This document shows positions 1 to 64,000 of a DNA stretch of 64,000 nucleotides, one piece after another. The position numbers were made by a program, and so were the translations under genes. This DNA is from Alphaproteobacteria bacterium (lineage in GTDB: Bacteria > Pseudomonadota > Alphaproteobacteria > Rs-D84), in assembly GCA_015062545.1 (NCBI GenBank), contig SUUL01000002.1, positions 114,995 to 178,994 of the forward strand. Direction: 5' to 3'. Under the pieces are notes generated by a model, which had not been told where the DNA came from, ran no database searches, and saw only the letters and a program-made list of their open reading frames with translations. Every line of letters begins with the position of its first letter. The stretch's first letter is position 1.

Positions 1-150
1 CCATACTGCAACTTCTTTGCCCCAACAGGGATTTAGTTCGCATTTGCTGTATATCTGCAAAAAGACAGGTAAATAATATTTATAAATCGCTTGACAAAAT
101 AAATCTTTGTGCTATTTTTGTCTGGAATAAAGACAAAAAAGGGGGCAGTC

Positions 151-663
151 ATGCCAGAAAAACAAGTTAATTTAGAGTTGGTTTCTTCATACACTCTAGA
201 TGATGATTTTTATGAACAAACGGCAGTTGAAGTTAAAGAACATGATACAGTTCCGGCCAGAATGTTAAAACGTCGCGACTGGGGTATTTTTGTTGGTCGT
301 GAGTGGTATATGAACGAAGAACTGTTCCCACACTTTGAAGATCTAGCAAACGATAGAAGAGAGATAGTCGTTGAAGTTTATGTCTTGGACGACAAGGGTG
401 TCAGAAACGGCAAGGCCCAGTGTGTTGTTTGGACTACATTTGGTGGTGATGTCACCCCATACGTGAAATGGGATGCCATGTACAAGGATGGCAAATTACA
501 TGGTGCGTATAAATGCTATGATGTTAAACTGGTAAGCAAGATGGCCAGTAAGACGTTCTATGTAAATGATCGTCCTGTTTATGCCAAAACAGTTGCCGAA
601 TGGCGCGAGGTGCAATCTGCCATGAACGCAAAGGCGAAATCAAAAAAAATCAAAGGTAGATAA
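151..663 (+). CDS. hypothetical protein
   Basis: ORF with GGGGG RBS 5 nt upstream of ATG at 151; no recognisable motif. Confidence 0.5.
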   Translation: MPEKQVNLELVSSYTLDDDFYEQTAVEVKEHDTVPARMLKRRDWGIFVGREWYMNEELFPHFEDLANDRREIVVEVYVLDDKGVRNGKAQCVVWTTFGGDVTPYVKWDAMYKDGKLHGAYKCYDVKLVSKMASKTFYVNDRPVYAKTVAEWREVQSAMNAKAKSKKIKGR

Positions 664-664
664 A

Positions 665-1120
665 ATGCAAAAATATATCGCACAGGTAAAAGAATTTTTT
701 AGCTTGGTAAAAGAACAGATGGCAAAGAGCGCGGTCAATCCGCGGATTTCTGCTGAGTCTTTGGCTAACTTGCGTGTTGCACAGCATGCGGTTGCAGAAA
801 TGGAAAGCAAAATCGTTGCAAATCCATACGGGATTATTTGGATTGATTTGGCGAAAAATTTTGATTGCGCTAAAAACTGCACGATGACTTCACGTGAAAA
901 TCTGATTAAATTATTCTTGTGGGCAAATAAGAAATCGCCAGTTGCGCATGCTCGTGATGTCAAGACTGTTGATATTATGTTGCGAATGGGGGCGGCTTGT
1001 ATGTTTGGTACACAGGTGGATCCAAATACGATGAATACGATCGAACCTGTTAAAGTGTATGCAGAAACGCGTACCGCAGTTATGAAACATAAAACCGTAA
1101 GTATGGTTCATAAAAGATAA
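665..1120 (+). CDS. hypothetical protein
   Basis: 151-aa ORF immediately after previous gene; followed by intrinsic terminator. Confidence 0.5.
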   Translation: MQKYIAQVKEFFSLVKEQMAKSAVNPRISAESLANLRVAQHAVAEMESKIVANPYGIIWIDLAKNFDCAKNCTMTSRENLIKLFLWANKKSPVAHARDVKTVDIMLRMGAACMFGTQVDPNTMNTIEPVKVYAETRTAVMKHKTVSMVHKR

Positions 1121-1124
1121 CATT

Positions 1125-1149
1125 GCCCCCGATTGGGGGCTTTTTATTT
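1125..1149 (+). terminator. rho-independent terminator (GCCCCCgattGGGGGC + T-run)
   Basis: perfect GC hairpin followed by TTTTTATTT. Confidence 0.75.
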
Positions 1150-1203
1150 GGGAATATGGGATTTTTATGATAAAATTAGTGGGATAATCAAAGGAAAAAG
1201 CAG

Positions 1204-1794
1204 ATGGAAAAATTTTATGAAATATTTAGACGGGATCTGAAAACCAAACGTCTGGAATTGCGTGTTTTGCAACCGACCCCAGAAAATGCCCGGTTGGTTT
1301 GGGATGCCATCCAGAATGAAAATCCTGGTGATTTTAAGTATGTGAATTGGACACCCGACTATAAAAAACCGTTGCCGGAATCTTTGGATGAAACATTAAA
1401 GCAAATGCAGCAAGAGCAGGAACGTGATGTCAATCCAAATGGCGCGGTGTGGTACGTGTTTCATAACGGCAAATTGATTGGCCATCATGGAATATTTTAT
1501 TTTAGTAATAATAAATCTGTGCAGTCTGGTAATGTATGGTTTGTAAAGTCTGCCCAGGGCCAGGGTTTTAATCAAGAAATTTGGGCTTTGATAATGAAAA
1601 AGGCCTTTGATGAATTGGGCGCAAACAGAATTATGCGTCAATGTATGGGGGATAATGTACAATCGCAAAAGTCTATCAGTGGCAGTGGTTTCCATTTGGA
1701 TGGTCGTATTCGTGCATCAACTATGCTAAGTGATGGCACATTTATGGACCAGTTGGTCTTTACAAAACTAAAATCGGAATATAAGGGTAAGTAA
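1204..1794 (+). CDS. GNAT family N-acetyltransferase (RimJ/RimL-like)
   Basis: N-terminal 'LELRVLQPTPENARLVWDAI' pattern typical of RimL-type GNATs; length 196 aa. Confidence 0.6.
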   Translation: MEKFYEIFRRDLKTKRLELRVLQPTPENARLVWDAIQNENPGDFKYVNWTPDYKKPLPESLDETLKQMQQEQERDVNPNGAVWYVFHNGKLIGHHGIFYFSNNKSVQSGNVWFVKSAQGQGFNQEIWALIMKKAFDELGANRIMRQCMGDNVQSQKSISGSGFHLDGRIRASTMLSDGTFMDQLVFTKLKSEYKGK

Positions 1795-2321
1795 TGGTTT
1801 CGTTTCCGCGCATTATTGATATGGGTGATTTCCGGCTGGTAAAACTTGAGCCAACGGCACAAAATGCCGAACGGTTGTTGGCGGTTATAAACGCCAATCG
1901 TGAATTCCTGGGCGAATTCTTGGAATGGGTTGATGACTATAACACCACCGATAAAACGCTGGCAAATATTGAAAAATCATACGGCGATGATAAATGCGCT
2001 TACTTTATTATGGTGACAGATGATATTGTGGGCAAGATTGGCTTTGTGGATACAGACGACAATATGGGCGAAATCAGTTATTGGTTGGCGCATGGCTTTA
2101 ATGGTCGTGGCATAATGACACGCGCACTAAATAAACTGACCGAAATGGGGTTTGCTGACATGGGGCTGAAACGTATTCAGTTGACTATTGATGCCCAGAA
2201 TATTCGTTCTGCGGCGGTTGCACTGCGTTGTGGGTATGAGTGCGAGGGTATCTTGCGTAAATACTTTGTCTTGCGTGGTGTGCCACGTGATATGAAAATG
2301 TTTTCAAAGGTGGCAGTATGA
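1794..2321 (+). CDS. GNAT family N-acetyltransferase (RimL-like)
   Basis: start overlaps previous stop (coupled); 'FRLVKLEPTAQNAERLL...IGFVD...GRGIMTRAL' GNAT core. Confidence 0.6.
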   Translation: MVSFPRIIDMGDFRLVKLEPTAQNAERLLAVINANREFLGEFLEWVDDYNTTDKTLANIEKSYGDDKCAYFIMVTDDIVGKIGFVDTDDNMGEISYWLAHGFNGRGIMTRALNKLTEMGFADMGLKRIQLTIDAQNIRSAAVALRCGYECEGILRKYFVLRGVPRDMKMFSKVAV

Positions 2322-3091
2322 GAAAAGATACGGCAAAATCTTCGGCATTTGATATAAATCTTGGCCGGAAACATCGCGCCATCGGTGCGGAAATCAGTCG
2401 TATAAACGCCCGACAAAATGAATTATTAGAAAAATATGCTGGTAACTTGTCACCGGTGCAAAGTGAACTTACCGCAAATGCGCACAGATTGGCGGAATTA
2501 AAACAGGCGGCGCATGACTTGGTTCCATTTGATGCGGTGGCATTTGAAAAATATGCCGCAACACTGTTTCAAAATATGCAGGCGGTTATTGTTAATGATG
2601 CCGTTTTGTCGGCTGGTGCGATTAACTATGCCACGATGAATGATGCGGCACGTGCCGAATTTGGGGTGCGCTTGTATCAAAAAATGGCACAGAAATATGG
2701 TGCTGCTGATTATTCTGCAATGCAGTTTATTGTTGCCACCCATGACGGTATGGGCGGTGGATACGATTGGGATAAAACTATCAACGTTTCCACAACAGAA
2801 ATTACGGATTTTGCGGGATTTGTGTCTGTCTTTGTTCATGAATTTTCGCATTATGTGTATAATAAATTGCCACACAAATCGCCGATTAACGCCCAGTTGG
2901 TTGACATCGCAAAACAAAACTATGTCCCAGGGCCATCGCCAACAAAGGCGCACTTTGAAAAATATAAAAATCAGCCATTTGAAAAACCGTCTTATGCATT
3001 GATGGATTATTTTGCAAATCACGATTTTGTGGGCAAATTGGCCGTGGCAATCAGAATCAAACAGAACACACTGTCATGGGGTATGGAATAA
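2318..3091 (+). CDS. hypothetical protein with HExxH motif (putative Zn-metallopeptidase)
   Basis: 'VHEFSHYV' HExxH motif; translationally coupled to both flanking genes. Confidence 0.4.
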   Translation: MRKDTAKSSAFDINLGRKHRAIGAEISRINARQNELLEKYAGNLSPVQSELTANAHRLAELKQAAHDLVPFDAVAFEKYAATLFQNMQAVIVNDAVLSAGAINYATMNDAARAEFGVRLYQKMAQKYGAADYSAMQFIVATHDGMGGGYDWDKTINVSTTEITDFAGFVSVFVHEFSHYVYNKLPHKSPINAQLVDIAKQNYVPGPSPTKAHFEKYKNQPFEKPSYALMDYFANHDFVGKLAVAIRIKQNTLSWGME

Positions 3092-4551
3092 TGAAAAAGA
3101 CGCTTTATATCTTTCGTCATGGTGAAACGGATGCGAATGCCCAAAAACGTATGCAGGGGTGGTTGGATGTGCCATTGAATGCAAATGGTGTGGCTCAGGC
3201 ACAGGCGTTGGCGCAAAAACTGGCGGATGTACGGTTTGATTGTGTGTATTCATCGCCATTATCGCGTGCGGTGGATACTGCGCGTGCGGTGGTTGGCGAC
3301 CAACAGATTATAACAAACGGTGATTTGCGTGAATGGAATATGGGGGATTTTTGTGGGCATATTGTGCGATTGACAGATAACCCTGCAGACACACCGATTG
3401 ATATGTCGGGCGATATAATTTATGCGCCATACGCGTTGCTGTCTAATGATGACTATGTTCCACCAAATGGCGAAAGTTATAATATGTTTGTTGCACGTGT
3501 TCGTAATGCGTTGTTGGATATTGTGAAAAATTCAGACGGCAATACAATCGCCGTTGCGACCCATACTGGTGTGGCGAAAAATATAATCAAACAATTTACA
3601 GATGTAAAATGGCCACGTGGCGGTATGCTAAATGCAGAATATTTCAAACTGGAATACGATGGTGAAAAATTTACTCTGATTGATATGCCAGATTGGTTAT
3701 CACCAGTGTTGTTGGGGACAGATGGCAAGCCATTAACTATGTACCATGGCACATATTATGATTTTGATTATTTTCGTCCGCTTACACACTTTGGCAGGGA
3801 AATAAATGCCAGAACCAACCTGAACGAAGGTAAATGGAAACGTGACCCAAATATTGATATTACCAAACCTAAGATAATACCGGTAAATTTGCGGGCTGGT
3901 CGATGGGATGAAATCCCCGATTTGAATGACCACAGTGTTCAAAACTTTATGGGTGTGTTGTTCCGGTATATGTGTGGCGACAAAATATCGGATTTTGTGC
4001 GTGTGTTGAATATTCGTGATGATGCCGAATTTCACAAACAGATTGTATCAGCCCGACAAAAAGTATTGGATATGGAAATTGATGTCCCATGGGAATTTGA
4101 TTGGGTGTGCGAACCGATTTCGGGCAAAATGTCCGCCGATGCGGTGCGCCGTGAACTGGGGCTGGAAACACTGTTTGATATTCATACACCCGAAAATCTG
4201 TTTTTTCAGCGTATGATTTTATATTTTGAATCAGTCGGCCTGACCGGTTTCAAGTATCCAAATTTCACCGAAGGTCCCGGTGATATGTCGTATATAAACC
4301 TGCGCCAGAATAATATTGTGCGTTTGGATAAAGTATTGCCTCTGCACCCAATGCCCACCGCCGAACAGGTGGCGCAATTACATAAAATGCGTGCAGATTT
4401 TGCAACGGCGCACACTCCACGCAAATTCACGCGTGCTGAAAAAGAAATGCTGACGGCGGAATTGATTGGTTTTGCAGAATTTAGATTTGATGAAATGCGT
4501 TCGGTTGCACAAAAGTCCTGGGCAAAAAATAACAACCAAAATGACAGGTAA
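3091..4551 (+). CDS. histidine phosphatase (PGAM-like) fused to unknown ~290-aa C-terminal domain
   Basis: N-terminal 'LYIFRHGETDANAQKRMQGW...SSPLSRAVDTA' RHG catalytic motif; ATG overlaps upstream stop (taATG); the C-terminal half has no motif I recognise. Confidence 0.65.
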   Translation: MKKTLYIFRHGETDANAQKRMQGWLDVPLNANGVAQAQALAQKLADVRFDCVYSSPLSRAVDTARAVVGDQQIITNGDLREWNMGDFCGHIVRLTDNPADTPIDMSGDIIYAPYALLSNDDYVPPNGESYNMFVARVRNALLDIVKNSDGNTIAVATHTGVAKNIIKQFTDVKWPRGGMLNAEYFKLEYDGEKFTLIDMPDWLSPVLLGTDGKPLTMYHGTYYDFDYFRPLTHFGREINARTNLNEGKWKRDPNIDITKPKIIPVNLRAGRWDEIPDLNDHSVQNFMGVLFRYMCGDKISDFVRVLNIRDDAEFHKQIVSARQKVLDMEIDVPWEFDWVCEPISGKMSADAVRRELGLETLFDIHTPENLFFQRMILYFESVGLTGFKYPNFTEGPGDMSYINLRQNNIVRLDKVLPLHPMPTAEQVAQLHKMRADFATAHTPRKFTRAEKEMLTAELIGFAEFRFDEMRSVAQKSWAKNNNQNDR

Positions 4552-4558
4552 TATTACC

Positions 4559-4582
4559 CCGCCCGATTGGGCGGTTTTTTGT
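4559..4582 (+). terminator. rho-independent terminator (CCGCCCgattGGGCGG + T6)
   Basis: GC hairpin + TTTTTTGTT. Confidence 0.75.
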
Positions 4583-4614
4583 TGGGGTGCAAATACTTAA
4601 CACATTCTCAAAAA

Positions 4615-5160
4615 TTATGGTTTGTTCTTGAATTTAGCAAAACAGTTTATGTCGCGAAAACGATTTTCATACGGTGTCCATCGTTCCTGTTTTAATACCC
4701 CCTCTAATTCATATCCCAGATTCTTTGCGACATTTACAGAACCTATATTTCGTGTGTCATTATGAATTACTATCTTGTTGATTCCGGCTTTGAATAATTC
4801 CTGTTCTAACAGACTTACGGCTTCCATCATATATCCTTTGCCACGATATTCATTTGCCAGCCAGTACCCCAGCTCCGCTCTTTTATGTTTTGTGTCAAAA
4901 GTATGTGCTGCGCAATTTCCGATGATTTCATCGTTTAATATGATGGAATATTCGTATCCCTTGCCGGATTCCCATCTTTCATCAGATTGAATCAAGAAAT
5001 TCAATGCATCTTTTGGCGACTTTATATCGTTTATCCATAACAGCCAAGGCAACAAATATTCCTTGTTTCTAATTTCTACGTCATACAGCAGTTTTGCATT
5101 ATGCATGCATGGTTCCAGGTGTACCAATTTTATCCGTGGGCCTTTTATTGTTATTTTCAT
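4615..5160 (-). CDS. GNAT family N-acetyltransferase (RimJ/RimL-like)
   Basis: 'IKLVHLEP...AELGYWLANEYRGKGYMMEAV' GNAT motifs; third RimL-type GNAT in 5 kb. Confidence 0.6.
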   Translation of the reverse strand: MKITIKGPRIKLVHLEPCMHNAKLLYDVEIRNKEYLLPWLLWINDIKSPKDALNFLIQSDERWESGKGYEYSIILNDEIIGNCAAHTFDTKHKRAELGYWLANEYRGKGYMMEAVSLLEQELFKAGINKIVIHNDTRNIGSVNVAKNLGYELEGVLKQERWTPYENRFRDINCFAKFKNKP

Positions 5161-5397
5161 AAATTTCTCCCTTTTCCTTTATGCAAATCTGTTTATATCA
5201 AACTCAAAGACTGTTTCTGATACATTATCGCGACTTTCGTTGATGTATTCTTTTATCTTTTTACCGCCCAGTAATTCGTACAGCCGGCAAAAGACCGGCG
5301 GTATCCGGCTGCAATAATTTTTTGGATTGCGGCCGCATCATCTGGCACTGCATTTCTGATTTTTACATTCATATTTGTACCTTTTTGTCTGTCATAT

Positions 5398-5868
5398 CTA
5401 TGCCCTTACCTTTTTGATTTTTGTGCGTTTTGGGATTTTCTTTAATATTACTGGTAATGTATCACGGTCATAGTTCCATGTCCATTTTATTCCGCGCATT
5501 AGGCCACGCAGTGTTTCGCGGTATGTTGTTTGCTCAATGCCAAGTTTGCGGCGGATATACCGTTTAATCTGTCGCCAAATGCGTATTGTGCGTGATGGGG
5601 ACACAATGTGTATTTCGGTTGCGCGTTTCAAGATTGGATTTACCCAGTCGGAAAATGATGCGCCCTCGGATATCCAGTCTTTGCCCTGGGCAAATTCAGC
5701 CGCCATTTCTGTGCGGGCGGAGACACTGCGTTTGCGTGGAGACACACCTGAATTGTCATGAAAAATCTCGTCTAAATGGCACAGGGGTAAATTGCGTGCC
5801 GCCGCCAACCGCCGCGCGTATGTTGTTTTGCCAGCCCCCGGCGCACCAATGACATGAATTCGTGGCAT
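5398..5868 (-). CDS. P-loop NTPase, topology-modulation protein FlaR-like
   Basis: Walker A 'IGAPGAGKTT'; overall pattern (WISEG...IHIVS...YIRRKLGIE) resembles the FlaR/AAA_28 family as recalled. Confidence 0.55.
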   Translation of the reverse strand: MPRIHVIGAPGAGKTTYARRLAAARNLPLCHLDEIFHDNSGVSPRKRSVSARTEMAAEFAQGKDWISEGASFSDWVNPILKRATEIHIVSPSRTIRIWRQIKRYIRRKLGIEQTTYRETLRGLMRGIKWTWNYDRDTLPVILKKIPKRTKIKKVRA

Positions 5869-5883
5869 TATCTGTCCTTTGTG
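5800..5883. repeat. 84-bp direct repeat copy 1 (RBS + first 22 codons of FlaR-like gene)
   Basis: 82/84 identical to 6616..6699. Confidence 0.9.
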
Positions 5884-5986
5884 GTTCGTTCTGTATTATA
5901 GAATATATATGCTGGAAAATTAACAAATTTTTAGCAGTTTTGAACTCTGTATGATATAATACAGCTTATAAAAGGGTGTAAAAACT

Positions 5987-6574
5987 ATGGATTTTATATT
6001 TGTTATTGGTCCAAGTGCTGTCGGCAAGACAACGTTGGCAAAAGAATTATATCAGCACTACAAGGGGGTGTATATTGAACAAAATATGGTTCCAGAGTTT
6101 ATTATCCCTAAAAAAGTAAAAGACGTTGGTCTATATGAAGAAAAGTTGTGTTGGGAAAACACTTTGGCGCAAATAAAATTCTTTTATAACAAGGGGCTGC
6201 GGAATATTGTTGCCTTGGATTTTGATGATATAAGGGTCAGAGAATTGCCAAAGATTTTTCATGGGTATAAATTTATAATAATCAGACTTGTGTCCAGCGA
6301 CCCAAAACAGATAAAAAAACAAATGGAACACAGAAAAAATAATGAAGGCGGATTGTACCGTCCTGAATATGTAGAACGGGCAAATTCAGTAATAAAAAGT
6401 CGCAAGTTGTTGCCAAATGAAGTAATGGTTGATGTCGCAGGGAAAAGCAAAGATAACGTGTTGAAAGAAGTTATAAAGATAATTGATAATTTCAAGCCGT
6501 TAAAAAAGTATGCTTATAAATTGGACAATAAAAATCATTATTTATCGTGGGTTCAAAGCCGAAATTTAGTTTAA
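5987..6574 (+). CDS. P-loop NTPase/kinase-like hypothetical protein (AT-rich, probably foreign)
   Basis: Walker A 'IGPSAVGKTT'; markedly lower GC than neighbours; flanked by the 84-bp direct repeats. Confidence 0.5.
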   Translation: MDFIFVIGPSAVGKTTLAKELYQHYKGVYIEQNMVPEFIIPKKVKDVGLYEEKLCWENTLAQIKFFYNKGLRNIVALDFDDIRVRELPKIFHGYKFIIIRLVSSDPKQIKKQMEHRKNNEGGLYRPEYVERANSVIKSRKLLPNEVMVDVAGKSKDNVLKEVIKIIDNFKPLKKYAYKLDNKNHYLSWVQSRNLV

Positions 6575-6615
6575 TAATTCGTCTTTAATTTTAACAATTC
6601 CGTTCATGAATTATG

Positions 6616-6699
6616 CGCCGCCAACCGCCGCGCGTATGTTGTTTTGCCAGACCCCGGCGCACCAATGACATGAATTCGTGGCATTATCCGTCCTTTGTG
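6616..6699 (-). pseudogene. duplicated 5' fragment of FlaR-like gene (RBS+ATG+~22 codons, then stop)
   Basis: direct repeat of 5800..5883; reading frame terminates immediately after the repeat. Confidence 0.8.
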
Positions 6700-6920
6700 C
6701 AACGAAAATTAGTATAATTGAACAATATATCTTTTTCAAGAATATATGACAAACTCTGATAATAGTTGTAAAATCCGTTGGATTCTTGCACCAGTATGAA
6801 CAAGCCGTGAAGAGCCAAAATTACCGCAGATTTCTGCGGATTTTTTATTTCTTTCTTCTAAATAAAAACCGATTGTACTTTCTGTCAAGGGGTCATTCAG
6901 ACGAAAGTCTAACAAAATAC

Positions 6921-7361
6921 TTATCTGATATGCTGATGACCGTGATTTTGATTAGATGGGCGTGTTTCCATCCATGCACGAACAATATCTTCGCGGTTAT
7001 TGGCCCAAACCTGTCTAATAACTTTCATTATCTTTTTAATTGGGGTTGGAATGCCATTTTTTATTTCTGCTTTCATCGGGGTGCAATCCGATATTTTGAA
7101 ACGACATGTAGCATTTTGGTATGTTACCTTGAAATGCGGTTCTTCGGTTTCGTTTGGATATAATTCCAATTTGAAATCAATACGCGGTTTGTCTTTTATA
7201 ACCACAACCATACCCACACCATACGATGGGGCATAAATCTGCGAACCACGTGGACGTGCAAATTTATTTTCAACCAATAAATCATCAGCCGCTTCGGACA
7301 TGTTTTCTTGCAAACTGCAAATACGTTCCGCTGGCGACATCAAATCTTCTATACTTGCCAT
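6921..7361 (-). CDS. hypothetical protein (weak DUF4160-like 'EEPHFKV' motif)
   Basis: 146-aa ORF; resemblance to DUF4160 'PPHFHA' is tentative. Confidence 0.35.
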   Translation of the reverse strand: MASIEDLMSPAERICSLQENMSEAADDLLVENKFARPRGSQIYAPSYGVGMVVVIKDKPRIDFKLELYPNETEEPHFKVTYQNATCRFKISDCTPMKAEIKNGIPTPIKKIMKVIRQVWANNREDIVRAWMETRPSNQNHGHQHIR

Positions 7362-7463
7362 ACTTTAAGCCTTTTGTTTGTTGACAAACAGCATACATTA
7401 GTCAACCGACATTGTCAAGTTTTATACGTTACGATATACCTTTGGACAAGCATAACACTGAAT

Positions 7464-8252
7464 TTATGGTCGTATAATTTCCAACTCTATCCCGACAATA
7501 CCGTATTTGGATTCTTGGTCTTCGTCATAAAAGGCAGATATGGCATGCATCAATTTTTCAAGACTGGCAAAACCTGTACGTGGCATACTGATTTTTTTTG
7601 ACAAATCTGCAAAACTGGCGGCAATGTGCAACCGGACAATACGACATTGCATATATTCTGATGGATTTTGCGCATCGTAAAGCAATATAATATCATTATT
7701 GCGCATCTGGCGACGTTTTTCATCATACAGACGCAGTTCAATATCCTTGTCACCAGAACGCACCATTTCATAATATTTATTCTGAAGACTCATAGAAAAA
7801 CGACACTGCATATTTGGCAAGATGTGTTCCGAATAAAATTCGCGCATATCGTCAAATGGTGTGATTTGTGGGTTTAATAAATCGTTGTGGTCAACCCACA
7901 CAACAGATATTTCTTCGGCACGGTCTTCGCAAAAATTTAATTCCACATCATCGGGAACGTGAAGAATATAAAAATGATGCTCTTCGGCATACGCACCGCG
8001 TTTTTTCGCACGTTCGGGGGTCGGGTGACGAAATGCGTATGACACCGGAATTTCAACCACATTGTCCGCCAGTGCGGATGCGGATTCGCCCAATTCTTCG
8101 GTCAGTTCACGCCGCAAAGCAGACTTGAAATCTTCGCCATCGTCCAAACGACCGCCGATTGGGCCGTATCCGTTTTCGCCGTATTTCAGCAAGGCGACCT
8201 GCCCATCGCGCACCGGCAAAACATACGCAGAATAACTGATGTCTTTTATCAT
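7464..8252 (-). CDS. NUDIX hydrolase fused to ASCH (PUA-like) domain
   Basis: Nudix box 'GGRLDDGEDFKSALRRELTEELG'; the C-terminal 'DIELRLYDEKRRQMRNNDIILLY' resembles the ASCH beta-barrel N-terminus. Confidence 0.6.
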   Translation of the reverse strand: MIKDISYSAYVLPVRDGQVALLKYGENGYGPIGGRLDDGEDFKSALRRELTEELGESASALADNVVEIPVSYAFRHPTPERAKKRGAYAEEHHFYILHVPDDVELNFCEDRAEEISVVWVDHNDLLNPQITPFDDMREFYSEHILPNMQCRFSMSLQNKYYEMVRSGDKDIELRLYDEKRRQMRNNDIILLYDAQNPSEYMQCRIVRLHIAASFADLSKKISMPRTGFASLEKLMHAISAFYDEDQESKYGIVGIELEIIRP

Positions 8253-8722
8253 TTTTGTTCCTTTGATGCACTGCGATACGATTTACATTCGGAATATATT
8301 TCGCCACGCGCCAATCCCGCCAATGATATACGGGTTGTTGAAACAACGTTTTTCAGTTTGGCGACTTCGTCCAATGTGAAATACTGCATATCTGCACACT
8401 TGTCCCCTTCGCAGTTGCGAATTGTGCCAGTGTATTTTGATACCTCGAAAAAGAAATCAAAAGATTCTGTGCGACTGGCCAGATTGCTGATGACGTGTAC
8501 GCATTTGATGTCATCTGGTGCAATATCAATATCCAGTTCTTCTTTGGCTTCACGTATGGCGGCATCACGTGCGGTTTCGCCCTGCTCTATGTGTCCCGCA
8601 GGCAACACCCACCAACCACCATCATAATTAAAGAAACCATCATTGCGGAAGAACAGCAAGACCCGGTCGTCTTGCTTGATAATCAGGTTAATTACGCCCT
8701 TGAACATTGCGCGTTCTGACAT
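8249..8722 (-). CDS. NUDIX hydrolase
   Basis: Nudix box 'GHIEQGETARDAAIREAKEELDI'; overlaps upstream gene by 4 nt. Confidence 0.7.
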   Translation of the reverse strand: MSERAMFKGVINLIIKQDDRVLLFFRNDGFFNYDGGWWVLPAGHIEQGETARDAAIREAKEELDIDIAPDDIKCVHVISNLASRTESFDFFFEVSKYTGTIRNCEGDKCADMQYFTLDEVAKLKNVVSTTRISLAGLARGEIYSECKSYRSASKEQK

Positions 8723-8949
8723 TTTATCCTGCCTTTTTTTTACATTCTAAACCAAACATTTCACAATTTCAATTCCTTGACGATAAAAAAACTATTTCAG
8801 GGCAGAAAAATCACGTATTTGCAACCGGATATTTTTTGACAATGTGTATTTTACATTCTATACTGATGCTGTGCGATATTTTACGCAATCATGTTTCTGT
8901 AATCCGGAAAAAACTGCTTTGTGTTTGAAATGTAACAAAGGGGGCGAAT

Positions 8950-9975
8950 ATGGGAATTAAACCTGCAAAATTAAATATTGGCGATACGATTGCGACCGTT
9001 TCACTGTCGTGGGGTGGTGCTGGCCTGTTGCCGGAACGCTATGCCCAGGCAAAACGACAACTGGAACAAACATTTGGGGTAAAAGTGATTGAAGCACCAC
9101 ATGCACTGGATGATGCGCAATACCTGTACGAACATCCCGAGATTCGCGCATCTGACATGATGTGGGCGTTCAAAAAACCGGATGTTAAGGCAATAATTTC
9201 TAACATCGGTGGCGATGACACCATTCGTATGTTGCCATATATTGACTGGGATATCATTCGCAATAACCCCAAAATTTTTATGGGATATTCTGATACAACG
9301 GTAAACTGCCACATGTGCCATTATGCAGGACTAAACAGTTTTTATGGTCCGTCAATGTTGGTGCAAATGGCCGAAGCAGGCGGAATATTGCCTTATGTTG
9401 AAAACAGCATGCGCAAGGTTTTATTTGATAATTCACCGGTTGGAATTGTGCCAGAAAACAAAGATGGGTTTACATACGAACGCGTAGATTGGTTTACGCC
9501 TGCGGGGCAAACACAAGTTCGCAAAATGCAACAAACAGACGGATGGCATTGGATTCAAGGTTCGGGCGTTGTTAGTGGCGAACTGTTTGGTGGTTGTATG
9601 GAAGTGATTGAGATGATAAAGGGCACACAAATCTGGAATCCTGATAATTTCAAGGATAAAATTGTATTCTTTGAGATTTCCGAAGAGAATCCAACCCCTG
9701 ATCAGGTTTTGTATTGGCTGCGCAATTATGGGGCGTGTGGAATCTTGCAACAAATGCGTGCCATTATTTTCGGTCGTCCAAAGAATGAAAACAACCCAAA
9801 ATATGAAAAACGTATTTTACAGGCCTTGGCGGAATTTGGTTTAACGGATATGCCAGTTGTAACACACTTTGATATCGGGCATACCGACCCGATTATGGTT
9901 ATGCCTGTTGGATGCGTGGCAAAACTGGATTGCGATAAACACACATTTGAAATCACAGAAAACGCAGTGGTGTAA
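8950..9975 (+). CDS. ldcA: LD-carboxypeptidase (peptidase S66, LdcA/MccF-like)
   Basis: 'IISNIGGDDTIRMLPYIDW...MGYSDTT' with Ser in the SDTT context typical of S66; 341 aa. Confidence 0.7.
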   Translation: MGIKPAKLNIGDTIATVSLSWGGAGLLPERYAQAKRQLEQTFGVKVIEAPHALDDAQYLYEHPEIRASDMMWAFKKPDVKAIISNIGGDDTIRMLPYIDWDIIRNNPKIFMGYSDTTVNCHMCHYAGLNSFYGPSMLVQMAEAGGILPYVENSMRKVLFDNSPVGIVPENKDGFTYERVDWFTPAGQTQVRKMQQTDGWHWIQGSGVVSGELFGGCMEVIEMIKGTQIWNPDNFKDKIVFFEISEENPTPDQVLYWLRNYGACGILQQMRAIIFGRPKNENNPKYEKRILQALAEFGLTDMPVVTHFDIGHTDPIMVMPVGCVAKLDCDKHTFEITENAVV

Positions 9976-10186
9976 AAAATGACCAATCGATGGATATTTC
10001 TTGCCGTCAAATACCGCATATTGCCCCGACTTTACATTTACTGGCTTTTCAAACGTTGCTTTGTTCGATTCATTGGGCGATTGTGTTTCTTTATTGCTAT
10101 TATTTGATTTTTGTTCTGGCCCATTAAGTTTCAGTCTAATTTTTCATAATTGACACCTATCAGGCATAGCAATATAATATATATAG

Positions 10187-10621
10187 ATGACTAAAAACGC
10201 GTGTTTTTTTATATACATTTTATGTTCTTGTATGCTGATTCATCAATCGGCAAGATGTGAAAACACAAACCAAAAGTGGGTTGGAAAGTGGTATCTAAAT
10301 GACCAGGACACTGTTTTTGGTGGGGTAATGGATGTTTCTAACTGCGATGATACAACATGTGATTTTAAATTGGAATCGTGGTACGATTTACATATCTGTG
10401 ATGTTGACGGTAAAATAAAAATCAACGGAGACAAGGCAGAATACAACGACAAAAAACATCAATATGACAGAGAGACAGATACGGAATATTTTATTCCTGT
10501 TGGTATATTGTTTCAAATGGAGTCAGAAGATAAAATGAATCTGCGTTTTATCAATGCAGATTCATTTAGTGCTTTTTGTGGTATGCAAGCAACACTTGAA
10601 GGGATATGGATTAGACAATAA
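10187..10621 (+). CDS. hypothetical secreted protein
   Basis: hydrophobic N-terminus, Cys-containing, no known motif. Confidence 0.4.
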   Translation: MTKNACFFIYILCSCMLIHQSARCENTNQKWVGKWYLNDQDTVFGGVMDVSNCDDTTCDFKLESWYDLHICDVDGKIKINGDKAEYNDKKHQYDRETDTEYFIPVGILFQMESEDKMNLRFINADSFSAFCGMQATLEGIWIRQ

Positions 10622-11134
10622 TTAGTATTTATTCGTTCGTATTGTCCAACCATTTTTTGCCGTTTTCCAGTTTTTTGTCCCCTTTAAGTAATCTATTCTT
10701 TCGGTTTTTAGCACAACCATAAATTCGTTGACTTTGCTATCAGGAATCGTATTTATGGATTTAATTGTTTCGCTGCCTATGGCACCATCAACAACCAAGT
10801 TCGCATCCAAAAAAGAATTTAGTGCACGTTGAACTGTCTTTCCGGCACCTCCCATCACATTCATATCAAAAACTGCATCACGTATTCTGTCGTTTGTGAT
10901 TTCTGGGATTCGTGTATTGTCCCAATATTCGTTTTTATAAATTTCTTTGGCCTGTGCGGCTGTTAAATATTTTACATCTGCTGGGAAATTTTTGTCTGGG
11001 TACTTGGCAGAATATCTGTCCAGTGTACTTTGTTTAATTCCCATATTTGTTGGTTCGTCCTTAATCTGATTCTTGCCATCTGTATATCCCCCTTCGGGTT
11101 CTTTTAACTTGTTGTATGCACTTTCAAATTTCAT
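10622..11134 (-). CDS. GH108-family lysozyme with C-terminal PG_binding_3 domain
   Basis: 'EPEGGYTDG...MGI' (EGGY motif), 'FDMNVMGGAGKTVQRALN', 'LVVDGAIGSETIKSIN' peptidoglycan-binding motif. Confidence 0.6.
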   Translation of the reverse strand: MKFESAYNKLKEPEGGYTDGKNQIKDEPTNMGIKQSTLDRYSAKYPDKNFPADVKYLTAAQAKEIYKNEYWDNTRIPEITNDRIRDAVFDMNVMGGAGKTVQRALNSFLDANLVVDGAIGSETIKSINTIPDSKVNEFMVVLKTERIDYLKGTKNWKTAKNGWTIRTNKY

Positions 11135-11289
11135 ATAGTTTTCCTTTTGTTCAAAAAAATCCCGCGCGTGGCGGGAAAATAAAAATTATCAATGTTTGAT
11201 GTTAAATCGATACAGCCCGCCAAACCTGGAACCCATCCGCCATGAATTGAAAAATCATCATATTGGTTTCTTTTGATGGTTTTATCCAT
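11121..11289 (-). pseudogene. orphan C-terminal fragment of YkuD/Tlde1-like toxin (copy A)
   Basis: encodes 'MDKTIKRNQYDDFSIHGGWVPGLAGCIDL...' starting in-frame right after the stop of the upstream membrane-protein gene; homologous to residues ~95-135 of 12176..12628. Confidence 0.6.
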
Positions 11290-11307
11290 ATGCACAAGAT
11301 AAGTGTC

Positions 11308-11661
11308 TTATCTTTGTATTAAATAAGAGAGTAAATTTAGCACAATTTCCATAACAACTGGTATAGAAAGCAAAATACAAGATTGAATATATTTATGCCT
11401 TGCTCCCTTATATATTCCAACAAACAAACACGATAACTGTATAAGCAAATATATTAACAACAAGACAACATAATAAATTGTGCGTATTTCCACCCCCATA
11501 AATTCAATAAACTTACAGCATTCTCCGTACAGCATATATGGATATGGAGCCATAGTAAAAACATATCGTAATTCGGAAATTGGAACCAGTATTGCTATAA
11601 AAGATAAACATAATAGCAATACCCATCCCAAAATACATAAAATTGATTTAACTAATTTCAT
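11308..11661 (-). CDS. small multi-TM membrane protein (candidate immunity protein)
   Basis: 117-aa, three to four hydrophobic helices; lies between toxin fragment copies. Confidence 0.5.
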   Translation of the reverse strand: MKLVKSILCILGWVLLLCLSFIAILVPISELRYVFTMAPYPYMLYGECCKFIEFMGVEIRTIYYVVLLLIYLLIQLSCLFVGIYKGARHKYIQSCILLSIPVVMEIVLNLLSYLIQR

Positions 11662-11671
11662 CAATGGTATT

Positions 11672-11812
11672 TTACATTGATAATTAAATCATGTCCATTC
11701 TTTTCAAACCATTGTGTAAAATCATCGATATGATTTGTTAAATTAAAACCCATCCGCCATGAATAATAAAATCATCACGACCGTATGTGTTGGTTTCTTT
11801 TGCCAGACTAAA
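11672..11812 (-). pseudogene. orphan C-terminal fragment of YkuD/Tlde1-like toxin (copy B, frameshifted)
   Basis: 'LAKETNTYGRDDFIIHGGW' then a frameshift; the second frame reads 'LTNHIDDFTQWFEKNGHDLIINVKY*' matching the C-terminus of 12176..12628; the catalytic Cys segment is deleted. Confidence 0.65.
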
Positions 11813-12161
11813 ATTTTGCATAATGATATAACAAGGCACCAAGCAAAGAATCTATACAAGATATTATAATTGGACTTAACGCGAGCCAGAAAGATACTTT
11901 ATAGTTTTTCTTATACAAAAAATACACCGATACTGGAATAAAAAACAACAGCGTAGCACAAGAAGATACCAGATTTGTTAAATATATGTCTGCACTACGC
12001 CATGCCCATCCCATGGACTCTCCACCCCATGGACAACGTGCAAATGGAAACGCATCACGACATTCTTTGATAAAAAATTCATAATAATCAGTAAACAGTC
12101 CATATAAAAGCAATACATTTATACCAAGACAAATTATCGTGCCACGTTTCCATTTTTGCAT
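11808..12161 (-). CDS. small multi-TM membrane protein (candidate immunity protein)
   Basis: 117-aa hydrophobic protein 14 nt downstream of the toxin gene. Confidence 0.5.
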   Translation of the reverse strand: MQKWKRGTIICLGINVLLLYGLFTDYYEFFIKECRDAFPFARCPWGGESMGWAWRSADIYLTNLVSSCATLLFFIPVSVYFLYKKNYKVSFWLALSPIIISCIDSLLGALLYHYAKF

Positions 12162-12175
12162 ACATAACCCTTTTG

Positions 12176-12628
12176 CTAGTATTTTACATGTACAATCAGG
12201 TCTTTTCCAGTACTTTCTAGCCAGGATGTAAAAGCATTTATTTGCCCTGTCATATCAATACAGCCCGCTGACCCCAGATTCCATCCGCCATGAATTGAAA
12301 AATCATCACGACCGTATGTATTGGTTTCTTTTGATGGTTCCAACCATACACGAGAGCTGCCCCAAGAATATTCAGAACCCGGCCATTCGCCTACACCCGC
12401 CAGCCCGATAATTGCATTTGTTACAGAAAGGTGTTGCAACTCACTTTGTCTTGCAACGTATGTGCCTTCGGGGATTGGTCCTGTATCTTTTAGGTTTTGA
12501 TATTCAGGACTTCTGTATCCATCTTTGCCCGACACAGCATCCCACGACATAATTGGTTTGTCGTTTTCATACAGTGTAAATTTCTTGCCGTCAAACAATA
12601 CCTGGAACAACTTATGTCGATGATTCAA
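12176..12628 (-). CDS. putative L,D-transpeptidase-fold toxin (YkuD/Tlde1-DUF2778-like)
   Basis: C-terminal 'DDFSIHGGWNLGSAGCIDM' with a His..Ser/Gly-Cys arrangement like YkuD/Tlde1 active sites; two orphan C-terminal copies lie downstream. Confidence 0.45.
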   Translation of the reverse strand: MNHRHKLFQVLFDGKKFTLYENDKPIMSWDAVSGKDGYRSPEYQNLKDTGPIPEGTYVARQSELQHLSVTNAIIGLAGVGEWPGSEYSWGSSRVWLEPSKETNTYGRDDFSIHGGWNLGSAGCIDMTGQINAFTSWLESTGKDLIVHVKY

Positions 12629-12634
12629 TAATCA

Positions 12635-12970
12635 CTAATCACGCTGAAAATAAAACTTACATCCATCCAAATAAACATATATAGAATTTGGATTGGGTGC
12701 ATAAAATTTTTCTGTTGTGCCTGTGTCTTTTTTAACCAAAATTTCTTGGGCTTTTTCGTCATTATCATAACCGCCGATGGCGATGTTTGAACTATTGATT
12801 TCAAATGAAGTATTTTCATAAAAATTCTGGGCAACATATTCACAATCTGCAGTTATGTATCCAGCATATTCAAATCGTCCAAAAGACCATTTGCCGCAGA
12901 ACTCACAAGATTTACTGTCTGTAGAGCTACAACCAATCAAAAATACACAAACCAAAACTATCTTTTTCAT
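12635..12970 (-). CDS. lipoprotein
   Basis: 'MKKIVLVCVFLIGCSS' signal peptide with lipobox L-I-G-C. Confidence 0.6.
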   Translation of the reverse strand: MKKIVLVCVFLIGCSSTDSKSCEFCGKWSFGRFEYAGYITADCEYVAQNFYENTSFEINSSNIAIGGYDNDEKAQEILVKKDTGTTEKFYAPNPNSIYVYLDGCKFYFQRD

Positions 12971-13002
12971 GCAACACAGTATAAATGATACGATTGTAAA
13001 AA

Positions 13003-14139
13003 TCAATATATACCGCGTTTATACAAGTTCCATTCATTTTGTCTGCGGTTAATTAAACCGTTTGATACTTTTCCCTGGGTGCGATTCCATGCCCGCCATG
13101 CGGATTCTAAATCCGAATAAACAGAACTATGAAAATCCGGGTTGTTTATATATTTTACAACTGTTGAATTCTTAAACCCACCCGAACCGATGTTATATGC
13201 CAAAGACACCAATGCGTCATATTGGTTTTGCGCCAACGGAACCGTGATATTATCATTTACTGCACGTTCTGCCACGGCGATATCAGAACGTAATAATGCA
13301 ATCGCCTGCCGTTCTGTGATTCCGTTTGTAAAATCTTCACCCGGCTTTACCAAATGCCCATAGCCAATTGTTGCGCCTTTTGGTAAAGGCTCGTTTGGAT
13401 TTACTGGTTTTTTCGTAGCGTCATCATATATAACATGATTGCCCCGCTTGTCTAACACTCTGTCTTCTTTACCTTTTAACCATTCAATACCTTTATCACT
13501 CATTTTCATATCGGATACCTTATTTGATTTTTGTTCTGTTTTATATGGCTTTGTGCTGATTGTTTTGCCGTTTTTATCCAGTGTTTCTTCGGTAATATGG
13601 CATGCGCAGTTTTCATGAACTGGGCATACGGGTATGTCGTCTGGAAAAAAATAAACCGTGCCATCACGAGATTCGCATTCATCGCAAGTATTTTCGCCGC
13701 CACTGCTGTGCCACCGCCATATCTTGGGGGCAATTTTAAATTCAGGTATGTCCAATTCATATGTATCCAATTGCCGTTTTGATATGTAACCACCTGGCAT
13801 TAAAACTTTGACCGGTATCGGGTCGCCAGAGACAACATAATCTTCAATATTAAAATCAAAGCCAATGTTTTCAAAGTAGTCCTCAAAGTCTTCCATAACT
13901 TCTTCGGTGGCATCATCTTTTTCTGCTTCAAAATCTGCGTCTATTTCGGCCTGTGCCGCATTAAATTGTTTTAATGTCATATCGTATTCTGGGCGCATCA
14001 TACGACCAGATGCATCAAATTGCACCGTGCCAGGATATAGTATGTTCATATACTTTGTTGCCCGTCTATATGTTTCGCTGTTTTTATCGCCGTATTCGGG
14101 CGATGATAATAATTCCTGTAAAAATTTTGGTGTTTGCAT
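13003..14139 (-). CDS. phage MuF-like (head-morphogenesis C-terminal motif) protein fused to GH24 lysozyme
   Basis: 'CDECESRDGTVYF...PVCPVHENCACHI' resembles the MuF/SPP1 gp7 C-x-x-C...P-H-P-N-C-R-C motif; C-terminal 'GATIGYGHLV...ITERQAIALLRSDIAVAERAVN...PLAQNQYDALVSLAYNIGSGGF...NRRQNEWNLY' is a T4-lysozyme-like GH24 domain; GGAG RBS before ATG 14139. Confidence 0.6.
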   Translation of the reverse strand: MQTPKFLQELLSSPEYGDKNSETYRRATKYMNILYPGTVQFDASGRMMRPEYDMTLKQFNAAQAEIDADFEAEKDDATEEVMEDFEDYFENIGFDFNIEDYVVSGDPIPVKVLMPGGYISKRQLDTYELDIPEFKIAPKIWRWHSSGGENTCDECESRDGTVYFFPDDIPVCPVHENCACHITEETLDKNGKTISTKPYKTEQKSNKVSDMKMSDKGIEWLKGKEDRVLDKRGNHVIYDDATKKPVNPNEPLPKGATIGYGHLVKPGEDFTNGITERQAIALLRSDIAVAERAVNDNITVPLAQNQYDALVSLAYNIGSGGFKNSTVVKYINNPDFHSSVYSDLESAWRAWNRTQGKVSNGLINRRQNEWNLYKRGIY

Positions 14140-14247
14140 TTTATTCTCCATAAAAAACACCCGCGTGTGCGGGTAATAAAAAAGACGACAAAATGTCGTC
14201 TGTCTGATGCCGCGTATTATACCATAAAACGTACTAAAAATCAATAA

Positions 14248-14296
14248 AAAACACCCCGTTGGGGTGCTTTTTTATAATGGGGCGGATAACCGGACT
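14248..14296. repeat. direct repeat of tRNA-His 3' end (19 nt) plus its downstream terminator (30 nt)
   Basis: 48/49 identity to 28871..28919. Confidence 0.85.
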
Positions 14297-14460
14297 GTAA
14301 ATCCCCATCTGCGCCACGTTGGCGCGATGGGCCCCATTCACTACGTAAGGTTCAAACGGCGCATACGCTTGTTTTCACCAACTGGCGTTCCGAACCCTTT
14401 TGGGGTTCTCGTCCGCGCCCCATACAAAAATTAAACGACCGGCAAGCGGTCGTTGATTTT

Positions 14461-14481
14461 TTGGTGGGGACACAGGGACTC
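14461..14481. repeat. 21-nt copy of tRNA-Lys 3' end
   Basis: identical to 20152..20172. Confidence 0.7.
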
Positions 14482-14650
14482 CCTCGCACGGTGCAAAGCA
14501 CCGGCTGCGGGGCATTCCTGACAAATCGCCTGCGCTGCGCTTGGCTCTTTTACTCATTGTCGACCCTACGCCATTAGCATGGCTTTTACGGGTTCTTCGT
14601 CCCGTGTCCGCAGAAATAAAAAAACCACCCTGCGGTGGTTTTCTTATTTC

Positions 14651-14696
14651 TGGTGGGGACACAGGGACTCGAACCCTGGACCCAATGATTAAAAGT
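14651..14696. repeat. 46-nt copy of tRNA-Lys 3' end (att site of integrative element)
   Basis: 46/46 identical to 20153..20198. Confidence 0.9.
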
Positions 14697-14834
14697 TAGC
14701 TACGTATGTTTATTTTACTGTGTTTACTGTGATTATGTTTATTTTTACTTTGCATACTGGAATTAAACGGGACATATTCGGGTTTTATTTTAGATTTATG
14801 TGAATGCGTCTTATTATACAAAAAAAGGATACGC

Positions 14835-15983
14835 ATGAAAGCAAAGTTTAATTTTACAGATACTGCTATTAGTAAAATTACACCACCACATAAAAATGTA
14901 CAAAAACTTGTATTCAGCGACAACTATCAACGTGGACTTGTATTAATTGTTGGATACGGTGGCAAAAAAGCTTTTTATTTCAGGGGCAAACAACATAAAA
15001 AGAAAATTATGTTTAAAATTGGCGAATTCCCGTATATGAACACAAATAAAGCAAGGGAAAAGGTGTTTGTGCTGTACAACGACTTAAAAAGGGGAATATT
15101 GCAACAACCTGATATAAAACTGCAACACATTACACTAAAACAGCTGTTTTATGATGAATATATCCCAAAACATGCAAAAATATTTAAAAAACACAATGCA
15201 TGGCAAATAAATGAACGTACTTTTAAAACACACTTTAAAATTATTGAGAATATTGAGATAGATAAGCTGACAAGGAACAATATTGACATATGGCACAAAA
15301 GCATTGGTAAAAATAGTGGCATATACATGGCAAACAGATGTCTGGCATTGATACGCCACATGTTAAATATGGCAATAGATTGGGGGTTGTTGACTATCAA
15401 TCCTGCACAGAACATACGGCAATTTAAAGAAGTAGCACGTGATAGATTTTTGCAACCGGCAGAAATAACAAACTTTATGCAAGCATTGATGGGCACAACA
15501 AATGAAATGTTTAAGCATTTTATACTGCTGTTATTATATACAGGGCAACGAAAAGCGAACATTTTAGCGTTACGTTGGGAACATATAAATCTGCATAATT
15601 GTATATTGTACCTGCCAGACACGAAAAACAATCAATCCCAACAGATTCCACTTACTAAACAAGCAATAAATGTTTTAAAAGACATAGGCATAAAAGACTT
15701 TGGTTGGGTATTCCCCAGCAAACAAAGTACAAGCGGACATATGGAAAACCCAAAACGATACTGGGCAGAATTGCTAAAAAAAGCGAATATAACTAATTTA
15801 AGAATGCACGATTTAAGACGTACAATGGGCAGTTATCAGGCAATAGTTGGCAGCAGTATGAATATTATTAGCAAGTCGCTGGGGCACAAATCAATACAAT
15901 CAACAGCAGTGTATGCAAGACTTTCATTAGAACCTGTAAGGGAATCAATGCAAAAAGCAACAGACGAGATAATGAAATATTAA
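14835..15983 (+). CDS. int: tyrosine recombinase/integrase (P4-like)
   Basis: C-terminal 'LRMHDLRRTMGS...LGHKSIQSTAVYARL' R-H-R-Y catalytic motifs. Confidence 0.85.
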   Translation: MKAKFNFTDTAISKITPPHKNVQKLVFSDNYQRGLVLIVGYGGKKAFYFRGKQHKKKIMFKIGEFPYMNTNKAREKVFVLYNDLKRGILQQPDIKLQHITLKQLFYDEYIPKHAKIFKKHNAWQINERTFKTHFKIIENIEIDKLTRNNIDIWHKSIGKNSGIYMANRCLALIRHMLNMAIDWGLLTINPAQNIRQFKEVARDRFLQPAEITNFMQALMGTTNEMFKHFILLLLYTGQRKANILALRWEHINLHNCILYLPDTKNNQSQQIPLTKQAINVLKDIGIKDFGWVFPSKQSTSGHMENPKRYWAELLKKANITNLRMHDLRRTMGSYQAIVGSSMNIISKSLGHKSIQSTAVYARLSLEPVRESMQKATDEIMKY

Positions 15984-16057
15984 AAAAATTTTTGCAGTTG
16001 GTTAACTTCTGACTATGCTATCGTTTATTATTTTATTCATGTAAAAAAGGATGAAAC

Positions 16058-16774
16058 ATGAATAAAATAAAAATACATTTGGGATACGAGGCACAAACAT
16101 TTGAACACAGGGACTTTAAATCTTTTGACATAGATTTAACCACATTTCCAGCATTGTTTATTGATTATAATAATAATTATTTTGGGGTAACAGCTGACCC
16201 AATCACATTATCAATTATTAGTCAAATAAAAGACCTAGATAAAAAAAATAGAACACTACACACTGTTATTATAGACAAAGGTAGAATAACGCATAATTCA
16301 GCTATGCCAGAAGGAACGTACAAAAAAAATGACCCCGGAATAATGATAAAAAGATTAACTGCAATTGTAGCAAAACGTTATGAAAAAAGTTTGCAAGACG
16401 AAAGCTACCTTACTCACCATAAGTACGTAGTGATAGTAAAAGGAATTAATGGACTGGAAGCATTATTGACTAAAATGATGTCTATGCTTGGTGCAGTTGG
16501 GGTCTACTTAATAATGGCTGACAACAGCAGTGAATTAGAAGGATATAGCTATTTAAAAGAGTATTTATACGGCCAAATAACTTATGCAAGCCAATGGGAT
16601 ACACCTGCAGGGGTTGGTATATGTCCTTCAGAATACGGCCCTAGTTATGGGATAGTTACAGAAAGATTCAAACCCGAGTACAAATGTAGTAAAGATATAT
16701 ATTCAGATTTTAATTATAAAAAAATAATAACTCGCGAACCAACGCCTATAGAATGGTTGTTTAGTCAATTATAA
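16058..16774 (+). CDS. hypothetical protein
   Basis: 238-aa ORF with no recognised motif. Confidence 0.4.
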   Translation: MNKIKIHLGYEAQTFEHRDFKSFDIDLTTFPALFIDYNNNYFGVTADPITLSIISQIKDLDKKNRTLHTVIIDKGRITHNSAMPEGTYKKNDPGIMIKRLTAIVAKRYEKSLQDESYLTHHKYVVIVKGINGLEALLTKMMSMLGAVGVYLIMADNSSELEGYSYLKEYLYGQITYASQWDTPAGVGICPSEYGPSYGIVTERFKPEYKCSKDIYSDFNYKKIITREPTPIEWLFSQL

Positions 16775-17011
16775 CCTTGCTTTTATTGTAATTTTTATGA
16801 TAGTATTCCCTTGAATCATATAAGTGGTTCAAGGGCGTCAGAACCCTGTTAATGCATTGTATCCGTGGGGATATTAAACACCTCCGACTGTAATTGGTTG
16901 GAGGGTGGCGAAATATCAAAATAAGCCCGCTATTTTCAATGCATTATAGTTCTGAACCTCCAACCACCAGTATGATTTGGTGGTTTTTTATTAACATAAA
17001 AAGGATGAAGC

Positions 17012-17236
17012 ATGGCTTTTGTAATAATGATAGCGTGTTTGGCGGCATACTTCTTGCCAACGATTGTTGCTGTACTGAACAGCAAATGTACAAACAAGAT
17101 TGGTATTTTTATATTGAACTTGTTATTGGGTTGGACGTTTATAGCATGGGTTATTGCGTTAGTAATGGCATGTGGTAATGGCGTACGTGAAACAATAGTT
17201 ATAAACAATGATAATTCAGCTAAAACAGCAAAATAA
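17012..17236 (+). CDS. superinfection immunity protein (Imm_superinfect family)
   Basis: 74 aa, two TM helices, 'YFLPTIVAV...LNLLLGWTFIAWVIALVMA' signature. Confidence 0.6.
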   Translation: MAFVIMIACLAAYFLPTIVAVLNSKCTNKIGIFILNLLLGWTFIAWVIALVMACGNGVRETIVINNDNSAKTAK

Positions 17237-17293
17237 TACTGGGTTGGGTGCAAAAATGCCCAACCTTATTATTTTACAACAAAGGACACACAG

Positions 17294-18523
17294 ATGAAAG
17301 TACAAGCATTATTAGCGGTGTTATTACTGTCTGCATGCGGTGGTTTAACACAAGAGAAATTTTATGAAGATACTAACAATGCACAAAAAGCAACCGAATT
17401 AAGTGGTAAGGCAATACGAACATCAGATTGTGATAAAATTGGGCAATTATATGAGTTTTCGGTTATGGACAACCCAACCGCAAGTGATTTAGAAGCAATA
17501 TTGCCATTGTTGGGCGTACAAAAGAAAGATTTTAAAAATATAGATAAGCTATATACATTAGATTTAAGTGCAGTAGATAAATTAAAATGCGAAGACAACA
17601 GAGATAAACTTGGTAGTGAAGCACGCCGGTATTGCAAAGATAAGTATTATGACGAATATGGTATTGAGACTGCAATGTACTTTCCATTCAGATTGGTTTC
17701 GACAGTATCTGTATTTACTATAGTCGGTGCAATTCCTTTTATGGCACATAGTTGTGGCATGGAATCAGTATGGCATCCAATTGCATGTAATAGAATGCTA
17801 GATTGTAGAAAACACTTAATGCAAACGGTAAATACAGGCACAGAAGATTATTCTGGTGTACGTAAAAGCAAGATAAAAGAGCAGATACAGGCAAAAATAA
17901 GGCAAATATACGCAATTCCTAATGTATGTAAAAATTATCATACATATACAAATGATTATGGTAAAACGATAAAAGAATATGACGAAAAATTTCATTATGC
18001 GTTTTCAGAATTTAAGCCAAGTGAAATGATAGCAGCAGCAAATAAAACGATTGGTACATATGATGACGACTGCATGAATGGCACAATATGTGATAATAAC
18101 GACACAAAAATAGTAACTGGGGCTAATGTAGCAAAAGTGTTATATAATCATTGCAGTAATGATATTGATATGTGGCTTAGAACAGATGACTATATAAGCT
18201 TTAATTGTTCTTGTTTTGCACGCAATGCTTACAAAGACGTTTCATACAAGAATATGTTGTACATTTATGAAAACAAAGAATTCCCACAAAGCAAAGAAGC
18301 AGAACTGACAAGGCAAATGCGCAACTGTAAAAACAAATGGGACAAGCAAGTTGCACAACAGCAGATAAACAGATATGGCGAAACAACGGACGGACAGACA
18401 AATAGTGATGTAGAAGCAGCTATTAATAACGTTGTAGACGCAGTGCAGAATGCGGTTTGGATGAACGAACAATTAACTGAAAAAAGGAAAGATATAGAGA
18501 ATTTGCGAGATTTGGACATATAA
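17294..18523 (+). CDS. Cys-rich lipoprotein, hypothetical
   Basis: 'LLAVLLLSACGG' lipobox; 409 aa with many Cys. Confidence 0.5.
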   Translation: MKVQALLAVLLLSACGGLTQEKFYEDTNNAQKATELSGKAIRTSDCDKIGQLYEFSVMDNPTASDLEAILPLLGVQKKDFKNIDKLYTLDLSAVDKLKCEDNRDKLGSEARRYCKDKYYDEYGIETAMYFPFRLVSTVSVFTIVGAIPFMAHSCGMESVWHPIACNRMLDCRKHLMQTVNTGTEDYSGVRKSKIKEQIQAKIRQIYAIPNVCKNYHTYTNDYGKTIKEYDEKFHYAFSEFKPSEMIAAANKTIGTYDDDCMNGTICDNNDTKIVTGANVAKVLYNHCSNDIDMWLRTDDYISFNCSCFARNAYKDVSYKNMLYIYENKEFPQSKEAELTRQMRNCKNKWDKQVAQQQINRYGETTDGQTNSDVEAAINNVVDAVQNAVWMNEQLTEKRKDIENLRDLDI

Positions 18524-18723
18524 AATTGCATAAATAACAATAGGAACTGACACCATTAGGCAATATTGGACGCTAACTATTGTTACGAGCAAGAAATAAT
18601 ACAAAAGGCACTGACAATACATGCAGTGCTTTTTTATTATTTTTTTGACGCAGGACAGCGATAAAAAAAACTCCTTAGAAACAACAAGATAGCGTCTTAA
18701 TATATAGGTATAGGAGTAAAAAA

Positions 18724-19260
18724 ATGAATATAAATATTATATTAAAGAACAAATTAATGTTTGATTTGGCTAAATGCCCCCACACACTTGTTGTTTGCAA
18801 AAATAAAACACGAGAAACAACAGTAAAATATATTGTAGGCGAACTGTTAAAACAAAATATTACTTGTATAGAAACAGATAGCATAGCAGAAATTGAAGAA
18901 GAGCTGGAAGATAGATACAGACTGTTTATTGAAACAGAAACAAGCAGTATTGAAGAATATAACGCAAAACACGAAGATAAATTAGACTATTGGGTAATTA
19001 TTATAAAGGATATTAGCTCGTACGATGCATTAAAAGAAATACTTATGAAAGGACGTGCAGCAGGCATTCATGTAATGCTGTTTGTAAAGAACTTTAGCGG
19101 TATAAAGAAAGATAAAGAGCTGATACATATGTTTCCTGTAAGATTAATATATAGAAATTCACACAAACGCGAAACTGTTATTGTTATTAGCGAAATTGGT
19201 AAAGGGGCTAAAATATTAAAATTAGACGACGATAACAAGACAAACAGTGAAGTAATATGA
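18724..19260 (+). CDS. hypothetical protein
   Basis: 178-aa ORF. Confidence 0.4.
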   Translation: MNINIILKNKLMFDLAKCPHTLVVCKNKTRETTVKYIVGELLKQNITCIETDSIAEIEEELEDRYRLFIETETSSIEEYNAKHEDKLDYWVIIIKDISSYDALKEILMKGRAAGIHVMLFVKNFSGIKKDKELIHMFPVRLIYRNSHKRETVIVISEIGKGAKILKLDDDNKTNSEVI

Positions 19261-19301
19261 CGCACAGCTTTAACGACAGCTAGGCAATAAAAAAACGCTG
19301 T

Positions 19302-19835
19302 TTATACAGCGTTAAATAACATAGAGCTGGTATACATATTTTCAAAATCTATATGACGCTTATGTAATGGATATTCTTTAACAATATAATTAAACACATC
19401 GTAGTTAAATACAGTACGTGTAAGCAAGTGATTGTGTACAGGTGTATAATTATTGTTTTTTTGAAATGACTCGCTGTATGTATCGTAAGTAAGATATAGG
19501 TATGGACAATGTAGTAAAGTCTTTTCGATTGCTGTATTAAAGTCGCTTGTTGTTTGTTGCATAAGGTTAAATACAGAATGTACATGTAAGATATTGGTTT
19601 TGCCATGCTCTATAATAGTAATAGAAGGCAACGGATGCTTAAACCAGTTACGTCCTTGAAAATGTGTTAATATACGTGAATATATTTTTCTGGTTTTTTG
19701 CTTGGCTTCTTCTATACTTTTTTGCTGTTGATTGAAGCGCAATGTGCAAAAAACAAGATTGTCAGACAAATGCATAGATAATGCTTGCTTGATAAAGTGT
19801 ATAACAGCTGATTGATGTAATTGTTTTACATTCAT
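19302..19835 (-). CDS. hypothetical protein with HUH-like motif (possible rolling-circle Rep)
   Basis: 'NILHVHSVF' H-u-H-u-u-u plus downstream Tyr cluster 'YLYLTYDTY'; tentative. Confidence 0.3.
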   Translation of the reverse strand: MNVKQLHQSAVIHFIKQALSMHLSDNLVFCTLRFNQQQKSIEEAKQKTRKIYSRILTHFQGRNWFKHPLPSITIIEHGKTNILHVHSVFNLMQQTTSDFNTAIEKTLLHCPYLYLTYDTYSESFQKNNNYTPVHNHLLTRTVFNYDVFNYIVKEYPLHKRHIDFENMYTSSMLFNAV

Positions 19836-20152
19836 AATAAACTCCTTTGTATATAAAAATAATTTGATTTAGGGTATAGCTCTCACATAGGAAAAAGCGA
19901 AGTCTTTCCTTTGTGTCGGGCGCAAATCCCATAAATTTATGTCAGCACCCGATTTGCTAAAATAAATTTTATGGGTGATATATAATATATTTATCGCAAA
20001 AACTAAATTTTGTGAACCAAAGTGAAAAATTTTTTTCGTAAAAATTGCAGTAGTGGACGAAAAAGGGACAAAAAAGGGAAATAAAATTAGCAATAAAATT
20101 GACGCAAACAAACAAAACAAATAAAAAACCTGCTGATTTCAGCGGGTTATCT

Positions 20153-20228
20153 TGGTGGGGACACAGGGACTCGAACCCTGGACCCAATGATTAAAAGTCA
20201 TTTGCTCTACCAACTGAGCTATGTCCCC
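20153..20228 (-). tRNA. tRNA-Lys (anticodon TTT)
   Basis: manual cloverleaf: acceptor GGGGACA/TGTCCCC, anticodon loop cTTTTaa, TTCGAGT T-loop, CCA encoded; stem-loop + T-run terminator at 20128..20150. Confidence 0.85.
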
Positions 20229-20319
20229 AAAACCGGACCTGGAAAGGGAAAACCGAAGTTCTATTTCCAAGGTACGGGGGCAATTTTGACATATAAAAAT
20301 ATAAAATGCAAGAAAAAAC

Positions 20320-21027
20320 TCAATTTTTTTTATTTTTTTTCTTATCAAAAGTTCCTGCCGGTTTGTTTTTTTCATCTGACGACAGATGCTGTTGCAGGCT
20401 TAATGCCGCAATACTGTCAGAATCCAACCAGTCCAAGATATGCGACATCATGCCAGCAACATATTTCGCAACGGTATGATTATTGTGGTGAAATTTATGC
20501 TCGTTAATAATATGCGCCATGTCACGCGCAATGGACGACAATATCTGAAATGTGTCCACGCTTAACACATCATGTTGTCCATTGCGATAAAGTACCGTAT
20601 CTAAATCCGTATGACAATCGTGTATCCGTTGCAACACAGATGGTGTTATACGCAGCCGCTGGGATACGTCTGATGCGCGCCATGACAACATACGGTTCAA
20701 GTTTTCTGGGGTTAGTTTGCTGCGCACCCCCATTGAATCACGCAAAGTCATAATAAGATTAACCATCACCAGATTTATTCTGTCCGTGATGCTGTTGGAT
20801 ATATTTTTCTTCATCTGATTGGCGACCTTGGAATTTGTATAATCGTACAGCAAAAACACCAACGGAATGGACAACAATGATGCAGATACATTTATTACCA
20901 AATCACGAATGTTGGCATTGGGCGCGTTATCAATCGCACCTGTGTATAAAACAATACCACCCGCAATAGACATCAAGTACGGCAAAGATTTTAGAAATAT
21001 CGTGCGAATATTAAATTTCATGCACAT
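20320..21027 (-). CDS. hypothetical membrane protein
   Basis: 235-aa ORF with N-terminal hydrophobic helices. Confidence 0.4.
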   Translation of the reverse strand: MCMKFNIRTIFLKSLPYLMSIAGGIVLYTGAIDNAPNANIRDLVINVSASLLSIPLVFLLYDYTNSKVANQMKKNISNSITDRINLVMVNLIMTLRDSMGVRSKLTPENLNRMLSWRASDVSQRLRITPSVLQRIHDCHTDLDTVLYRNGQHDVLSVDTFQILSSIARDMAHIINEHKFHHNNHTVAKYVAGMMSHILDWLDSDSIAALSLQQHLSSDEKNKPAGTFDKKKNKKN

Positions 21028-21069
21028 ATTGTATAAAAATACTGCGGCAATATGTACAGGAACATTAAC

Positions 21070-22245
21070 CTATTTATTGTCTTCTATGGTTAAATCGCAT
21101 TTGTTACGTATGCGCACCCATGCAATTATCCCAACAAGTGATATTAAGATACCCTGGGCAATTATACTGTAACGCCAACTGCCCAATGTTGCCCCAAGGC
21201 CAATCAGACCACATACCGCCATGTAAACCAAATATACCAATGTTGTATAAAGCGACAATACCACCGAACGATGACGGGTTGGAATTTTGTCTTGGAATTG
21301 CGCATACAATAATGTTCCCAAGCCATAGAACAAGATATACGACACACCCATTATCCACAAAGCATCAGATGTATAAATCATGCCAAAAGATACATACCCC
21401 ACCCCAACAGTCAGAATCAGCACGTACAGCAACGTGTTTGACAGGCGGGTAAACTTGTACGCAAAACGTTGCCCCAGGGTGGCACACCCCAACAAAAAGA
21501 ACGGCAGAACACCAACATATTCCGTTGGAATTCCCAACTGTAACGCAATAGGACTTAAGAAATCGTCCAAGAAAGGAATGTTAAACACCAACAAACACAA
21601 TATCATCACCGACAGCAAACATGGTGTTTGCAGGCAAATACGTATGCCTGTCTTGAACAGGCGGTGTATCTTGATGGATGCGCGTGGCGCGCCCACCTTG
21701 CCATAGGACGAAGATACCATTAACAAGCACAAAATAGATAACAAGACCGATGCAACAGATGCCCATGTTACCCATGTATACCCAAAAAACAGCAACAGTG
21801 ACCCACATGCCGACAATGCCGTACCCGCAGATTCATAAGTTGACTTGCGCCCCAATATACGTGCAAAGTCGTCCGAACCGCCCAATGCATCAACAGAATC
21901 ATAAAGCAAACCTTCAAACGCAACCGCGCGAAAACCCGCCTGAACACCCCACAAGACCATACCCGTTGCAAAGCCCGCATAATTTGGCATAACCAACCAC
22001 AGTAAAACCGCTGCTATTTTTAGAAGCTGGCCAAAAATCATCGCGTTACGTTGTCCCAAACGACCCGTTATGTATGTAATTGGCACTTGCCCCAAGACCG
22101 TACCACACGCGGAAACAATAAACATTGTGGACAGTTGCAAGTCGGAAACACCGTTTTGTTGCATAAAAATAGCGTACACCGGTGCAAGCAATAAAAACTT
22201 GTTAAAAAATGCAAATCCATACAATGAAAACAACAGTTTTTTCAT
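21070..22245 (-). CDS. MFS transporter
   Basis: 391 aa, ~12 hydrophobic segments, typical MFS loop motifs. Confidence 0.65.
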   Translation of the reverse strand: MKKLLFSLYGFAFFNKFLLLAPVYAIFMQQNGVSDLQLSTMFIVSACGTVLGQVPITYITGRLGQRNAMIFGQLLKIAAVLLWLVMPNYAGFATGMVLWGVQAGFRAVAFEGLLYDSVDALGGSDDFARILGRKSTYESAGTALSACGSLLLFFGYTWVTWASVASVLLSILCLLMVSSSYGKVGAPRASIKIHRLFKTGIRICLQTPCLLSVMILCLLVFNIPFLDDFLSPIALQLGIPTEYVGVLPFFLLGCATLGQRFAYKFTRLSNTLLYVLILTVGVGYVSFGMIYTSDALWIMGVSYILFYGLGTLLYAQFQDKIPTRHRSVVLSLYTTLVYLVYMAVCGLIGLGATLGSWRYSIIAQGILISLVGIIAWVRIRNKCDLTIEDNK

Positions 22246-22362
22246 ATTCCGTTCCTTTTGGGCTAATTATATACCTTTTTTGGCAAAAAAGTACTAAAAA
22301 GATTGAAAAATTGGCAAATATACACTATAATGTGTTAATATAATCATAGGGTTGCACACGGC

Positions 22363-24183
22363 ATGACATTTGATTCAAAAACATATATTATTGATTTGAT
22401 AATCCAGTTGAACTTGAACAACATGGATGATGCCACGCGTGCCCGATTGGAAGATTTGCAAAAGAAACATGTTGCAACATCTGATCAAGAAGCATGGCAT
22501 CCAGGCGACCCAACCCCAAAATTAGACGAACAAGAACCAGGCACAGGTACAAGCACATACAGATACACGGGTGATACCGTTGGTGCACCAGGCGTAGTTG
22601 TCCCCAATGCAGAAAATTCGTTGGATGAAATATATGGCAAGTTAGTAAAAATCCTGCGTGACGTGGCGGCAGACAACGAGTTGATGGCAGACAGCAAGGT
22701 CAAGGCGTTCGTTGATGATTTCTATGGCACGGGGTTGACTGTTGAACCATACGCATCCCAGACCATTCCACCCACCGATGCCGCAGAGATTGGAGCCTAT
22801 ATCGCCAACGGCACCAATTTAGGACAGTTGGCCATAGGTACAGGCATCAAAGAGTCCGACCTGAGAAAACTGCAGGACGCATTATTAGCCACACCGCCGA
22901 CATATAGCACAAACCCAAAGGTGCTGAAAACCTTTAATGATTTCTTGGTTGGTTTATATAACTGGAACGATAACGGCGGGAGACGACCTTTGCCAGATAT
23001 GGCGCATTTCCCAACACCACTGGGGGGCCCAGCCGGGATTGATTACGACCAGGTACTGACTGTACGTGATACTATAAACACCCCAGTACCACCAACCAAT
23101 ACACAAAAAACGCAACTGGGGGCCGGCATAGAAAAAATGTTCGGAAAACTGGTCGCAAATGACAAGTTGCGCGAAAAAGTGTTGAGCAAAGACGAAGACG
23201 GCGATATAACAAGGTGGATTAATGCAGGGTTAGACAAATCCAACTATAAAGAAGGCGACAATGCACTTAGCCCAAAGTATGACGACAGAAAAACTGCCTT
23301 TGAGAGGGCAAAAGACAAAATCAAAAAAAACTATATTGATACACTGGGCAAATTAAACGAAAAACACACGCGACATATATATTCCACCAATGCGCGATAT
23401 ATTGTGGAACAGCTGATAAAAAAAGAAGTCAAACCAACAGATGGCACAAAAAAGATTTTGGAAACACTGGATGCAATCACTGGCGAATTGCCCAACCCCG
23501 TACAATCCCAAGTAAAATGGATGAAAGAAACACTGTCCAAGATGAAGGGAACCAAGTTCTTTGAACAAGCATTGGAAGATGGCGATCAGATGCGACAATT
23601 AGTTGAGGAAGTCATCAAAGCTGCCGTTCATGATGGAAAAATGGAAGAAGCCAGGGTAACACTGGAAACGTTGGCCGTTATGCGATATACAATAACTTCT
23701 TCGGCGGTACGTGACAAATTGAAAAAGACAGAGGTATCCATATTTTCTGACCCAAAATTATCCATCAACAAGGGGCCAATGCAATATCTGACATCAGCAC
23801 TGGACAAGGTAATTAAAACGGGCATGATGGCCGCGTTCGAAGTTGGAAACTTGGCGAAAAACGCAATCAAAGAATATGGGGTCAAATTTGGTCATGGCGA
23901 AGGTCGTCTTGACGAACGCGTAACAGGCAGTGCAGATTATGCAGATGCTGCAAAAAAAGCACAAATGCAGGAATTGTTTGCATTCTGGGATTTTGTAAAT
24001 TCATCTGCAAATTCCAAGGACTATAATATATTCAGGAAACATTCCAATGTTCAAAAATCAGCAGACACCCCTACAACAGGCAGCATTACCAACAGTCTGA
24101 CCGGAGAAGTTATAGACGACCCAACCGAACAACGCAGACGGTTTATTGAATGGATGAATGCGAACAATATTGGACGCGTATAA
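22363..24183 (+). CDS. large hypothetical protein (606 aa)
   Basis: Pro/Thr-rich N-region; no known domain. Confidence 0.45.
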   Translation: MTFDSKTYIIDLIIQLNLNNMDDATRARLEDLQKKHVATSDQEAWHPGDPTPKLDEQEPGTGTSTYRYTGDTVGAPGVVVPNAENSLDEIYGKLVKILRDVAADNELMADSKVKAFVDDFYGTGLTVEPYASQTIPPTDAAEIGAYIANGTNLGQLAIGTGIKESDLRKLQDALLATPPTYSTNPKVLKTFNDFLVGLYNWNDNGGRRPLPDMAHFPTPLGGPAGIDYDQVLTVRDTINTPVPPTNTQKTQLGAGIEKMFGKLVANDKLREKVLSKDEDGDITRWINAGLDKSNYKEGDNALSPKYDDRKTAFERAKDKIKKNYIDTLGKLNEKHTRHIYSTNARYIVEQLIKKEVKPTDGTKKILETLDAITGELPNPVQSQVKWMKETLSKMKGTKFFEQALEDGDQMRQLVEEVIKAAVHDGKMEEARVTLETLAVMRYTITSSAVRDKLKKTEVSIFSDPKLSINKGPMQYLTSALDKVIKTGMMAAFEVGNLAKNAIKEYGVKFGHGEGRLDERVTGSADYADAAKKAQMQELFAFWDFVNSSANSKDYNIFRKHSNVQKSADTPTTGSITNSLTGEVIDDPTEQRRRFIEWMNANNIGRV

Positions 24184-24254
24184 AATTCTGCCAAATGGTG
24201 GGGTGTGTTTTTATTATTGAATATTCATCGGAAATTCACTAAATTTATGTATAT

Positions 24255-26312
24255 ATGAAGCGTGAACTGATTGATTTTTTTAATACAGATCTGCAATTCA
24301 TCAAGGGGGTGGGACCGGTGTTGGCCACACGACTGGAAGATGTTTTGGGCGGACGGCGGGTACTGGACTTCTTGATGCACAGACCGGCTTATGTGCGGGC
24401 GCGCGGAATTACAGAAAATATCAATGATGCCGTGGCAGGTCAGACCGTGACTGTGCCGGTGTGTGTAAAATCTCATAAAGCGGGGGGCGCGTTTGGGCGT
24501 GGACGCAGACGACCAACACAAATTATATGCAATGACAAAATGGGAAATACCATTGTTATTCAGTTCTTTAATTCCAGTTATCTGGATTACTGGTTGAAAA
24601 AACTGCCGGTGGGACAATGGCGGATGATTTCTGGAAAACTGGAACGCGGGGCGCGCGCAACCATTAACCATCCGGACTTTATCGAAGAAATGCAAAATGC
24701 AGACAAAATCCCCGCCGCACAGGCAATATACCCCGCAGGCGAAGGTCTGACACAAAAGGTATTTGCAAACGTGCGCAACCAGATATTTGCCGCCCTGCCC
24801 GATAAAGCACGCGGGGAATCTGATGACAGAATTTTGGAATTCTTGGATGCGTTAAAGCATGTACATTTTCCACAATCTGATGACGATTTAATGCCCAATA
24901 ATATATATATGGCAAAATTGGCGTATTGCGAACTGTTCGCACATCAGGCCGCCATTGTTATCAGTCGCCGTAATCGGGCAGATGAAAAAAATCACAGAAT
25001 CCCACGTGATAAAAAATATAGTCTGATGGAAAAATTTTATGAAATTCTGCCGTTTGAAATGACCGAGGCGCAAAGTCGGACGTGTGACGAAATATTTGCC
25101 GACATGCGCAAAAATGTACCGATGATGCGATTGGTCCAAGGGGATGTTGGCAGTGGCAAGACCATTGTCGCACTGGCTGCGGCAGTAAAAATGGCAGAAA
25201 CAGGTGCGCAAACCGCCCTGTTGGCACCGACAGATACCTTGGCACAGCAGCACTTTGCCAAGTTAAAGCCAATGTGCGATAAAATCGGTATAACATGTGA
25301 TATACTGACCGGTCGCGACAAGGGCGTGGCAAGACGTGATAAGTTGACTTCGGTGCGATCTGGTCGAACACGAATTGTTATTGGAACGCATGCCCTGTTT
25401 TCAGAAGATGTGGAATATAAAGACTTGGGACTGGTTATAATTGACGAACAACACCGATTTGGCGTAGCACAACGCGAAGCATTACGTTCCAAGGGAAACA
25501 ACCCCGATTTGTTGGCATTGTCTGCAACCCCTATTCCCAGAACACTGTCTATGACAATATATGGCGATATGGACGTTTCTATTATCAATGAAAAACCCGC
25601 AGGACGAAAACCAATCGTAACAACCAAGTTATCTAATGCGCGGATATTGGAACTGGTGGAAAGAATAAAAACACAAATAGAATCTGGCGCAAAGGTTTTC
25701 TGGGTCTGTCCGTTGGTGGAAGAATCAGAAGACGGTATGGGCATGACCGCAGCCGAAGAAAGACACAAAATGCTGACACAGTATTTTGCAAATGTGGGCT
25801 TGGTGCATGGGCAAATGGATAAAAAAGTGCGTGATGGGGTAATGGCACAATTTGCAGATGATAATTCCGGCATGAATATATTGGTGGCAACCACTGTGAT
25901 AGAGGTTGGAATTGACGTTCCGCGTGCTTCTATTATCGTTATTGAAAATGCAGAACGGTTCGGATTGGCGGCATTACATCAATTACGCGGGCGCGTTGGA
26001 CGCGGCAATACACAATCGTACTGTGTTCTGGTGTTTGGGCGCAATCTGTCAGAAGACGGAATAAAGCGGTTGGATGTCTTGTGCGAAACGGATGACGGGT
26101 TTGTTATCGCAGAACAGGACTTGATGATGCGTGGCGTGGGTGAATTATTGGGTACAAGACAAAGCGGATGGATGCACTATCACTTTGTAGATTATCGCGA
26201 ACACAGGGATTTGTTCAAGTTGGCATCACGCGCGGCACGTGATAATGATATTGATTCTTGGGCATACGATTTAATGTTCATATTTAATCGCGGGGTGGTG
26301 GTTGGTGCGTAA
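24255..26312 (+). CDS. recG: ATP-dependent DNA helicase RecG
   Basis: Walker A 'GDVGSGKT', 'DEQHRFGV', helicase C motifs 'QLRGRVGRG'; 685 aa. Confidence 0.9.
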   Translation: MKRELIDFFNTDLQFIKGVGPVLATRLEDVLGGRRVLDFLMHRPAYVRARGITENINDAVAGQTVTVPVCVKSHKAGGAFGRGRRRPTQIICNDKMGNTIVIQFFNSSYLDYWLKKLPVGQWRMISGKLERGARATINHPDFIEEMQNADKIPAAQAIYPAGEGLTQKVFANVRNQIFAALPDKARGESDDRILEFLDALKHVHFPQSDDDLMPNNIYMAKLAYCELFAHQAAIVISRRNRADEKNHRIPRDKKYSLMEKFYEILPFEMTEAQSRTCDEIFADMRKNVPMMRLVQGDVGSGKTIVALAAAVKMAETGAQTALLAPTDTLAQQHFAKLKPMCDKIGITCDILTGRDKGVARRDKLTSVRSGRTRIVIGTHALFSEDVEYKDLGLVIIDEQHRFGVAQREALRSKGNNPDLLALSATPIPRTLSMTIYGDMDVSIINEKPAGRKPIVTTKLSNARILELVERIKTQIESGAKVFWVCPLVEESEDGMGMTAAEERHKMLTQYFANVGLVHGQMDKKVRDGVMAQFADDNSGMNILVATTVIEVGIDVPRASIIVIENAERFGLAALHQLRGRVGRGNTQSYCVLVFGRNLSEDGIKRLDVLCETDDGFVIAEQDLMMRGVGELLGTRQSGWMHYHFVDYREHRDLFKLASRAARDNDIDSWAYDLMFIFNRGVVVGA

Positions 26313-27606
26313 AATACTGGTATTTTTATCAATGATTATAATGTCGTGTAATACGTGGGCGGCATCGTTGATTAATGATACGGAAACAGAACGCGTCTTG
26401 CGCGGGCTAGTAACACCATTGGCGGTGGCGGCGGATATCCCAGAAAACAGATTCAAGATACATATCGTGAATGATGATGACTTTAACGCCTTTGTAATGG
26501 GGGGCGAAGATATTTATGTTTATACGGGACTGATGAAGCAAATCAAAAGCCCAGATGCCTTGCAGGCGGTAATCGCGCATGAATTGGGACACACAATCGG
26601 TGGACATGTGGCACAAATGGCAGATCGTATGGATGCAGAAATGAAACGCACAATGCTGATTCAGGCGTTGGGGGTGGGATTGATGGTGGCAGGTGGCAAC
26701 CCAACACTGGGCGCGGGTGTCTTGGCAGGGTCAAGCGGCGTGGCACAGCAATCAATGATGGCCTTTACGCGTGACGAAGAAAGAATTGCAGATAATCTGG
26801 GCGTGGATTTAATGGTGCGCGCAAAACAAAACCCAAATGGCTTTGTTACAGTCTTTGAACAGATGCACGATTTAACAGGGGTATTGGAATCTAAAATTAA
26901 CCCAAATCATGTTAATCATCCGCTGACCATGGAACGATTAAATAATGTGCGTACACGTATCGCAGATGTCGCACCAGATTATGCCCCAGATAATGCCGAC
27001 AATCAAAAACGTATCGCAGAATATGAATTGGTGCGCGCAAAACTGGTTGGATATTTGGATAAACCTGCACAGGTCTTGAATAAATACCCATACGCAGATA
27101 AATCAGATGCCGCCCTGTATGCGCGCGCGATTGCAAATATGCGTGGCGGGAATCTGGATGGTGCACGCATGGGTACGCAAACATTAATATCACGTCAGCC
27201 GAACAACCCATATTTCTATGAATTGCTGGGGGATATAGAATATCAATTTGGACACTATGACGACAGTGTGACCGCATACGAAAAAGCGTTGGAATTAACG
27301 GAAAACGCACCACAAATTCAGACTGCCCTGGCATTGGTCTTGACAGAAAGAAACAAACCAGGCGATGCGACACGCGCCATAGAACTGTGCAAGCGCGCAT
27401 TGTTGAAAGAACCCGCCCCATTGGTATATTGGGTGTTGGCACGTGCGTATGGCGATGCAGACACAGGTCGCAGCGCATGGGCCATGGCGGAATACAACAA
27501 ACTTATCGGCAAAGATGACGAAGCAAAAAAATATGCAAAACGCGCACAAAAAGACCTGAAAAAAACCGATGCCGAATATATCAAGGCCGGTGATATACTA
27601 AGATAA
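26302..27606 (+). CDS. M48 family metallopeptidase with TPR repeats (BepA-like)
   Basis: signal peptide; 'HELGHTIGGH' HExxH; C-terminal TPR-like helices. Confidence 0.75.
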   Translation: MVRKILVFLSMIIMSCNTWAASLINDTETERVLRGLVTPLAVAADIPENRFKIHIVNDDDFNAFVMGGEDIYVYTGLMKQIKSPDALQAVIAHELGHTIGGHVAQMADRMDAEMKRTMLIQALGVGLMVAGGNPTLGAGVLAGSSGVAQQSMMAFTRDEERIADNLGVDLMVRAKQNPNGFVTVFEQMHDLTGVLESKINPNHVNHPLTMERLNNVRTRIADVAPDYAPDNADNQKRIAEYELVRAKLVGYLDKPAQVLNKYPYADKSDAALYARAIANMRGGNLDGARMGTQTLISRQPNNPYFYELLGDIEYQFGHYDDSVTAYEKALELTENAPQIQTALALVLTERNKPGDATRAIELCKRALLKEPAPLVYWVLARAYGDADTGRSAWAMAEYNKLIGKDDEAKKYAKRAQKDLKKTDAEYIKAGDILR

Positions 27607-27641
27607 AAAAATCAATAAACTGGCATACTTGGAATACAAAA

Positions 27642-28808
27642 CTATTTATATTTCTTCAGCATCCAATAATAACCACCTGTTATAAATACATTACATAAAA
27701 TCAGGGCGATAATTGCAAAATAAACCGATGACATGTCCGCAACAACACCAACAATCCAATATACAATCGCAGACAATATTCCACCCAATAATGCCACAAT
27801 AGACCCCATGGTGGCGCGCTGCTTGGGTGATAATTCTTTCTGTAATAATGCAGATTCTGCGGTTGATGATGTTCCATACAATATATTTACGCACGATTGT
27901 ATAAATGGTGTTGCAACATTATTTAATATCACAGCCGTCAATTTGATAACAGTCATCCCAATCGTGGATGCAACCAGTATCCTGTAAAAGCCAAACTTGC
28001 GAAAATATGGGGCGATTGAATAACTGACCGCACCGCATGTCTGCTTTATCAGGCGCGCAATGTTTACCGCCCATGTGGGAATCAATGTATTAAAGTATGC
28101 ACCTTCTAATCTGTGTGACGTGAAACTGATACTGCGGTTTAGCATTTGGATAGTTGCCAATATGCGTAATTTTTTATTCTTTATAAATGCCTTGATTGCG
28201 GTTATAAAGTGCTGTAACGAAGTCGGGTCATCTTGCGTGCGGTTTTTAGGTTCAACCAATTGTGACGTTATAAGGATTCGCCCGACACTTATTATCACAG
28301 ACACCCATGCCAACACAGTCAACGAATAAAAATATGTAACCAATGCCGCAATTAACGCACCCAACCCCATACCAATTTGCCCAAAGGTTTTGCTGCGCGC
28401 ATAAAGAATGTCATACTTATCGGATTTACGCAATTCTTCCATTGTTTCGTACATCATCGCATCATCTGTCCCAGATGCAAACGCATCCGCGATTGCCCAT
28501 ATCACACCACCAAACATAAGTAAATACTTGTACCCAAATGTCCCAGCCACAGCAAACAATACAAATGCAAGGGTCGTGATGACAGATGCCAATATCATCG
28601 TTTTTCTGCGACCTATGCGATCGGAAATGATACCCGTTGGAACTTCTGCGATACTTTGGACAATATTTGCGATAGAAAATACGCCCAATGCAAAAGCATA
28701 CGATCCGGAAATTTGCTGAAAATAAACAATAGCCAACACAGAAAGTGGCCACATATCGGCCAATAAATAATACAGCTTAAACAACAAGATATTTTTGCGA
28801 ATATTCAT
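27642..28808 (-). CDS. MFS transporter
   Basis: 388 aa polytopic membrane protein, 'GIISDRIGRRK' MFS motif A. Confidence 0.7.
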   Translation of the reverse strand: MNIRKNILLFKLYYLLADMWPLSVLAIVYFQQISGSYAFALGVFSIANIVQSIAEVPTGIISDRIGRRKTMILASVITTLAFVLFAVAGTFGYKYLLMFGGVIWAIADAFASGTDDAMMYETMEELRKSDKYDILYARSKTFGQIGMGLGALIAALVTYFYSLTVLAWVSVIISVGRILITSQLVEPKNRTQDDPTSLQHFITAIKAFIKNKKLRILATIQMLNRSISFTSHRLEGAYFNTLIPTWAVNIARLIKQTCGAVSYSIAPYFRKFGFYRILVASTIGMTVIKLTAVILNNVATPFIQSCVNILYGTSSTAESALLQKELSPKQRATMGSIVALLGGILSAIVYWIVGVVADMSSVYFAIIALILCNVFITGGYYWMLKKYK

Positions 28809-28900
28809 ACCTAAATATTATTTTTTTGACAAAATAAAGTCAATGCAAATATGAATATATTCCAAAATTGAAAACACCCCGTTGGGGTGCTTTGTTATAA

Positions 28901-28978
28901 TGGGGCGGATAACCGGACTCGAACCGGCGACATTTGGTACCACAAACCAACGCTCTAACCAACTGAGCTATATCCGCC
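28901..28978 (-). tRNA. tRNA-His (anticodon GTG)
   Basis: manual fold: extra G-1, anticodon loop ttGTGgt, T-loop TTCGAGT, CCA encoded; hairpin + T-run terminator downstream at 28866..28900. Confidence 0.85.
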
Positions 28979-29008
28979 ATACTGTGGGTCATAAGACCTG
29001 TTGAAACT

Positions 29009-29084
29009 TGGTGGAGCTGATCGGACTCGAACCGACGACCCCTTGCATGCCATGCAAGTGCTCTACCAACTGAGCTACAACCCC
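29009..29084 (-). tRNA. tRNA-Ala (anticodon GGC)
   Basis: manual fold: G3:U70 identity pair, anticodon loop atGGCat, CCA encoded. Confidence 0.8.
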
Positions 29085-29185
29085 CTTGCGCCGACTTATT
29101 TTATATATCAAACAAATAAAAGTCAAACTAAAATGATATAAAAAACCAAATTTATATGAAAAATCCCCCAAACGGGGGAATTTTA

Positions 29186-30382
29186 TCACAAAGTTTTACT
29201 TTCTATCTCGGCCGCCATCCGCTTGAAATCATCCAGTTCGCGACCACTGAAGATACCGCCCTTTAATTTCTTGGCACTTTCAATCAACTGATGCAATTTG
29301 TCTTCGTTGTTTGTCTTGGACTGACCCAAACTGTCATTTTCTTGACGCAAGGCACTGTTTTCGCTGTTCAATGTTTGGTTCTGGGTACGTGCATCTTCCA
29401 GTGTTTGTTTGGTTTCGCCCAATTCGTTATTCAGTTTTTGAACTTGTGCGTTTTTCTCTTCCAGTTGAGTATTTAATTCTGCAACCTGAGCCTGCAACGC
29501 TGTAATCCGCGCGTTTAATTCTTCAATTTTTTTCGTTTGCACATCTGGTGCCTTGGAAATATATTCTGTGCCATTTGGCAACAAAATCTTGTCCAAATCA
29601 TAAACCTGTTTAACCTGTTGTTGTATAGCCTCATTACCAGTATAATACGCACCATGTTCTACCATGTTGATAATGTGTTTAATCTTTTCCAAGTTTGGCG
29701 ATTCCTTGGACAACTCTGCTGTTATTTCCTTGCGCGCAAGTGCATCCAAATCTTGAAAAACTTTTAATATTTCTTCTGCAGAACTGTGTCTTTGGAACAG
29801 ACAATACATCAACCTCAATAAATCTGCACTGGTTGCATGCTTATTGTTTGCACACATAATATTTGCTTGATATTCACTTTCTGATACACTTCTGTTGTTG
29901 CTGGCAAATTGGCTTAGGGCTTTTAATGCGCGATACTGAATTGCCTCGTCTGTTATTGTTTTTACTTTCTGCAAGGTAATCATTTTATAACGTTCACCAT
30001 CGGTTGGATTGATATTAGATACGTTATAATAAGGATTAGGATCGCTGGCATAGTATGCCCTGAGGACAGATTCCAAACGTTCTTTGAACATATTGGTCAT
30101 ACTGTCATACGGTGCTGCCTTGGCTTTTTTAACATCCGAAATAAATTTAGACAGTATTTCATATTTTTTGCGTTCTTCTGGCGTTTTTAAGTCTTTTTCC
30201 ATGGCACGCACGCTTTCTTGCAGACTGTCAAAATCATTTTGTCCTTTGTCAGTACTGTCGCTTAGGTATTCAAAACACTGTGCCCAAATTGCATTTCGAT
30301 ACAAGTACCCCCAAATATTCCCCTGTTCGCCCAATATCAAGTCAACCAGTTGTTCATACTTCATGAATTCGTATTCTGCCAT
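29186..30382 (-). CDS. coiled-coil hypothetical protein (paralog A)
   Basis: 398 aa; C-terminal heptad-rich 'ELNARITALQAQVAELNTQLEEKNAQVQKL'; AAAGGGG RBS. Confidence 0.55.
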   Translation of the reverse strand: MAEYEFMKYEQLVDLILGEQGNIWGYLYRNAIWAQCFEYLSDSTDKGQNDFDSLQESVRAMEKDLKTPEERKKYEILSKFISDVKKAKAAPYDSMTNMFKERLESVLRAYYASDPNPYYNVSNINPTDGERYKMITLQKVKTITDEAIQYRALKALSQFASNNRSVSESEYQANIMCANNKHATSADLLRLMYCLFQRHSSAEEILKVFQDLDALARKEITAELSKESPNLEKIKHIINMVEHGAYYTGNEAIQQQVKQVYDLDKILLPNGTEYISKAPDVQTKKIEELNARITALQAQVAELNTQLEEKNAQVQKLNNELGETKQTLEDARTQNQTLNSENSALRQENDSLGQSKTNNEDKLHQLIESAKKLKGGIFSGRELDDFKRMAAEIESKTL

Positions 30383-30504
30383 TACATTCCCCTTTCTTTT
30401 TCCCGTATTTTACCATATTTTGTGATATATTCCTAATGTTTTTACACTTGTTTCCAAATAAAAAGTGGCGTATATTTACGCCACTTTCTTTGCTTATGCG
30501 ATAA

Positions 30505-31563
30505 TTATCTTATTTTTTCTTTCAATTCTTTTTCTATCAACCCAGCCCGTTGCTGTGCTGCTTTGACACCACGACTGAAAAGACTTGGACGAGTGCGCTG
30601 AATCGCGTACAGTAAATCCACAATTTTTTCTTCGTACAGTTTAATCTTTTGACGCAAGTCGCTGTTATTTGACTGCAAGGTCATTTTTTCTTGACTTAAT
30701 TCTGATGTTTTCTTGTCAGATTCTGCTTTTAATGCATCAATTTCTGCACGCAGTTTTGTGTTTTCTGCTTCTAATTTTGTAACCTGGCGCGCAAATACAT
30801 CTGGCATAGATGATATGTATTTCGCTGCGTTTGGGGTTAAAAATTTTTCTTCGGAATATTCCTGACATATCTTCTTGTATTCTTCGGAATATATACCATA
30901 TAACTTCACCGCACAACCTTGTACACGTTGAATGATATATTTAATCTGTTGAGTATTTGGAACAGGCGATTCCAGTATTTCACGAATTTCACGACGCGCA
31001 CATGTTTCCAATTTTGCAAATATATCAGCCTGATGTTCCTTTGGTGATACTTGGAACAACAAAGCAATATCATAAATGGTTGCCAAAGACTGATTTGCAA
31101 CCAATGTTATTATTTGACGACACAATGAGTTTTCGCGTCCCCATACAGTTTCTGCATACTTACGCAACAATAATGCCGCATTGTATGCAACATGCGCATC
31201 TTTAATATCATGAAAACGCAGTAAAAATGCCTGTAATGTGTTTGTATTAAAATCAGATTTCTGGAGATAGGTATCGTTCAAAATCTCTGACAAGGACAGC
31301 ATAAAATACATTTGGTTGAAAAATTCATCATTGGCCTTGGGATTACGCAACGCCATTTCCAACTGCTTCATCAATGGTGTGTACGCGGCAGTATTGCGCC
31401 CCATTTCAATTGATGACAATGCTTTTTTCAAAACAGGTTCCCTGTCCACAAATGGATGCTGTTTGCGCAAATCTTTCATAATATTCGCCACCCATGATTG
31501 TGGATTCAAAATTAACTCTTTGACCGCAGATGTAAAATCTATAACAACTTTGTTTTCCATGCT
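30505..31563 (-). CDS. coiled-coil hypothetical protein (paralog B)
   Basis: shares the 'YIS..PDV...' region and C-terminal coiled coil with paralog A; start chosen at the Met with an AAGGA RBS. Confidence 0.55.
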   Translation of the reverse strand, partial: SMENKVVIDFTSAVKELILNPQSWVANIMKDLRKQHPFVDREPVLKKALSSIEMGRNTAAYTPLMKQLEMALRNPKANDEFFNQMYFMLSLSEILNDTYLQKSDFNTNTLQAFLLRFHDIKDAHVAYNAALLLRKYAETVWGRENSLCRQIITLVANQSLATIYDIALLFQVSPKEHQADIFAKLETCARREIREILESPVPNTQQIKYIIQRVQGCAVKLYGIYSEEYKKICQEYSEEKFLTPNAAKYISSMPDVFARQVTKLEAENTKLRAEIDALKAESDKKTSELSQEKMTLQSNNSDLRQKIKLYEEKIVDLLYAIQRTRPSLFSRGVKAAQQRAGLIEKELKEKIR

Positions 31564-31700
31564 TTTTCCTTTAGCTTGTTTGTTATCACACTGTAAATAT
31601 AGTACTTTTATATTTTTTGTCAAGTAATATTATTTATATTTCTTCTTGCCAAGCGCGGAGTCAATTTGCTACTCTCTGCTTAGATACAAGGAGTTTTATT

Positions 31701-32261
31701 ATGGATTATTCTTTACTGAAAGGCGAAGTAGAACAGAAAACCGCACAAACACTGGAAGTTCTGAAGGGACAATATGCAGGTTTGCGTACTGGACGTGCAT
31801 CTGTACATTTATTGGATGCGGTACGCGTGCCAGTATATGGCGCAGAAATGCCAATTAATCAGGTCGCAACTGTCGCAACACCAGATAATCAAACACTGTC
31901 TGTAACCGTTTGGGATATTACAAATGCACCAGCCGTAGAGAAAGCCATTCGCGATTCCGGTTTGGGCTTGAACCCAATGACCGCAGGTGGGGTTATTCGC
32001 TTGAATATGCCACCTTTGACCGAAGAACGCCGTAAAGAATTAACAAAAGTTGCCGGCAAATATGCCGAAGAAGCAAAGATTTCTATGCGTAATATTCGTC
32101 AAGATGCCATGGGTAAAATTAAACGCGCAGTTACAGATAAAGAAATCTCTGAAGACGATCAGCGCAAATACGAAGATGATTTACAGAAAGTCTTTGACAA
32201 GCGCGCCACAGAAGTAGATGCCTTGGCAAAAGAAAAAGAAGCTGACATTATGTCTGTTTAA
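31701..32261 (+). CDS. frr: ribosome recycling factor
   Basis: AAGGAG RBS; 'VRVPVYGAEMPINQVATV...NPMTAGGVIRLNMPPLTEERRKEL' Frr signature. Confidence 0.9.
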   Translation: MDYSLLKGEVEQKTAQTLEVLKGQYAGLRTGRASVHLLDAVRVPVYGAEMPINQVATVATPDNQTLSVTVWDITNAPAVEKAIRDSGLGLNPMTAGGVIRLNMPPLTEERRKELTKVAGKYAEEAKISMRNIRQDAMGKIKRAVTDKEISEDDQRKYEDDLQKVFDKRATEVDALAKEKEADIMSV

Positions 32262-32285
32262 CTGATAAAAACGGGAATGTAGGAT

Positions 32286-33044
32286 ATGTGGAAACTGTTC
32301 AAAAAGAAACAGCCGGTTGATGTGGCGGCAAATAAAGTGCCACAGCACATCGCATTTATTTGCGATGGCAATCGCCGCTGGGCAGAAATGCGCGGCTTGC
32401 CACCATTGATGGGGCATCAAGCAGGTATCGCAAATTTTGAGAATCTGGTTGATTGGTTCATGAAACGTGGTGTTTCAACAATTACATTTTATATTTTTTC
32501 AACCGAAAACTGGAAGCGCAGCAAGGAAGAAGTAGATTTCTTGATGGATCTGTTTTATACCGAATTGAAAAAAAACATGAAACATGCCGTGGAAAAAAAC
32601 TTGCGTTATCGTGTAATTGGATCACGCGACAAATTGCCAAAACGTCTGGCAAATCTGTGCGATAAATTGGAAGAAACATCCGCAGAAGGCAGCGCAGGAA
32701 CCGTGGTGTTTGCATTGAACTATGGCGGCCAAGATGAAATCATCAACGCTGTTAATGCCGCAGTGGATGCCGGTGAACACGTTACACGCGACACGTTCGA
32801 AACATTTCTGGACACAGGTGATTTGTTGCCGGTGGATTTGATGGTGCGTACCAGTAACGAACACAGAATTTCCAATTACTTGCTGTGGAAATTGGCATAC
32901 GCAGAATTACTGTTTGTGCCAGAACACTGGCCAGATTTGGTAAAAAATGAAAAACTGTGGCAACATGTCTTGGATGAATTTGCAACACGCAACCGCAGAT
33001 TTGGGGGCGGAAAGAAAGCAAACTATCTGGGCAATAAAAAATAA
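32286..33044 (+). CDS. uppS: undecaprenyl diphosphate synthase
   Basis: 'HIAFICDGNRRWA', 'FSTENWKRS', 'RTSNEHRISNYLLW' motifs. Confidence 0.9.
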   Translation: MWKLFKKKQPVDVAANKVPQHIAFICDGNRRWAEMRGLPPLMGHQAGIANFENLVDWFMKRGVSTITFYIFSTENWKRSKEEVDFLMDLFYTELKKNMKHAVEKNLRYRVIGSRDKLPKRLANLCDKLEETSAEGSAGTVVFALNYGGQDEIINAVNAAVDAGEHVTRDTFETFLDTGDLLPVDLMVRTSNEHRISNYLLWKLAYAELLFVPEHWPDLVKNEKLWQHVLDEFATRNRRFGGGKKANYLGNKK

Positions 33045-33068
33045 TACAACATACTGAAAGGAAGGGCT

Positions 33069-33713
33069 ATGTCAGATACATCAAAAAGAATTATTGTCGG
33101 ACTTGTAATGGCAACGATTGCGGGGTTGGCAGCGTTGGGCGAATACTATGGAATTCCAACCGTGCGATATCTGGGGATAATAATCGTTTTGGCAATGATT
33201 GTTGAATATGCGATGTGTATGCTGCGTGCAGACCACAAGGTTATAAAACAAAACTGGATAACGTTTGGCGGGTTCTTGGTGTTGTTAATGCTGATGTTGG
33301 CGGCAATAAATGCCGTGGGAAATCGTCCATGGATTATATTGTTGATGCTGCTGACAATCGCAGGCGCAGATATTGGCGCATGGTTCTTTGGTCGCTTGAT
33401 TGGCGGGGATAAAATGTGGGAACGTTTGTCCGCGGGCAAAACATGGTCGGGACAAATCGCAGGAATTTTATGCGGAACATTTGCGTCTGTGATGTACGGC
33501 CTGTTAGGTGCCGATACGTTTATGCCACAACTGATGTGGATTGGTATCAGTATCGCTTTGTTGTCACAATATGGCGACCTGACTGCCAGTTATGTAAAAC
33601 GCACGTTGGGCATTAAAGATTTTGGCACAATTTTGCCAGGACATGGCGGTATCTTAGACAGATTTGACGGGTGGATTTATGCGTTGCCATTGGTTTGGTT
33701 GATTATGCTGTAA
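33069..33713 (+). CDS. cdsA: phosphatidate cytidylyltransferase
   Basis: polytopic; C-terminal 'SYVKRTLGIKDFGTILPGHGGILDRFD' CTP-transferase signature. Confidence 0.85.
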   Translation: MSDTSKRIIVGLVMATIAGLAALGEYYGIPTVRYLGIIIVLAMIVEYAMCMLRADHKVIKQNWITFGGFLVLLMLMLAAINAVGNRPWIILLMLLTIAGADIGAWFFGRLIGGDKMWERLSAGKTWSGQIAGILCGTFASVMYGLLGADTFMPQLMWIGISIALLSQYGDLTASYVKRTLGIKDFGTILPGHGGILDRFDGWIYALPLVWLIML

Positions 33714-33739
33714 TATCTGAAAAGTAAAAAGGGAAAGAT

Positions 33740-34813
33740 ATGCAAATTTTGGTTACGATTGCTGCGTTATTAATTGTACTGGGCGTGGTTGTATTTGTCC
33801 ATGAACTGGGGCATTTTTTGGCTGCACGATGGGCCGGCGTACGTGTAGATACCTTTTCAATCGGATTTGGCCCAGCCATTGTAAAATGGCACGACAAACG
33901 TGGCACACAATGGAAAATCGCATGTCTGCCGTTGGGGGGGTATGTGTCTATCTATGGCCAAGAAGACATGTTTAACCGTAAAAAATACAAAGAATTATCA
34001 CCCGACCAAAAAAAGGGACATTATCTGTCTGCACCTGCGTGGAAGCAATTTATTATTATTGGGGCCGGTGTATTTATGAACTTTGTGTTGGCGTGGCTGT
34101 TGTATTCTTCTTTGTTTATGTTCAAACCCAGTTTGGTAAGTAATACTCAATTACCTGTAATTGGGCAGGTAGTTCAAGAATCTGTCGCATTTAATGCGGG
34201 CGTGCGCGCAGGTGATACAATCGTCAGAATTGATGATGAAAAAATTACAAATTGGGGCGAAGTGATTCTGGCCAAAGAATTGGCATCCGGACGGGATGCA
34301 GATGTTTTAATCGTGCGTGAAGACAAACTGATTCAGGTAAAATTGGCACCGGCAGAACGTTGGGGAATGGTCGCAGATGGCGCACGCAAGGCAGAACCAC
34401 AAAATCAAAACTTGGTTCGCGCATTATATTCAGGGGCGCGCAAGACGTACTATGAATCCAAAACACTGTTGGTGGTTTTGAAGCAGATTATTACAGGCGA
34501 ACGTTCATCAAAACAGTTGGGCTCGTTTATCACAATCGCAGAATATTCTGGCAAGGCAATATCTGATGGATTCTTTACACTGTTGTCGTTAATTGCGTTG
34601 TTGTCGGTTAATTTGGGAATATTAAACTTGATGCCATTACCGGTGTTGGATGGGGGATACCTGCTGATATTGATTATAGAGGCAATTACACGTAGAAAAT
34701 TACAAGGGCGCGGAATGGAATTTGCAATTATGGCGGGTTGGGTTCTGATTCTGGGGCTGTTCTTGCTGACGATGTGGAATGATTTGGCGCGTGTATTTGG
34801 GTTAAATGGGTGA
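33740..34813 (+). CDS. rseP: RIP metalloprotease RseP
   Basis: 'HELGHFLAARWAG' HExxH in TM1, PDZ region, 'LNLMPLPVLDGG' LDG motif. Confidence 0.9.
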   Translation: MQILVTIAALLIVLGVVVFVHELGHFLAARWAGVRVDTFSIGFGPAIVKWHDKRGTQWKIACLPLGGYVSIYGQEDMFNRKKYKELSPDQKKGHYLSAPAWKQFIIIGAGVFMNFVLAWLLYSSLFMFKPSLVSNTQLPVIGQVVQESVAFNAGVRAGDTIVRIDDEKITNWGEVILAKELASGRDADVLIVREDKLIQVKLAPAERWGMVADGARKAEPQNQNLVRALYSGARKTYYESKTLLVVLKQIITGERSSKQLGSFITIAEYSGKAISDGFFTLLSLIALLSVNLGILNLMPLPVLDGGYLLILIIEAITRRKLQGRGMEFAIMAGWVLILGLFLLTMWNDLARVFGLNG

Positions 34814-37092
34814 TGAAAATGAAAAAAGTTTCAGTAATTGCGATTTTATCATCTGTTGTCACCCTGCCCGTGTGGGCCGTCAATGTGACACGTATTGAGG
34901 TTTCCGGAAATCAACGTATGGATGCAGAATCAATACGTATATTGTCTGATGTCAAGGTTGGTGACAATGTCGGTGTAATGCGTACAAATGAAATTATCAA
35001 AAAATTGGATGCCAGTGGATATTTTTCTGAAATCAATGTAAAAATGGATGGAAATATCCTGAAAATCGTGGTTACAGAGGCACCTATTATCAATATGGTT
35101 ACCGTTGAAGGTAATGATGAAATTTCAACAGACGATTTGAAAAAAGAAATCAGAACAAAAGAACGCACTTCGTATGATGCAGCAACAATCGGGGCCGATG
35201 TGCAACGTATGTTAACCGTATATCAACGCAAAGGATTCTTTGGCACCAGAATTGAACCACAACGAATTGAACTGGATGATAATCGCGTGAATGTGGTATA
35301 TGAAATCCGCGAAGGTCACCCAACATGGATTACAGATATTAAGTTTGAAGGCAACAAAAAATTTAGTGACCGTACGTTGCGTGGCGAACTGTTGTCGCGC
35401 GAACATGCATGGTGGCGTTTTATGACACAATTTGATACGTTTGACGAAGACCGTATCCAATACGATGGGCAAATGTTGCGCCAGTTCTATTTGCGAAACG
35501 GATATGTGGACTTTGCCGTCAAAAACACAAATGGAACATTTACCCCAGACCGTGAATATTATTCGGTGGTGTTTACTGTTGACGAAGGGGAACAGTATGA
35601 TTTCGGCAAATTAAGTGTGGACAATCCGTTCCCGGACATCCCGACTGATGAACTGATTGATGTGATTGTAGCCAAATCCGGAAAAACTTATAACATTGAC
35701 TTGGTTGATGAAACAATGTCTGCCCTGCGCAGCAAAGTTGCCGATTATGGATATGCGTTTATATCGGTCGAACCCATTCCCACAAAAAACGATAAAGACA
35801 ATACCATTGACCTGGTATTCAAAATACAGAAAACAAATCGTATTTACTTGAATACTATTAATATTCTGGGAAATGTGCGTACATTTGATTCTGTGATTGA
35901 ACAACTGATTCCGATGCGTTCGGGCGACCCCTTTTCATTACAGACCATCGAAGAAGGTCGGCAAAAGTTAATGCGAACACGTTACTTCAAAGATGTTCAG
36001 ATGATTCCAACACGTGTGGCGGATTCGAATATGATGAATCTGGACATCAAGGTTGAAGAACAGCCAACAGGCGAACTGTCTGGTGGTTTTGGTTGGTCAA
36101 ACATCAATGGATTTATGGTTGATGCGGGAATCACAGAAAATAACTTTATGGGACGCGGACAAATTGTACAACTGCGCGCATCAATCGCGGAATACCAAAA
36201 ACAGGCTTTGTTCAGTTTTACAGAACCATATTTGTTTGGTCGCCAGCTGTCTGGGGGTGTTGATGTATCTTATACCATGTATGATTATTCATCGTTGGGT
36301 GGTTTTGGATATGATCGCGACAGTTTGATGGTTGCAGGACGAATGGGATGGCGACTGACCGACCATTGGACGCAAAATGTCAGATTGTCTGCATCTTTTG
36401 ACCAGAATTACGACATTCAGGCAGATGATGGTTGGCAAGATGCAACACTGTTCACGCTTAGCACAAATTTCAGATACCATAATCTGGACACAAATTTTGA
36501 ACAGAATACACATACTGGGGTTGTGGCAAATCTGGGGATGGCATATACCGGGTTTGGCGGAACAGAATCTTATATGCGGTACAGTGGTGATATTATTGGT
36601 ATGGTAAATTTCTGGGGGGACAAGTGGCAGCTGCGTTCTTCGTTGGACTTTGGGTATATTCAGCCGCTGGACAATGATTATGTATCACGTGTATATCGTT
36701 ATTTCTTGGGTGGGGAAAGTCTGCGCGGTTTTGATGTCGCAGGGGTCGGTTCGCGACTGTGGTACAACACAACGTACGCGTTGGGCGGATTGTGGAAAAT
36801 AAACGGTTCAACCCAGTTGAATTTCCCAATCTTTATCCCAGACGAATATCAGATAAAGGGATTTGTCTTTGCAGACTATGGTGTATTGGGTAAACCACCA
36901 AAGAAAGAATACACAGATCCAATGTATCATTTGCCAAACTATATTGATGACAGTATCAGAACATCTGTTGGATTTGGTATCTACTGGAATACACCAATGG
37001 GCCCAATGAACTTCAGCTGGGGCTGGCCAATGAAATTAACAGATTATGACCGTGAACAAAGATTCTTGCTGTCGTTTGAAACACAGTTTTAG
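34810..37092 (+). CDS. bamA: outer membrane protein assembly factor BamA
   Basis: 760 aa, signal peptide, POTRA repeats, C-terminal beta-barrel ending in aromatic residue. Confidence 0.9.
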   Translation: MMKMKKVSVIAILSSVVTLPVWAVNVTRIEVSGNQRMDAESIRILSDVKVGDNVGVMRTNEIIKKLDASGYFSEINVKMDGNILKIVVTEAPIINMVTVEGNDEISTDDLKKEIRTKERTSYDAATIGADVQRMLTVYQRKGFFGTRIEPQRIELDDNRVNVVYEIREGHPTWITDIKFEGNKKFSDRTLRGELLSREHAWWRFMTQFDTFDEDRIQYDGQMLRQFYLRNGYVDFAVKNTNGTFTPDREYYSVVFTVDEGEQYDFGKLSVDNPFPDIPTDELIDVIVAKSGKTYNIDLVDETMSALRSKVADYGYAFISVEPIPTKNDKDNTIDLVFKIQKTNRIYLNTINILGNVRTFDSVIEQLIPMRSGDPFSLQTIEEGRQKLMRTRYFKDVQMIPTRVADSNMMNLDIKVEEQPTGELSGGFGWSNINGFMVDAGITENNFMGRGQIVQLRASIAEYQKQALFSFTEPYLFGRQLSGGVDVSYTMYDYSSLGGFGYDRDSLMVAGRMGWRLTDHWTQNVRLSASFDQNYDIQADDGWQDATLFTLSTNFRYHNLDTNFEQNTHTGVVANLGMAYTGFGGTESYMRYSGDIIGMVNFWGDKWQLRSSLDFGYIQPLDNDYVSRVYRYFLGGESLRGFDVAGVGSRLWYNTTYALGGLWKINGSTQLNFPIFIPDEYQIKGFVFADYGVLGKPPKKEYTDPMYHLPNYIDDSIRTSVGFGIYWNTPMGPMNFSWGWPMKLTDYDREQRFLLSFETQF

Positions 37093-37151
37093 TCTTGACG
37101 GGGAATATGGATTTTTCTTATAATTCATATCATAGATGGAAGGAGACGTAC

Positions 37152-37298
37152 ATGAAGAAAGTATTTTTAGGATTGTTCGTGGCACTATGCTTGGCCGGCT
37201 GTGGTCAGGTTTATGATCGTGAACCCGTTGGTGTCGGTTACGATAATAATGAATTAAAGCTTAGCCCATGTGCATGCATCATGGTATATCAGGCATAA
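37152..37298 (+). CDS. small lipoprotein
   Basis: 'MKKVFLGLFVALCLAGCGQ' lipobox. Confidence 0.5.
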   Translation: MKKVFLGLFVALCLAGCGQVYDREPVGVGYDNNELKLSPCACIMVYQA

Positions 37299-38022
37299 CC
37301 CACATCATTTATGGGGGGGCCAGGTGAAGTATCCAGACGATTTTGATACACCGTCTTTTCCTGCGGGCAGACCTGTGGCTGTTTCCCGTATGCTTTCTGT
37401 TGCAGTGATGATTGTGTTTGTATTAATCGCGTTTACCTGCGCAATGTTATTCTGGACACAACGTTCTGTACAGGTGCACCCTTTTTTGGTTTCAATAAAC
37501 CCGATAACCAGTCAGTGGGAAATTGTCGGGCATCAACATAAGGAAACAGCAGAAATTAGCGCAGCACGCGCACTGCAGGAATCTGTTATCGGAAAATTTA
37601 TGCGTAACTGGTTCTGGATTGTTAATGATGAAGATATAAACAGCGCACGTTGGAAATCATGTGACCGCATAACAGAATGTGCGCCAAACAGTGTTACGGA
37701 TGTACTGGCAGACGAATGTGCAATATATTGCATATCCAGCGAAGAAATGTATTTGCATTTCGTTGAACAAATTGTGCCAAATTATCAAATACGTGTTATG
37801 AACGGTGAAAACTGGGAATTAGACATGTCTTCGTTGCAAATAACGCCTGTTGGTGCCGTTAATGCGGCCGGGGGAACGTGGCAAATTCGTGCAAATATAA
37901 TATCAAATATATCTGGAATAATTACAATATTGGCTTATGCACAAGTTGGATACGAAAAAGACGAATATGCAAAAACCATGGGGTACTATGTAAAAGATTT
38001 TAACGCGTACAAGATACAATGA
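37270..38022 (+). CDS. bitopic membrane protein, hypothetical (start uncertain; GTG at 37324 with GGGGG RBS possible)
   Basis: single N-terminal TM 'MLSVAVMIVFVLIAFTCAMLFW' followed by ~190-aa soluble domain. Confidence 0.45.
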   Translation: MHASWYIRHNPHHLWGGQVKYPDDFDTPSFPAGRPVAVSRMLSVAVMIVFVLIAFTCAMLFWTQRSVQVHPFLVSINPITSQWEIVGHQHKETAEISAARALQESVIGKFMRNWFWIVNDEDINSARWKSCDRITECAPNSVTDVLADECAIYCISSEEMYLHFVEQIVPNYQIRVMNGENWELDMSSLQITPVGAVNAAGGTWQIRANIISNISGIITILAYAQVGYEKDEYAKTMGYYVKDFNAYKIQ

Positions 38023-38678
38023 TAAGAAAGTTTATTTTATTCTTGGCCGGATTGATGTTGATGCTGCTGATGTGCGGCATGTTGTACGTGTCTGGGGCAA
38101 TATATGATACCGCCGGCAAGGCGACCGTTGTACCATATTTCTTTCAGCCCGACAATCATTTTGAACGCCGCCCGGGGGTGCCTGCAACGGCAGAAGAATT
38201 AGAATCAGATTCTGATGAAAATTCAGAAATGTATAATCGATTGTTGGAAAGATATATCACGGAAATGTTCTATGTGACCCCTGATGCGACAGAACTGGAA
38301 AAACGTATGACCGGGCAAACCGCACTGTACAGAATGTCATACGGCAGTGGCGCTTTTCCAAAATGGCTGGATTTAATCGCCCCAGAAATAGAAGAAATGA
38401 CACAACAGAAAAAACTGCGGTTGGTCAAAGTGGTCAAAGTAGAACCAGAAGAACAGTATATGAAAATAACATACGAACTGAAAACATGGAATGAATCAAA
38501 TAATCTGGAAATTAATCCTGAAATCAGTTATGGTGTGGTATATCTTAATATAAGATATGAACCAGGCGTGCGTAAGGAAATTGGAAAACGTACCGTTGGA
38601 CAATACTTGGAACAAGGTGGTGATCCGGCCGCAGTATTCAGATTTGCTGTTACGGATATTGCCGTCCCCCAAGAATAA
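38019..38678 (+). CDS. signal-anchored/secreted hypothetical protein
   Basis: N-terminal hydrophobic segment, ~190-aa soluble domain; overlaps previous stop. Confidence 0.45.
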   Translation: MIRKFILFLAGLMLMLLMCGMLYVSGAIYDTAGKATVVPYFFQPDNHFERRPGVPATAEELESDSDENSEMYNRLLERYITEMFYVTPDATELEKRMTGQTALYRMSYGSGAFPKWLDLIAPEIEEMTQQKKLRLVKVVKVEPEEQYMKITYELKTWNESNNLEINPEISYGVVYLNIRYEPGVRKEIGKRTVGQYLEQGGDPAAVFRFAVTDIAVPQE

Positions 38679-38694
38679 CAAGGTTGTTAAATAA

Positions 38695-39471
38695 ATGAAA
38701 CAGGTATTATTTATATTCGCCGGTATTTACGCCATAATGTCACAGATGGCATTGGCAAATGATGCGTTTGATTTTGATAATATCGCAATTACTGATTCTG
38801 GGGATTATGATATAAATCTGGAAGACGTAGAACTGAACAGTGATGCAGATGTCGCAGCTGTATATGACTTTGATATTGCAGGAATTATGTTGGGAATGTC
38901 TTTTGATGATGTTTACACATTGTTCTTTCGTGAAAATGGTTTGTATGCACCACGTAAACACAACAGTATAATTTACACAATTCACCCAGATTGGAAGTAT
39001 AATTTGGACTATGAATGTCGTCAGCAAGGAACTGTGATTCCCGCAGAGCTGGAAAAATGTATCAACAGTTTGGCAAAAAACCGTGGGTTATTATACGCAT
39101 CAGAATTACACATGGTGCGGGAAAACACGGGGGAAACTGTTACTGTATACTTTACCAGTAACGCAACAGACAATCTGGTGTGGCGTGTGGTGTATAACAA
39201 TGATGTAAATGAATTGGAAGGGGCCGCAGAAAAATTCGCCAAGCAACGTGAAAATAAAATCTTGGCATTCTGGCAACATGTGTTGGATAAGTATGGCGCA
39301 CCAAATTCTGGAACAGATAAATGGATTTCCAGTACTAATTCTTTTGACCCAATGTTAATCGCATATTATGGCGCGTTGGATTTGGTGGATAATGGGCGTA
39401 ATGCATCTGATCTGTCACAGAATATACGTCAGGCACGTAAAAACTTTAAGTCTAAACCGTATGCATTCTAG
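38695..39471 (+). CDS. secreted hypothetical protein
   Basis: signal peptide 'MKQVLFIFAGIYAIMSQMALA'. Confidence 0.45.
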   Translation: MKQVLFIFAGIYAIMSQMALANDAFDFDNIAITDSGDYDINLEDVELNSDADVAAVYDFDIAGIMLGMSFDDVYTLFFRENGLYAPRKHNSIIYTIHPDWKYNLDYECRQQGTVIPAELEKCINSLAKNRGLLYASELHMVRENTGETVTVYFTSNATDNLVWRVVYNNDVNELEGAAEKFAKQRENKILAFWQHVLDKYGAPNSGTDKWISSTNSFDPMLIAYYGALDLVDNGRNASDLSQNIRQARKNFKSKPYAF

Positions 39472-39811
39472 TACTTCATATTCAAAGGGATTGTTTGCCG
39501 AATTTTTGGCGCGTATGTACTTGCGCATGCACGGGTGCCGAATTATAAAATCACGATATATCACCGGACGAAATACCAATCGGGCAGAAATTGACATCAT
39601 CGCGCGATATAAAGATACCCTGATTTTCATAGAGGTAAAACGGCGCAATAATTTACAATGTGCATGGGATGCAATAACACCGACACAAGCAGTACGCCTG
39701 CGGCGGGCGGCAGAAACGTATATAATTACGCATAACTGGCGCGGGGATGCACGATTTGATGCCATTATGGTCTGTGGGTGGAAGATTCATTGGATAAAAA
39801 ACGCTATCTAA
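39461..39811 (+). CDS. YraN-family (UPF0102) endonuclease-like protein
   Basis: 'GEIDIIARYKDTLIFIEVKRR' core typical of UPF0102. Confidence 0.6.
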   Translation: MHSSTSYSKGLFAEFLARMYLRMHGCRIIKSRYITGRNTNRAEIDIIARYKDTLIFIEVKRRNNLQCAWDAITPTQAVRLRRAAETYIITHNWRGDARFDAIMVCGWKIHWIKNAI

Positions 39812-39881
39812 ATATATTGCATTTGGGAATTATGTCTTGTATAATCCGATTATGTTTATCAAAACACAAAAAGGAGAACAC

Positions 39882-40031
39882 ATGAAAAAAGTTATCTTGG
39901 CATTGTTTGCTGTATTAACATTATCTGCATGTATGGGTCATTATAAATCTGGTAATTGCGAATATGATTTCTTGTTACACAAAGATATTTCTATTTCCAA
40001 AATCGTTGGTAATGTAACAGGTGGTTGTTAA
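39882..40031 (+). CDS. small lipoprotein
   Basis: 'MKKVILALFAVLTLSACMG' lipobox. Confidence 0.5.
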   Translation: MKKVILALFAVLTLSACMGHYKSGNCEYDFLLHKDISISKIVGNVTGGC

Positions 40032-40038
40032 TTGAAAG

Positions 40039-40062
40039 TCCCCCGTTTGGGGGATTTTTATT
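40039..40062 (+). terminator. rho-independent terminator (TCCCCCgtttGGGGGA + T-run)
   Basis: member of a recurring CCCCC-N4-GGGGG hairpin family. Confidence 0.75.
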
Positions 40063-40139
40063 GATATATCGTGGCTTGACACGGTGGGAATTTATTCATA
40101 AAATCAATGCATATTTATCAATTTGTGGGGTAAAGAAGT

Positions 40140-41249
40140 ATGCCAAAAGTTTCTGTTGTTATTCCATGTTATAATGTTGCGCCATACGTGGCAACATGTT
40201 TGGACAGTTTAATAAATCAAACACTGACAGATATTGAAATTATTTGTGTTGATGATAAGTCAACCGATGATACCGCAAAAATTGTCACCGACTATGTAAA
40301 GCGCGATAAAAGAATAAAACTGATTAAACAACGTAAAAATCAAGGTGTATCTGTTGCACGTAACACCGGTATCAATGCCGCGGGTGGGGAATATATCGGA
40401 TTTGTTGACCCAGATGATTATGTGGATTTAGATTTCTATGAAAAACTGTATAATGCGGCGACAAGTGTTGATGCCTGTATCGCCAAAGGCGGTATGATTT
40501 CTGTTCAAACAAATGGTCAAACAGATAAAAGCGATTTGTCCAAACGTGTTGAAAAAGACAAACGGAATTTTAATTATCAATTTTCTACTGCGATTTATCG
40601 CCGCGAATTCTTGAATATAAATAATCTGCGATTTCTGGATGGGGTATCTATTGGTGAAGATGTAAACTTCCTTATCAAGGCGGTACATTTGGCAAATCGT
40701 GTTGCCGTTGTGCATGATACATATTATTGGTATATCAGACGTGATGATTCTGCGTATTCACCCAAGCTGAATCACAGCAAGATTGTATCAGTGGCACACG
40801 CATCACGTGATTTGTATGAATGGCTAAAAAGGCAAGAACACATATCAAAATCAGACTATTTGATTATATCACGACCTGTGTTTTCTTTAATAAATTATAA
40901 TATAAAAAGAACTGAAATACAGGCAGATCAAGAAATTTTGGCACAACAGATTCTGGATATATATAAAGATATAAAATATAAAAAGCTTATATTAAAAAAT
41001 TGCTTTAATTGGTATGAAAAAAACGCAATAAAAAGTAAACAGCTAGAAGAAGTTATAAACAGTATGTTTTTTACGCAAAAAACATATAAACTGTTTGGAA
41101 TATTGCCCGTATTCAAGACTCTAAATTCATGGGGGCGCGAATTCCGCGTTGTGTTGTTTAAGCGTATTAATTTAATTACGTGTAAGAAATCTAAACACAA
41201 GGATGTTATATTATTTTGTGGATTGACACTGTTCAAAATAAGTCATTAA
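40140..41249 (+). CDS. family 2 glycosyltransferase
   Basis: 'VSVVIPCYNVAPYV...IICVDDKSTDDT' GT2 N-terminal signature, 'VDPDD' motif. Confidence 0.8.
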   Translation: MPKVSVVIPCYNVAPYVATCLDSLINQTLTDIEIICVDDKSTDDTAKIVTDYVKRDKRIKLIKQRKNQGVSVARNTGINAAGGEYIGFVDPDDYVDLDFYEKLYNAATSVDACIAKGGMISVQTNGQTDKSDLSKRVEKDKRNFNYQFSTAIYRREFLNINNLRFLDGVSIGEDVNFLIKAVHLANRVAVVHDTYYWYIRRDDSAYSPKLNHSKIVSVAHASRDLYEWLKRQEHISKSDYLIISRPVFSLINYNIKRTEIQADQEILAQQILDIYKDIKYKKLILKNCFNWYEKNAIKSKQLEEVINSMFFTQKTYKLFGILPVFKTLNSWGREFRVVLFKRINLITCKKSKHKDVILFCGLTLFKISH

Positions 41250-41254
41250 AAAAT

Positions 41255-42085
41255 ATGAAAAAAAATGTTTTTAATTTGTACTTCTATAAAGATGAACCAA
41301 ATTTTGGTGATGCATTGAATCTTTGCTTGTTGCAAACATTATTTGATGTTGATATTAAGTATGAAGATATAAAAAAATGTGATTGCGTATGTATCGGTTC
41401 GTTGTTGCAACTGCTTGTTGTGCCACCATTATCGTTTCGTAATAAAATAAAACGCTTTTTTGCACATCGCATAGCTATATGGGGAACGGGCTTTATTAAC
41501 CAAGCACCAGAATTTCCACACACCTTGTCACGCAAAACCAGAATTTATGCCCTGCGTGGGAAAATATCGCTGGCACGTATGCAAAAGTACACAAAAAGAA
41601 GATTGCGAAATGTTGTCTTGGGCGATCCCGGATTGCTGGCCAATCGTCTGATTGATACAAAGAAAATTGAAAAAAAATATAAATTGGGAATAATTCCGCA
41701 CTATGTTGATAAAAATAACCCATTGTTAGACAATATCAATGTGGAACAATCGGTCATTATTGATGTACAAAAACCTGTAATGGAAGTACTGGTGCAAATT
41801 GCACAATGCGAAAATATTATATCCAGCGCAATGCATGGACTTATCGTTGCAGATTCACTGGGGATTCCAAATGCTCGTATGATTTTATCTGATAAAATTG
41901 TTGGTGGAAATTACAAATTCCAAGACTATTATTCTGCTTTTGATATGGAAATGCCACCACCGCTTATTATGACACCAGACACACATGTAACAAATGTTGA
42001 TTTTATCAAACAAGAATATAGGGTTTCTTCAGAAAAAATCGAGCAAATTTGTCAGAAACTACTGAAAGTATTCCCGTACAAATAA
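41255..42085 (+). CDS. polysaccharide pyruvyl transferase family protein
   Basis: N-terminal 'NFGDALN' motif characteristic of PS_pyruv_trans. Confidence 0.5.
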   Translation: MKKNVFNLYFYKDEPNFGDALNLCLLQTLFDVDIKYEDIKKCDCVCIGSLLQLLVVPPLSFRNKIKRFFAHRIAIWGTGFINQAPEFPHTLSRKTRIYALRGKISLARMQKYTKRRLRNVVLGDPGLLANRLIDTKKIEKKYKLGIIPHYVDKNNPLLDNINVEQSVIIDVQKPVMEVLVQIAQCENIISSAMHGLIVADSLGIPNARMILSDKIVGGNYKFQDYYSAFDMEMPPPLIMTPDTHVTNVDFIKQEYRVSSEKIEQICQKLLKVFPYK

Positions 42086-42089
42086 AAAC

Positions 42090-42120
42090 CTGGGGGGGGA
42101 TGTACCCCCCAGTATTATTT
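42090..42120. terminator. bidirectional terminator hairpin (GGGGGGGG-atgta-CCCCCC)
   Basis: GC hairpin flanked by A/T runs on both sides; separates host operon from phage-like cluster. Confidence 0.65.
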
Positions 42121-42375
42121 TATAACTGCACCTTTGATAAGGTTCAGGTCTTCTTTGATGTCGTCTATTTTTATCTGAATTTGACCGATGCCGGTTTCTA
42201 GTATCGTTGTGCGATTTTCCAATGCCGTTATGCGTGAATCCACACGTTCTAGTTCGGTTATGGAAAAATCCTGACGGGCAGCCCAATATATTACGCCCCC
42301 AATAAACGCAATTAAAAACCAACTGTCGCGTAACAAATCCAGCAATCCAAATGCCGTGGCAGCCCGTGTCGTCAT
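42115..42375 (-). CDS. phage-cluster hypothetical protein with TM segment
   Basis: 86 aa, one hydrophobic helix, coiled-coil C-terminus. Confidence 0.4.
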   Translation of the reverse strand: MTTRAATAFGLLDLLRDSWFLIAFIGGVIYWAARQDFSITELERVDSRITALENRTTILETGIGQIQIKIDDIKEDLNLIKGAVIK

Positions 42376-42376
42376 C

Positions 42377-42577
42377 TTATTTATCCCCCCTGCCCCGCGT
42401 TATGTGCGTTTCAATCTGTTGTACCAATGCACGCTGGGATTCATGCCAACGCAACTGAAAATCTGTCGCGTTGCATCCCAATGTGCGATTCAATATCGTG
42501 TCACGCAAATGCTGTAATACCGCCATACCCGCAGGTGTGGAAAAACAGCGCGCATACTGTAAATCAATATCTGTCAT
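42377..42577 (-). CDS. phage-cluster hypothetical protein
   Basis: 66-aa ORF tightly packed after portal gene. Confidence 0.35.
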   Translation of the reverse strand: MTDIDLQYARCFSTPAGMAVLQHLRDTILNRTLGCNATDFQLRWHESQRALVQQIETHITRGRGDK

Positions 42578-42580
42578 CTG

Positions 42581-43810
42581 TTATTCCCCCAAGGCCGTTT
42601 CAATCGCCGTCATTTGGGCAATAGGTGCAATATATTTCAATTCTGCATCACCATGTAATGTTATTGGCGCAATAACACCACGACTGGATAATATCTGTAA
42701 TCCACGGTCACATAACGGCCTGATAAATTCATGCAACAAGCGACCATACGTCGCACCCAATATACGCATCATGTCTGCGTTGCGTGCCATAATTTCTGTG
42801 GCTGTCATTTCTTTTTCAGACAATAACCCCAGTCTGTCCGCCAATAATGCATGGCGAATACGTTCACGCAAATCTTTCAACACCAGTTGCGATACATCAA
42901 AGTCCGCACCACTGGCCAATGGCGTTAAGCCTGACGAACCAACCGCCTTGGGGATAATTGCGCCGGGGGTTAAATTGATGTTATTCAGGTTTATTACACC
43001 GTCATCGTCCGCCTGCCAGATGCCGGATACGGCAATTGTTGCATTCTTTAATACCAATTCTACAACCTTGTTGGCGGTTTTTATATCCGGTAATGCACGC
43101 AAGACAGGACCGCGACCATATAATTCACCCGATGATACAGACCAACGAAAGATAATATATGGATTCGTTTCAAATGTACCTGTGGACACAATATTATTTT
43201 CAATATCACCACCAACATCCAACCAGGCTGTAAATTCTGTACCAACCAATGACTGGACCAGTTTTAATGGTGTTTCTGGATTCTGTTTAATGGTGTCGCG
43301 CAGGTTGTTGGGCGGTGTCCATGTTGGATAACGTTCCATGACTTCACATGCCGGCATTGATGTAGTGTGAAATACTGCGTTGGGTAAAATGGCAATGTCT
43401 GACATCGGAATCGCTGTAAATGTAAACGCAGATGACGCGCCAATCGGCGATTGTGCCATAAATAAGCAAGCCGTCCCCAAAACGACCAAGTCCATATAAC
43501 ATTGATGTATAACTGTGTAAAAATTAGAATCGTTCAGATTTGCACGTAATGCGTTTGTGGCATATTCTGCATCTGGTGACATGATGCTTTCTGGGACAAG
43601 TGTTAACCACATAGATTCTGGCGGGGTTAACAATGTATAAATTGATGCCGCCAAATTATCTGCCGCATCCATCGCAGTTGCATCAAACAATGTTGCCGCA
43701 TCATCATCGGCAGTTGGCATGGTATATCTGCGCGCGCTGTCCCAGCGGTTTTGCCATGGGGCGCGCATATCCAAGGCGCGTTTATATAAACTTTGCAGGT
43801 TTTGTTGCAT
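42581..43810 (-). CDS. T7-like portal (head-tail connector, gp8-like) protein
   Basis: N-terminal 'YKRALDMRAPWQNRWDSARRYTMPT...DNLAASIYTLLTPPESMWLTL' parallels T7 gp8 'YERLKNDRAPYETRAQNCAQYTIPS...NNLASKLMLALFPMQTWMRLTI' (from memory). Confidence 0.6.
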   Translation of the reverse strand: MQQNLQSLYKRALDMRAPWQNRWDSARRYTMPTADDDAATLFDATAMDAADNLAASIYTLLTPPESMWLTLVPESIMSPDAEYATNALRANLNDSNFYTVIHQCYMDLVVLGTACLFMAQSPIGASSAFTFTAIPMSDIAILPNAVFHTTSMPACEVMERYPTWTPPNNLRDTIKQNPETPLKLVQSLVGTEFTAWLDVGGDIENNIVSTGTFETNPYIIFRWSVSSGELYGRGPVLRALPDIKTANKVVELVLKNATIAVSGIWQADDDGVINLNNINLTPGAIIPKAVGSSGLTPLASGADFDVSQLVLKDLRERIRHALLADRLGLLSEKEMTATEIMARNADMMRILGATYGRLLHEFIRPLCDRGLQILSSRGVIAPITLHGDAELKYIAPIAQMTAIETALGE

Positions 43811-43839
43811 AAGGTTTCTCCTTTGGTTTTGTGTTATGT

Positions 43840-44706
43840 TTATATGTTGAAATTCGTGTTGGCTGAAAATGTCTTTATCGTGCCACCCAATGGGCGAATA
43901 AGTGTTGCAGGATGTGCAATCGCACCGGCAACGGCATCCAGGCCGTCATCATGCATGCCATGCGCCATGGGAGACCACCCCAACATTTCTGCCATCAAAG
44001 GGGTCTTTTGCACGCGAATATGTGCATGCAAATGTCCCGTTGTTAAAACTGGTTCAATCGCGTCTAAAATTCTGTCTGATTTGGCCCGAACGTTTGATAC
44101 GCGGGTTACGTAAATGCATAAGCCACGCCGCGTGGCACAATCGCGCATTATTTCCGGCAAGCCACCACCAATCCCGTTCGTTTCAATAGTTATCCGATGC
44201 AAACCACGCGCATGCATAAAATCCAGAACTTGATTGCACTGATTGGACAATGGATATTGTTCCGTATCAGACACCGTCAAATACAAAATGTCATGAATAA
44301 ATACATTGCGCGCCTTGTCATCACGATACAGTAACACACACGCACTGCCGTCACGATTGCGGCGACCACTGGATGGATCCCAATATAAAATGCTGCCGGT
44401 TATTAAATTATTACCCAGTTTTGCCGTGCGTGGTTCAAATTCGTCATCATAGAAATGCAGACTGCCGGGATCAAGGCGCGCACGTTCGGGCGAAATAAAT
44501 TCCAACATCATTTGTGCCGAAAAATGTCGCGCACCAACCGTTTCACGCATACTGTTTATCTTTTCAATCGGAAAAAGTTCCGGCCACGCGGGATTTCCCG
44601 CCGTATCAACAATGGGAATTTTTAATAATTTATACCCACTTAAAAAAGGCGTTGAAAAAGCAAAATTTTCATATACCATGGGCATAGAAGAAAAGGATTT
44701 TGACAT
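43840..44706 (-). CDS. terminase large subunit, C-terminal nuclease domain (separate ORF)
   Basis: 'DPSSGRRNRDGSACVLLY' first catalytic Asp motif and terminal 'MHDDGLDAVAGAI' motif; the open frame has no upstream ATG beyond an internal ATG at 44706 preceded by a GGGGG RBS. Confidence 0.6.
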   Translation of the reverse strand: MSKSFSSMPMVYENFAFSTPFLSGYKLLKIPIVDTAGNPAWPELFPIEKINSMRETVGARHFSAQMMLEFISPERARLDPGSLHFYDDEFEPRTAKLGNNLITGSILYWDPSSGRRNRDGSACVLLYRDDKARNVFIHDILYLTVSDTEQYPLSNQCNQVLDFMHARGLHRITIETNGIGGGLPEIMRDCATRRGLCIYVTRVSNVRAKSDRILDAIEPVLTTGHLHAHIRVQKTPLMAEMLGWSPMAHGMHDDGLDAVAGAIAHPATLIRPLGGTIKTFSANTNFNI

Positions 44707-46270
44707 GGATTTTACCCCCAAAACATTACCCACCAATCTGGAAGCAGAACAGGCCGTATTGGCCGCGGTTTTAATGAATAATCGCGCATTGGAACGTGTG
44801 TCAGAATTCTTGCGGGCAGAACACTTTTCACACCCCGCACATCAAGAAATATTCCGTCTGGCAGAACGTCAATTCGCCGCAGGCATACCGTTTGATATTA
44901 TTACCGCAAAAAACTATCTGGATCAGCAAGGCGTGTTGGAATCTGTTGGCGGGGTTGATTATCTGACACAATTATCTGGCGCAGGTGCAACCGTTGTTAA
45001 TGTAGAGCAATATGGACGTATCGTTTATGAACACGCATTACGCCGTGATTTGATTGCGTTGGGCCAAGATATTACAGACAAGGCCTTTATTGAAGATTTG
45101 GATAATCCTGTGGCGCGTCAGATTGAATTGGCCGAACAGAAACTGTTTGATATGGCAACCGCAGGTGCATCTGAACGCGAAGTAACATCCATTTCAACCG
45201 CATTGGAATCTGCATTGAAAGAAGCAGAAATCGCATACAAGGCCGATGGGCAGTTATCCGGTCTGACAACTGGATTGACCGCACTGGATAAATCAATCAG
45301 TGGCTTGCACCATTCTGACTTGATTATTATCGCGGGCCGTCCGGCGATGGGTAAGACAACATTGGCGATGAATATCGCGTTTAATGCCGCCAATGCCATT
45401 GCATACAATCGTGCAAATCAAAATTATAAAGGCGCGGTTGTGTTCTTTAGTCTTGAAATGTCGGCATCACAGTTGGCGGCGCGTGTGCTGTCTTCACAAT
45501 CCAAAATTCCTGCATCTGCAATGCGTGAAGGAACACTGACCGATGAAGATTTCTTGAAAATGTCACAATATTCTGCAGCCATTGGTAAAGTTCCGTTATT
45601 CATTGATGACACGCCAGGTATGTCCGTACCAATGATGCGTACACGCGCCAGAAGACTGGCACGCAAACATGGCGGTATTGCATTAATCGTCATTGACTAT
45701 CTGCAGTTGATGACCGCCCCAGGTGGCAAACGCAGCGATAACCGGGTACAGGAAATTTCTGAAATTACCCGTGGTCTGAAAATGCTGGCCAAGGAACTGG
45801 ACGTGCCTGTAATCGCACTGTCACAGTTGTCGCGAAGCGTGGAATCACGTGATGACAAACGACCACAGTTGGCTGACTTGCGCGAATCAGGGTCTATTGA
45901 ACAAGACGCGGACATCGTTATGTTTACGTATCGCGAAGAATATTATCTGCAAAATCGCGACCCGTCCGAAAGATTATCAAACACAACAAACAGCACAATG
46001 GTCGAATCGTGGCAAAAAAGACTGGAACGCGCACGCGGCAAAGCAGATATTATTATCGGTAAAAACCGTCACGGCCGTCCAGAAACTGTACGAACTGCAT
46101 TCTTTGGGGATTACAGCTTGTTCGATAACCTGGACGAATTCCAAACACGGGGCGAAAATGAATTTGCACAACCTGCACCAACAATTTCCGCAGCCGCATT
46201 GGGGCCAGACCCCGAATTTGAACCAACCGCCATCGATATTGATGCAATCCCAGATGATATGCCAATGTAA
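44678..46270 (+). CDS. dnaB: replicative DNA helicase DnaB
   Basis: 'LEAEQAVLAAVL' N-domain, Walker A 'AGRPAMGKTT', 'IVIDYLQLM', 'VIALSQLSR'; start is either 44678 or 44705. Confidence 0.85.
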   Translation: MGIEEKDFDMDFTPKTLPTNLEAEQAVLAAVLMNNRALERVSEFLRAEHFSHPAHQEIFRLAERQFAAGIPFDIITAKNYLDQQGVLESVGGVDYLTQLSGAGATVVNVEQYGRIVYEHALRRDLIALGQDITDKAFIEDLDNPVARQIELAEQKLFDMATAGASEREVTSISTALESALKEAEIAYKADGQLSGLTTGLTALDKSISGLHHSDLIIIAGRPAMGKTTLAMNIAFNAANAIAYNRANQNYKGAVVFFSLEMSASQLAARVLSSQSKIPASAMREGTLTDEDFLKMSQYSAAIGKVPLFIDDTPGMSVPMMRTRARRLARKHGGIALIVIDYLQLMTAPGGKRSDNRVQEISEITRGLKMLAKELDVPVIALSQLSRSVESRDDKRPQLADLRESGSIEQDADIVMFTYREEYYLQNRDPSERLSNTTNSTMVESWQKRLERARGKADIIIGKNRHGRPETVRTAFFGDYSLFDNLDEFQTRGENEFAQPAPTISAAALGPDPEFEPTAIDIDAIPDDMPM

Positions 46271-46347
46271 TTGATAATTATTTTCTTGCGCCGTGCCGAT
46301 AAATTGACTATTATTTTGTCAAGAAATAACTGTTTTAGGAGTTAGAC

Positions 46348-47355
46348 ATGGCACAAGAAGAAATTATCTTTCCAAATAATATTCGTAACATCCGTTTGGC
46401 AAATGGTATGAAAATGACAGAACTGGCGCGTCAGGCCGGGTTGTCTTTGTCCGCTGTTTCCAAAATCGAAAAAGGTGTGCGCCGATTAAACCAAAAACAG
46501 TTGTTGAATATTTGCAATATCTTGGGATGTAAATTGTCCGATATTTTCATCAAAGAATCCGATGATGTCGCAAACCAATGGCAAGATGAAATTAAACGCC
46601 GTATGACAGACAATGAAAATAATGGTCTGAAAATATTCGGCAGTGGTCTGCGCAAAATCCGCCAACAGGCCGGCAAAACAATCGCCCGTGCCGCAAAAGA
46701 TGCAGGTATGACATTGTCTGTATATCACAAGATAGAAGTCGGACAACGTGAAATATATACCAATGAAATTGAACCGTTGGCAAAATCTTTTGCATTAGGC
46801 GCAGAAGAACTGTTTGAAAAAATCGCGAATCTGTACAAGTCTGGCGAACTGAACAAACACATGAACAAGGTCAAAGAACGTGTAAAATCTGTATTGGAAC
46901 CCGGCAGTCCATTGTCTGGTATCGATATGGGTGGTGGACTGTATGGCGCAAAATTGTATGACAGTGCACGTAAAAAACTGATTCCTGTGTTTGGAACACC
47001 ATCTGGCAAAGCATTAACCTTGAAGAAATCAGATAAAACCATGATTGTCGCACCAATATCACTGGAGGGACGTAATGGTATTTACGCAGTGGTACCAAAT
47101 GCCAAACGTTTGGGTGGAATCATACCTGAAAAATCTTATGTGTTTGCAGATGCGTTGGTAACACCAAAAGTTGGTGATATGGCAATCTGTATGGATGTTG
47201 ATTTTGATACACTGGATGCAGATACCAACGTGGTCGCGCATATCGTAACAGTAAAACAAGATGCCAAGGGTAAGATTTACGGTCAAGCCATGTTCCCAGA
47301 AGAAAAAATTAATGCCAAAACAATGCACAAAATTATTATGATTGTTATGGAATAA
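46348..47355 (+). CDS. CI/LexA-like repressor: two HTH_XRE domains + S24 peptidase-like C-terminus
   Basis: two 'LS.SAVSKIEKG / ...TLSVYHKIEVG' XRE HTH units; C-terminal beta-rich domain with Ser/Lys spacing like the S24 family. Confidence 0.55.
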   Translation: MAQEEIIFPNNIRNIRLANGMKMTELARQAGLSLSAVSKIEKGVRRLNQKQLLNICNILGCKLSDIFIKESDDVANQWQDEIKRRMTDNENNGLKIFGSGLRKIRQQAGKTIARAAKDAGMTLSVYHKIEVGQREIYTNEIEPLAKSFALGAEELFEKIANLYKSGELNKHMNKVKERVKSVLEPGSPLSGIDMGGGLYGAKLYDSARKKLIPVFGTPSGKALTLKKSDKTMIVAPISLEGRNGIYAVVPNAKRLGGIIPEKSYVFADALVTPKVGDMAICMDVDFDTLDADTNVVAHIVTVKQDAKGKIYGQAMFPEEKINAKTMHKIIMIVME

Positions 47356-47385
47356 TTACCCCCCTTTGGAAAGGAGAGAGCAAAC

Positions 47386-48024
47386 ATGAAAGCAACCGCA
47401 CGCGTAACTGCACAAAGACTGTTAAATCTGTATCGGCAAGAACATGTAATTATTGGCGGATGGGCCGCCGTAAACCCAATATTTGTCCAAGATGCAACTG
47501 ATATGGTTATGCAAGAGTTGGCCGATATGCCAACAGGAAATGCATTAATCGCACATATCAATAATCTGCGCAGCGGTAAAACCCCAATGAATTCTATTGA
47601 ACGCGAATTATTACCATACGGTGGCATGATGGCAGAAGCGTTGCCATCAATCACACTGAACCAAAACCAATGGCAAGAATTGACCCAGGCAATAGAACAA
47701 TTTACCCCAAATCAGCCAGGTTTGGACAAGTTTACTGCGTTGGATGTGGTACGTCAATTCGGTGCAGAATGGCCAACCGCAATTCGTGCAATCCTGACAG
47801 AACGCCCGCATTTGTTAGAAAAGTGGGCAACCATTAACCAAACATATAACGCATATAAATTATGGAATACCGCACATGAAATTATCGCAAATCCACTGTC
47901 GGAACGTGTGCGCGCCCAAGTACAGGCAGACATGCCAGAATATGAAACTTATTTGCCGATGTTTGGTGATGCAGGTTCGGAATTATTGGTAAAACTGCGC
48001 ACTTTTATCAGCAGTCTGAATTAG
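47386..48024 (+). CDS. hypothetical protein
   Basis: 212-aa ORF; its stop overlaps the convergent terminase ATPase ORF stop. Confidence 0.4.
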   Translation: MKATARVTAQRLLNLYRQEHVIIGGWAAVNPIFVQDATDMVMQELADMPTGNALIAHINNLRSGKTPMNSIERELLPYGGMMAEALPSITLNQNQWQELTQAIEQFTPNQPGLDKFTALDVVRQFGAEWPTAIRAILTERPHLLEKWATINQTYNAYKLWNTAHEIIANPLSERVRAQVQADMPEYETYLPMFGDAGSELLVKLRTFISSLN

Positions 48025-48626
48025 TTTCCGATTGCAGTGCGGTAAATCGTATCGTACGCATGCGGTGTACCAATATATATCATCGTTCCGGTTGGCGACA
48101 ATATAAAATCTAATTCACGTAATCTTTCACGCAAATTTTCACGTTTCTGTGCGGTGTTTGCCGTGTTTGGAACCTCTACGTCATCGCATATAATCAAATC
48201 TGCACGCATACCGGTGATATTTCCGTGTACCCCTTGGCAAATTACAGACGGTTCGCGAATACCAATCGGGCGTTTAACAGTGATACGACCCGTGGCCCAC
48301 TCTTTTTTACCAACAGGTATCATATCAGTACACCATGGATGATTTTCTAAAATATGCCTGATATGACCAACCATACGTGTTGCCAGACCACTTTCCGCCG
48401 ACAAAATCAAAATTCTGGTTTCTGGGCGCAGGTACAAAACACATGCTGCAAAAACGCCAACCACCGTGGATTTGCCAGAATGACGAAACGCCATCAACAA
48501 TCCACGATGTGGCGACACAGATAATATATCAACCAAGAAATTCATTATTCGCCGATGATGTGCCGGTGTCTGATATCCCAAAACACGATTCCATTCGTCT
48601 AAAAACGCGTTAAATTCCGTATTCAT
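48021..48626 (-). CDS. terminase large subunit, N-terminal ATPase domain (separate ORF)
   Basis: Walker A 'AFRHSGKST', Walker B 'LIICDDVE', motif III 'YIGTPH'; terminates right after motif III. Confidence 0.7.
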   Translation of the reverse strand: MNTEFNAFLDEWNRVLGYQTPAHHRRIMNFLVDILSVSPHRGLLMAFRHSGKSTVVGVFAACVLYLRPETRILILSAESGLATRMVGHIRHILENHPWCTDMIPVGKKEWATGRITVKRPIGIREPSVICQGVHGNITGMRADLIICDDVEVPNTANTAQKRENLRERLRELDFILSPTGTMIYIGTPHAYDTIYRTAIGN

Positions 48627-48650
48627 TTTGGCAATATCCCAAGAAGCAGG

Positions 48651-48998
48651 TTATCCAACAATGTCATCCAATCTGGATAATAAAGATTGTAATAATTTGG
48701 GCTTTTTGACGGCGGATTCTTTAATTTTCTTTAAGTTATTTTTGCGTTTTTCTTCATAAGGTGCCGCCGTTTCTGATTTCAGACGTTTCAAAACCGCCCC
48801 TTGGGTTATGCCATCACCAGACACGCCAGATGCACCATATTTGGCGCGTTGACTGGCCAAAACCTTTTTTATCAGATTTGTTTTTTCAGTTTCGTCTGCC
48901 GCCATTTGCGCCAAGATTTCTTTACGCGCAGATTTTGCAGATTTTTTGGCATCTTTGTATTCCAAGATGTCCGTTACATCAGATACAATTTGTCCCAT
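48651..48998 (-). CDS. hypothetical protein (position suggests terminase small subunit)
   Basis: 115-aa basic/helical protein immediately upstream of terminase ATPase ORF. Confidence 0.3.
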   Translation of the reverse strand: MGQIVSDVTDILEYKDAKKSAKSARKEILAQMAADETEKTNLIKKVLASQRAKYGASGVSGDGITQGAVLKRLKSETAAPYEEKRKNNLKKIKESAVKKPKLLQSLLSRLDDIVG

Positions 48999-49022
48999 AT
49001 TTTATCCTTTTTTTTAATAAGT

Positions 49023-50753
49023 TTAGACAGAATACCAACCATGTATGCACACAGATGAAACTGTGGCGGGGTATGCCGCGCTGCCATGTAATGTCCATAA
49101 TGGACGCGTGCCGTCATGACTGGTTCCTAAACAATTTAACGATACATCGCCGGTAAAACCGTTGGATGCAGTGTCATAAATGTCATTAGGCAACACAGCC
49201 TGATGAGTGTTTATATAAATAGATTTCGTATCAATGATACGCACAACAATCTTGCGTAATTTTATCCGGGTAACATTATGATTAGATATGCGTAATGGTA
49301 ATGAAGATGCACAAAATGAATAGTCATATTCATCTGCATCACGTAACGCATTACTGTCAAAATATTCCAAGAATACTTGGCCATCGCGCAATACAACAAC
49401 ATACGTTTTCTGATTACATACGGTGACAGATAAAAATTGTCCCGATGTTCTGTATGTACCCCATGCAGATACACCCAAAGCCGCATTTTGATTCAAAACC
49501 GCCATGGTGCCGTCTTGTTTTACGATAAACAACTGGTGCAAGGATTCGTTGTATGCAATATCCAATGGATTTTGTATCAAATGCTTGGATAACATGCTTA
49601 GATCATTGGCATTGTAATGTTCACCCAATTCATCCAGACTTAGTTCGCGAATATCGCAACCGTTGGCAGAAACAAAAACTGTTGCGCCTTCTATGCGTTG
49701 GGGCGGTAAGTATCGCGCGGAATAAGAACCAACAGATGTGTGCTGTTTGATATCAACAGACGAAGGTGTCAGGGGTTTACTGGATATGGCCCATTCGCCA
49801 ACATTGGTTAATATTTGCAAATTATCACTGCTGACCACGGTACATATTTGTTGACGCTGTTGCGACAACAAAGACAGAAAGATGCCTTCGTCATCCAAGC
49901 CTGTGCCAACAGAAAAGTTTTGGTGATTGCCGACATGTGACATCCATATCCCAGATGGCCAATCACGTGAACCACCAAATACCAATCTGTCTTGGTGAAA
50001 TGTTATACTGCGCGGCCAACCACGATGTTTACTAAAGGCGGCCTCGCGCCAATCTGTGATTGCGGTATCTGTTGCAGTATAAGAACCATTGGTAAATACT
50101 GTGACCTGGGTTTCATTAATATATTCTGTAATAACCCACTGACGATTCTGAAGATACAGACGTGTATTAACATAATCAGGTGTCCAAAACGCACGATTGG
50201 TGCTGAACACTGCGTAATTATTTCCCAATGAACTGGTGCTGATTTGAATCTGAACATCAGATGCATCTTCAAATTTTACAAATGGAATATTCAATGTCAT
50301 GTCTGAATCGTTGCGCGAAAAAGCAAAATCAGACATATAAAATCTGCCACTGTCCCAATATAATGTTTGTGGCACATAATCAGGATGAACAAATATCATC
50401 GTCCCAAAACGCTGGGCATATTGAATATTAAACAAGTCATCATATCCCCAAGGTGTTATCAAATCTTGGAATAAGTTATTGTCACGATATATAAACATGT
50501 GACAATCGGTCAATACAATTAAATATTCTAAATTGTCCGATGCAGAAAATGGTATCAAACGTGCATGACCGTCCAGTAACGCAACAGATGTTAAACCACA
50601 TCGCCGCCGCAGACCACCACCTGACAAGACATCCATATTTTCCAGACGTGACAGACCATGAATATTATCATGGTTGTAAAATTCTGGGGCAACTTCGCCA
50701 TTTGCAAATGAACTTTGTGTTTTTATAAAATCAGACATGTTATATTTCCCCAT
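49023..50753 (-). CDS. T7 gp12-like tail tubular protein B (short form)
   Basis: N-terminal 'FANGEVAPEFYNHDNIHGLSRLENMDVLSGGGLRRR' parallels T7 gp12 'LKGGISQQPDILRYPDQGSRQVNGWSSETEGLQKRPP' (from memory); follows the gp11-like gene. Confidence 0.45.
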   Translation of the reverse strand: MGKYNMSDFIKTQSSFANGEVAPEFYNHDNIHGLSRLENMDVLSGGGLRRRCGLTSVALLDGHARLIPFSASDNLEYLIVLTDCHMFIYRDNNLFQDLITPWGYDDLFNIQYAQRFGTMIFVHPDYVPQTLYWDSGRFYMSDFAFSRNDSDMTLNIPFVKFEDASDVQIQISTSSLGNNYAVFSTNRAFWTPDYVNTRLYLQNRQWVITEYINETQVTVFTNGSYTATDTAITDWREAAFSKHRGWPRSITFHQDRLVFGGSRDWPSGIWMSHVGNHQNFSVGTGLDDEGIFLSLLSQQRQQICTVVSSDNLQILTNVGEWAISSKPLTPSSVDIKQHTSVGSYSARYLPPQRIEGATVFVSANGCDIRELSLDELGEHYNANDLSMLSKHLIQNPLDIAYNESLHQLFIVKQDGTMAVLNQNAALGVSAWGTYRTSGQFLSVTVCNQKTYVVVLRDGQVFLEYFDSNALRDADEYDYSFCASSLPLRISNHNVTRIKLRKIVVRIIDTKSIYINTHQAVLPNDIYDTASNGFTGDVSLNCLGTSHDGTRPLWTLHGSAAYPATVSSVCIHGWYSV

Positions 50754-50760
50754 TTAATAA

Positions 50761-51318
50761 TTAAAAACGTGTACTGATTAGTGAAAACTCTTGGATTCCA
50801 TCAGCCACCGATATTGTACTGTCTATGAATTTTGCCGTTTGCAATTCTGATTCATACAGTGCCGCCAACGTGCGAAATACGGTCTGATTTCCCGTCAATG
50901 GAATACAAAATTCCATTGCCAAGCGTGTTGCCAACATGGATACAAAATAACTGGGGTATGTGTCTGGTGTCATACGCACAATCGCCAAAATTTTAATTGA
51001 TTCACTGGACGATTCTATGTATTTTCCAACCAATTTGCCATCAGATTTCAACACACGCAGAACATTATCAGGAACCAAAAAATTACCATCTGAATTTTTT
51101 CTCAATGATATTTCTTGGGTTGCAAAATGCCACGGATGTATTGACAGCAAAGAATCCGCCACAGCATCATACAACGTACGCGCCAACCGCGAATTCACCG
51201 AATCATCTGTCCAGGATTGAATTGGACTTTCACCCAACTTTAACAAGGCCATTGAACATAAATCTAGTTTTGTAAGCATTGGTATTCCTTTTTGTATTAT
51301 AAAAAACAAGGGCGACAC
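50761..51318 (-). CDS. T7 gp11-like tail tubular protein A
   Basis: 'LDLCSMALLKLGESPIQSWTDDSVNSRLARTLYDAVADSLLSIHPWHF' parallels T7 gp11 '[22 protein letters not shown]...[21 protein letters not shown]'. Confidence 0.55.
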   Translation of the reverse strand: MSPLFFIIQKGIPMLTKLDLCSMALLKLGESPIQSWTDDSVNSRLARTLYDAVADSLLSIHPWHFATQEISLRKNSDGNFLVPDNVLRVLKSDGKLVGKYIESSSESIKILAIVRMTPDTYPSYFVSMLATRLAMEFCIPLTGNQTVFRTLAALYESELQTAKFIDSTISVADGIQEFSLISTRF

Positions 51319-51343
51319 AAAATGCCGCCCGACAATATATAAA

Positions 51344-51574
51344 TTAAGCCAACGAAACCGTTGTTACATTCAATTCTGTTATATTAATTTTCTTGATGGC
51401 TGTATTATCAGATGCATTAATCATGATAATGTCGCCAATGTTCATCAATGTTTTAACATTGTTGAAATATCCATTGGCGGTAATTGTTGCCAATGTTTCA
51501 TTTGCACTGTAATGCCACAATGTAAATCCATTAGCATACGCGATAACAGATAAATTTTTATTCTGAAATGCCAT
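51344..51574 (-). CDS. hypothetical protein downstream of capsid gene
   Basis: 76-aa ORF. Confidence 0.3.
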   Translation of the reverse strand: MAFQNKNLSVIAYANGFTLWHYSANETLATITANGYFNNVKTLMNIGDIIMINASDNTAIKKINITELNVTTVSLA

Positions 51575-51614
51575 GTGTTTTTCCTTTTGGTTTATGATTT
51601 ATTCAAATTGTGAT

Positions 51615-52436
51615 TTATTGTGCATCTGAACATTTAACGCGAACGATGCCATCACCATCAATCAAAACTGCGCCTTGGGACATGCTGTTGCTGATAAAGT
51701 GTGCCGCACGTTCACCATGCCAAGAAATATCTGTTTTGACTTCTTGACCACATGCATGACCGATGCTGGATGCGTGATAAATAAAGCAATCGCGGTTATC
51801 AGATGACACAGGTAAACCATTATACAACACCCATGTAATACCCAACCATTTGCGCGCTTCAAATCCATTTACCAATGGGCTGGCATTACCAACATAATCT
51901 GCAGACACAAATTCATCCATTGACAGCAATTCATTCCACTGATGTACACCAACAACCGCAAAGCGGCGACCATCATCTGGGACATCATTTGTGTTCAACA
52001 CTTCAACCGCAGACAAGATTAAATCTTTGGTCAAACCGGTGGAATAGTCACCAACATTTGCAGTTGCTGTATTCATGGCAGACACAATCAATTCATCTGT
52101 CTTGCGACCCAATGCGTACGCACCCGCAGATGCGACAACGCGGCGTTCATCAACATTTACCTTTAATTCATCCAATGCATCAACCCAATCGCCCGCATAA
52201 TAATCTTGCAAAAGACATTCTACGGGTTCATGATTCAAATTCATCACAGGAACAATGCCATGACGAGATTTGGTACTGGCGGTGCCACGACCAACTTTTT
52301 GAAAAGTTGTAGATGCGCCAACAACACCAGATTTACTGCGTACTGTTGAACGTAATTTGGTGCCCATTTGCTGATAAGCCAAATGAACATCTGCTTCGAA
52401 TTGTTTCACAAAAACATTATCTATGGAAACAGACAT
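51615..52436 (-). CDS. T7-like major capsid protein (gp10 family)
   Basis: 'FEADVHLAYQQMGTKLRSTVRSKSGVVGASTTFQKVGRGTAS' parallels T7 gp10A 'VLTAFARTSVTTSRHMVRSISSGKSAQFPVLGRTQAA'; start at the Met with an AAAGGA RBS. Confidence 0.65.
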   Translation of the reverse strand: MSVSIDNVFVKQFEADVHLAYQQMGTKLRSTVRSKSGVVGASTTFQKVGRGTASTKSRHGIVPVMNLNHEPVECLLQDYYAGDWVDALDELKVNVDERRVVASAGAYALGRKTDELIVSAMNTATANVGDYSTGLTKDLILSAVEVLNTNDVPDDGRRFAVVGVHQWNELLSMDEFVSADYVGNASPLVNGFEARKWLGITWVLYNGLPVSSDNRDCFIYHASSIGHACGQEVKTDISWHGERAAHFISNSMSQGAVLIDGDGIVRVKCSDAQ

Positions 52437-52654
52437 AAAAAATCCTTTGGTTAAAAAGTTAAAATTACGATGTGATAACACACATCACCAAAATTTTGTA
52501 TTTTGGTTATGCAAATTAATGCGCCATAAAAAACAAAAGCTATCGGGTTCGTATAAAACGAATTATCCATAAAAAATATCAGTCAGACTGTACGTAATCA
52601 TCTGACTGATACTTTTGAAAAACCCCCGCATCGCGGGGGCTGATATATTGTTAA

Positions 52655-53092
52655 TTATTTTTTCTTAACAACTTTTTTTGCAGCTGGTTTTTTTGCAACT
52701 ACTTTCTTTGCAACTGGTTTTTTTGCAACCGGTTTTTTTGCAACTGGTTTTTTTGCAGCTACTTTTTTTGCAACTGCTTTTTTTGCAACTGGTTTTTTTG
52801 CAACTACTTTTTTTGCAACTGGCTTTTTTGCAGCTACTTTCTTTGCAACTGGCTTTTTTGCAACTGCTTTTTTTGCAACTGGCTTTTTTGCAGCTACTTT
52901 TTTTGCAACTGGTTTTTTAGCTGCTACTTTTTTTGCAACTGGTTTTTTTGCAACAGGTTTTTTAGCTGCTACTTTTTTTGCAACTGGTTTAACCGCCGCT
53001 TTCTTTGCAGGTGCAGCTTTTTTTGCAACAGGTTTTGCAACAGGTTTAACCGCTGCTTTCTTTGCCGCAGATTTTCTAAATAAGAATGCCAT
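52655..53092 (-). CDS. Lys/Ala-rich histone H1-like (Hc/AlgP-like) DNA-binding protein
   Basis: 145 aa, almost entirely [10 protein letters not shown] pentapeptide repeats encoded by 15-nt tandem DNA repeats. Confidence 0.6.
52676..53070. repeat. tandem 15-nt repeat array (coding for [10 protein letters not shown] units)
   Basis: visible periodic 'ttttttgcaactggt/ttttttgcagctact' units. Confidence 0.85.
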
Positions 53093-53198
53093 TCTTTCTC
53101 TCCTTGTTATGGTTTTGGATAGAACAAACCCTTTTTGTTCTTACTTTGTATTTTATCTTAAACACAAAACTTAGTAAAGAAGAAAGTGATATTTTTTC

Positions 53199-53855
53199 TT
53201 ATGAATATAATTTTTTAAAACCATTTTCTATTTTTCTGATGTATTCAGAATCATTATCACGCCAATATTTTGGATCACGCATCATACGCCGCAAATCTGC
53301 ATCTGTTAAATTTTGCGTATCATTATTTGCAGTATGAACATCTGGTTCCATCGATTGCATCATCTTGTACATGCTTTGAATTCCCTGGGGTGTGGCGCAT
53401 AACGCATCAAATGCATCACGTGGTAAAAATTTTTCACCAAATGAATTTATTGCAACCAGTGCATCTTTCATTTTTTCATCACCACCGAAAAAATGTTTTA
53501 ATTCATTTATTGCTTTGCTTTCATTTTGAACAGAATACAAATCTGAAATCACAGGTGATAAAAATTCATTTGCAATGTTATAAATTTTTTCAACTTGCGA
53601 ACAGGTTAATCCTATTTCAAAAAATTTGTTACGTAAATTTTCATCATCATATAATTCGTGTGTTGGATATTCTGATGCAGATTCTGGAACACCAATCGCA
53701 CGATTAAATTTATAACGCGTTTGTTCGTCAGAATTTTCATTTGGAACAGATATCATTGTTCCAATCTTTTTTTCTAATTCAGTGTATGATTTTATTAATG
53801 CTTCTGAATTAAGTGTACCGTCTTTGTTCAAAAATTTTTCTGGGATATTATCCAT
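53199..53855 (-). CDS. hypothetical protein (scaffolding-protein position)
   Basis: acidic helical 218-aa protein between lysis genes and capsid, at the T7 gp9 position; AAAGGA RBS. Confidence 0.3.
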   Translation of the reverse strand: MDNIPEKFLNKDGTLNSEALIKSYTELEKKIGTMISVPNENSDEQTRYKFNRAIGVPESASEYPTHELYDDENLRNKFFEIGLTCSQVEKIYNIANEFLSPVISDLYSVQNESKAINELKHFFGGDEKMKDALVAINSFGEKFLPRDAFDALCATPQGIQSMYKMMQSMEPDVHTANNDTQNLTDADLRRMMRDPKYWRDNDSEYIRKIENGFKKLYS

Positions 53856-54045
53856 TATTTTTTCCTTTGGTTTCATTAGATTTACGCAGAAAATAAATTC
53901 CCCCTAATGTGAATATCGCTTGCAACATCGTAAATATATCTGTGTCGCCAACCAGGTATGCCGCAACCGCAGATATAATTCCCGTTGCAGAAATTATATA
54001 TGTGCGATATCCAGATAACTGACCGCCCTTGATTATTTTTTTCAT
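53848..54045 (-). CDS. holin-like small membrane protein
   Basis: 65 aa, two hydrophobic segments, charged C-terminus; directly downstream of endolysin. Confidence 0.4.
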   Translation of the reverse strand: MKKIIKGGQLSGYRTYIISATGIISAVAAYLVGDTDIFTMLQAIFTLGGIYFLRKSNETKGKNNG

Positions 54046-54056
54046 CTTGATTCCGA

Positions 54057-54467
54057 TTATAAGTAAAACAACATGCCATCAATATCTGCAATATACCCAC
54101 GCGCAACCGCCCAAGACGGCAAAACATCTGTGTTATGAAATCTGGTCGCACCAAAACACATATCAACCAACCCACCAGACAACATGCGGCGCGCAACACG
54201 TACACACATCTGAAAACCACGATTATTTGCGGGAACACTTAACCGTGAATAACGTGCAGAATCAGTACATAATGCGTCAAAAATATTTTTATCTGTCACA
54301 ATACTGTATATGTCTGTACCAGATGCATCAGATAAATTTTTTATCATTGATGTCAGTGCTTCTACACCAAGTAAAGTATTTGCACCCGTTTGTGCATAAA
54401 CAACACGTGCAATTTTGTATGCCAACGCAGCACCCGTATCGGTGTTCTTGATTAATGTCATTTGCAT
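54057..54467 (-). CDS. cell-wall hydrolase (SleB/CwlJ Hydrolase_2 family) endolysin
   Basis: 'IARVVYAQTGANTLLGVEALTSMIKN...IYSIVTDKNIFDAL' matches the Hydrolase_2 pattern (AEARGE..G..AVA.VVLNR...QF). Confidence 0.5.
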   Translation of the reverse strand: MQMTLIKNTDTGAALAYKIARVVYAQTGANTLLGVEALTSMIKNLSDASGTDIYSIVTDKNIFDALCTDSARYSRLSVPANNRGFQMCVRVARRMLSGGLVDMCFGATRFHNTDVLPSWAVARGYIADIDGMLFYL

Positions 54468-54632
54468 GCCGAAAAAACCTTTTGGTAAAAAAATTGCCAT
54501 GCATAATGCATGACAATAAAAAAACCACAACGCATGTTGTGGGCAGTATCTTAGCTGTTCATGTTCATGATGTTATCATATTTTTACTTAAAAGTCAAGA
54601 TAAAAATATAAACCCGCGGATTTCCGTGGCTT

Positions 54633-55313
54633 TTACGCGATTATTTCATCGCCATAAACCAACAGATATCGTGTGTCGCGCCGCAAAACCAATGCGCCAT
54701 TTTCATTAATACCGATTAATTCTGCCGGTTCGCCCTGGTATTTAACCATGCGGTTCAGGCACCCCGCCAATTCTGTCCAACGCGCACGAACCGCACGAAA
54801 ATCCGCGCGCCGCCATTTATCAATATTACGCATCAAGCGATTTAATAATTCGTTCATTGGAATTTCAGAATAATTGTCCAGTTTTGTGGTCTTGTATCTG
54901 TCCACAGTTGGATTGGAATTTACATTTATACCAATTCCAACAATAACAAAACGCCCCGAATACTCAATCAATGTACCAGCAACCTTGCGGTCATCTATTA
55001 AAATATCATTAGGCCATTTGATTGTCGGATGAATACCAAAAGATGCGATTGTTTCCGCAATCGCCACCGCCACAGAATACGACAGGCGCGGGTCACGTTC
55101 CGGGCAATCAAAAATAAAACTGATATACAAATTGCCATGGTGCGATACCCACGAACGGCGATACCTGCCACGGCCGGCAGATTGTGCCGCCGCCAAAATC
55201 GCGGTATGATCCGTTGCGCGCCCAGACACAATTAGTTCATGTGCGTAATCTTGGGTGCTGGGGATTTTATCCAAAGATATTAACTTATAACTTGCCAAGA
55301 CTGTACACCCCAT
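54633..55313 (-). CDS. birA: biotin--[acetyl-CoA-carboxylase] ligase (class I, no HTH)
   Basis: 'AQSAGRGRYRRSWVSHHGNLYISFIF' BirA signature. Confidence 0.85.
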   Translation of the reverse strand: MGCTVLASYKLISLDKIPSTQDYAHELIVSGRATDHTAILAAAQSAGRGRYRRSWVSHHGNLYISFIFDCPERDPRLSYSVAVAIAETIASFGIHPTIKWPNDILIDDRKVAGTLIEYSGRFVIVGIGINVNSNPTVDRYKTTKLDNYSEIPMNELLNRLMRNIDKWRRADFRAVRARWTELAGCLNRMVKYQGEPAELIGINENGALVLRRDTRYLLVYGDEIIA

Positions 55314-55704
55314 TTATGTTTTTAATGAATCCGCGACCATATTTCTGGCGCAGTTGATATATCGCAGTGTCCAATGCATGCGTAGAAACATCCGGTGCAT
55401 ATCCCAACGCGCTTTTTAATTGCCCAATAGACATACCGCCTGTCTTGTACAACATGACCACTATTTGTGTTTGAATATGGGGTAATACGGTGTTTTGACC
55501 AAAAATGGCATATAATGTTTCAGAATTATCACATGCCGCCAATATCACCGACTTTAATTCCATGGGGGTTGGACATTTACCCAGTTCCAGATCATCAAAA
55601 TTGATAATTCCTGTGTCCAACGCAGGCATAACAGTCGCGCCCAAATCGGCCAAGATTTGCCGCCAAATGTTGTCTGATGCATAGATCCGAATGCCTGATA
55701 ACAT
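55285..55704 (-). CDS. winged-helix DNA-binding protein (OmpR/trans_reg_C-like)
   Basis: C-terminal 'MSIGQLKSALGYAPDVSTHALDTAIYQLRQKYG' resembles the OmpR-family wing. Confidence 0.4.
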   Translation of the reverse strand: MLSGIRIYASDNIWRQILADLGATVMPALDTGIINFDDLELGKCPTPMELKSVILAACDNSETLYAIFGQNTVLPHIQTQIVVMLYKTGGMSIGQLKSALGYAPDVSTHALDTAIYQLRQKYGRGFIKNINGVYSLGKL

Positions 55705-55796
55705 ATAAGAACTGTACCCTATTGTAATTTAATTGTCCATAAAAAACCACACAGGTTTATATCTGTGTGGTTTTTGGGGTGTCGAAACTGTGTTTT

Positions 55797-56042
55797 TTAT
55801 TCGCGCCCTGTATCAGGAACGTCTATAAACTTGGTAAAATCCTGAATTTTAGCCCCAGTGGACGATAAAATTTTGGAAATACTGTTTGTAGAAGGCCATC
55901 GCGGTTGCCCTTCTTTTGACCAACGTTTACTTTTGTTAAATGTTGTCGGGTCTAATCCGCTGCACTTTGCCAAACCGGAACAAGACATTCCATGTTCTGT
56001 TGCAAAGCGTTCTATGGCGCGCCAAACATCGTCATGTGTCAT
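55797..56042 (-). CDS. HTH transcriptional regulator (alphaproteobacterial CI-like N-domain)
   Basis: 'DVWRAIERFATEHGMSCSGLAKCSGLDPTTFNKSKR...RWPSTNSISKIL' is the common alphaproteobacterial short repressor pattern. Confidence 0.6.
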   Translation of the reverse strand: MTHDDVWRAIERFATEHGMSCSGLAKCSGLDPTTFNKSKRWSKEGQPRWPSTNSISKILSSTGAKIQDFTKFIDVPDTGRE

Positions 56043-56189
56043 TTTTTCTCTCCCTCTTGTTGCACGTCAGAATATTTTTCTATTCCAGACAACATTGATT
56101 TTATTCCAGAAATCCGGGCAATACAACAAGTACCATTTCCTAGGAATATACTAAAAAAACAAACACAAAAAATTTTTTTGACAAAACAC

Positions 56190-56218
56190 TTGACGAATCG
56201 ATTTTTGTGTACTATATT
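56190..56218 (+). promoter_or_regulatory. sigma70-like promoter (TTGACG-17-TATATT)
   Basis: near-consensus -35/-10 with 17-nt spacer, reading into a structured CU-rich region. Confidence 0.55.
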
Positions 56219-56225
56219 CTAATTC

Positions 56226-56417
56226 GTCAAAGGGACAAAACCCGATGACCAGATGTGAAAACATCTGTTGGGGCCCAGAGGTTCAGACTCCCTCCTACAT
56301 TCTCTCTCCTCTGGACTCTGGACCCCAAGACATAGTTTAGAGTGTCCAATTTCTTTTTCTCCTTTCCTTCCTTTCGGGACACTCGGAAATACCGCCGGCA
56401 ACGGCGGTGTTTTTTTA
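56226..56417 (+). ncRNA. candidate small RNA (~190 nt) with CU-rich (anti-SD-like) stretches
   Basis: promoter upstream, several hairpins (cagatgtgaaaacatctg; ggggcccagag...ctctggacccc; gagtgtcc...gggacactc), ends in 'CCGCCGGCAACGGCGG' + T7 terminator; not coding. Confidence 0.5.
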
Positions 56418-56436
56418 TTCAAATAAATATTTCTAT

Positions 56437-56462
56437 AAAAAAATCCCCCAAACGGGGGATTT
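56437..56462 (-). terminator. rho-independent terminator of rplI operon (AAATCCCCCaaacGGGGGATTT)
   Basis: hairpin + T-run on minus strand. Confidence 0.75.
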
Positions 56463-56483
56463 CAATTTCTGTAACAGAAAGAA

Positions 56484-57089
56484 TTATTCTGCATCTGCAG
56501 CTGATTCTTCTGCAACCGGTGCCGCTGCGGCAACAGTTTCTTCTGCAACCACTTCTTCAGCAGCTGGTGCTTCTTCGGATTCTTCTACTTTCTTAGAACC
56601 GAATGTCAGAACCTTGCCAGAAACCAATGCATCAATTTCGTCTTGTGTCTGTGCAACATAAATTTTCACAGGAACAATAACGTCTGGATGCAATGCAATC
56701 TGGGTATCAAATGCACCAACAGATTTAATTGGGGCACCCAACATAACCTGGGCTGATTCAACAGATACATTTGCAACTTCTTTCAACATACGTGCAATAT
56801 CACGTGTTGATACAGAACCGTACAACTGACCTGTGTCACCGGCCTGGCGAATCATGTGCAGTTTTGCATTCTTGACCGCATCAACATTTGCCTGGGCTGA
56901 TTTCTTGGCTGCTTCTTGGCGGGCAGTCAATTCTGCTTTCTTGGCTTCGAACAATGCAACGTTTTCACGTGTAAAACGCATTGCCTTGCCGTTTGGCAAC
57001 AAGTAATTACGGGCAAAACCTGTTTTTACTTCTACTGCATCACCGATATTACCCAATTTTGTGATTTTTTCTGTCAAAATAACTTTCAT
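56484..57089 (-). CDS. rplI: 50S ribosomal protein L9 with acidic Ala/Glu-rich C-terminal extension
   Basis: 'MKVILTEKITKLGNIGDAVEVKTGFARNYLLP' L9 N-terminus. Confidence 0.9.
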   Translation of the reverse strand: MKVILTEKITKLGNIGDAVEVKTGFARNYLLPNGKAMRFTRENVALFEAKKAELTARQEAAKKSAQANVDAVKNAKLHMIRQAGDTGQLYGSVSTRDIARMLKEVANVSVESAQVMLGAPIKSVGAFDTQIALHPDVIVPVKIYVAQTQDEIDALVSGKVLTFGSKKVEESEEAPAAEEVVAEETVAAAAPVAEESAADAE

Positions 57090-57120
57090 AATCTGTCCTT
57101 ATTGTTTTATAAGTTAGGGA

Positions 57121-57348
57121 TTAACCCAAATTGTTACGAACGAATGGCATCAAGCCCAAATGACGTGCACGTTTAATGGCGGTTGCCAAGGCGCGCTGAT
57201 CCTTTTGGGATACGCCACTGATACGAGATGGCACAATTTTACCACGTTCTGTGATATAATGTGACAATGTCTTGATGTCTTTGTAATCAATTACTTTACC
57301 CTTTAATGGGTTAGCTTTCTTACGATAAATTGCTGCACGAACTGCCAT
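57121..57348 (-). CDS. rpsR: 30S ribosomal protein S18
   Basis: '[50 protein letters not shown]'. Confidence 0.9.
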
Positions 57349-57686
57349 TATTCTGCCTCCTCGGTATTCTTTTTCATCATGATAGAAGGTGTTGAAGACA
57401 ATTCGTCAACACGAACATTTAAGAAACGGATTACGTCTTCATCAATGCGTGAACGGCGTTCCAATTCTGTAATCTGAGAACCCGGCAATTCAATGTTCAA
57501 CATTACGTAATGCGCTTTGCGGTTTTTACGAATGATGTATGCCAAATTTTTCAAACCCCAAAATTCTGTGGATTTAACATCGCCACCCAGTTCTTTGATG
57601 ATTTCTGAGAATTTAGCCGCTTTTTCTTTAACCTGCGGTTCGGTCAAGTCCTGGCGAAAAACCAAGACGCTTTCATAGTAAGCCAT
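57348..57686 (-). CDS. rpsF: 30S ribosomal protein S6
   Basis: '[21 protein letters not shown]...[24 protein letters not shown]'. Confidence 0.9.
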
Positions 57687-57782
57687 TTTATTTCCTTTGG
57701 TTTATATAGCCAATGACACCGTGTCATTAGCAGGAACGGTGACAATTATGGCAATTTTTTTACAAAAATCAAGTATTTTTTA

Positions 57783-59972
57783 TTACATAAAGTTTATCGG
57801 GTTAACATCTATCTTGACGCGTATATTGGCAGGTTGCTTTACCTTGGCCAGCCAATGTGAAACAACCGGCTGCAGCGCGGATGTGGCCGACCCCGCAACC
57901 AAAAAGCGCATCCGATACCAATTTCGGATTTGATATATCTGGGCGGTAATTGGCCCCATTATTTTTCCACCCTGTAAAAGTGGGGCGGCAGCCGCCAATT
58001 CGTCACAATATCGGCGCAATACATGTTCTTTTTCCCCTTCTATGATAACAGCAATTAACTGACCGTATGGTGGCATCTGGGCAGCACGCCGCCCCGCCAT
58101 ATCCGTTGCCATAAATTCATCACGATTGCCGGCACAAATCGCCGTCAATACAGGGTGTTCGGGCTGATAGGTCTGCATCATTACATGCCCAGGCTGCGCG
58201 CCCCGCCCCGCGCGTCCCGCAACCTGAAACAACTGCTGAAAAGTGTGTTCGGCGGCACGAAAATCTGTCCCAAACAGCCCCATATCCGCATCAACAACAC
58301 CAACCAAGGTCAAATTCGGAAAATGATGACCTTTGGCCAAAATCTGGGTACCAATCACAATATCAATATCCCCAGATTCCATTCGTCCCACCAATCTTTC
58401 CAATGCCTGACGCGATGTGATAATATCACTGGACACCAGGGCTGTGCGCGCATTTGGAAAACGAATATTTACTTCTTGCTGTATTTTTTCCAAACCAACA
58501 CCACGCATAGAAACATCGCCACCACAATCGGGACAAGATTTGCTTAACGGTGCTGTACGGCCACACATGTGACATAATAATTTTCCAATGCGCTGATGAT
58601 ATGTCATGCCGACACTGCAATCAGGACATGTCGCCGTCCAGCCACATTTCTTGCACTGAACAATCGGCGCAAAACCGCGGCGATTGATAAACAGCATTAT
58701 CTGATTGCGCGCAGATAATGTTTCACTAATCGCATCACACAATACAGGTGATAAAAATCCCGTCTGTTCTTCGCCATCCACTATGTATGGTGTTGGGCGG
58801 TGTTCACGCAAATCAATCGTTGATATTTTCGGCAACTGCGCCCCACCATATCGCGATGTCAAACACAGATGTTCGTATTTTCCACTGGCAACATTTTCCA
58901 ATGTTTCTGCGGCGGGGGTGGCACTGGCCAAGACAATGGGGAAACCGGCAATTTTCGCACGCAAAATTGCCATGTCGCGCGCGTGATAGTTACCCATATC
59001 TTCTTGCTTGTAAGACGTGTCATGTTCTTCGTCAACAACAATCAGCCCCAGGTTCTGCCACGGCAAAAATAACGCGCTGCGCGTGCCAACAACCATACGA
59101 ATTTTACCGTCCAACACGCCATGCCAAATTTCACGGCGGCGCGCGGCGGTCAGATTACTGTGCCAAACAACGGGGGGCGCACCAAAGCGCGATTCAAAAC
59201 GCGACATAAACTGGGCCGTCAGCGCAATTTCTGGCATCATCAACAACACAGAATGTCCCGCACGATACGCACGCCATGCAGAATCAAAATAAACCTGGGT
59301 TTTACCACTGCCCGTAATTCCATCCAATAAATGAACAGAAAATCCGCCCGTGCGAACAGAATTCCCGATTACATCCGCCGCAGACTGCTGTTCTGTATTC
59401 AATGTGACATTCCCAGAATCCTGATATACCGGGATTGTCAGATGATGCTTGATTTGTTCCCCAGATGGATACAGCAGACCATTTTTTATCATGGTGCGTA
59501 CCACAGCCGGACTGACGTGGGCAATATTTTGTATGTCACCGACTGTCATCGGCGCATTATCATTAGATGCGAATGCATCTGCGACCGCCTGACGATTTTG
59601 GGTCATGCGACCCGCACAGGTAAAATCAAATGAATACAACTGTTCCATGCGCGGTGGCAAAAAGGCATCTGGGATATTAATAATCAAACGCAAAACCAAT
59701 CCCAATGGTATCAATGTCCAATCAGACATCTTTTTTATCCATTGCAGGTCTGCAATATTCAAGTGCGCATCATGTACCACAGAAATATCTTTGATTTTTG
59801 ATTGGGGCAGATTGCTGTCGCCAATTCCCCATATCACACCAACGCATGGACGGTTCATCACATTAACAGATACAAACGTCCCAATGTCCGCAGATACAGG
59901 CAAACGATAATCATAGCCCGAATTTGGAATATTTGATATTAAAACTTTGACAATAGTACCTGGGGTAAACAT
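57783..59972 (-). CDS. priA: primosomal protein N' (PriA helicase)
   Basis: Walker A 'GITGSGKT', 'VVDEEHD', Cys4 zinc motifs 'CKKCGWTATCPDCS...CHMCG...CPDCG'; 729 aa. Confidence 0.9.
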   Translation of the reverse strand: MFTPGTIVKVLISNIPNSGYDYRLPVSADIGTFVSVNVMNRPCVGVIWGIGDSNLPQSKIKDISVVHDAHLNIADLQWIKKMSDWTLIPLGLVLRLIINIPDAFLPPRMEQLYSFDFTCAGRMTQNRQAVADAFASNDNAPMTVGDIQNIAHVSPAVVRTMIKNGLLYPSGEQIKHHLTIPVYQDSGNVTLNTEQQSAADVIGNSVRTGGFSVHLLDGITGSGKTQVYFDSAWRAYRAGHSVLLMMPEIALTAQFMSRFESRFGAPPVVWHSNLTAARRREIWHGVLDGKIRMVVGTRSALFLPWQNLGLIVVDEEHDTSYKQEDMGNYHARDMAILRAKIAGFPIVLASATPAAETLENVASGKYEHLCLTSRYGGAQLPKISTIDLREHRPTPYIVDGEEQTGFLSPVLCDAISETLSARNQIMLFINRRGFAPIVQCKKCGWTATCPDCSVGMTYHQRIGKLLCHMCGRTAPLSKSCPDCGGDVSMRGVGLEKIQQEVNIRFPNARTALVSSDIITSRQALERLVGRMESGDIDIVIGTQILAKGHHFPNLTLVGVVDADMGLFGTDFRAAEHTFQQLFQVAGRAGRGAQPGHVMMQTYQPEHPVLTAICAGNRDEFMATDMAGRRAAQMPPYGQLIAVIIEGEKEHVLRRYCDELAAAAPLLQGGKIMGPITAQIYQIRNWYRMRFLVAGSATSALQPVVSHWLAKVKQPANIRVKIDVNPINFM

Positions 59973-60044
59973 GGTTATAAAATACTTGTTTTTTTTTTTA
60001 TTTTCAATAATATTTATCAGTGCATATCATCAGGAGCTTTTAAT

Positions 60045-60776
60045 ATGTGGCGTTTGTATTTTGAATTCATGGATTTTATCGTTGGTTTTGTACCAAATCG
60101 CCGATTGCGTGAAAAAATCAGAAAACAAGACCTGTACGATTATCGCAAGAAATTCAATGCATTGCGTTGCGCCCTGCCCCAGGCGGAATTCAAACATATA
60201 CGCGTTATCAAAGGTGGGTGGAATATTGGCTTTATTATCGACAATAAATACGTGTGCAAAATTCGCAAACAATATGACAAAGAAATTACTAATGAGAAGA
60301 TAATGCGCGAAAAACGTATAACAGATGCATTTGCAAAAATTGTATCGTTGAAAATCCCAAAAATTGAACTGATACAGTCAAAAGGATTTACATTTTATAA
60401 GTACAATTTTATTCCAGGAAAAAATCTGAACCGTCTGTCACGCAAAAAAATTAGTGAAAACGGATGGCTGCTGTCACAGAAAATCGCAGAATTTATTGAC
60501 GCAATGCATAACAACGACCCTGTGGAACTGGCAGATCTGAAAACGGGACATGGGGATGGATGGAATCATAACGATATATGCAATAATATCATTATTAATC
60601 CAAAAACTATGCAGGTGGTGGGATTGATAGACTGGGAATATTCTGGGTGGGGTACATTAGAAACAGAATTTGAGAACTGTGACAGATTTTCCAAAAAAAT
60701 GGAAAAAGCAGGATTTGGGACCGCCGTACAGATTCATTATCATCTGATACAAAAACAGAAAAAATCGGCATCTTAA
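60045..60776 (+). CDS. phosphotransferase (APH/choline-kinase-like kinase fold)
   Basis: 'HNDICNNIIIN...VGLIDWEYSGWG' catalytic-loop and DxD-like motifs. Confidence 0.6.
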   Translation: MWRLYFEFMDFIVGFVPNRRLREKIRKQDLYDYRKKFNALRCALPQAEFKHIRVIKGGWNIGFIIDNKYVCKIRKQYDKEITNEKIMREKRITDAFAKIVSLKIPKIELIQSKGFTFYKYNFIPGKNLNRLSRKKISENGWLLSQKIAEFIDAMHNNDPVELADLKTGHGDGWNHNDICNNIIINPKTMQVVGLIDWEYSGWGTLETEFENCDRFSKKMEKAGFGTAVQIHYHLIQKQKKSAS

Positions 60777-60838
60777 TATTGACAAACTTCATTTTTAGTG
60801 TATATTAATACCTGTAATAACAAATTCAGGGGTTAATT

Positions 60839-61396
60839 ATGCAAAAAAAGGTTACTAATTCTGCAGCACAACAGTTGTTCCATGAATACATCATGGAAAC
60901 GTCCAAGAAATTCATTTCTTCATTTGGGCCTGCTTATATGTTCCAGCACGAAGTACGCAATAGATGGCGTAATGAAATTCCATATTCTGAAAAAGCAGAA
61001 GATTTCTTGGTTTATGATACCAGACTGTTCTTGCGGTTGTTAAACGACAAAAATCCAAACTCAACAAATCCGGTTTTCTTGAAGTCTTTGATTAATTTAA
61101 TCGTAGATTATTTGTCTGCATATACTATGCGCGCACCAGGGCGTACAAGAAATGCTGCAAAAAAAATTCTGAAAGATAAATTATGGGACAACAACCCATA
61201 TATACAAAATATGTTGGCACGACAAGCACAAACAAAACAAGAACGCAAGCATCGTACACCACAAACAGTTGCAAAAAAACGCAAACTAGAAGCAAAAAAG
61301 CAAGCCGCTGTTGATAAAGAAGTGGCACAGGACGTACGTGAAGAATTCAGACGCTTGTCAGAAATGCGCAAGTTCAAAAAAGGCTATCTAAGATGA
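60839..61396 (+). CDS. hypothetical protein with K/E/R-rich C-terminus (paralog 1)
   Basis: 185 aa; architecture shared with next ORF. Confidence 0.45.
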   Translation: MQKKVTNSAAQQLFHEYIMETSKKFISSFGPAYMFQHEVRNRWRNEIPYSEKAEDFLVYDTRLFLRLLNDKNPNSTNPVFLKSLINLIVDYLSAYTMRAPGRTRNAAKKILKDKLWDNNPYIQNMLARQAQTKQERKHRTPQTVAKKRKLEAKKQAAVDKEVAQDVREEFRRLSEMRKFKKGYLR

Positions 61397-61959
61397 TACA
61401 AAAAAATGTACGCCCAGGCGCAATGCGCGTTTTTCATAAAAAATACCTGCCGTTTATTGTAGCAGAATTTATAAAGGTCGCACCTGTATCTTATGCAACA
61501 GAAGAAGAACTGAAAAGCATTTGGCGCACCCAAACCCCATACGATAAACGTGTTGCAGATCATATAGAAATGCAATCCAAGGTGTTCCTGACACTGGCTT
61601 TTGAACGCAACGACCCGCGCAGATTTGATATTGAACTGTTGGACGATTTGACAGATATGATGGCGCGTTATCTTGCACCCTATTTCTGTCAAGCAACCAC
61701 ACCACCAACACCAAAATCTGTTATCTGGGAACGCTTGAAGCACACACTGTTTACAGAAAATGAATCTGTTATTCGCAACAAACAAAGAAATGAAGAACGC
61801 GAACAAAAACGCGCCGCAAAATTGGTTGAACAAGCCGCAGAAGAAGAAAAAGCTGCACAACCAAAACAAAAACGTGTGCGCGTAATTAAAACAGCAAACA
61901 ACCAATCTGTTTACGCGGTTCGCATAGATATCCCCAACTTGACACAAAAAGTCAGATAA
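61393..61959 (+). CDS. hypothetical protein with K/E/R-rich C-terminus (paralog 2)
   Basis: 188 aa; coupled start; similar N-domain and charged C-tail. Confidence 0.45.
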   Translation: MIQKNVRPGAMRVFHKKYLPFIVAEFIKVAPVSYATEEELKSIWRTQTPYDKRVADHIEMQSKVFLTLAFERNDPRRFDIELLDDLTDMMARYLAPYFCQATTPPTPKSVIWERLKHTLFTENESVIRNKQRNEEREQKRAAKLVEQAAEEEKAAQPKQKRVRVIKTANNQSVYAVRIDIPNLTQKVR

Positions 61960-61984
61960 ACAAAAAACCACCGTTTGGTGGTTT

Positions 61985-62872
61985 TTATTTTATTGTGTTA
62001 TCAATATCTGATGCGTCCGGAACATTTGGTATTATTATATCTGGATTAAACTGGGTTCTGAACCAGGTACGTTGACGTTTGGCATATTGATTTGTCTTGT
62101 TCACCCAATTTTCCATACATTCGCCTTCGCTGATTTCGCCACGGATAAACTGACACAACTGTGATGCACCAATCGCACGACTTTCATCCCAGCCTGAATC
62201 AATGACAGATTGTGCCTCGGACAATGCGCCACCAGACAGCATTTCTGGTATTCGCGCGGCAATACGTTCGCGTAAAACCGCAGAATCCGGCAATATTAAA
62301 ACCTTGGTCGCCAACGGAGCAACTGCGCCAACACGTGGTAACGACTGAAATTCAGATAAATGTTTACCCGTTTCCAAAAACACCTCTAGCGCGCGCGCGA
62401 CACGTTGGGGGTCCGTATGTCGAAAATCCGATGGCAGCAACGCAATCGCACCAGATATATCGTTTGCAACCATTTCACGGGCGCGGGCGCGGTTGGTGTC
62501 TGAAACATCTGGCATTGGCGATATACCATTTACCAACGCATTTATGTAATACCCCGTGCCACCCACAAATATTGGTGTACGCCCTGATGCAACAGCCGCA
62601 TCGTATTCACGGCGCGCCAAATCCAGATAATCTGCAACAGAAATCTGTTCCGATAACGGCAAAACAGAAAATAATCTGTATGGAATACCATCTATTTCGT
62701 CCGTCAAGGGACGATTTGCAAAAGGACTGGCCGAAATGTTTTCAATCCCACGATATATTTGAACACTGTCGCAATTTATAACCGTACCTTTTATACGCAA
62801 CGCCAAGGCATGGGCAAAACTGGACTTGCCCGATGCAGTTGGACCTGTGATAATGTACGCCGTATGCTTCAT
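61985..62872 (-). CDS. miaA: tRNA dimethylallyltransferase
   Basis: 'IITGPTASGKSSFA', 'INCDSVQIYRG', 'LVGGTGYY' motifs. Confidence 0.9.
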   Translation of the reverse strand: MKHTAYIITGPTASGKSSFAHALALRIKGTVINCDSVQIYRGIENISASPFANRPLTDEIDGIPYRLFSVLPLSEQISVADYLDLARREYDAAVASGRTPIFVGGTGYYINALVNGISPMPDVSDTNRARAREMVANDISGAIALLPSDFRHTDPQRVARALEVFLETGKHLSEFQSLPRVGAVAPLATKVLILPDSAVLRERIAARIPEMLSGGALSEAQSVIDSGWDESRAIGASQLCQFIRGEISEGECMENWVNKTNQYAKRQRTWFRTQFNPDIIIPNVPDASDIDNTIK

Positions 62873-62978
62873 TTGTCGGAATTATAGTATGATTGTCCCA
62901 AAAGTAAATAAAATATTGAATTTCTGAAAATTCTGGTGCTATGATATACCTGTCCAATAAAAAAGAAAGGAAGTATAT

Positions 62979-63980
62979 ATGTCAAAATTAAGAGTAGCAA
63001 TTAATGGTTTCGGACGTATCGGGCGCTTGGTATTGCGTGCGGCGTTGGAATCAAAACGCGAGGATATTGAATTTGTCGCAGTCAATGATTTGGCACCCGC
63101 AGAACAAAATGCATATTTGCTGAAATACGATTCTGTACATGGCAACCTGCCAATGGATGTAAAGTTGGATGGCGATTATATTTTGGTTGGCAATCAAAAG
63201 ATTAAATGTATTGCAGAACGTGACCCATCCAAGTTGCCTTGGGGCGAATTAGATATTGATGTTGTTATGGAATGTACAGGTATCTTTACCGCCGCGGACA
63301 AGGCGCGCGTACATTTGGACGCAGGTGCAAAACGCGTGTTGGTATCGGCACCATCTGCGGGCGCAGATAAAACAATCGTATATGGTGTAAATCAAAACAC
63401 ATTAACACCAGAAGATTTGATTGTATCAAATGCATCATGTACAACAAATTGCTTGGCACCCGTGGTCAAGGTCTTGAATGACACATTTGGTGTTGTATCT
63501 GGATGGATGACAACGGTACACGCATATACAGGCGACCAACAATTACTGGATAAAAATCACAAAGATTTCCGCCGTGCACGTGCGGCAAATCTGTCTATGA
63601 TTCCAACCAGCACAGGCGCAGCCAAGGCAATCGGATTGGTATTGCCAGAATTGGCAGGTAAATTAGACGGCATGGCAATTCGTGTTCCAACACCTGATGT
63701 ATCTGTGGTGGAATTGGTTGCGAACTTGGCAAAAGATGCAACCGTTGATGCTGTTAACAGTGCGATGAAGGCGGCAGAATCTGAAACATTTGGATACAAT
63801 GATTTACCATTGGTATCTATTGACTTTACACACGATGCGCACAGTTCAATTTTTGACGCAAGCCAAACCAAGGTTCTGGACGACAAATTGGTACACGTAA
63901 CGGCATGGTATGACAACGAATGGGGCTTTTCAAACCGCATGTGCGATACAGCCGTTGCAATCGGAAAATTAATCAAATAA
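62979..63980 (+). CDS. gap: glyceraldehyde-3-phosphate dehydrogenase
   Basis: 'VAINGFGRIGR', 'SNASCTTNCLAP' active-site Cys, 333 aa. Confidence 0.95.
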   Translation: MSKLRVAINGFGRIGRLVLRAALESKREDIEFVAVNDLAPAEQNAYLLKYDSVHGNLPMDVKLDGDYILVGNQKIKCIAERDPSKLPWGELDIDVVMECTGIFTAADKARVHLDAGAKRVLVSAPSAGADKTIVYGVNQNTLTPEDLIVSNASCTTNCLAPVVKVLNDTFGVVSGWMTTVHAYTGDQQLLDKNHKDFRRARAANLSMIPTSTGAAKAIGLVLPELAGKLDGMAIRVPTPDVSVVELVANLAKDATVDAVNSAMKAAESETFGYNDLPLVSIDFTHDAHSSIFDASQTKVLDDKLVHVTAWYDNEWGFSNRMCDTAVAIGKLIK

Positions 63981-64000
63981 AAAATGCCCCGTTTGGGGCT

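Follow-up and report, generated by a model that had tools for sequence, protein, structure and literature searches.

A probable MuF-class polymorphic-toxin locus with displaced cassettes in a gut alphaproteobacterium

The window, a 64-kb stretch of DNA from the gut bacterium Candidatus Enterousia, which has a tiny genome, probably carries a single MuF-class polymorphic-toxin locus with displaced cassettes, which is the best joint explanation of the features described below. The unit, at about 9996..14244 (minus strand), is larger than the interval 10622..13006 of the preliminary description, whose interpretation is partly supported: the features it listed are all present, on the minus strand, but the GH24 and GH108 lysozymes, which it took as mere flanks of a toxin array, appear from their sequences to be alternative warheads within one system, each with a partner gene of its own. 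The neighbours of the locus are housekeeping genes, frr-uppS-cdsA-rseP-bamA or argCJBD.

The main gene and its exchangeable warheads

The main gene (13003..14151, minus strand) encodes an N-terminal module, a linker and a GH24a lysozyme warhead, as assigned by Pfam, PHROG and homologues. The GH24 part matches Pfam Phage_lysozyme (4e-31), and the product matches PHROG endolysin and head-morphogenesis families. The module spans residues 1 to ~200 and ends in a MuF core (W-W...C..C...P-H-N-C-C), followed by the junction ITEETLDKNGKTI. PHROG head-morphogenesis and minor-head families match the module at 4.5e-8 to 2.6e-4, PF04233 is matched by all 10 of the 10 aligned N-termini (best E-value 1.6e-6), and nearly all top matches in a BFVD structural search are MuF or minor capsid proteins. 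The window protein itself scores 20.7 bits with Pfam Phage_Mu_F, under the cut-off of 29.6, and what counts against the MuF reading is that the match of the module to the Pfam MuF domain is confined to the C-terminal half of that domain. The core alone (profile positions ~135–195) is matched by more than 300 further proteins, and sequence and structure searches gave no recognisable relative for the first ~135 residues.

We found 23 homologues of residues 1–211 and recovered 44 genomic loci, all of them in Ca. Enterousia and related or unnamed gut alphaproteobacterial MAGs; none of the viral contigs searched encodes the module. The junction after the module is fixed (ITEETLD-NGKTI), and the domain behind it differs by genome, being one of several Tlde1 subtypes, GH24a, GH24b, a third T4-lysozyme-like type, or GH108. 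This modular exchange is displayed by P0121 from a near-identical strain, where the module is 97% identical up to ...KNGKTI and then continues into Tlde1 subtype A, the subtype of copy A in the window (see below), instead of GH24. The GH108 muramidase (10622..11134, minus strand; Pfam GH108, 1.7e-14) is a stand-alone ORF in the window, is fused to the N-terminal module in P0135, P0141, L018, L027, L029, L032, L045 and L046, and is preceded by in-frame junction remnants in L006 and L048. The N-terminal half of the gene that had been read as MuF::GH24 is, as judged from these comparisons, the shared delivery or anchor module of the family.

Upstream of the main gene, a consensus scan places a promoter-like site, TTGATT-17-TATAAT with TG (14216..14244, minus strand; 10/12, a pattern match only). 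Between this site and the start codon, a hairpin scan reveals a tandem pair of terminator-like hairpins, both with a T-run behind them (14158..14201, minus strand). In other genomes, about 30 loci have both hairpins ahead of the homologous gene, with stem variants that still pair, and the hairpins may provide antitermination control of the main gene.

Displaced cassettes and their partner genes

The Tlde1 warhead in the window is an orphan but complete gene of tail subtype M, devoid of N-terminal module and linker. The ORF (12176..12628, minus strand) ends in ...DDFSIHGGWNLGSAGCIDM..., and the public gene call for an identical protein, P0001, starts at 12598 and gives 140 residues (12176..12598). 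A YkuD/Tlde1-like effector had been proposed here, and both Pfam profiles match above their cut-offs (Tlde1_dom, PF10908, 40.4 versus 30.1 bits; YkuD, 33.3 versus 23.4 bits). The AlphaFold model (pLDDT 92.9) has Salmonella Tlde1a as best PDB match (7UMA; TMq 0.72, E-value 5e-6), and the spacing of R97...H103...S110-A-G112-C113 is identical to that of R115/H121/S128/G130/C131 in Tlde1a. The product is therefore assigned as a Tlde1/YkuD-type enzyme. The fold, the spacing of the catalytic His and Cys, the conserved Arg, the predicted periplasmic peptidoglycan target and an immunity gene (here a candidate) immediately downstream are shared with Salmonella Tlde1/Tldi1 (PMC9638812). Unlike in Tlde1a, His129 of the SHGC motif is replaced by Ala (SAGC) in 28 of 28 aligned relatives; furthermore, no T6SS context is found in the regions scanned, the domain is here a C-terminal part that can be exchanged, not a cargo effector standing by itself, and the immunity candidates differ from Tldi1 in being 3-TM proteins of several unrelated families that have no match in Pfam. 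The cassette has neither a junction nor a convincing ribosome-binding site, and is probably silent in this strain.

The two partial copies that had been noted downstream are confirmed by alignment, and a fourth Tlde1 fragment was overlooked. Copy B (11667..11802, minus strand) is a decayed subtype-K 3' cassette. Its first piece (11802..11750) is 92.5% identical to 12333..12281 over 53 nt (E-value 5e-17) and its second (11725..11667) 71% identical to 12237..12179 over 59 nt; the deletion of about 19 nt between them removes the Gly-Cys active-site segment and shifts the frame, in agreement with the earlier account. Copy A (11182..11299, minus strand; HGGWVPGLAGCIDLTSNIDNF...) is a decayed subtype-A 3' fragment, where 11299..11200 is ~77% identical to 12355..12248 with a 10-nt deletion (E-value 1e-18). 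It does retain HGGW...GCIDL, and its ORF (11131..11295) is in frame with the preceding TM2 gene, as had been stated, but it is frameshifted upstream of DDFSIHGG and truncated by a terminator-like hairpin (11160..11176, minus strand; hairpin scan). The fourth fragment (9996..10064, minus strand), outside the interval considered earlier, contains only the pre-domain linker ATFEKPVNVKSGQYAVFDGKK, and is homologous to main-gene linkers (92.8% to L007 9959..10027). No further significant Tlde1 gene copy was found within the 64-kb window, which argues against a dispersed non-coding repeat family.

An intact counterpart of the K-type cassette is present in L016 (90.5% over 969 nt, versus 950 nt in the window), and subtype A is the main-gene warhead in L007, L013, L016, L028 and L040, with a 105-residue TM protein encoded next; this cognate gene of copy A is missing from the window. 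These counterparts support the earlier proposal of displaced-cassette evolution, with the partial copies as displaced orphan cassettes.

Candidate partner genes accompany the warheads. A lipoprotein of 111 residues (12635..12970, minus strand; lipobox LIGC at residues 11–14) is, from lipobox and position, the candidate immunity protein for GH24a. A spacing of ~33 nt separates its gene from the GH24a sequence upstream, both in the window and in nine further loci (10 in all), and in five loci the gene is an orphan without GH24. TM1 (11808..12161, minus strand), the candidate for subtype M, is the 117-residue multi-TM protein reported before; it starts 14 nt past the Tlde1 stop, and a simple hydropathy scan gives three TM segments with a two-Cys loop between the first two. 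TM2 (11308..11661, minus strand), also a 117-residue 3-TM protein by hydropathy, is an intact orphan candidate for subtype K, and its start overlaps the stop of copy B. The Cys-rich orf144 (10187..10621, plus strand) has a hydrophobic N-terminus and is convergent with GH108, for which position and hydropathy make it the immunity candidate; it adjoins GH108 in the window and 11 other loci (12 in all), and is still complete in L031 and L050, where GH108 is reduced to a remnant. Among the loci listed, those with the third lysozyme type showed no adjoining partner ORF on the same strand after it, and no lipoprotein homologue was found downstream of GH24b in the loci compared.

Tlde1 tail subtype and TM family co-vary over about 30 cassettes. 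The M tail is followed by the TM1 family in 7/7 cassettes with a downstream ORF, the K tail by the TM2 family in 5/5, with stop and start overlapping every time, and the A tail by the 105-residue family in 8/9; two further tails each have their own I2 subgroup (3/3). This cognate pairing supports the view, put forward earlier, that the downstream TM proteins are immunity candidates. All partner proteins are of envelope type (lipobox, three TM segments with a two-Cys loop, or hydrophobic N-terminus), a hydropathy scan of the toxins gives no hydrophobic segment, and partners stay intact beside decayed toxins, as for TM2 by copy B and orf144 by GH108 remnants. We infer that the warhead proteins are toxic and that the partners neutralise them in the periplasm.

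The same genes might be read as a phage-type lysis cassette, where GH24 and GH108 endolysins, 105–117-residue 3-TM holins and a lipoprotein spanin lyse the producer and release particles. GH24 belongs to the Phage_lysozyme family, the stand-alone GH108 has its own AGGA-type ribosome-binding site and a partial match to the NCBIfam 'holin-associated N-acetylmuramidase' (54.9 bits, cut-off 240), and the TM proteins agree in size and topology with class I holins, which are similarly small 3-TM proteins. Lysis of the producer is nonetheless very unlikely as the function, since the enzymes in most genomes are fused to a virion-type N-terminal module, and Tlde1-type enzymes are, to our knowledge, not among the endolysins. 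The strict co-variation between the TM family and the last ~30 residues of the Tlde1 domain fits protein–protein neutralisation rather than hole formation; moreover, TM, lipoprotein and orf144 genes survive beside destroyed enzyme genes, and tandem non-homologous holins would be redundant.

Warhead switching, candidate carrier and known systems

In the mechanism that we propose for a polymorphic toxin, the main protein would be made in the cytoplasm, with no signal peptide, as module, linker and an exchangeable peptidoglycan-cutting warhead, here GH24. Downstream, the displaced warhead/immunity cassettes would begin with the complete Tlde1 (L,D-carboxy/transpeptidase type) and its 3-TM partner. 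Next would come the decayed copy of a second subtype, whose 3-TM partner is still intact, then that of a third, and finally the GH108 muramidase with its convergent, putatively secreted partner. Homologous recombination at the junction or linker and in the conserved Tlde1 core (EPSKETNTYGRDDFSIHGGW) would switch the warhead fused to the module, and the orphan cassettes would be leftovers of such switching. Mosaic breakpoints are seen against L007 and L016; the window Tlde1 is itself a mosaic, with a 5' part like the L007 main gene and a 3' part like the L007 orphan cassette. Orphan immunity genes may be kept because they protect against neighbours that fire the corresponding warheads.

CDI (CdiA-CT/CdiI) and Rhs systems likewise combine a conserved junction, a variable C-terminus, an adjacent cognate immunity gene and displaced orphan CT/immunity pairs, and a stretch of homology in common with the main gene permits recombination of the orphans. 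The present arrays resemble them in all of these respects, but the delivery module is a MuF core and not part of a T5SS or T6SS, many orphans start within the toxin domain at the conserved catalytic core, and exchange covers only the last ~50 residues and the immunity gene.

By way of the portal, the N-terminal module would bring the toxin into a particle of phage origin, in analogy to SPP1 gp7, which binds its portal. A candidate carrier, by inference, is the conserved T7-type capsid/portal/tail set 28 kb away (42581..54530, minus strand; Pfam and PHROG), and the particle would eject the enzyme into the target-cell envelope. The set consists of scaffold, capsid, tail-tube A and B, split large terminase and portal, and is interrupted by dnaB, an HTH gene and a 212-residue ORF. 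The gene order is syntenic in other species, across which capsid (92–96% identity) and portal (87–90%) are conserved to a degree similar to frr, dnaB and bamA. Counting against a particle carrier, the terminase is split in two by dnaB, and the toxin locus is neither inside a prophage nor beside a portal. None of the 44 loci has a portal, terminase or capsid homologue less than 10 kb from the MuF gene, and the MuF motif is absent from 80 virus-catalogue contigs with a related capsid. Delivery is narrowed to a predicted MuF/phage-head route, the conserved portal and capsid genes being in the same window.

A packaged hydrolase need not be a weapon. As an internal head or ejection protein of a domesticated T7-type particle or phage, the MuF-like fusion could be a virion-associated entry enzyme that opens the recipient peptidoglycan for DNA or cargo, as T7 gp16 does; the envelope proteins would then serve in superinfection exclusion, and an arms race between entry and exclusion would account for the diversity. 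Like gp16, the protein would in that case be packaged in the head and cut peptidoglycan on ejection from a T7-type particle. Gp16 is, however, one conserved structural protein whose gene lies in the phage, with no immunity partner and no cassette exchange, both of which the window locus has, the former as candidates. A conserved particle gene set is present, and phrog_4728 (head morphogenesis) aligns over residues 143–372 of the main protein, lysozyme part included, which implies that phage MuF::lysozyme fusions exist. Furthermore, for phage proteins in which MuF is fused to a peptidoglycan-acting domain, that domain has been interpreted as an injection aid (PMC5512222). We consider an entry function unlikely, given that the toxin gene is never beside particle genes, that orphan warheads and orphan partners in arrays are characteristic of toxin/immunity systems acting between strains, and that selection to block the helper enzyme of a beneficial particle is not obvious. 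The physical mechanism, with an enzyme that is packaged, ejected and cuts the wall, is the same as for the polymorphic toxin, and the purpose alone differs.

So far, the characterised role of Tlde1 is that of a T6SS effector, against which a periplasmic immunity protein protects (PMC9638812), and periplasm-acting warheads with envelope immunity are typical of such effectors. The N-terminal module could accordingly be an adaptor for a T6SS or other contact-dependent machine encoded elsewhere, to which we assign the slightest probability. No T6SS, T7SS or Rhs gene is found among the window ORFs scanned or in the gene tables of the flank-annotated loci. The earlier statement that no delivery gene is in view holds to that extent, but overlooks the putative delivery or anchor module in the GH24 gene itself. 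In addition, Ca. Enterousia genomes are smaller than 1 Mb (PMC12306168), and the N-terminus contains a MuF core and no PAAR, VgrG or MIX-type module.

MuF has been recognised as a module for trafficking in polymorphic toxins, whose packaging into phage heads is predicted (Zhang et al. 2012, PMC3482391; Jamet et al. 2017, PMC5576092). These toxins share with the present family an N-terminal MuF module, exchangeable C-terminal toxin domains, a small ORF (<150 residues) after the toxin, and abundance in gut metagenomes. They have been reported exclusively in temperate phages and prophages, beside portal and terminase genes and mostly in Firmicutes, and their predicted targets are cytoplasmic, with nuclease, metallopeptidase, ART and RelA-like domains (PMC3482391; PMC5576092). 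Here, the host is alphaproteobacterial, the locus lies among housekeeping genes with the portal ~28–33 kb away, the MuF core alone is recognisable, and the anti-peptidoglycan warheads come with envelope immunity candidates and multi-cassette orphan arrays. For a MuF toxin locus it is unusual that peptidoglycan is the predicted target of all warheads, that no prophage surrounds the genes, and that the genomes of the host genus are below 1 Mb.

Array layout and the Tlde1 domain

On the minus strand of the window, genes are closely packed from position 14151 down to 10622. The row opens with the main toxin gene (13003..14151), which encodes a 382-aa protein (the ORF call runs to 14244 from a TTG), and continues with ORFs for a 111-aa lipoprotein (12635..12970), a 150-aa Tlde1 protein (12176..12628) and the 117-aa membrane protein TM1 (11808..12161), the start of which lies 14 nt past the Tlde1 stop. 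Next come copy B, a decayed partial repeat of the Tlde1 gene, a second 117-aa membrane protein, TM2 (11308..11661), another decayed repeat, copy A, and a terminator-like hairpin (11176..11160), and the row ends with a 170-aa GH108 protein (10622..11134). On the plus strand, orf144 (144 aa; 10187..10621) converges on these genes. The 150-aa Tlde1 ORF has no exact-protein match; the public gene call begins 10 codons later, with a start at 12598, and the identical public protein (P0001) is 140 aa. In this genome, a Peptidase_S66 gene of the LD-carboxypeptidase type (8950..9975) abuts the end of the array. We found no support for including it in the system and rejected the idea: the other genomes with flanks read do not have it next to the locus, and its position here is probably a coincidence.

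Copies A and B matched the Tlde1 gene in pairwise nucleotide alignment, as the preliminary description had it. Copy B consists of two pieces, 11802..11750 against 12333..12281 (92.5% over 53 nt, E 5e-17) and 11725..11667 against 12237..12179 (71% over 59 nt), with about 19 nt absent between them, and copy A aligns from 11299..11200 to 12355..12248 at ~77% with a 10-nt gap (E 1e-18). The Tlde1 gene has no further significant match across the whole 64 kb, and the repeat is therefore local and coding-derived, not a non-coding family found at unrelated loci. TM1 and TM2 were ruled out as duplicates by the absence of any similarity in BLASTP.

The proposed YkuD/Tlde1-like effector is borne out by both Pfam profiles, with gene 12176..12628 scoring above the curated cut-off for Tlde1_dom (PF10908, DUF2778; 40.4 bits, cut-off 30.1) and for YkuD (33.3 bits, cut-off 23.4). 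With 28 relatives as input, AlphaFold gave a model of mean pLDDT 92.9, and its best PDB matches are the Salmonella Tlde1a structures 7UMA, 7UO8 and 7UO3 (TMq 0.69–0.72, probability 1.0), of which 7UMA ranks first (TMq 0.72, E 5e-6), with Bdellovibrio Bd1075 and B. subtilis YkuD coming next. The likeness to Tlde1a came from this fold search; phmmer of the domain against PDB sequences gave a chance match only. Arg97, His103, Ser110, Gly112 and Cys113 are invariant in the 28 aligned relatives, and have the same spacing as R115/H121/S128/G130/C131 in Tlde1a (positions according to PMC9638812). The LD-transpeptidase-type catalytic motif H...(S/T)HGC with its conserved Arg is present, apart from an alanine at the equivalent of Tlde1a H129 in the aligned relatives (n=28).

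Tlde1 has so far been characterized as a T6SS effector (PMC9638812), and T6SS cargo is a rival but unlikely reading of the array. While the Salmonella enzyme is T6SS-associated and has Tldi1-type immunity, neither feature was found for the window Tlde1. The TM partner proteins have no Pfam or NCBIfam matches. The reading as T6SS cargo is opposed by the absence of T6SS genes from the scanned window ORFs and annotated loci, and by the size of Enterousia genomes, which are below 1 Mb (PMC12306168).

N-terminal module and exchangeable warheads

Pfam identifies a GH24 domain (Phage_lysozyme, 4e-31) in the main gene 13003..14151, downstream of an N-terminal region of ~200 aa, and a GH108 muramidase (1.7e-14) in gene 10622..11134. 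None of the three enzymes (GH24, Tlde1 and GH108) has a signal peptide or a hydrophobic segment. In longer Tlde1 homologues, the Tlde1 domain is preceded by the motif W-W...C..C...IP..P-HPNCRC-IEE..LD-NGK, and the same W-W...HPNCRC...NGK motif lies in the middle of the main gene, originally labelled MuF::GH24; a search was therefore run with residues 1–211 of its product. All matches (23 of 23) are alike in the N-terminal region and different behind it. In P0121, for example, identity is 97% as far as ...ITEETLDKNGKTI, after which a linker and a Tlde1 domain follow, while other homologues end in GH108 (P0135, P0141) or GH24 (P0139, P0143). A scan of one genome per species yielded 44 loci with this N-terminal module, and the full-length matches are all in Candidatus Enterousia or unnamed gut Alphaproteobacteria MAGs. 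Past the same junction, the ORFs read through into five kinds of exchangeable C-terminus, or warhead: Tlde1 (with at least five tail subtypes), GH24a, GH24b, a third T4-lysozyme-like type, and GH108. Every kind is predicted to act on peptidoglycan, Tlde1 as an LD-carboxypeptidase or through D-amino-acid exchange.

The different C-termini behind one junction, as read in the 44 loci, show GH24 and GH108 to be alternative warheads of one modular family, where the preliminary description had lysozymes merely flanking the array. The N-terminal delivery domain that it regarded as missing is the front half of gene 13003..14151, shared by the 23 differently ended homologues. The kind of system had thus been recognized correctly, as a polymorphic-toxin-type array with displaced cassettes, but the interval assigned to it (10622–13006) was too narrow and the delivery module was overlooked.

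The complete Tlde1 cassette of the window, with the M-type tail that pairs with the TM1 family, lacks the junction, and direct reading revealed no convincing ribosome-binding site; these features point to a cassette that is probably a silent reserve in this strain, where GH24a is the predicted active fusion. Other arrangements were noted in the related loci. L012 (11584..12811) has two full N-terminal modules in tandem, MuF::Tlde1 followed by MuF with GH24b, apparently split by a frameshift, and L048 (~348..4850) is a very long array in which a main Tlde1 gene is accompanied by two orphan tails of the same domain with several TM genes and by a GH108 that bears the junction.

Partner genes, mosaic arrays and surroundings of the locus

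The warheads are accompanied by small ORFs of less than 150 aa (the 111-aa lipoprotein, TM proteins of 105–128 aa, and orf144), each tied to one warhead type. The lipoprotein, with the lipobox LIGC at residues 11–14, is located ~33 nt downstream of GH24a in the window and in nine other loci, and the convergent orf144 adjoins GH108 in the window and in 11 other loci. TM1 and TM2 have three hydrophobic segments each. The TM families are mutually unlike in sequence, although all are of ~105–128 residues, and those inspected have a two-cysteine loop of ~30 residues after the first hydrophobic segment, which we infer to be periplasmic.

Across cassettes, the Tlde1 partner varies in step with the C-terminal ~30 residues of the enzyme. 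Tails with ...GCIDMTGQINAF... are followed by the TM1 family in all seven cassettes that have a downstream ORF, tails with ...GCIDLTHHIDEFTQWF... by the TM2 family in five of five (stop and start overlapping every time), and tails with ...GCIDLTSN[IM]DNF... by the 105-aa TM family in eight of nine, while two further Tlde1 tails each have their own partner subgroup (3/3). These subtypes were assigned by tail motif, since single-linkage clustering at 60% identity merged all of them. A phage lysis cassette composed of holin, endolysin and spanin would be another way to account for hydrolases next to small membrane proteins. The identity of a holin would be independent of the enzyme subtype, however, whereas the TM family here follows the Tlde1 tail, and the enzymes are mostly fused to a virion-type module and are not free-standing endolysins. 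We therefore favor the toxin and immunity interpretation over a lysis cassette. Partners also outlive toxins: TM2 is intact next to the decayed copy B, orf144 is intact next to GH108 remnants in L031 and L050, and the lipoprotein occurs without GH24 in five loci, a pattern expected of immunity genes kept against the toxins of other strains. Based on the co-variation of toxin tail and partner, the adjacent genes are candidate immunity genes.

Orphan C-terminal fragments with their own partner gene are found as copies A and B in the window and in loci L007, L016, L021, L028, L031, L036, L045 and L048. Relative to L007, the closest strain, in which the N-terminal module is 99% identical in protein, the window array is a mosaic. 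From the upstream region to the junction, 14415..13558 is 94.5% identical to L007; the GH24a–lipoprotein cassette that follows the junction in the window is absent in L007. The 5′ part of the window Tlde1 gene (12595..12248) corresponds to the 5′ part of the L007 main gene (92.5%), while its 3′ part together with TM1 (12347..11747) corresponds to an L007 orphan cassette (97.5%). The K tail, the subtype paired with the TM2 family, is with TM2 absent in L007 (11746..11276), the L007 immunity genes of the A type (105-aa TM family) are absent in the window, and the segment from copy A through orf144 to a linker fragment (11275..9990) is again 97% identical. L016 has an intact K cassette, and 969 nt of it align at 90.5% to 950 nt of the window, which places a deletion of ~19 nt in copy B. 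Breakpoints are located at the junction/linker or inside the conserved Tlde1 core EPSKETNTYGRDDFSIHGGW. Some orphans keep an in-frame part of the junction, as for the L006 GH108 after ...FTEETLDEKGKTIAKKDYK and in L048, and such remnants would supply the homology needed for re-fusion to the main gene. Exchange of Tlde1 sequence along with the immunity gene is confined to the last ~50 residues, which predicts the site of immunity specificity on the enzyme.

Upstream of the main toxin gene start is a good promoter-like site (14244..14216), and the stretch from this site to the start codon contains a tandem pair of terminator-like hairpins (14201..14183 and 14175..14158), both with a T-run behind them. 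Both hairpins recur in about 30 loci of other species (L007–L051), with stem variants that preserve pairing. Judging from this leader, control of read-through by antitermination, as in phage late genes, is a reasonable suggestion.

The GC-rich stretch 14250..14700 matches no Rfam family and consists of 3′ fragments of tRNA-His and tRNA-Lys. The 3′ end of tRNA-Lys(UUU) is present in three copies, one intact gene and two partial ones (14462..14481, 14651..14698 and 20153..20228). An island of ~5.5 kb and low GC (~33%), delimited by the intact gene and the partial copy at 14651, encodes a tyrosine integrase (14835..15983) and a member of the Imm_superinfect family; the array lies outside the tRNA-Lys repeats, which bound 14651..20228, and was for this reason rejected as part of the integrase island. 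The short copy at 14462 points to an earlier tandem insertion, since deleted for the most part. A 49-nt direct repeat (14248..14296 and 28871..28919, 98% identical) contains the tRNA-His 3′ end and the downstream terminator. In L007, the tRNA-Ala/His genes are directly upstream of the toxin gene, while ~14.6 kb with recG-like, M48 peptidase and MFS genes and the tRNA-Lys island intervene in the window, a difference that may reflect insertion or site-specific rearrangement at tRNA-His. Between frr and tRNA-Ala/His (29186..31623) are two adjacent ORFs of ~370–400 aa with Pfam matches of coiled-coil type only, both absent at the same position in L007. Directly after bamA (37270..39471) are three ORFs of 250, 219 and 258 aa; the first two diverge fast (36–56% identity between species, compared with 80–90% for bamA), and the first has a weak VirB8 match below cut-off.

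Relation to MuF toxins and a candidate carrier

MuF polymorphic toxins are defined by an N-terminal MuF domain (PF04233, PF06152 or the MuF3/4 profiles). The window protein matches PF04233 with 20.7 bits, below the cut-off of 29.6 and only over profile positions 61–111 of 112. All ten aligned N-termini match this profile (best E 1.6e-6), several relatives have a precomputed match, and PHROG head-morphogenesis and minor-head-protein families match residues ~141–255 (4.5e-8 to 2.6e-4). A model of the N-terminal 200 aa (pLDDT 81.7) gave nothing meaningful in a PDB fold search; among the BFVD viral structures, its top matches are almost only MuF or minor capsid proteins, but over ~55 columns and with E ~0.07. 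In a profile search of 1.8 billion representative proteins, the full-length module was found in about 30 clusters, and the core alone in more than 300 further proteins. We conclude that the module contains a genuine MuF core as well as a lineage-specific front part; by the strict Pfam definition it is a candidate member of the MuF domain family.

MuF was listed in 2012 as one trafficking mode of polymorphic toxins (Zhang et al. 2012, PMC3482391), and the toxin role and a ride in phage heads were proposed in 2012 and 2017 (PMC3482391, PMC5576092). According to Jamet et al. (2017, PMC5576092), MuF toxins occur exclusively in temperate phages and prophages, mostly of Firmicutes; 87% of chromosomal muf genes are close to a portal or terminase gene, a small ORF follows 89% of the toxin genes, and the toxin domains are nucleases in more than half and metallopeptidases in 20%, with ADP-ribosyltransferase and RelA-like domains also frequent. 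The window locus has the same architecture, varied C-termini on one N-terminal module, and small downstream ORFs. In contrast to the prophage setting near portal or terminase of those toxins, none of the 44 loci has a portal, capsid or terminase homologue within 10 kb of the MuF-like gene, and the flanks, where gene tables were read, are housekeeping genes (frr-uppS-cdsA-rseP-bamA, argCJBD or others). Relatives of the N-terminal module are absent from the scanned viral contigs. In architecture and in toxin/immunity logic, with solely peptidoglycan-directed warheads, envelope immunity proteins and displaced cassettes, we consider the locus likely to be of the MuF polymorphic toxin class; an entry-helper enzyme with exclusion factors is a less likely rival account.

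With respect to delivery of a MuF-class toxin, a T7-type gene set is present on the minus strand (42581..54530), its portal 28 kb from the toxin locus in the window and at a distance of ~33 kb on the contig shared by L010 and L057. It comprises the portal (42581..43810; Head-tail_con, 3e-81), the C-terminal (43840..44736; phrog_38 positions 483–703) and N-terminal (48021..48626; positions 271–462) halves of the large terminase, tail tube B or nozzle (49023..50753), tail tube A (50761..51318), capsid (51615..52481; Phage_capsid_2, 8e-71), a T7-type scaffold (53199..53876; like the tail tubes, from Pfam/PHROG annotation), and a SleB-like hydrolase, with a histone H1-like HC2 family gene (52655..53092; 3.5e-21) between the scaffold and capsid genes. 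Between the two terminase halves lie dnaB, a double-HTH gene and, on the opposite strand, a 212-aa ORF, and the set sits among housekeeping genes. This gene order, including the terminase split around dnaB, recurs in other species (L057–L059, L060–L139), with cross-species identities of 92–96% for capsid, 87–90% for portal and ~65% for the tail tubes, compared with 81–94% for frr, 86–90% for DnaB and 80–90% for BamA, which puts capsid and portal on a par with core genes. Many ~10-kb "proviruses" in IMG/VR are the same block, and more distant elements have the canonical order with the terminase unsplit; MuF motifs occur in none of them. The set looks like a domesticated, structural-genes-only phage relic of podovirus type, perhaps GTA-like.

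The MuF protein that has been studied best, gp7 of SPP1, is known to bind the portal (cited in PMC5576092), and the T7-type set is therefore a plausible carrier for MuF-anchored enzymes. MuF motifs and toxin genes are absent from 80 virus-catalogue contigs carrying a related capsid, and no significant similarity was found between leader/promoter sequences of the toxin gene and those of the capsid, portal or terminase genes. By analogy with gp7, we can only tentatively propose that the set is the vehicle. In a wider scenario, which we regard as unlikely, Ca. Enterousia, predicted to live off other cells, would keep the set as a particle for protein delivery or killing, comparable to tailocins or the T6SS but built on a capsid, with an exchangeable MuF-anchored peptidoglycan hydrolase as cargo. 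The particle would serve to kill competitors, or to obtain nutrients by lysing partner or prey bacteria; kin would be spared through strain-specific envelope immunity, and the tandem leader terminators would keep the toxin gene silent until an antiterminator of the phage-late type comes into play.

As a MuF-class toxin locus, the array would place Tlde1, besides the T6SS, in a second class of delivery that relies on a MuF module of phage heads, and would represent a polymorphic-toxin family with its entire warhead repertoire directed at the cell wall from the periplasmic side. In a genus with genomes below 1 Mb, the toxin locus has been retained along with a conserved T7-type set made up of structural genes only, and this compact system is a small, tractable setting that makes the MuF head-packaging hypothesis directly testable. 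The system is also of relevance to the interactions that an uncultured, metabolically dependent or host-dependent lineage of gut symbionts may have with its neighbors.

Follow-up and report, generated by a model that had tools for sequence, protein, structure and literature searches.

A probable polymorphic peptidoglycan toxin with a MuF-like Cys/His module and a conserved double-hairpin leader in gut Alphaproteobacteria

Results

The effector gene and its neighbourhood

The effector gene lies on the minus strand of the window, by which we mean the whole 64-kb stretch of DNA analysed here. Its open reading frame runs from an ATG at 14139 to a stop codon at 13003-13005 (378 aa), with an alternative in-frame ATG at 14151, four codons upstream. 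It was investigated by comparative sequence analysis of metagenome-assembled genomes. The gene and its neighbouring features are as follows:

14216..14244, minus: effector promoter-like site (-35 TTGATT, 17-nt spacer, TG-extended -10 TATAAT)
14183..14201, minus: leader hairpin 1 (AGACGACATTTTGTCGTCT), followed by a T-run
14158..14175, minus: leader hairpin 2 (ACCCGCACACGCGGGT) and its T-run, immediately upstream of the ribosome-binding site GGAGAA
13738..14139, minus: effector aa 1-134, lineage-specific N-terminal region without signal peptide
13570..13737, minus: effector aa 135-190, Cys/His module, very probably MuF-derived
13495..13569, minus: effector aa 191-215, linker and recombination junction
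13003..13494, minus: effector aa 216-378 and stop, predicted GH24 lysozyme payload
12635..12970, minus: 111-aa lipoprotein (MKKIVLVCVFLIGC...), candidate GH24 immunity protein (cluster 22)
12176..12628, minus: displaced Tlde1 (L,D-transpeptidase-fold) module without N-terminal domain
11808..12161, minus: 117-aa multi-pass membrane protein, Tlde1-associated immunity candidate (cluster 15)
11308..11664, minus: 118-aa membrane protein, second Tlde1-associated immunity-type gene, here without its toxin (cluster 64)
11131..11295, minus: 3' Tlde1 fragment (DFSIHGGWVPGLAGCIDLTSNIDNF...), attached to the second leader half
10622..11134, minus: stand-alone GH108 muramidase module (170 aa; Pfam)
10187..10621, plus: 144-aa signal-peptide protein, candidate GH108 immunity protein convergent with the GH108 gene (cluster 25)

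The protein carries, in order, CDEC (aa 152-155), PVHENCAC (aa 173-180), TIGYGH and QNQYDALVSLAYNIG, the motifs that an earlier note on this DNA had described together with a lysozyme domain. Pfam Phage_lysozyme (PF00959) bore out the latter, matching aa 256-369 with E 3.5e-31 (108.6 bits against a cutoff of 22.3). E225, D240 and T257 were invariant in 20/20 GH24-type members; D240 and T257 align with D20 and T26 of T4 lysozyme, and E225 would correspond to T4 E11 by a reading of the motif rather than by alignment. The above-cutoff domain and the conserved Glu/Asp/Thr positions indicate that the payload is a GH24 lysozyme, a predicted enzyme. For aa 1-134, AlphaFold (pLDDT 81-83) predicted helices, including a long one at aa 56-92, and a small beta sheet.

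A tRNA-Lys remnant flanks the gene on one side and housekeeping genes on the other, and 28 kb separate it from a portal gene. The note had placed it outside any prophage, which is accurate locally; on the scale of the window, a phage-derived structural cluster is found 28 kb away. Attachment-site remnants of tRNA-Lys and an integrase island adjoin the effector gene. We rejected this island (14697-20152) as the carrier because the effector lies outside its 46-nt direct repeats and occurs in genomes without the island.

A Cys/His module shared with MuF minor capsid proteins

The Cys cluster had been likened to Mu gpF and SPP1 gp7. A Phage_Mu_F (PF04233) profile search did detect similarity over aa 135-182 only, a stretch that matches the C-terminal half of the profile (positions 61-111 of 112), at 21.0 bits against a cutoff of 29.6; TIGR01641 scored 18.4 bits against 39.65, and the effector sequence reached a whole-domain MuF match at the curated cutoff with neither model.

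Conservation, profile and fold matches all place the resemblance above chance. The module is marked by W141, W143, C152, C155, P170, P173, H175, N177, C178 and C180; across 75 homologues, C155, P170, P173, H175, N177 and C178 were invariant and C152 and C180 were conserved in at least 90%. PF04233 matched 17/17 diverse N-termini of the family (best E 1.8e-7). Run in reverse against 1.84 billion proteins, an N-terminus profile picked up, at E 1e-6 to 1e-7, proteins whose MuF domain is complete and scores above the cutoff; in every case the alignment fell on effector positions ~135-196. Foldseek of the N-terminal model against BFVD gave best matches that were nearly all MuF/minor capsid proteins (~50 residues aligned), and matches of the full-length model were dominated by plain lysozymes. 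Against the PDB, the N-terminus profile yielded nothing below E=1 and the N-terminal model nothing meaningful by Foldseek. The family HMM, reverse profile and BFVD matches mark the cluster as MuF-specific rather than a generic zinc ribbon, and the Cys/His module very probably shares its ancestry with the C-terminal half of the phage MuF/gp7 domain.

When aa 135-378 were compared with 50,697 phage records by tblastn, 1,448 records matched. Among the 30 phage matches listed, all cover the lysozyme part only; one further record among the 1,448 covers at least 80% of the query. IMG/VR contigs contained the MuF motif alone (aa ~123-190), the full N-terminal domain being absent from them, and neither HMM nor regex revealed a second MuF-like motif anywhere in the 64-kb window.

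One N-terminus, exchangeable payloads

In sequence searches, the full-length N-terminal region was confined to Rs-D84/Enterousia genomes. The host lineage, Candidatus Enterousia (order Rs-D84), comprises gut Alphaproteobacteria with ~0.9 Mb genomes (published range 0.75-1.0 Mb, PMC12306168); a metagenome scan yielded 14 loci. The conserved 196-aa N-terminus precedes a payload of the Tlde1, GH24, GH108 or second lysozyme-like class (28, 20, 19 and 8, respectively, over 77 species-level loci), and an M23 payload occurs in distant relatives. Several family copies are present per genome. Relative to the window, the N-terminus is 93% identical in Tlde1-ending proteins of sister strains and 72-77% identical in other proteins ending in GH108 or Tlde1.

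A decaying prophage remnant, that is, a MuF fragment accidentally fused to an endolysin gene and devoid of current function, would fit the half domain and the adjoining tRNA-Lys remnants and integrase island. Conservation effectively refutes it: the ORF is intact in 153 relatives across species-level genomes, neither the Cys/His nor the catalytic E/D/T residues vary, the promoter and the structured leader described below have been kept, and immunity pairing is consistent.

Comparison with a Tlde1-fused allele (L009) located the point of exchange. The two loci share 95% DNA identity from upstream through aa 194, and homology stops at window position 13558 (aa 194). Past this junction, the window contains the GH24 and lipoprotein cassette ahead of the same Tlde1 module that is fused in frame in L009; the displaced copy is 92.5% DNA-identical to the C-terminus of the full-length L009 effector. 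By this comparison, payloads are swapped by recombination at a junction near aa 194. The GH108 domain, stand-alone in the window, is likewise fused to the effector N-terminal domain in P0116, P0121 and L015. One N-terminus, varied C-termini and displaced downstream modules with junction homology form the orphan-cassette pattern of CDI/Rhs/Maf-like loci, and a variable C-terminal toxin followed by a small immunity-type ORF is the pattern of MuF toxins. The idea of a MuF-type toxin with a peptidoglycan-hydrolase payload gained support from the MuF-specific module and from the same N-terminus on Tlde1 and GH108 elsewhere.

Class-specific candidate immunity proteins

Tlde1 modules were paired with membrane-protein clusters 1, 15 and 64 in 35/40 cases, GH108 modules with clusters 25, 154 and 8 in 22/26 (cluster 25 in 13/26), GH24 modules with clusters 22 and 8 in 19/27, and the second lysozyme-like fold with cluster 66 in 8/8. 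Every immunity-type partner has a signal peptide, lipobox or transmembrane segment. The 111-aa lipoprotein following the effector carries the lipobox LIGC and matched no Pfam or NCBIfam family. Its family (cluster 22) is the commonest same-strand downstream partner of GH24 modules (10/27) and never the top partner of another payload class, in agreement with the proposal that it is an inhibitor; co-occurrence with the toxin class and the periplasmic export signal make it a candidate GH24 immunity protein. It is probably cotranscribed with the effector because no terminator lies between the two genes. On these comparisons, the effector is with good probability a polymorphic peptidoglycan toxin with cognate immunity.

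Tlde1, lysozyme-like, muramidase and M23 domains with periplasmic immunity are also classic T6SS cargo, and the protein could be the contact-dependent effector of an ordinary secretion system whose genes lie elsewhere (T6SS-, T4SS-like or T1SS), its MuF-like module acting as a zinc-stabilised adaptor or pre-toxin domain. As no apparatus is linked to most effector loci, any such system must act in trans. We regard this as unlikely: no VgrG, Hcp, PAAR or other secretion gene was found in the Pfam neighbourhoods of 12 loci or the neighbour clusters of 80, the N-terminus lacks known T6SS markers and has phage MuF as its sole recognisable element, the genomes measure only 0.75-1.0 Mb (PMC12306168), and the leader is common to phage structural genes (see below).

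A promoter and double-hairpin leader

The -35 and extended -10 elements recur upstream of the effector in 69/76 species-level loci. The structure of the leader that follows was named by hand and then tested with shuffles and slid controls. Over 34 leaders, 89% of cells were paired and 8/11 pairs showed compensatory changes; the observed covariation score was reached by 0/500 shuffles, and slid controls gave 33-58%. In hairpin 1, pairs 25-39 and 28-36 alternate between AU and GC (14:13 and 12:11). RNAalifold recovered only 4 pairs from a MAFFT leader alignment because hairpin 1 is out of register there. Covariance model R1 scored window positions 14131-14215 at 64 bits. The note had described the gene as bracketed by terminators. 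Upstream, three hairpin/T-run sites are indeed present, two of them inside the 5' leader; downstream, none precedes the lipoprotein gene. The upstream 'terminators' are a conserved regulatory leader.

On both strands of the whole window, only two tandem-terminator leaders were found, that of the effector and that at the head of the structural cluster. Across 109 loci (3.4 Mb, both strands counted), 88 of the 104 leader-bearing ORFs are effectors of this family; the others include the cluster head, Mtd_N tail-fibre-like proteins, a second MuF-knuckle toxin family and an NNPGNL-MuF protein. The window contains no Mtd_N, NNPGNL-MuF, P0117-type, DuOB or 183-aa fibre genes. The half-leader joined to its Tlde1 fragment consists of a hairpin (11160-11176) and a ribosome-binding site (R1 match 11133-11207, 43.9 bits). 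Stand-alone lysozyme genes also belong to this set: a GH24 gene in L086 has the same leader, and the GH108 gene of the window has the half-leader.

Such stand-alone genes could lyse the producer, and the effector is small and lacks a signal peptide, as might be expected of a diffusible, bacteriocin-like lysozyme that is released by lysis and acts externally, for example on Gram-positive gut bacteria, with no injection device. This explanation appears improbable. A Gram-negative producer would need no periplasmic or lipoprotein immunity against an external enzyme, yet every class keeps one; Tlde1 payloads target periplasmic peptidoglycan metabolism; and free diffusion leaves the conserved 196-aa N-terminus with its invariant Cys/His residues unexplained.

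In its design only, the leader resembles lambda late control, where the constitutive promoter pR' is followed by the terminator tR', which is read through with the help of Q, ahead of the late genes. Both combine a strong promoter with immediate intrinsic termination, and the effector leader differs in its two tandem hairpins. No Q-like protein was identified for the leader; p212 and the 2xHTH protein of the structural cluster are only candidates for antiterminators.

A phage-like structural cluster

The second leader in the window precedes a cluster of phage-like structural genes (42.1-54.6 kb):

54485..54598, minus: cluster-head promoter-like site (TTGACT, 17 nt, TGnTAACAT), then two terminator hairpins in tandem
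42086..54467, minus: T7/BPP-1-like structural cluster, proposed effector carrier
54057-54467, minus: SleB-like hydrolase, first gene of the cluster
53199-53876, minus: scaffold
52655-53092, minus: HC2-like basic protein
51615-52481, minus: capsid
50761-51318, minus: tail tube A
49023-50753, minus: tail tube B (no record in an exact-sequence lookup)
48651-48998, minus: 115-aa protein
48021-48626, minus: TerL N-half
47386-48024, plus: p212, in the block between the TerL halves
46348-47355, plus: 2xHTH protein, in the same block
about 44705-46270, plus: DnaB, in the same block
43840-44736, minus: TerL C-half
42581-43810, minus: portal, 409 aa, T7-type (PF12236)
Last in transcription order: Bbp19-like protein and a small ORF

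Gene order, including DnaB and 2xHTH between the terminase halves, is common to the six species compared (the window and five others), and none of the six has an integrase in the cluster. Between the window and L057, the portal is 82% identical, compared with 75% for RecG, 79% for BamA, 83% for Frr and 78% for RseP; the effector N-terminus is 46% identical. Judged by these values, the cluster appears to be as conserved as housekeeping genes and vertically inherited. It combines the traits by which a domesticated particle is recognised, namely kept gene order, core-like evolution and the lack of integration and lysogeny modules. In the cluster we recognised neither a small terminase nor internal core proteins, which, together with the split terminase, means that it might not make functional particles. 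The splitting of a terminase gene around a replicative helicase gene is worth study in itself.

The cluster-head leader was present in 5/5 species and is kept with different stem sequences in L146, L148, L149 and L150. In each of these four, the best R1 match falls on this leader, at 27-37 bits (E 6e-3 to 6e-6), values to be read against ordinary single terminators, which scored up to ~32 bits in the first search. Sequence similarity between cluster-head and effector leaders appears modest, so that the link between effector and cluster rests on common architecture and not on a common recognisable motif. On this basis, we lean towards a regulation common to the effectors and the structural cluster.

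Gene positions were also considered. MuF toxin genes are expected in the head/packaging module beside portal or terminase, a position that the effector does not have in the window and that was seen only in L046 and L146. In L046, the effector begins 12 nt after the portal gene and lacks its own leader. In L146, a MuF-module M23 effector and a lipoprotein come after TerL-N, and a PG_binding-Tlde1 protein with membrane immunity lies between tube B/p114 and the tail-fibre gene. Most effector loci lie well away from the cluster, the distance being ~92 kb in JAGBHZ010000002 and 28 kb in the window. Synteny was downgraded as proof of linkage because 2 in-cluster placements in ~95 loci are close to the ~1.3 expected by chance (the cluster making up ~1.3% of 0.9 Mb).

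Common regulation with structural genes would also suit an enzyme of the phage-like element that is not a weapon and serves particle release, as an endolysin or other exit enzyme, or DNA entry from the virion (compare GTA endolysins and T7 gp16). The best NCBIfam match of the effector is the BaGTA endolysin BgtA, at 84.9 bits well below the cutoff of 315; the alignment with PHROG 4728 (head morphogenesis) spans both the MuF module and the lysozyme; and PHROGs label MuF-module proteins 'minor head protein and DNA pilot' and the NNPGNL domain 'tail injection transglycosylase'. Entry or exit calls for neither five exchangeable catalytic classes nor immunity genes matched to each class, nor for rows of displaced cassettes. 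Genomes carry several copies of the gene, and its N-terminus diverges rapidly (46% identity where the portal keeps 82%), as conflict genes typically do. We give this explanation little credence as a whole; it overlaps with the toxin reading in the packaging step.

Discussion

We propose that the effector is a capsid-packaged, antitermination-controlled peptidoglycan toxin, a reading for and against which the comparative evidence is about evenly balanced, delivery being its inferred part. Capsid-mediated delivery itself is a serious possibility that we would not quite call probable. The leader would normally stop transcription until an antiterminator releases it, and the same logic would govern the integrase-less capsid-portal-tail cluster of T7/BPP-1 type that these genomes carry. 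Inside the capsid, the toxin would be docked to the portal by its MuF-derived module, much as SPP1 gp7 reaches the procapsid interior by binding the portal gp6 and assists infection (PMC6316719). Ejected by the particle into a neighbour's periplasm, the toxin would then cleave peptidoglycan there unless a matching periplasmic immunity protein were present. The portals known as MuF partners are of the SPP1/Mu type, whereas that of the cluster is T7-type.

A head-internal protein whose peptidoglycan-cleaving domain acts in the recipient periplasm has a counterpart in T7 gp16 and the DNA-pilot families of the PHROGs. T7 gp16 is an ejected internal protein that cleaves peptidoglycan in the recipient periplasm. 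Unlike the effector, gp16-type proteins function in DNA entry, lack polymorphism and have no paired immunity genes. With SPP1 gp7 and Mu gpF, the effector shares the presumably homologous W-x-W...C/R-x2-C/H...P-x-H-P-N-C-R-C module, from which the N-terminal half of the domain and the region preceding it are missing.

MuF polymorphic toxins of temperate phages are an established concept (PMC3482391, PMC5576092), in which Jamet et al. 2017 mention neither lysozyme nor peptidoglycan (PMC5576092). In those toxins as in the effector, a Cys/His motif lies right before a variable C-terminal toxin, a small presumed immunity ORF follows, and delivery is predicted to occur via packaging into the capsid. 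The effector differs in having only the C-terminal half-domain behind a new 134-aa region, and its family in consisting of dispersed chromosomal genes with displaced cassettes and payloads that all target peptidoglycan.

Other toxin systems offer partial parallels. T6SS peptidoglycan effectors have the same payload folds and periplasmic or membrane immunity encoded next to the toxin, and the present family differs from them in its phage-derived trafficking element and in showing no T6SS genes or N-terminal markers in the neighbourhoods. CDI/Rhs/MafB arrays also present a full-length gene, an immunity gene and then displaced cassettes with junction homology that are exchanged between strains; by contrast, the effector has a short 196-aa N-terminus without repeats or a filamentous stalk, and a different export route would apply.

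The structural cluster recalls GTAs and tailocins in being integrase-less and conserved at housekeeping level, and the Enterousia system recalls them in its dispersed accessory genes (tail-fibre-like and cargo) with a common regulatory signature. To our knowledge, known domesticated phage-derived particles (GTAs and tailocins) are siphovirus- and myovirus-derived, whereas the cluster has podovirus ancestry (T7/BPP-1-type portal, capsid, scaffold and tail tubes). It further differs in its terminase, which is split around DnaB, and in its proposed cargo of protein toxins. More tentatively still, Enterousia/Rs-D84 may keep a domesticated podoviral particle that delivers MuF-tagged toxins, with the structural operon, fibre and toxin genes forming one antitermination regulon and the zinc module loading via the portal; we consider this broader reading conceivable and rather doubtful. 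If true, the long-predicted 'MuF phage-capsid secretion system' would here have its first domesticated form, in genomes of <1 Mb.

MuF-fused toxins have been a prediction since 2012, and in the literature on them we found no demonstration of capsid-mediated protein toxin delivery. The effector family offers a compact test system: a ~55-residue, putatively MuF-derived module as the only recognisable trafficking element, easily assayed payloads of lysozyme, L,D-transpeptidase-fold and muramidase type, candidate immunity proteins and a 12-kb structural cluster fixed in the lineage. The promoter and double-terminator leader may in addition define a candidate new antitermination regulon. Such a system would also show that bacteria with genomes of <1 Mb still invest in interbacterial weaponry and a phage-derived particle, a point that bears on the lifestyle of these unculturable gut Alphaproteobacteria.

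Domain architecture of the effector

The effector is encoded by an intact 378-aa open reading frame at window position 13003–14139 (-), whose ATG at 14139 is preceded by the ribosome-binding site GGAGAA, and the protein carries no signal peptide. The earlier note had described it as a MuF-like Cys cluster fused to a T4-type lysozyme, and all motifs on which this rested are present: CDEC (aa 152–155), PVHENCAC (aa 173–180), TIGYGH and QNQYDALVSLAYNIG. Residues 256–369 match the Pfam family Phage_lysozyme (GH24; E 3.5e-31). D240 and T257 of the GH24 domain are invariant and align with D20 and T26 of T4 lysozyme; E225 is also invariant, its equivalence to E11 of T4 lysozyme being a motif reading, not an alignment.

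Residues 135–182 match Phage_Mu_F at 21 bits, below the Pfam cutoff of 29.6 bits, and cover only profile positions 61–111 of 112; the match to TIGR01641 (SPP1 gp7) is sub-threshold as well. PHROG head-morphogenesis and minor-head families match aa ~138–230 with E-values of 1e-4 to 4e-8, and the phrog_4728 alignment runs from this region on into the lysozyme. Across an alignment of 75 homologues, C155, P170, P173, H175, N177 and C178 are invariant, and conservation of C152 and C180 is 90% or higher. Every one of 17 diverse N-termini that were aligned matched PF04233 (best E 1.8e-7). A profile of aa 1–196 searched against 1.84 billion representative proteins yielded 672 matches, with whole-length matches in only ~25 clusters and the remainder covering ~135–196 only; these partial matches include complete, above-cutoff C-terminal MuF domains (homologues P0227, P0236, P0243, P0254, P0261 and P0264; 51–78 bits). 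For the AlphaFold model of aa 1–196 (pLDDT 81), nearly all BFVD matches were MuF, minor capsid or head-morphogenesis proteins aligned over ~50 residues, with high probabilities and with E-values that the shortness of the module keeps weak. No solved structure similar to the N-terminus was found in the PDB, either by sequence profile or by Foldseek. From these profile and fold comparisons, the MuF likeness is very probably genuine for the C-terminal half of the domain. Residues 1–134 are a lineage-specific addition replacing the helical N-terminal half of MuF.

Payload swapping and immunity partners

The homologues are 365–430-aa proteins from metagenome-assembled genomes labelled Alphaproteobacteria. 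A species-level genome scan revealed 153 relatives, sometimes at least two per genome, in Candidatus Enterousia and its relatives from the gut of humans, ruminants, horses, chickens and mice. Genomes of the order Rs-D84 measure ~0.75–1.0 Mb and lack the TCA cycle, respiration and standard transporters (PMC12306168). The effector N-terminus is 93% identical in proteins ending in Tlde1/YkuD (P0036, P0042, P0063 and P0065) and 72–77% identical in others ending in Tlde1 or GH108 (P0108–P0119, P0116). In 77 species-level loci, the C-terminal payload was Tlde1 (28), GH24 (20), GH108 (19) or a second, divergent lysozyme-like domain (8), with an M23 peptidase in more distant relatives; every payload class seen targets peptidoglycan.

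All open reading frames of 80 loci were clustered, and the family immediately 3' of each toxin module was recorded. The partners are class-specific: three families of small multi-pass membrane proteins follow Tlde1 modules (35/40), convergent signal-peptide proteins accompany GH108 modules (22/26), and a 310–340-aa lipoprotein lies behind all eight of the second lysozyme-like modules (8/8). GH24 modules are paired with a 111–124-aa lipoprotein (10/27) or a convergent signal-peptide protein (9/27). The lipoprotein at 12635–12970, proposed in the earlier note as a lysozyme inhibitor, belongs to this GH24-specific family (lipobox LIGC) and is a candidate immunity protein. Toxin modules without the N-terminal domain number 29 in the 80 loci; in the window, the array downstream of the effector contains:

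12176–12628, Tlde1 module without N-terminal domain, with membrane proteins at 11808–12161 and 11308–11664
11131–11295, 3' fragment of a Tlde1 module
10622–11134 (-), GH108 module without N-terminal domain, with a convergent partner at 10187–10621

Comparison with a sister strain (locus L009) accounts for part of this array. The two are 95% identical in DNA from 250 nt upstream through codon 194, after which L009 runs in frame into a Tlde1 module; in the window, the L009-type Tlde1 module is displaced behind an inserted GH24 and lipoprotein cassette, the displaced parts being 92.5–97.5% identical. Such displacement of cassettes is the hallmark of polymorphic toxin loci. We regard the family, with good confidence, as a polymorphic toxin whose peptidoglycan-hydrolase classes each have exported immunity partners of their own. 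The array is bordered by a Peptidase_S66 (LD-carboxypeptidase-type) gene, 8950–9975 (+), an adjacency that is probably coincidental because the related locus L002 has other genes there.

Genomic surroundings of the effector

The neighbourhoods of the effector vary by lineage: many consist of frr-uppS-cdsA-rseP-bamA, others of defence islands. Among the neighbourhoods examined, including the conserved neighbours of 80 loci, no gene for secretion or a chaperone was conserved; a conventional secretion system would have to be encoded elsewhere, which we regard as unlikely. The effector adjoins tRNA-Lys attachment-site remnants but lies outside the 5.5-kb integrase island in this tRNA (14458–20228), which has the following features:

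14458–14481, third, 24-nt repeat remnant
14651–14696 and 20153–20198, perfect 46-nt direct repeat
14835–15983, tyrosine integrase
17012–17236, small membrane protein of the Imm_superinfect family
18724–19260, FtsK/EssC-like fragment (weak)
within the island, 409-aa lipoprotein-like protein

A two-hairpin leader shared with a phage-like cluster

A leader precedes the effector gene at 69 of 76 species-level loci. It comprises a -35 element (TTGAnn), an extended -10 element (TGnTATAAT), two units of hairpin plus T-run, the RBS and the ATG, the first hairpin being GC-rich. In a 34-sequence alignment, the hairpins are 89% paired with compensatory changes in 8 of 11 pairs; none of 500 shuffles reached this pairing score, and slid controls gave 33–58%. 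Both strands of the whole window contain exactly two such tandem-terminator leaders, one before the effector (14148–14203) and one (54485–54544) directly preceding the first gene of a phage-like structural cluster, downstream of a promoter-like site (TTGACT-17-TGnTAACAT). With their strong extended -10 promoters, these leaders span 14148–14244 (-) and 54485–54598 (-), and leaders of this kind occur in ~70 loci among L012–L091. A gathering-threshold Rfam scan of the window gave no match at the leader positions.

The cluster-head leader, with different stem sequences, recurs in all five species having the region (5/5). It is the top covariance-model match in loci L148, L149 and L150 (28.5–37.4 bits, E 7e-4 to 6e-6) and scores 27.3 bits in the window and 32.5 bits in L146, although the link between effector and cluster leaders is one of architecture, not of sequence, because ordinary single terminators reach ~32 bits. 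A survey of 109 loci, which amount to 3.4 Mb when both strands are counted, detected 104 leader-bearing open reading frames, 88 of them effectors of the family described here; the other 16 include two cluster heads, two Mtd_N tail-fibre-like proteins (Pfam E 5e-13), three P0117-type proteins, three proteins combining an NNPGNL domain with an above-cutoff MuF domain, one stand-alone GH24 protein and three DuOB-like proteins. The leader is a candidate signature of an antitermination regulon, and co-regulation of effector and phage-like cluster is somewhat favoured.

Several leader-bearing genes are of interest in their own right. P0117-type proteins (P0117; L056 7040–8100; L070 12615; L145 7518) form a second toxin family with an unrelated N-terminus, a shorter MuF-like knuckle (CGGECGGC...PPFHPHCGC in P0117, CGGECGGC...PPFHPNCKC for the family), often a PG_binding_1 domain after the knuckle, the same two-hairpin leader, and Tlde1 or GH24 as payload; the GH24 domain of P0117 is 93% identical to that of the window. 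A 201-aa protein with the same leader (L025 12336–12940; L026 2166; L034 9135) has the reverse domain order, an N-terminal RNNNPGNL domain, found in PHROGs in endolysin or tail-injection transglycosylase families, being followed by a MuF module scoring above the Pfam cutoff (41 bits). A 216-aa DuOB-like (dual OB) protein carries the leader at 45–57 bits (L005 17728–18452; L048 ~9419–9508; L086 ~11963–12051). The GH108 module of the window (10622–11207 (-)) retains only the second leader hairpin and RBS upstream, fused to the Tlde1 3' fragment; this half-leader is a recombination scar that may still permit expression of a stand-alone muramidase.

Composition and inheritance of the phage-like cluster

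The cluster covers ~12 kb (42086–54598 (-)) and is T7/BPP-1-like, with the following order:

gene 1, SleB-like cell-wall hydrolase
gene 2, T7-type scaffold (PF05396)
gene 3, 52655–53092 (-), histone-H1-like (HC2-like) basic protein
gene 4, major capsid protein (PF19821, E 8e-71)
genes 5–6, tail tubular proteins A and B
gene 7, 115-aa protein
next, 48021–48626, ATPase half of the large terminase (TerL-N)
next, opposite-strand 3.3-kb block with a 212-aa protein (p212), a double-HTH regulator and DnaB
next, 43840–44736, nuclease half of the large terminase
next, T7-type portal (PF12236, E 3e-81)
last, Bbp19-like protein

No integrase, lysis cassette or recognisable internal core proteins were found in the cluster of the window. 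Housekeeping genes flank it, with lipB, rplI, rpsF and priA on one side and glycosyltransferases and bamA on the other. Five other species share the gene order, including the inverted p212-HTH-DnaB block, with different outer flanks. Between the window and locus L057, identity is 82% for the portal, 75% for RecG, 69% for M48, 83% for Frr, 75% for CdsA, 78% for RseP and 79% for BamA; it is 46% for the effector N-terminus. More than 100 portal clusters were found at 86–95% identity. By these comparisons the cluster looks domesticated, behaving as a fixed, vertically inherited element and not as a recent prophage. For the effector gene, whose reading frame is intact and whose Cys/His residues are conserved, a decayed remnant is highly implausible. 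We found no description of this cluster in the literature that was searched.

Two features of the cluster deserve mention. The terminase halves are separated by the p212-HTH-DnaB block in the window (43840–48626) and in L131, L132, L133, L148, L149 and L150. The Lys/Ala-rich protein at 52655–53092, between the scaffold and capsid genes, matches the chlamydial histone-H1-like HC2 family (E 3.5e-21) and has counterparts of 119–154 aa in the same position in other species; it may be DNA-condensing or capsid-internal; alternatively, low sequence complexity may have produced the match.

Effectors inside the cluster and proposed mechanism

In locus L046, the effector occupies the canonical MuF position, starting 12 nt behind the portal gene, without a promoter or leader of its own. 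The divergent lineage of L146 (6600–12000) likewise has toxins within the phage-like cluster itself: a MuF-module M23 effector (10001–11158) and a downstream 240-aa lipoprotein follow TerL-N, and between tube B/p114 and the T7-type tail-fibre gene there is a PG_binding_1-Tlde1 protein (7025–8029) accompanied by a membrane immunity gene. T7 encodes ejected core proteins at this position. About 1.3 in-cluster placements are expected by chance, as the cluster makes up ~1.3% of the genome and ~95 loci were examined. Given the class-specific immunity partners, we attach little weight to the reading that the protein serves the particle itself as an entry or exit enzyme.

In the mechanism that we propose, the leader would keep the effector gene silent pending the action of an antiterminator, for which p212 and the double-HTH protein are speculative candidates, and the same switch would activate the particle genes. 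The MuF-derived module would then attach the toxin to the portal within the capsid, in the way that SPP1 gp7 docks to the portal gp6 (PMC6316719), and the toxin would be ejected into the periplasm of the recipient. The immunity proteins are periplasmic, an indication that kin cells receive the toxin in their periplasm. A diffusible enzyme released by lysis is an improbable alternative. Capsid delivery of the effector nevertheless remains tentative, falling slightly on the doubtful side, and we judge the overall reading, a capsid-delivered, antitermination-controlled peptidoglycan toxin, to be evenly poised.

The effector family follows the same logic as MuF polymorphic toxins (Zhang et al. 2012, Jamet et al. 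2017), yet two traits that define those toxins are missing: it has no complete MuF domain, and it does not lie in a prophage packaging module; lysozyme, Tlde1 and GH108 are not among the payloads reported there. Its payloads and immunity logic resemble those of T6SS effector-immunity pairs, and its cassette arrays those of CDI, Rhs and Maf loci. The phage-like cluster is similar to GTAs and tailocins in evolutionary behaviour and differs from them by its podoviral ancestry. If capsid delivery is true, effectors and cluster together would represent a domesticated capsid-based toxin delivery system.

What the first reader, a model, noticed from the sequence alone, without database searches (positions are those of the whole stretch)
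14248..14697. Stack of att-like remnants (tRNA-His 3' end + terminator, two tRNA-Lys 3' copies) around a 350-bp GC-rich structured spacer
Three different partial tRNA 3' ends sit within 450 bp. The first is a 49-bp copy of the tRNA-His 3' end plus its terminator (intact gene 14.6 kb away at 28901). The others are a 21-nt and a 46-nt copy of the tRNA-Lys 3' end (intact gene at 20153). The intervening 14297..14650 is about 55% GC, compared with about 40% for the genome, and is full of GC hairpins (gcgccacgttggcgc; acgaccggcaagcggtcgt; ccaccctgcggtgg). It contains no plausible ORF. This looks like a recombination hotspot where successive elements integrated. The 49-bp repeat pair (14248/28871) would bracket 14.6 kb that includes core-like genes (recG, M48 protease, MFS), which hints at rearrangement after integration.
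Basis: seen in the sequence. Interest (0 to 1): 0.55.

Follow-up and report, generated by a model that had tools for sequence, protein, structure and literature searches.

The report
Mobile structured mini-cassettes at tRNA T-loops
The "GC-rich spacer" between the partial tRNA ends is two intact copies of an undescribed family of about 185-bp structured elements, which insert at one exact point in the T-loop of tRNA genes in gut alphaproteobacteria, rebuild the tRNA end each time, and stack up in arrays without carrying a recombinase gene of their own.

Summary
On the minus strand lie a 46-nt tRNA-Lys 3' copy, a 19-20-nt tRNA-Lys tail and a 19-nt tRNA-His tail with its terminator. The segment is 52-56% GC against 40.6% for the window.

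The spacer is not decayed filler. It holds two complete units of a modular element found next to tRNA genes in Candidatus Enterousia (Rs-D84) genomes and gut metagenomes: about 20 copies at seven tRNA species.

Each unit contains:
- a tRNA tail (positions 58-76);
- an intrinsic terminator;
- an arm that is the reverse complement of that tRNA's 3' third, with GA opposite G57/A58;
- a direct GGTTCG;
- a conserved core of about 100 nt, followed by the next tail.

The core fold shows covariation (97.6% paired, 0 of 500 shuffles). Units are 89-99.5% identical between species whose flanks are about 71% identical. Half of the tRNA-Lys sites are empty. Truncated and chimeric copies break exactly at GGTTCG|.

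I conclude that these are horizontally mobile, recombinase-less cassettes inserted at T-loop position 57/58. A 5.5-kb integrase island then entered the same tRNA-Lys. The His tail is a module swap, not the edge of a 14.6-kb island. The recombinase, and whether the active form is RNA or DNA, remain unknown. No Rfam family matches.

The parts
20153..20228 (-). Intact tRNA-Lys(ttt). It is the original insertion target of the array. Its 3' 46 nt and its terminator are now supplied by the 5.5-kb island.
   Evidence: ARAGORN; Rfam tRNA, 77.5 bits; sequence.
14697..20152 (.). A 5.5-kb low-GC island (about 0.28-0.39 GC) inserted in tRNA-Lys at the anticodon loop. It carries a P4-type tyrosine integrase (14835-15983, + strand), a G2P-like Rep (19302-19835, - strand) and a weak FtsK-like ORF. 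It is the most recent insertion and is unrelated to the small elements.
   Evidence: 46-nt exact direct repeat (D3); GC profile; Pfam; the same island end follows tRNA-Lys in L017.
14651..14696 (-). Displaced native 3' part of tRNA-Lys (anticodon loop to CCA). It is the distal att repeat of the 5.5-kb island. Its last 19 nt (14651-14669) serve as the proximal tail of unit 1.
14621..14650 (-). Unit 1 terminator ('terminator A': GAAATAAGAAAACCACC-GCAG-GGTGGTTTTTTT). It travels with class-2 cores in L004, L008 and L010.
14560..14612 (-). Unit 1 fold-back module. It consists of an antitail TGCGGACACGGGAC (14599-14612), GAA, the P2 5' strand GAACCC, an inserted small hairpin, and a direct GGGTCGA (14560-14566). 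The arm is the reverse complement of tRNA-Lys positions about 49-76.
14481..14559 (-). Unit 1 core, class 2 ('RNA2'). The whole unit is 99.5% identical to the one in L010.
14462..14480 (-). tRNA-Lys tail copy (positions 58-76). It is the distal tail of unit 1 and the proximal tail of unit 2.
14426..14461 (-). Unit 2 terminator ('terminator B': AACGACCG-CTTGC-CGGTCGTT plus a T-run). It travels with class-1 cores in L002, L011, L013, L014 and L028.
14391..14422 (-). Unit 2 fold-back module. It consists of an antitail TGGGGCGCGGAC (14411-14422; His-type, equal to the reverse complement of the His tail with a 6-nt deletion), GA, and hairpin P2 GAACCCC-AAAA-GGGTTCG.
14297..14390 (-). Unit 2 core, class 1 ('RNA1'). 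It has a long irregular hairpin P3 and a hairpin P4, with invariant unpaired blocks (CAGTTGG, ACGTAG, GAAWGGGG). It ends in TTAC.
   Evidence: Covariance model R1, 162.8 bits; covariation.
14278..14296 (-). tRNA-His tail copy (positions 58-76), which closes unit 2.
14243..14277 (-). Copy of the tRNA-His terminator. It always accompanies His tails in L013.
   Evidence: (D2).
28866..28977 (-). Intact tRNA-His(gtg) at 28901-28977, together with its terminator. This is the second copy of the 54-nt repeat.

Best explanation
Window 14278-14650 (minus strand) holds two tandem units of a previously undescribed family of small modular elements. Each unit is about 185 bp and carries no gene. The elements insert at one phosphodiester bond of tRNA genes, between G57 and A58 of the T-loop.

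A unit consists of:
- a replacement tRNA tail (positions 58-76), which keeps the tRNA intact;
- its own intrinsic terminator;
- a fold-back arm that is the reverse complement of the tRNA's 3' third, with a conserved GA opposite G57-A58;
- a short direct GGTTCG (T-loop 5' half);
- a conserved, GC-rich core of two hairpins.

The core abuts the displaced native tail. New units enter at the tRNA and push older ones outward, which builds arrays.

The order of events in this window was as follows. A class-1 unit inserted first and a class-2 unit second. The 5.5-kb integrase island then inserted into the same tRNA-Lys at its anticodon loop. The class-1 unit also exchanged its tail, terminator and downstream cassette with a tRNA-His-linked copy, at the core|tail junction.

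Shown:
- the anatomy of the unit;
- conservation of the fold, with covariation;
- the match between arm and tail and the local tRNA, at seven tRNA species;
- presence/absence polymorphism;
- much higher identity than the flanks;
- recurrent breakpoints at GGTTCG|.

Inferred: movement is by site-specific recombination at the T-loop, catalysed by an enzyme encoded elsewhere. The fold-back arm lets one strand fold into a duplex copy of the target site, comparable to an integron attC site or the folded attP of CTX phage. Alternatively, or in addition, the arm closes a stable non-coding RNA.
For: Homologues lie 35-45 nt downstream of intact tRNA genes in related species. The layout is always tRNA - terminator - body - tail of that same tRNA.

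Seven tRNA species are used: Lys-UUU, Lys-CUU, His, Glu-UUC, Glu-CUC, Leu-CAA and Val-CAC.

Covariance model R1 finds 15 class-1 loci at E<1e-33 and nothing else in 0.4 Mb.

The core fold is 97.6% paired. Six pairs show changes on both sides. The covariation score is 0.231 against 0.093 in shuffles (0 of 500 reach it), and slid controls give 0.043 or less.

The fold-back arm aligns best to the reverse complement of the cognate tRNA in 6 of 8 types. The match includes T-stem bases that fall in the P2 loop and are therefore not explained by pairing within P2. The antitail matches the cognate tail best in 6 of 9 types. L014 shows a compensatory change: the tail reads C->T and the antitail G->A.

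Units are 89-99.5% identical between species, while 1 kb upstream of tRNA-Lys is 70-73% identical. Nine of 18 tRNA-Lys sites are empty, and there the native terminator is followed by core genes.

In L010 and L013 the distal tails are followed by the native terminator and carry point mutations. This is as expected for displaced copies.

Independent rearrangements break at GGTTCG|:
- extra truncated units in L023 and L027;
- a truncated unit in L008;
- a class-1/class-2 chimera in L007;
- a core sitting in a direct tRNA-Lys fragment in L029.

A unit delimited from tail to core folds with z = -6.6 and z = -4.5. The version delimited from antitail to tail gives z = -3.0 and z = -3.6.
Against: No recombinase was found next to any copy. 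The only integrase in the window uses a different 46-nt site at the anticodon loop.

An excised double-stranded circle of about 185 bp would be very small for a classical tyrosine integrase.

The core's two junctions (GGTTCG|G... and ...AC|A) share no overlap sequence. Insertion of the core itself therefore does not look like conservative recombination.

Class-1 units at tRNA-Lys keep a His-type antitail in five species. The arm is thus not re-templated at each move.

L027's antitail fits its tail poorly.

High identity could partly reflect strong selection on an RNA rather than transfer.

No expression data are available and no excision product has been seen. Nothing was found in viral contigs.
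Confidence: 0.5

Rival explanations
1. The elements are structured non-coding RNA genes linked to tRNAs. Each body is transcribed with, or just after, the tRNA. The antitail pairs with the tRNA-derived tail to form a closing helix that resembles the acceptor/T-stem minihelix. This helix defines and protects the RNA ends. Copies spread mainly by transformation and homologous recombination, using the tRNA and the tail as anchors. The function lies in the RNA and is unknown.
For: The bodies share the orientation of the tRNA and a terminator follows every tail. GC is 55-58% in a 40% GC genome. The four-helix fold shows covariation and has invariant unpaired blocks. G-U pairs slightly outnumber A-C mismatches on the tRNA-sense strand, about 3 (7 if the GG[A/G]:UCC helix is counted) against 2. 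The two single mutations in distal tails (L010 C70U, L013 A73G) keep wobble pairing with the antitail.
Against: No promoter exists between the upstream terminator's T-run and the antitail; only weak -10-like strings are present. The register of the closing helix differs between members and buries the CCA in the His version, so the helix is not a faithful tRNA mimic. Arm bases in the P2 loop match the tRNA without any pairing need. Truncated, chimeric and arm-less copies are hard to explain for a housekeeping RNA. Distal tails decay in L022 and L027. There is no Rfam relative.
Confidence: 0.25
2. The partial tRNA ends are scars of successive larger islands that have since decayed or been deleted, and the DNA between them is leftover, non-functional island sequence.
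For: Tail duplications from the T-loop to CCA are the classical signature of tRNA-targeting integrative elements. One true island is present in the window. A lone His tail next to AT-rich DNA exists in L013 at 12814.
Against: The same 130-nt bodies occur intact, with the same boundaries, in at least 20 loci at seven tRNA species. They show compensatory base changes and 89-99.5% identity across species whose flanks are about 71% identical. No protein-coding remnant is present.
Confidence: 0.08
3. The core is a miniature single-strand DNA transposon of the IS200/IS605 (PATE-like) type. An HUH transposase in trans pastes it 3' of TTCG in T-loop-like hairpins, without target duplication. The tail, terminator and fold-back module is a separate structure that supplies non-essential T-loop targets.
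For: The core lies exactly between G57 and A58, with no duplication of its own. It has subterminal hairpins (P3 and P4) and no terminal inverted repeats. It occurs in two kinds of host site, a fold-back copy and a direct tRNA-Lys fragment. The modules are separable: L023 and L027 hold fold-back modules without cores.
Against: No TnpA or TnpB gene was seen in any locus. P3 and P4 are unlike each other, whereas the end hairpins of IS200/IS605 elements are similar. TTCG alone would give many non-tRNA targets, and none was found: all 5 true hits of the one metagenome scan lie at tRNAs. The L029 arrangement can also arise by deletion between two GGGTTCG repeats.
Confidence: 0.1
4. The core is RNA-mobile: an intron-like or retro-element. 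It enters T-loops at the RNA level, or it uses the tRNA 3' end as a primer, with the antitail acting like a primer-binding site. The 18-19-nt tail would then reflect a reverse-transcription stop at position 58.
For: The tail length (59-76, or 58-76) equals the classical 18-nt primer-binding-site length. The arm holds both flanks of the core on one complementary strand, as an internal guide does. The core starts G-R-R-C-G and ends in AC.
Against: No reverse transcriptase gene is nearby. The core is far too small for a group II intron and lacks the hallmarks of group I. There is no Rfam ribozyme hit. No intact tRNA gene was found interrupted by the core.
Confidence: 0.05

Closest known systems
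tRNA-gene-targeting integrative elements of the T-loop sublocation class (for example mycobacteriophage Ms6 at tRNA-Ala; PMC1762012; classification recalled from Williams 2002)
   Same: The insertion point lies in the T-loop. The element carries a copy of the tRNA 3' end, so the gene stays intact. The displaced native tail remains as a direct repeat. Successive insertions stack up.
   Different: The unit is about 185 bp, against several kilobases or more for known elements. It carries no integrase or any other gene. It has a fold-back arm complementary to the target and a conserved structured core. Its modules recombine at GGTTCG|.
Integron gene cassettes with attC sites, and the folded single-strand attP of CTX phage
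   Same: Promoter-less units accumulate in arrays at one entry site, with the newest unit proximal. Each unit carries an imperfect palindrome (tail - terminator - antitail) that can fold into a duplex copy of a recombination site, with mismatches at the crossover point. No recombinase is encoded inside the unit.
   Different: No IntI-type or Xer-type enzyme and no attI were identified. The R-box consensus (GTTRRRY) is absent. The cargo is a non-coding structured segment rather than an ORF. The entry site is an essential tRNA gene that has to be rebuilt.
Cis-mobilizable elements (CIMEs) and MITE-like non-autonomous elements
   Same: They are non-autonomous, bounded by att-type or inverted repeats, and presumably mobilised in trans.
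   Different: CIMEs are kilobase-scale deletion derivatives of ICEs. MITEs have constant terminal inverted repeats and short target duplications. Here the inverted repeat changes with the target tRNA.
Rickettsia palindromic elements and other small selfish palindromic repeats of alphaproteobacteria (recalled, not tested)
   Same: They are elements of about 100-150 bp in reduced alphaproteobacterial genomes. They are hairpin-forming, carry no gene, and are tolerated at sensitive sites.
   Different: RPEs insert in frame into many protein genes and are dispersed. These elements are strictly specific for tRNA T-loops, carry a tRNA tail and terminator, and form arrays. No sequence comparison could be made.

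Membership tests
tRNA-targeting integrative element (T-loop class) | Direct repeat equal to the tRNA 3' end from the T-loop to CCA, with an intact tRNA at one end | tested here: met
   Tails of 19-20 nt covering positions 58-76 are present in every unit, and the proximal tRNA is intact.
tRNA-targeting integrative element (T-loop class) | An integrase gene encoded within the element | tested here: not met
   Units are about 185 bp and contain no ORF. No integrase lies near any copy. The window's only integrase belongs to the island with the 46-nt att site.
tRNA-targeting integrative element (T-loop class) | Occupied and empty sites exist among relatives | tested here: met
   Among related species, 9 of 18 tRNA-Lys sites are empty and retain the native terminator.
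Integron cassette / attC | An imperfect palindrome at each cassette boundary | tested here: met
   Tail - terminator - antitail forms a hairpin of 30 to about 40 bp.
Integron cassette / attC | R'' / R' core sites (RYYYAAC ... GTTRRRY) and an adjacent intI with attI | tested here: not met
   No such consensus appears in the units (read). No integrase gene lies adjacent to the tRNAs.
IS200/IS605-derived miniature element (PATE) | No terminal inverted repeats, no target duplication, subterminal hairpins, and insertion 3' of a fixed short sequence | tested here: inconclusive
   The core fits these points: it lies 3' of TTCG, has hairpins P3 and P4, and ends in NNAC. However, the two hairpins are dissimilar.
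IS200/IS605-derived miniature element (PATE) | A cognate Y1 transposase (TnpA) in the genome | not testable with these tools
   Only 64 kb of the genome and about 20-kb loci are available, and none was seen there.
tmRNA (including permuted alphaproteobacterial ssrA) / tRNA-like RNA | Recognised by ARAGORN or by the Rfam tmRNA and tRNA models; T-arm and alanine acceptor identity | tested here: not met
   ARAGORN finds no tmRNA. The Rfam tmRNA hits of 16 bits or less only cover the tRNA-Lys fragment. The tails are Lys, His, Glu, Leu or Val rather than Ala.
Any Rfam 15 family | Score at or above the family's gathering threshold | tested here: not met
   Only tRNAs pass. The best other hits score 32 bits or less against thresholds of 40-115 and are hairpin artefacts.
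MITE | Constant terminal inverted repeats recognised by one transposase, plus a short target-site duplication | tested here: not met
   The inverted repeat (antitail and tail) differs for each tRNA species.

The most novel reading that the evidence does not exclude
A new kind of cassette system exists in which tRNA T-loops act as entry sites and each cassette carries a fold-back copy of the target. A single DNA (or RNA) strand then folds into its own duplex recombination site, with the conserved core branching out exactly at the crossover. The system would be an integron-like or viroid-like mobile unit of about 185 nt, without a gene, moved by a still unknown enzyme that cuts T-arm-shaped nucleic acid between G57 and A58.
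Probability: 0.3. Interest if true: 0.85.

Novelty: new variant of a known kind. Interest (0 to 1): 0.68.

Why it matters
If this is correct, genomes of under 1 Mb in a widespread group of gut alphaproteobacteria (Rs-D84; PMC12306168) host a mobile element that is smaller than any known integrative element. The element targets essential single-copy tRNA genes without harming them, and it carries a built-in complementary copy of its target.

Three consequences follow:
- It would point to an unidentified T-loop-specific recombinase or nuclease, which could serve as a programmable tool because the arm and tail change with the target.
- It would explain the stacks of tRNA gene fragments that confuse tRNA annotation (PMC9897764).
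- It would supply portable homology that appears to shuffle the toxin and cell-wall-hydrolase cassettes downstream of tRNAs.

It also adds at least one structured nucleic-acid family with covariation support that is absent from Rfam.

Tried and rejected
**tmRNA or permuted tmRNA.** The host is an alphaproteobacterium, so I considered this. ARAGORN and Rfam are negative and the acceptor identities are wrong.

**Known RNA family.** Four Rfam scans, including permissive scans of short stretches, found nothing. A cow-rumen-3 hit of 12.5 bits is noise.

**Dispersed repeat within the window.** No further copies exist.

**Phage or viral origin.** Two pattern scans of viral contigs gave 0 hits.

**Protein-coding.** The ORFs are mechanical, and only two spurious clusters turned up.

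**A 14.6-kb island bracketed by His tails.** The interval holds core genes and no integrase, and a module swap explains the repeat.

**Faithful tRNA minihelix mimic (an RNase P or CCA-enzyme substrate).** The register varies between members, and the CCA is paired in the His version.

**Antitail as a product of compensatory evolution only.** Arm bases that match the tRNA lie in the P2 loop, where no pairing requires them.

**Arm re-copied from the target at every insertion.** Class-1 units keep a His-type antitail at tRNA-Lys in five species.

**Integrase search.** A tblastn search with the window's integrase against all loci found only itself. Pfam scans of neighbouring genes in L013 and of the left third of the window found no recombinase.

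**Exact-protein look-up of the gene next to tRNA-Lys.** It is not on record.

**One model for both classes.** The class-1 covariance model does not recognise the class-2 core in the window. The two cores are therefore treated as separate classes that share one frame.

**Literature.** Four searches (a fifth call was rejected as malformed) found no description of such elements.

Full report
**Observation**

ARAGORN and Rfam find three tRNA genes: Lys(ttt) at 20153-20228, His(gtg) at 28901-28977 and Ala at 29009-29084.

The repeats are as follows.
- The 46-nt tRNA-Lys 3' end is repeated exactly at 14651-14696.
- The 19-nt Lys tail AGTCCCTGTGTCCCCACCA occurs three times, with 0 matches expected by chance.
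- The His tail plus its terminator is repeated over 54 nt at 94% identity, with 25 nt exact.

GC is 0.52-0.56 across the segment, against 0.406 for the window.

**Local anatomy**

Reading the minus strand, the order is:
1. intact tRNA-Lys;
2. a 5.5-kb low-GC island;
3. the 46-nt displaced tRNA-Lys end;
4. terminator A;
5. a 130-nt GC-rich body ('RNA2');
6. a Lys tail;
7. terminator B;
8. a second 130-nt body ('RNA1');
9. a His tail;
10. the His terminator;
11. a strong promoter with two hairpins, followed by a MuF/lysozyme gene.

The island carries a P4-type integrase at 14835-15983.

Both bodies are about 148 nt long. Each folds into a long closing helix plus three hairpins (z = -3.0 and z = -3.6). 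They share the motif GGACGA(A)GAACCC at the 5' end. No Rfam family matches either body, and no further copy exists in the window.

**Relatives**

A scan with the neighbouring MFS protein identified the organism as a Candidatus Enterousia-like gut alphaproteobacterium. It returned 20 syntenic loci from different species, with 59-68% protein identity. Enterousia belongs to the order Rs-D84, whose members have reduced genomes of about 0.75-1 Mb (PMC12306168).

In these loci both bodies reappear directly downstream of intact tRNA genes.
- RNA1-type copies follow tRNA-Lys in L001, L002, L011, L013 and L014.
- RNA2-type copies follow tRNA-Lys in L004 and L010. L008 holds a truncated one.
- L007 holds a chimera of the two types.
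- An RNA1-type copy follows tRNA-His in L013, and another follows tRNA-Glu in L010.

One metagenome scan with a core pattern added copies after tRNA-Glu(ttc), tRNA-Leu(caa), tRNA-Glu(ctc), tRNA-Val(cac) and tRNA-Lys(ctt). Spurious antisense ORFs in the protein collection led to two more kinds of locus.

In every case the body ends with the last 19 nt of the tRNA it follows. A covariance model built from 13 class-1 copies finds 15 loci at E<1e-33 and nothing else in 0.4 Mb.

**Structure**

On the class-1 alignment, the consensus hairpins P2, P3 and P4 are 97.6% paired. Six pairs show changes on both sides. The covariation score is 0.231 against 0.093 in shuffles (0 of 500 reach it), and it collapses when the partners are slid.

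Several unpaired blocks are invariant: CAGTTGG, ACGTAG and GAAWGGGG. The class-2 core is not recognised by the class-1 model, and too few copies exist to test covariation in it. I therefore treat it as a second core class in the same frame.

**The fold-back arm**

The first 25-30 nt of each body are the reverse complement of the 3' third of the adjacent tRNA, positions about 49 to 76. The cognate tRNA is the best match in 6 of 8 types. For the tail alone, the cognate is best in 6 of 9 types.

The match includes tRNA-specific T-stem bases that end up in the P2 loop:
- Val: GAACCAAC
- Leu: GAACCGA
- Glu-CUC: GAAGCCGT

Pairing inside the body cannot explain these bases, so at least part of the arm was copied from a tRNA gene.

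Opposite G57-A58 the arm almost always reads GA instead of TC. After the arm come a short loop, a direct GGTTCG (positions 52-57), the core, and then the tail (58-76). A unit therefore looks like a fold-back copy of the tRNA's 3' third with the core sitting exactly between positions 57 and 58.

The arm can pair in two ways.
- It can pair with the upstream tail across the terminator, giving one long hairpin. This pairing produces the MIR1862 pseudo-hits, and the unit folds with z = -6.6 and z = -4.5.
- It can pair with the two flanks of the core, giving helices P1 and P2.

**Evidence for mobility**

- Nine of 18 tRNA-Lys sites are empty. They keep a native terminator, and in L016 and L019 a core gene follows it.
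- In L010 and L013 the same native terminator follows the distal tail. The inserted piece is therefore tail + terminator + arm + core, entered at the T-loop.
- Distal tails carry mutations in L010, L013, L022 and L027, as expected for displaced copies.
- Terminator type travels with core class: terminator A with class 2 and terminator B with class 1.
- Whole units are 89-99.5% identical between species, while 1 kb upstream of tRNA-Lys is 70-73% identical.
- Arrays occur in the window, in L022 (with a third kind of body), in L023 and in L027.

Five independent rearrangements break right after GGTTCG:
- L023 and L027 hold extra units that stop there.
- L008 is truncated there.
- The L007 chimera switches class there.
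- In L029 a class-1 core sits at position 57/58 of a direct, degenerate tRNA-Lys fragment with no arm.

This recurrence points to a site-specific process at T-loop-like sequence.

**What this means for the window**

1. A class-1 unit entered tRNA-Lys.
2. A class-2 unit entered next and pushed the first unit outward.
3. The 5.5-kb island then entered at the anticodon loop and displaced the 46-nt end.

The class-1 body is 97.8% identical to the tRNA-Lys-linked copies of L001 and L011. It is nevertheless followed by a His tail, the His terminator and the promoter cassette, and in L013 these follow the tRNA-His-linked copy.

An exchange within or beside the shared GATGGGGATTTAC|AGTCC junction accounts for this arrangement. 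The 14.6 kb between the two His repeats holds recG, an M48 protease and MFS genes, with no integrase, so it need not be an island.

**Mechanism**

I commit to insertion at G57|A58 by an enzyme encoded elsewhere. The element supplies the tail and a terminator so that the essential tRNA survives. The arm provides a self-folded copy of the target site.

The enzyme is not identified. No integrase or HUH gene lies near any copy, and viral contigs lack the element.

The main rival is a tRNA-linked non-coding RNA gene. Same-strand orientation, a terminator after each tail, a slight excess of G-U pairs and invariant loops speak for it. The absence of a promoter, the variable register of the helix and the modular debris speak against it.

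A single-strand DNA transposon reading of the core, and an RNA-mobile reading, remain possible at low probability.

**Novelty**

The family is absent from Rfam 15. Searches of the paper library found no description of it. It shares the T-loop target and tail duplication of known tRNA-targeting integrative elements. It differs from them in size, in the lack of any gene, in the target-complementary arm, in the conserved structured core, and in module shuffling.

Noticed in passing
window 14697-20152: A 5.5-kb low-GC island sits in tRNA-Lys, bounded by 46-nt exact att repeats. It carries a P4-type integrase, a G2P-like replication protein (filamentous-phage type) and a weak FtsK/SpoIIIE-like ORF, so it is possibly an integrated inovirus-like element. 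The same island end follows tRNA-Lys in L017.
   Followed up: partly
window 14140-14244 (minus strand); also L001 12329, L004 12850, L010 17239, L013 439 and 1508, L018 2439: A recurrent cassette leader is present. It has an extended promoter (TTGATT/TTGAAA - 17 nt - TATAAT, preceded by TTTTATG). Two tandem hairpin/T-run terminators follow (GACGAC..GTCGTC TTTTTT; CCCGC..GCGGG TTTTTT), directly before the RBS of toxin or hydrolase genes. It is found downstream of tRNA-His, tRNA-Lys and tRNA-Glu in many species. It may be an antitermination-controlled leader or a tiny sRNA.
   Followed up: partly
window 8950-14139: A cluster of cell-wall-active and toxin-like genes lies downstream of the array. 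It comprises a MuF-like/lysozyme fusion (13003-14139), Tlde1/YkuD (12176-12628), GH108 (10622-11134), LD-carboxypeptidase (8950-9975) and small ORFs without a family that may be immunity genes. Similar sets follow tRNA-His in L029.
   Followed up: partly
L022 1900-2130 (minus strand): A third, unrelated body of about 200 nt lies between tRNA-Glu and a class-1 unit. It starts with a nearly perfect antitail (CAGCAGTCCCAACCGGAT) and ends with a partial Glu tail (GTTGGGGCTGCCA). The frame therefore seems to carry more than two kinds of core.
   Followed up: no
alignment A4, the W of GAAWGGGG and the R of GGGRAT (window about 14337 and 14304): Two unpaired positions co-vary perfectly: T goes with G in 5 copies and A with A in 8 copies. 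No predicted helix explains this. It may be a tertiary or non-canonical contact, or it may reflect lineage.
   Followed up: no
L013 12814-12860: A solitary tRNA-His tail plus His terminator is preceded by AT-rich DNA and a 498-aa methyltransferase-like gene. It lies 12.6 kb from tRNA-His, has no body and no integrase, and the interval again includes tRNA-Lys and core genes.
   Followed up: partly
window 52735-52986 (minus strand): CAGTTGCAAAAA occurs nine times at 15/30/45-nt spacing inside a 145-aa ORF (52655-53092). This is a tandem 5-residue repeat in a small protein and accounts for the most over-represented 12-mers of the window.
   Followed up: no
window 1204-2321, 4615-5160, 7464-8722: Three GNAT acetyltransferase genes and two NUDIX genes (one fused to ASCH) lie in 9 kb. 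The density is unusual for a genome of under 1 Mb. NUDIX and ASCH genes also occur in the cassette region of L029.
   Followed up: no
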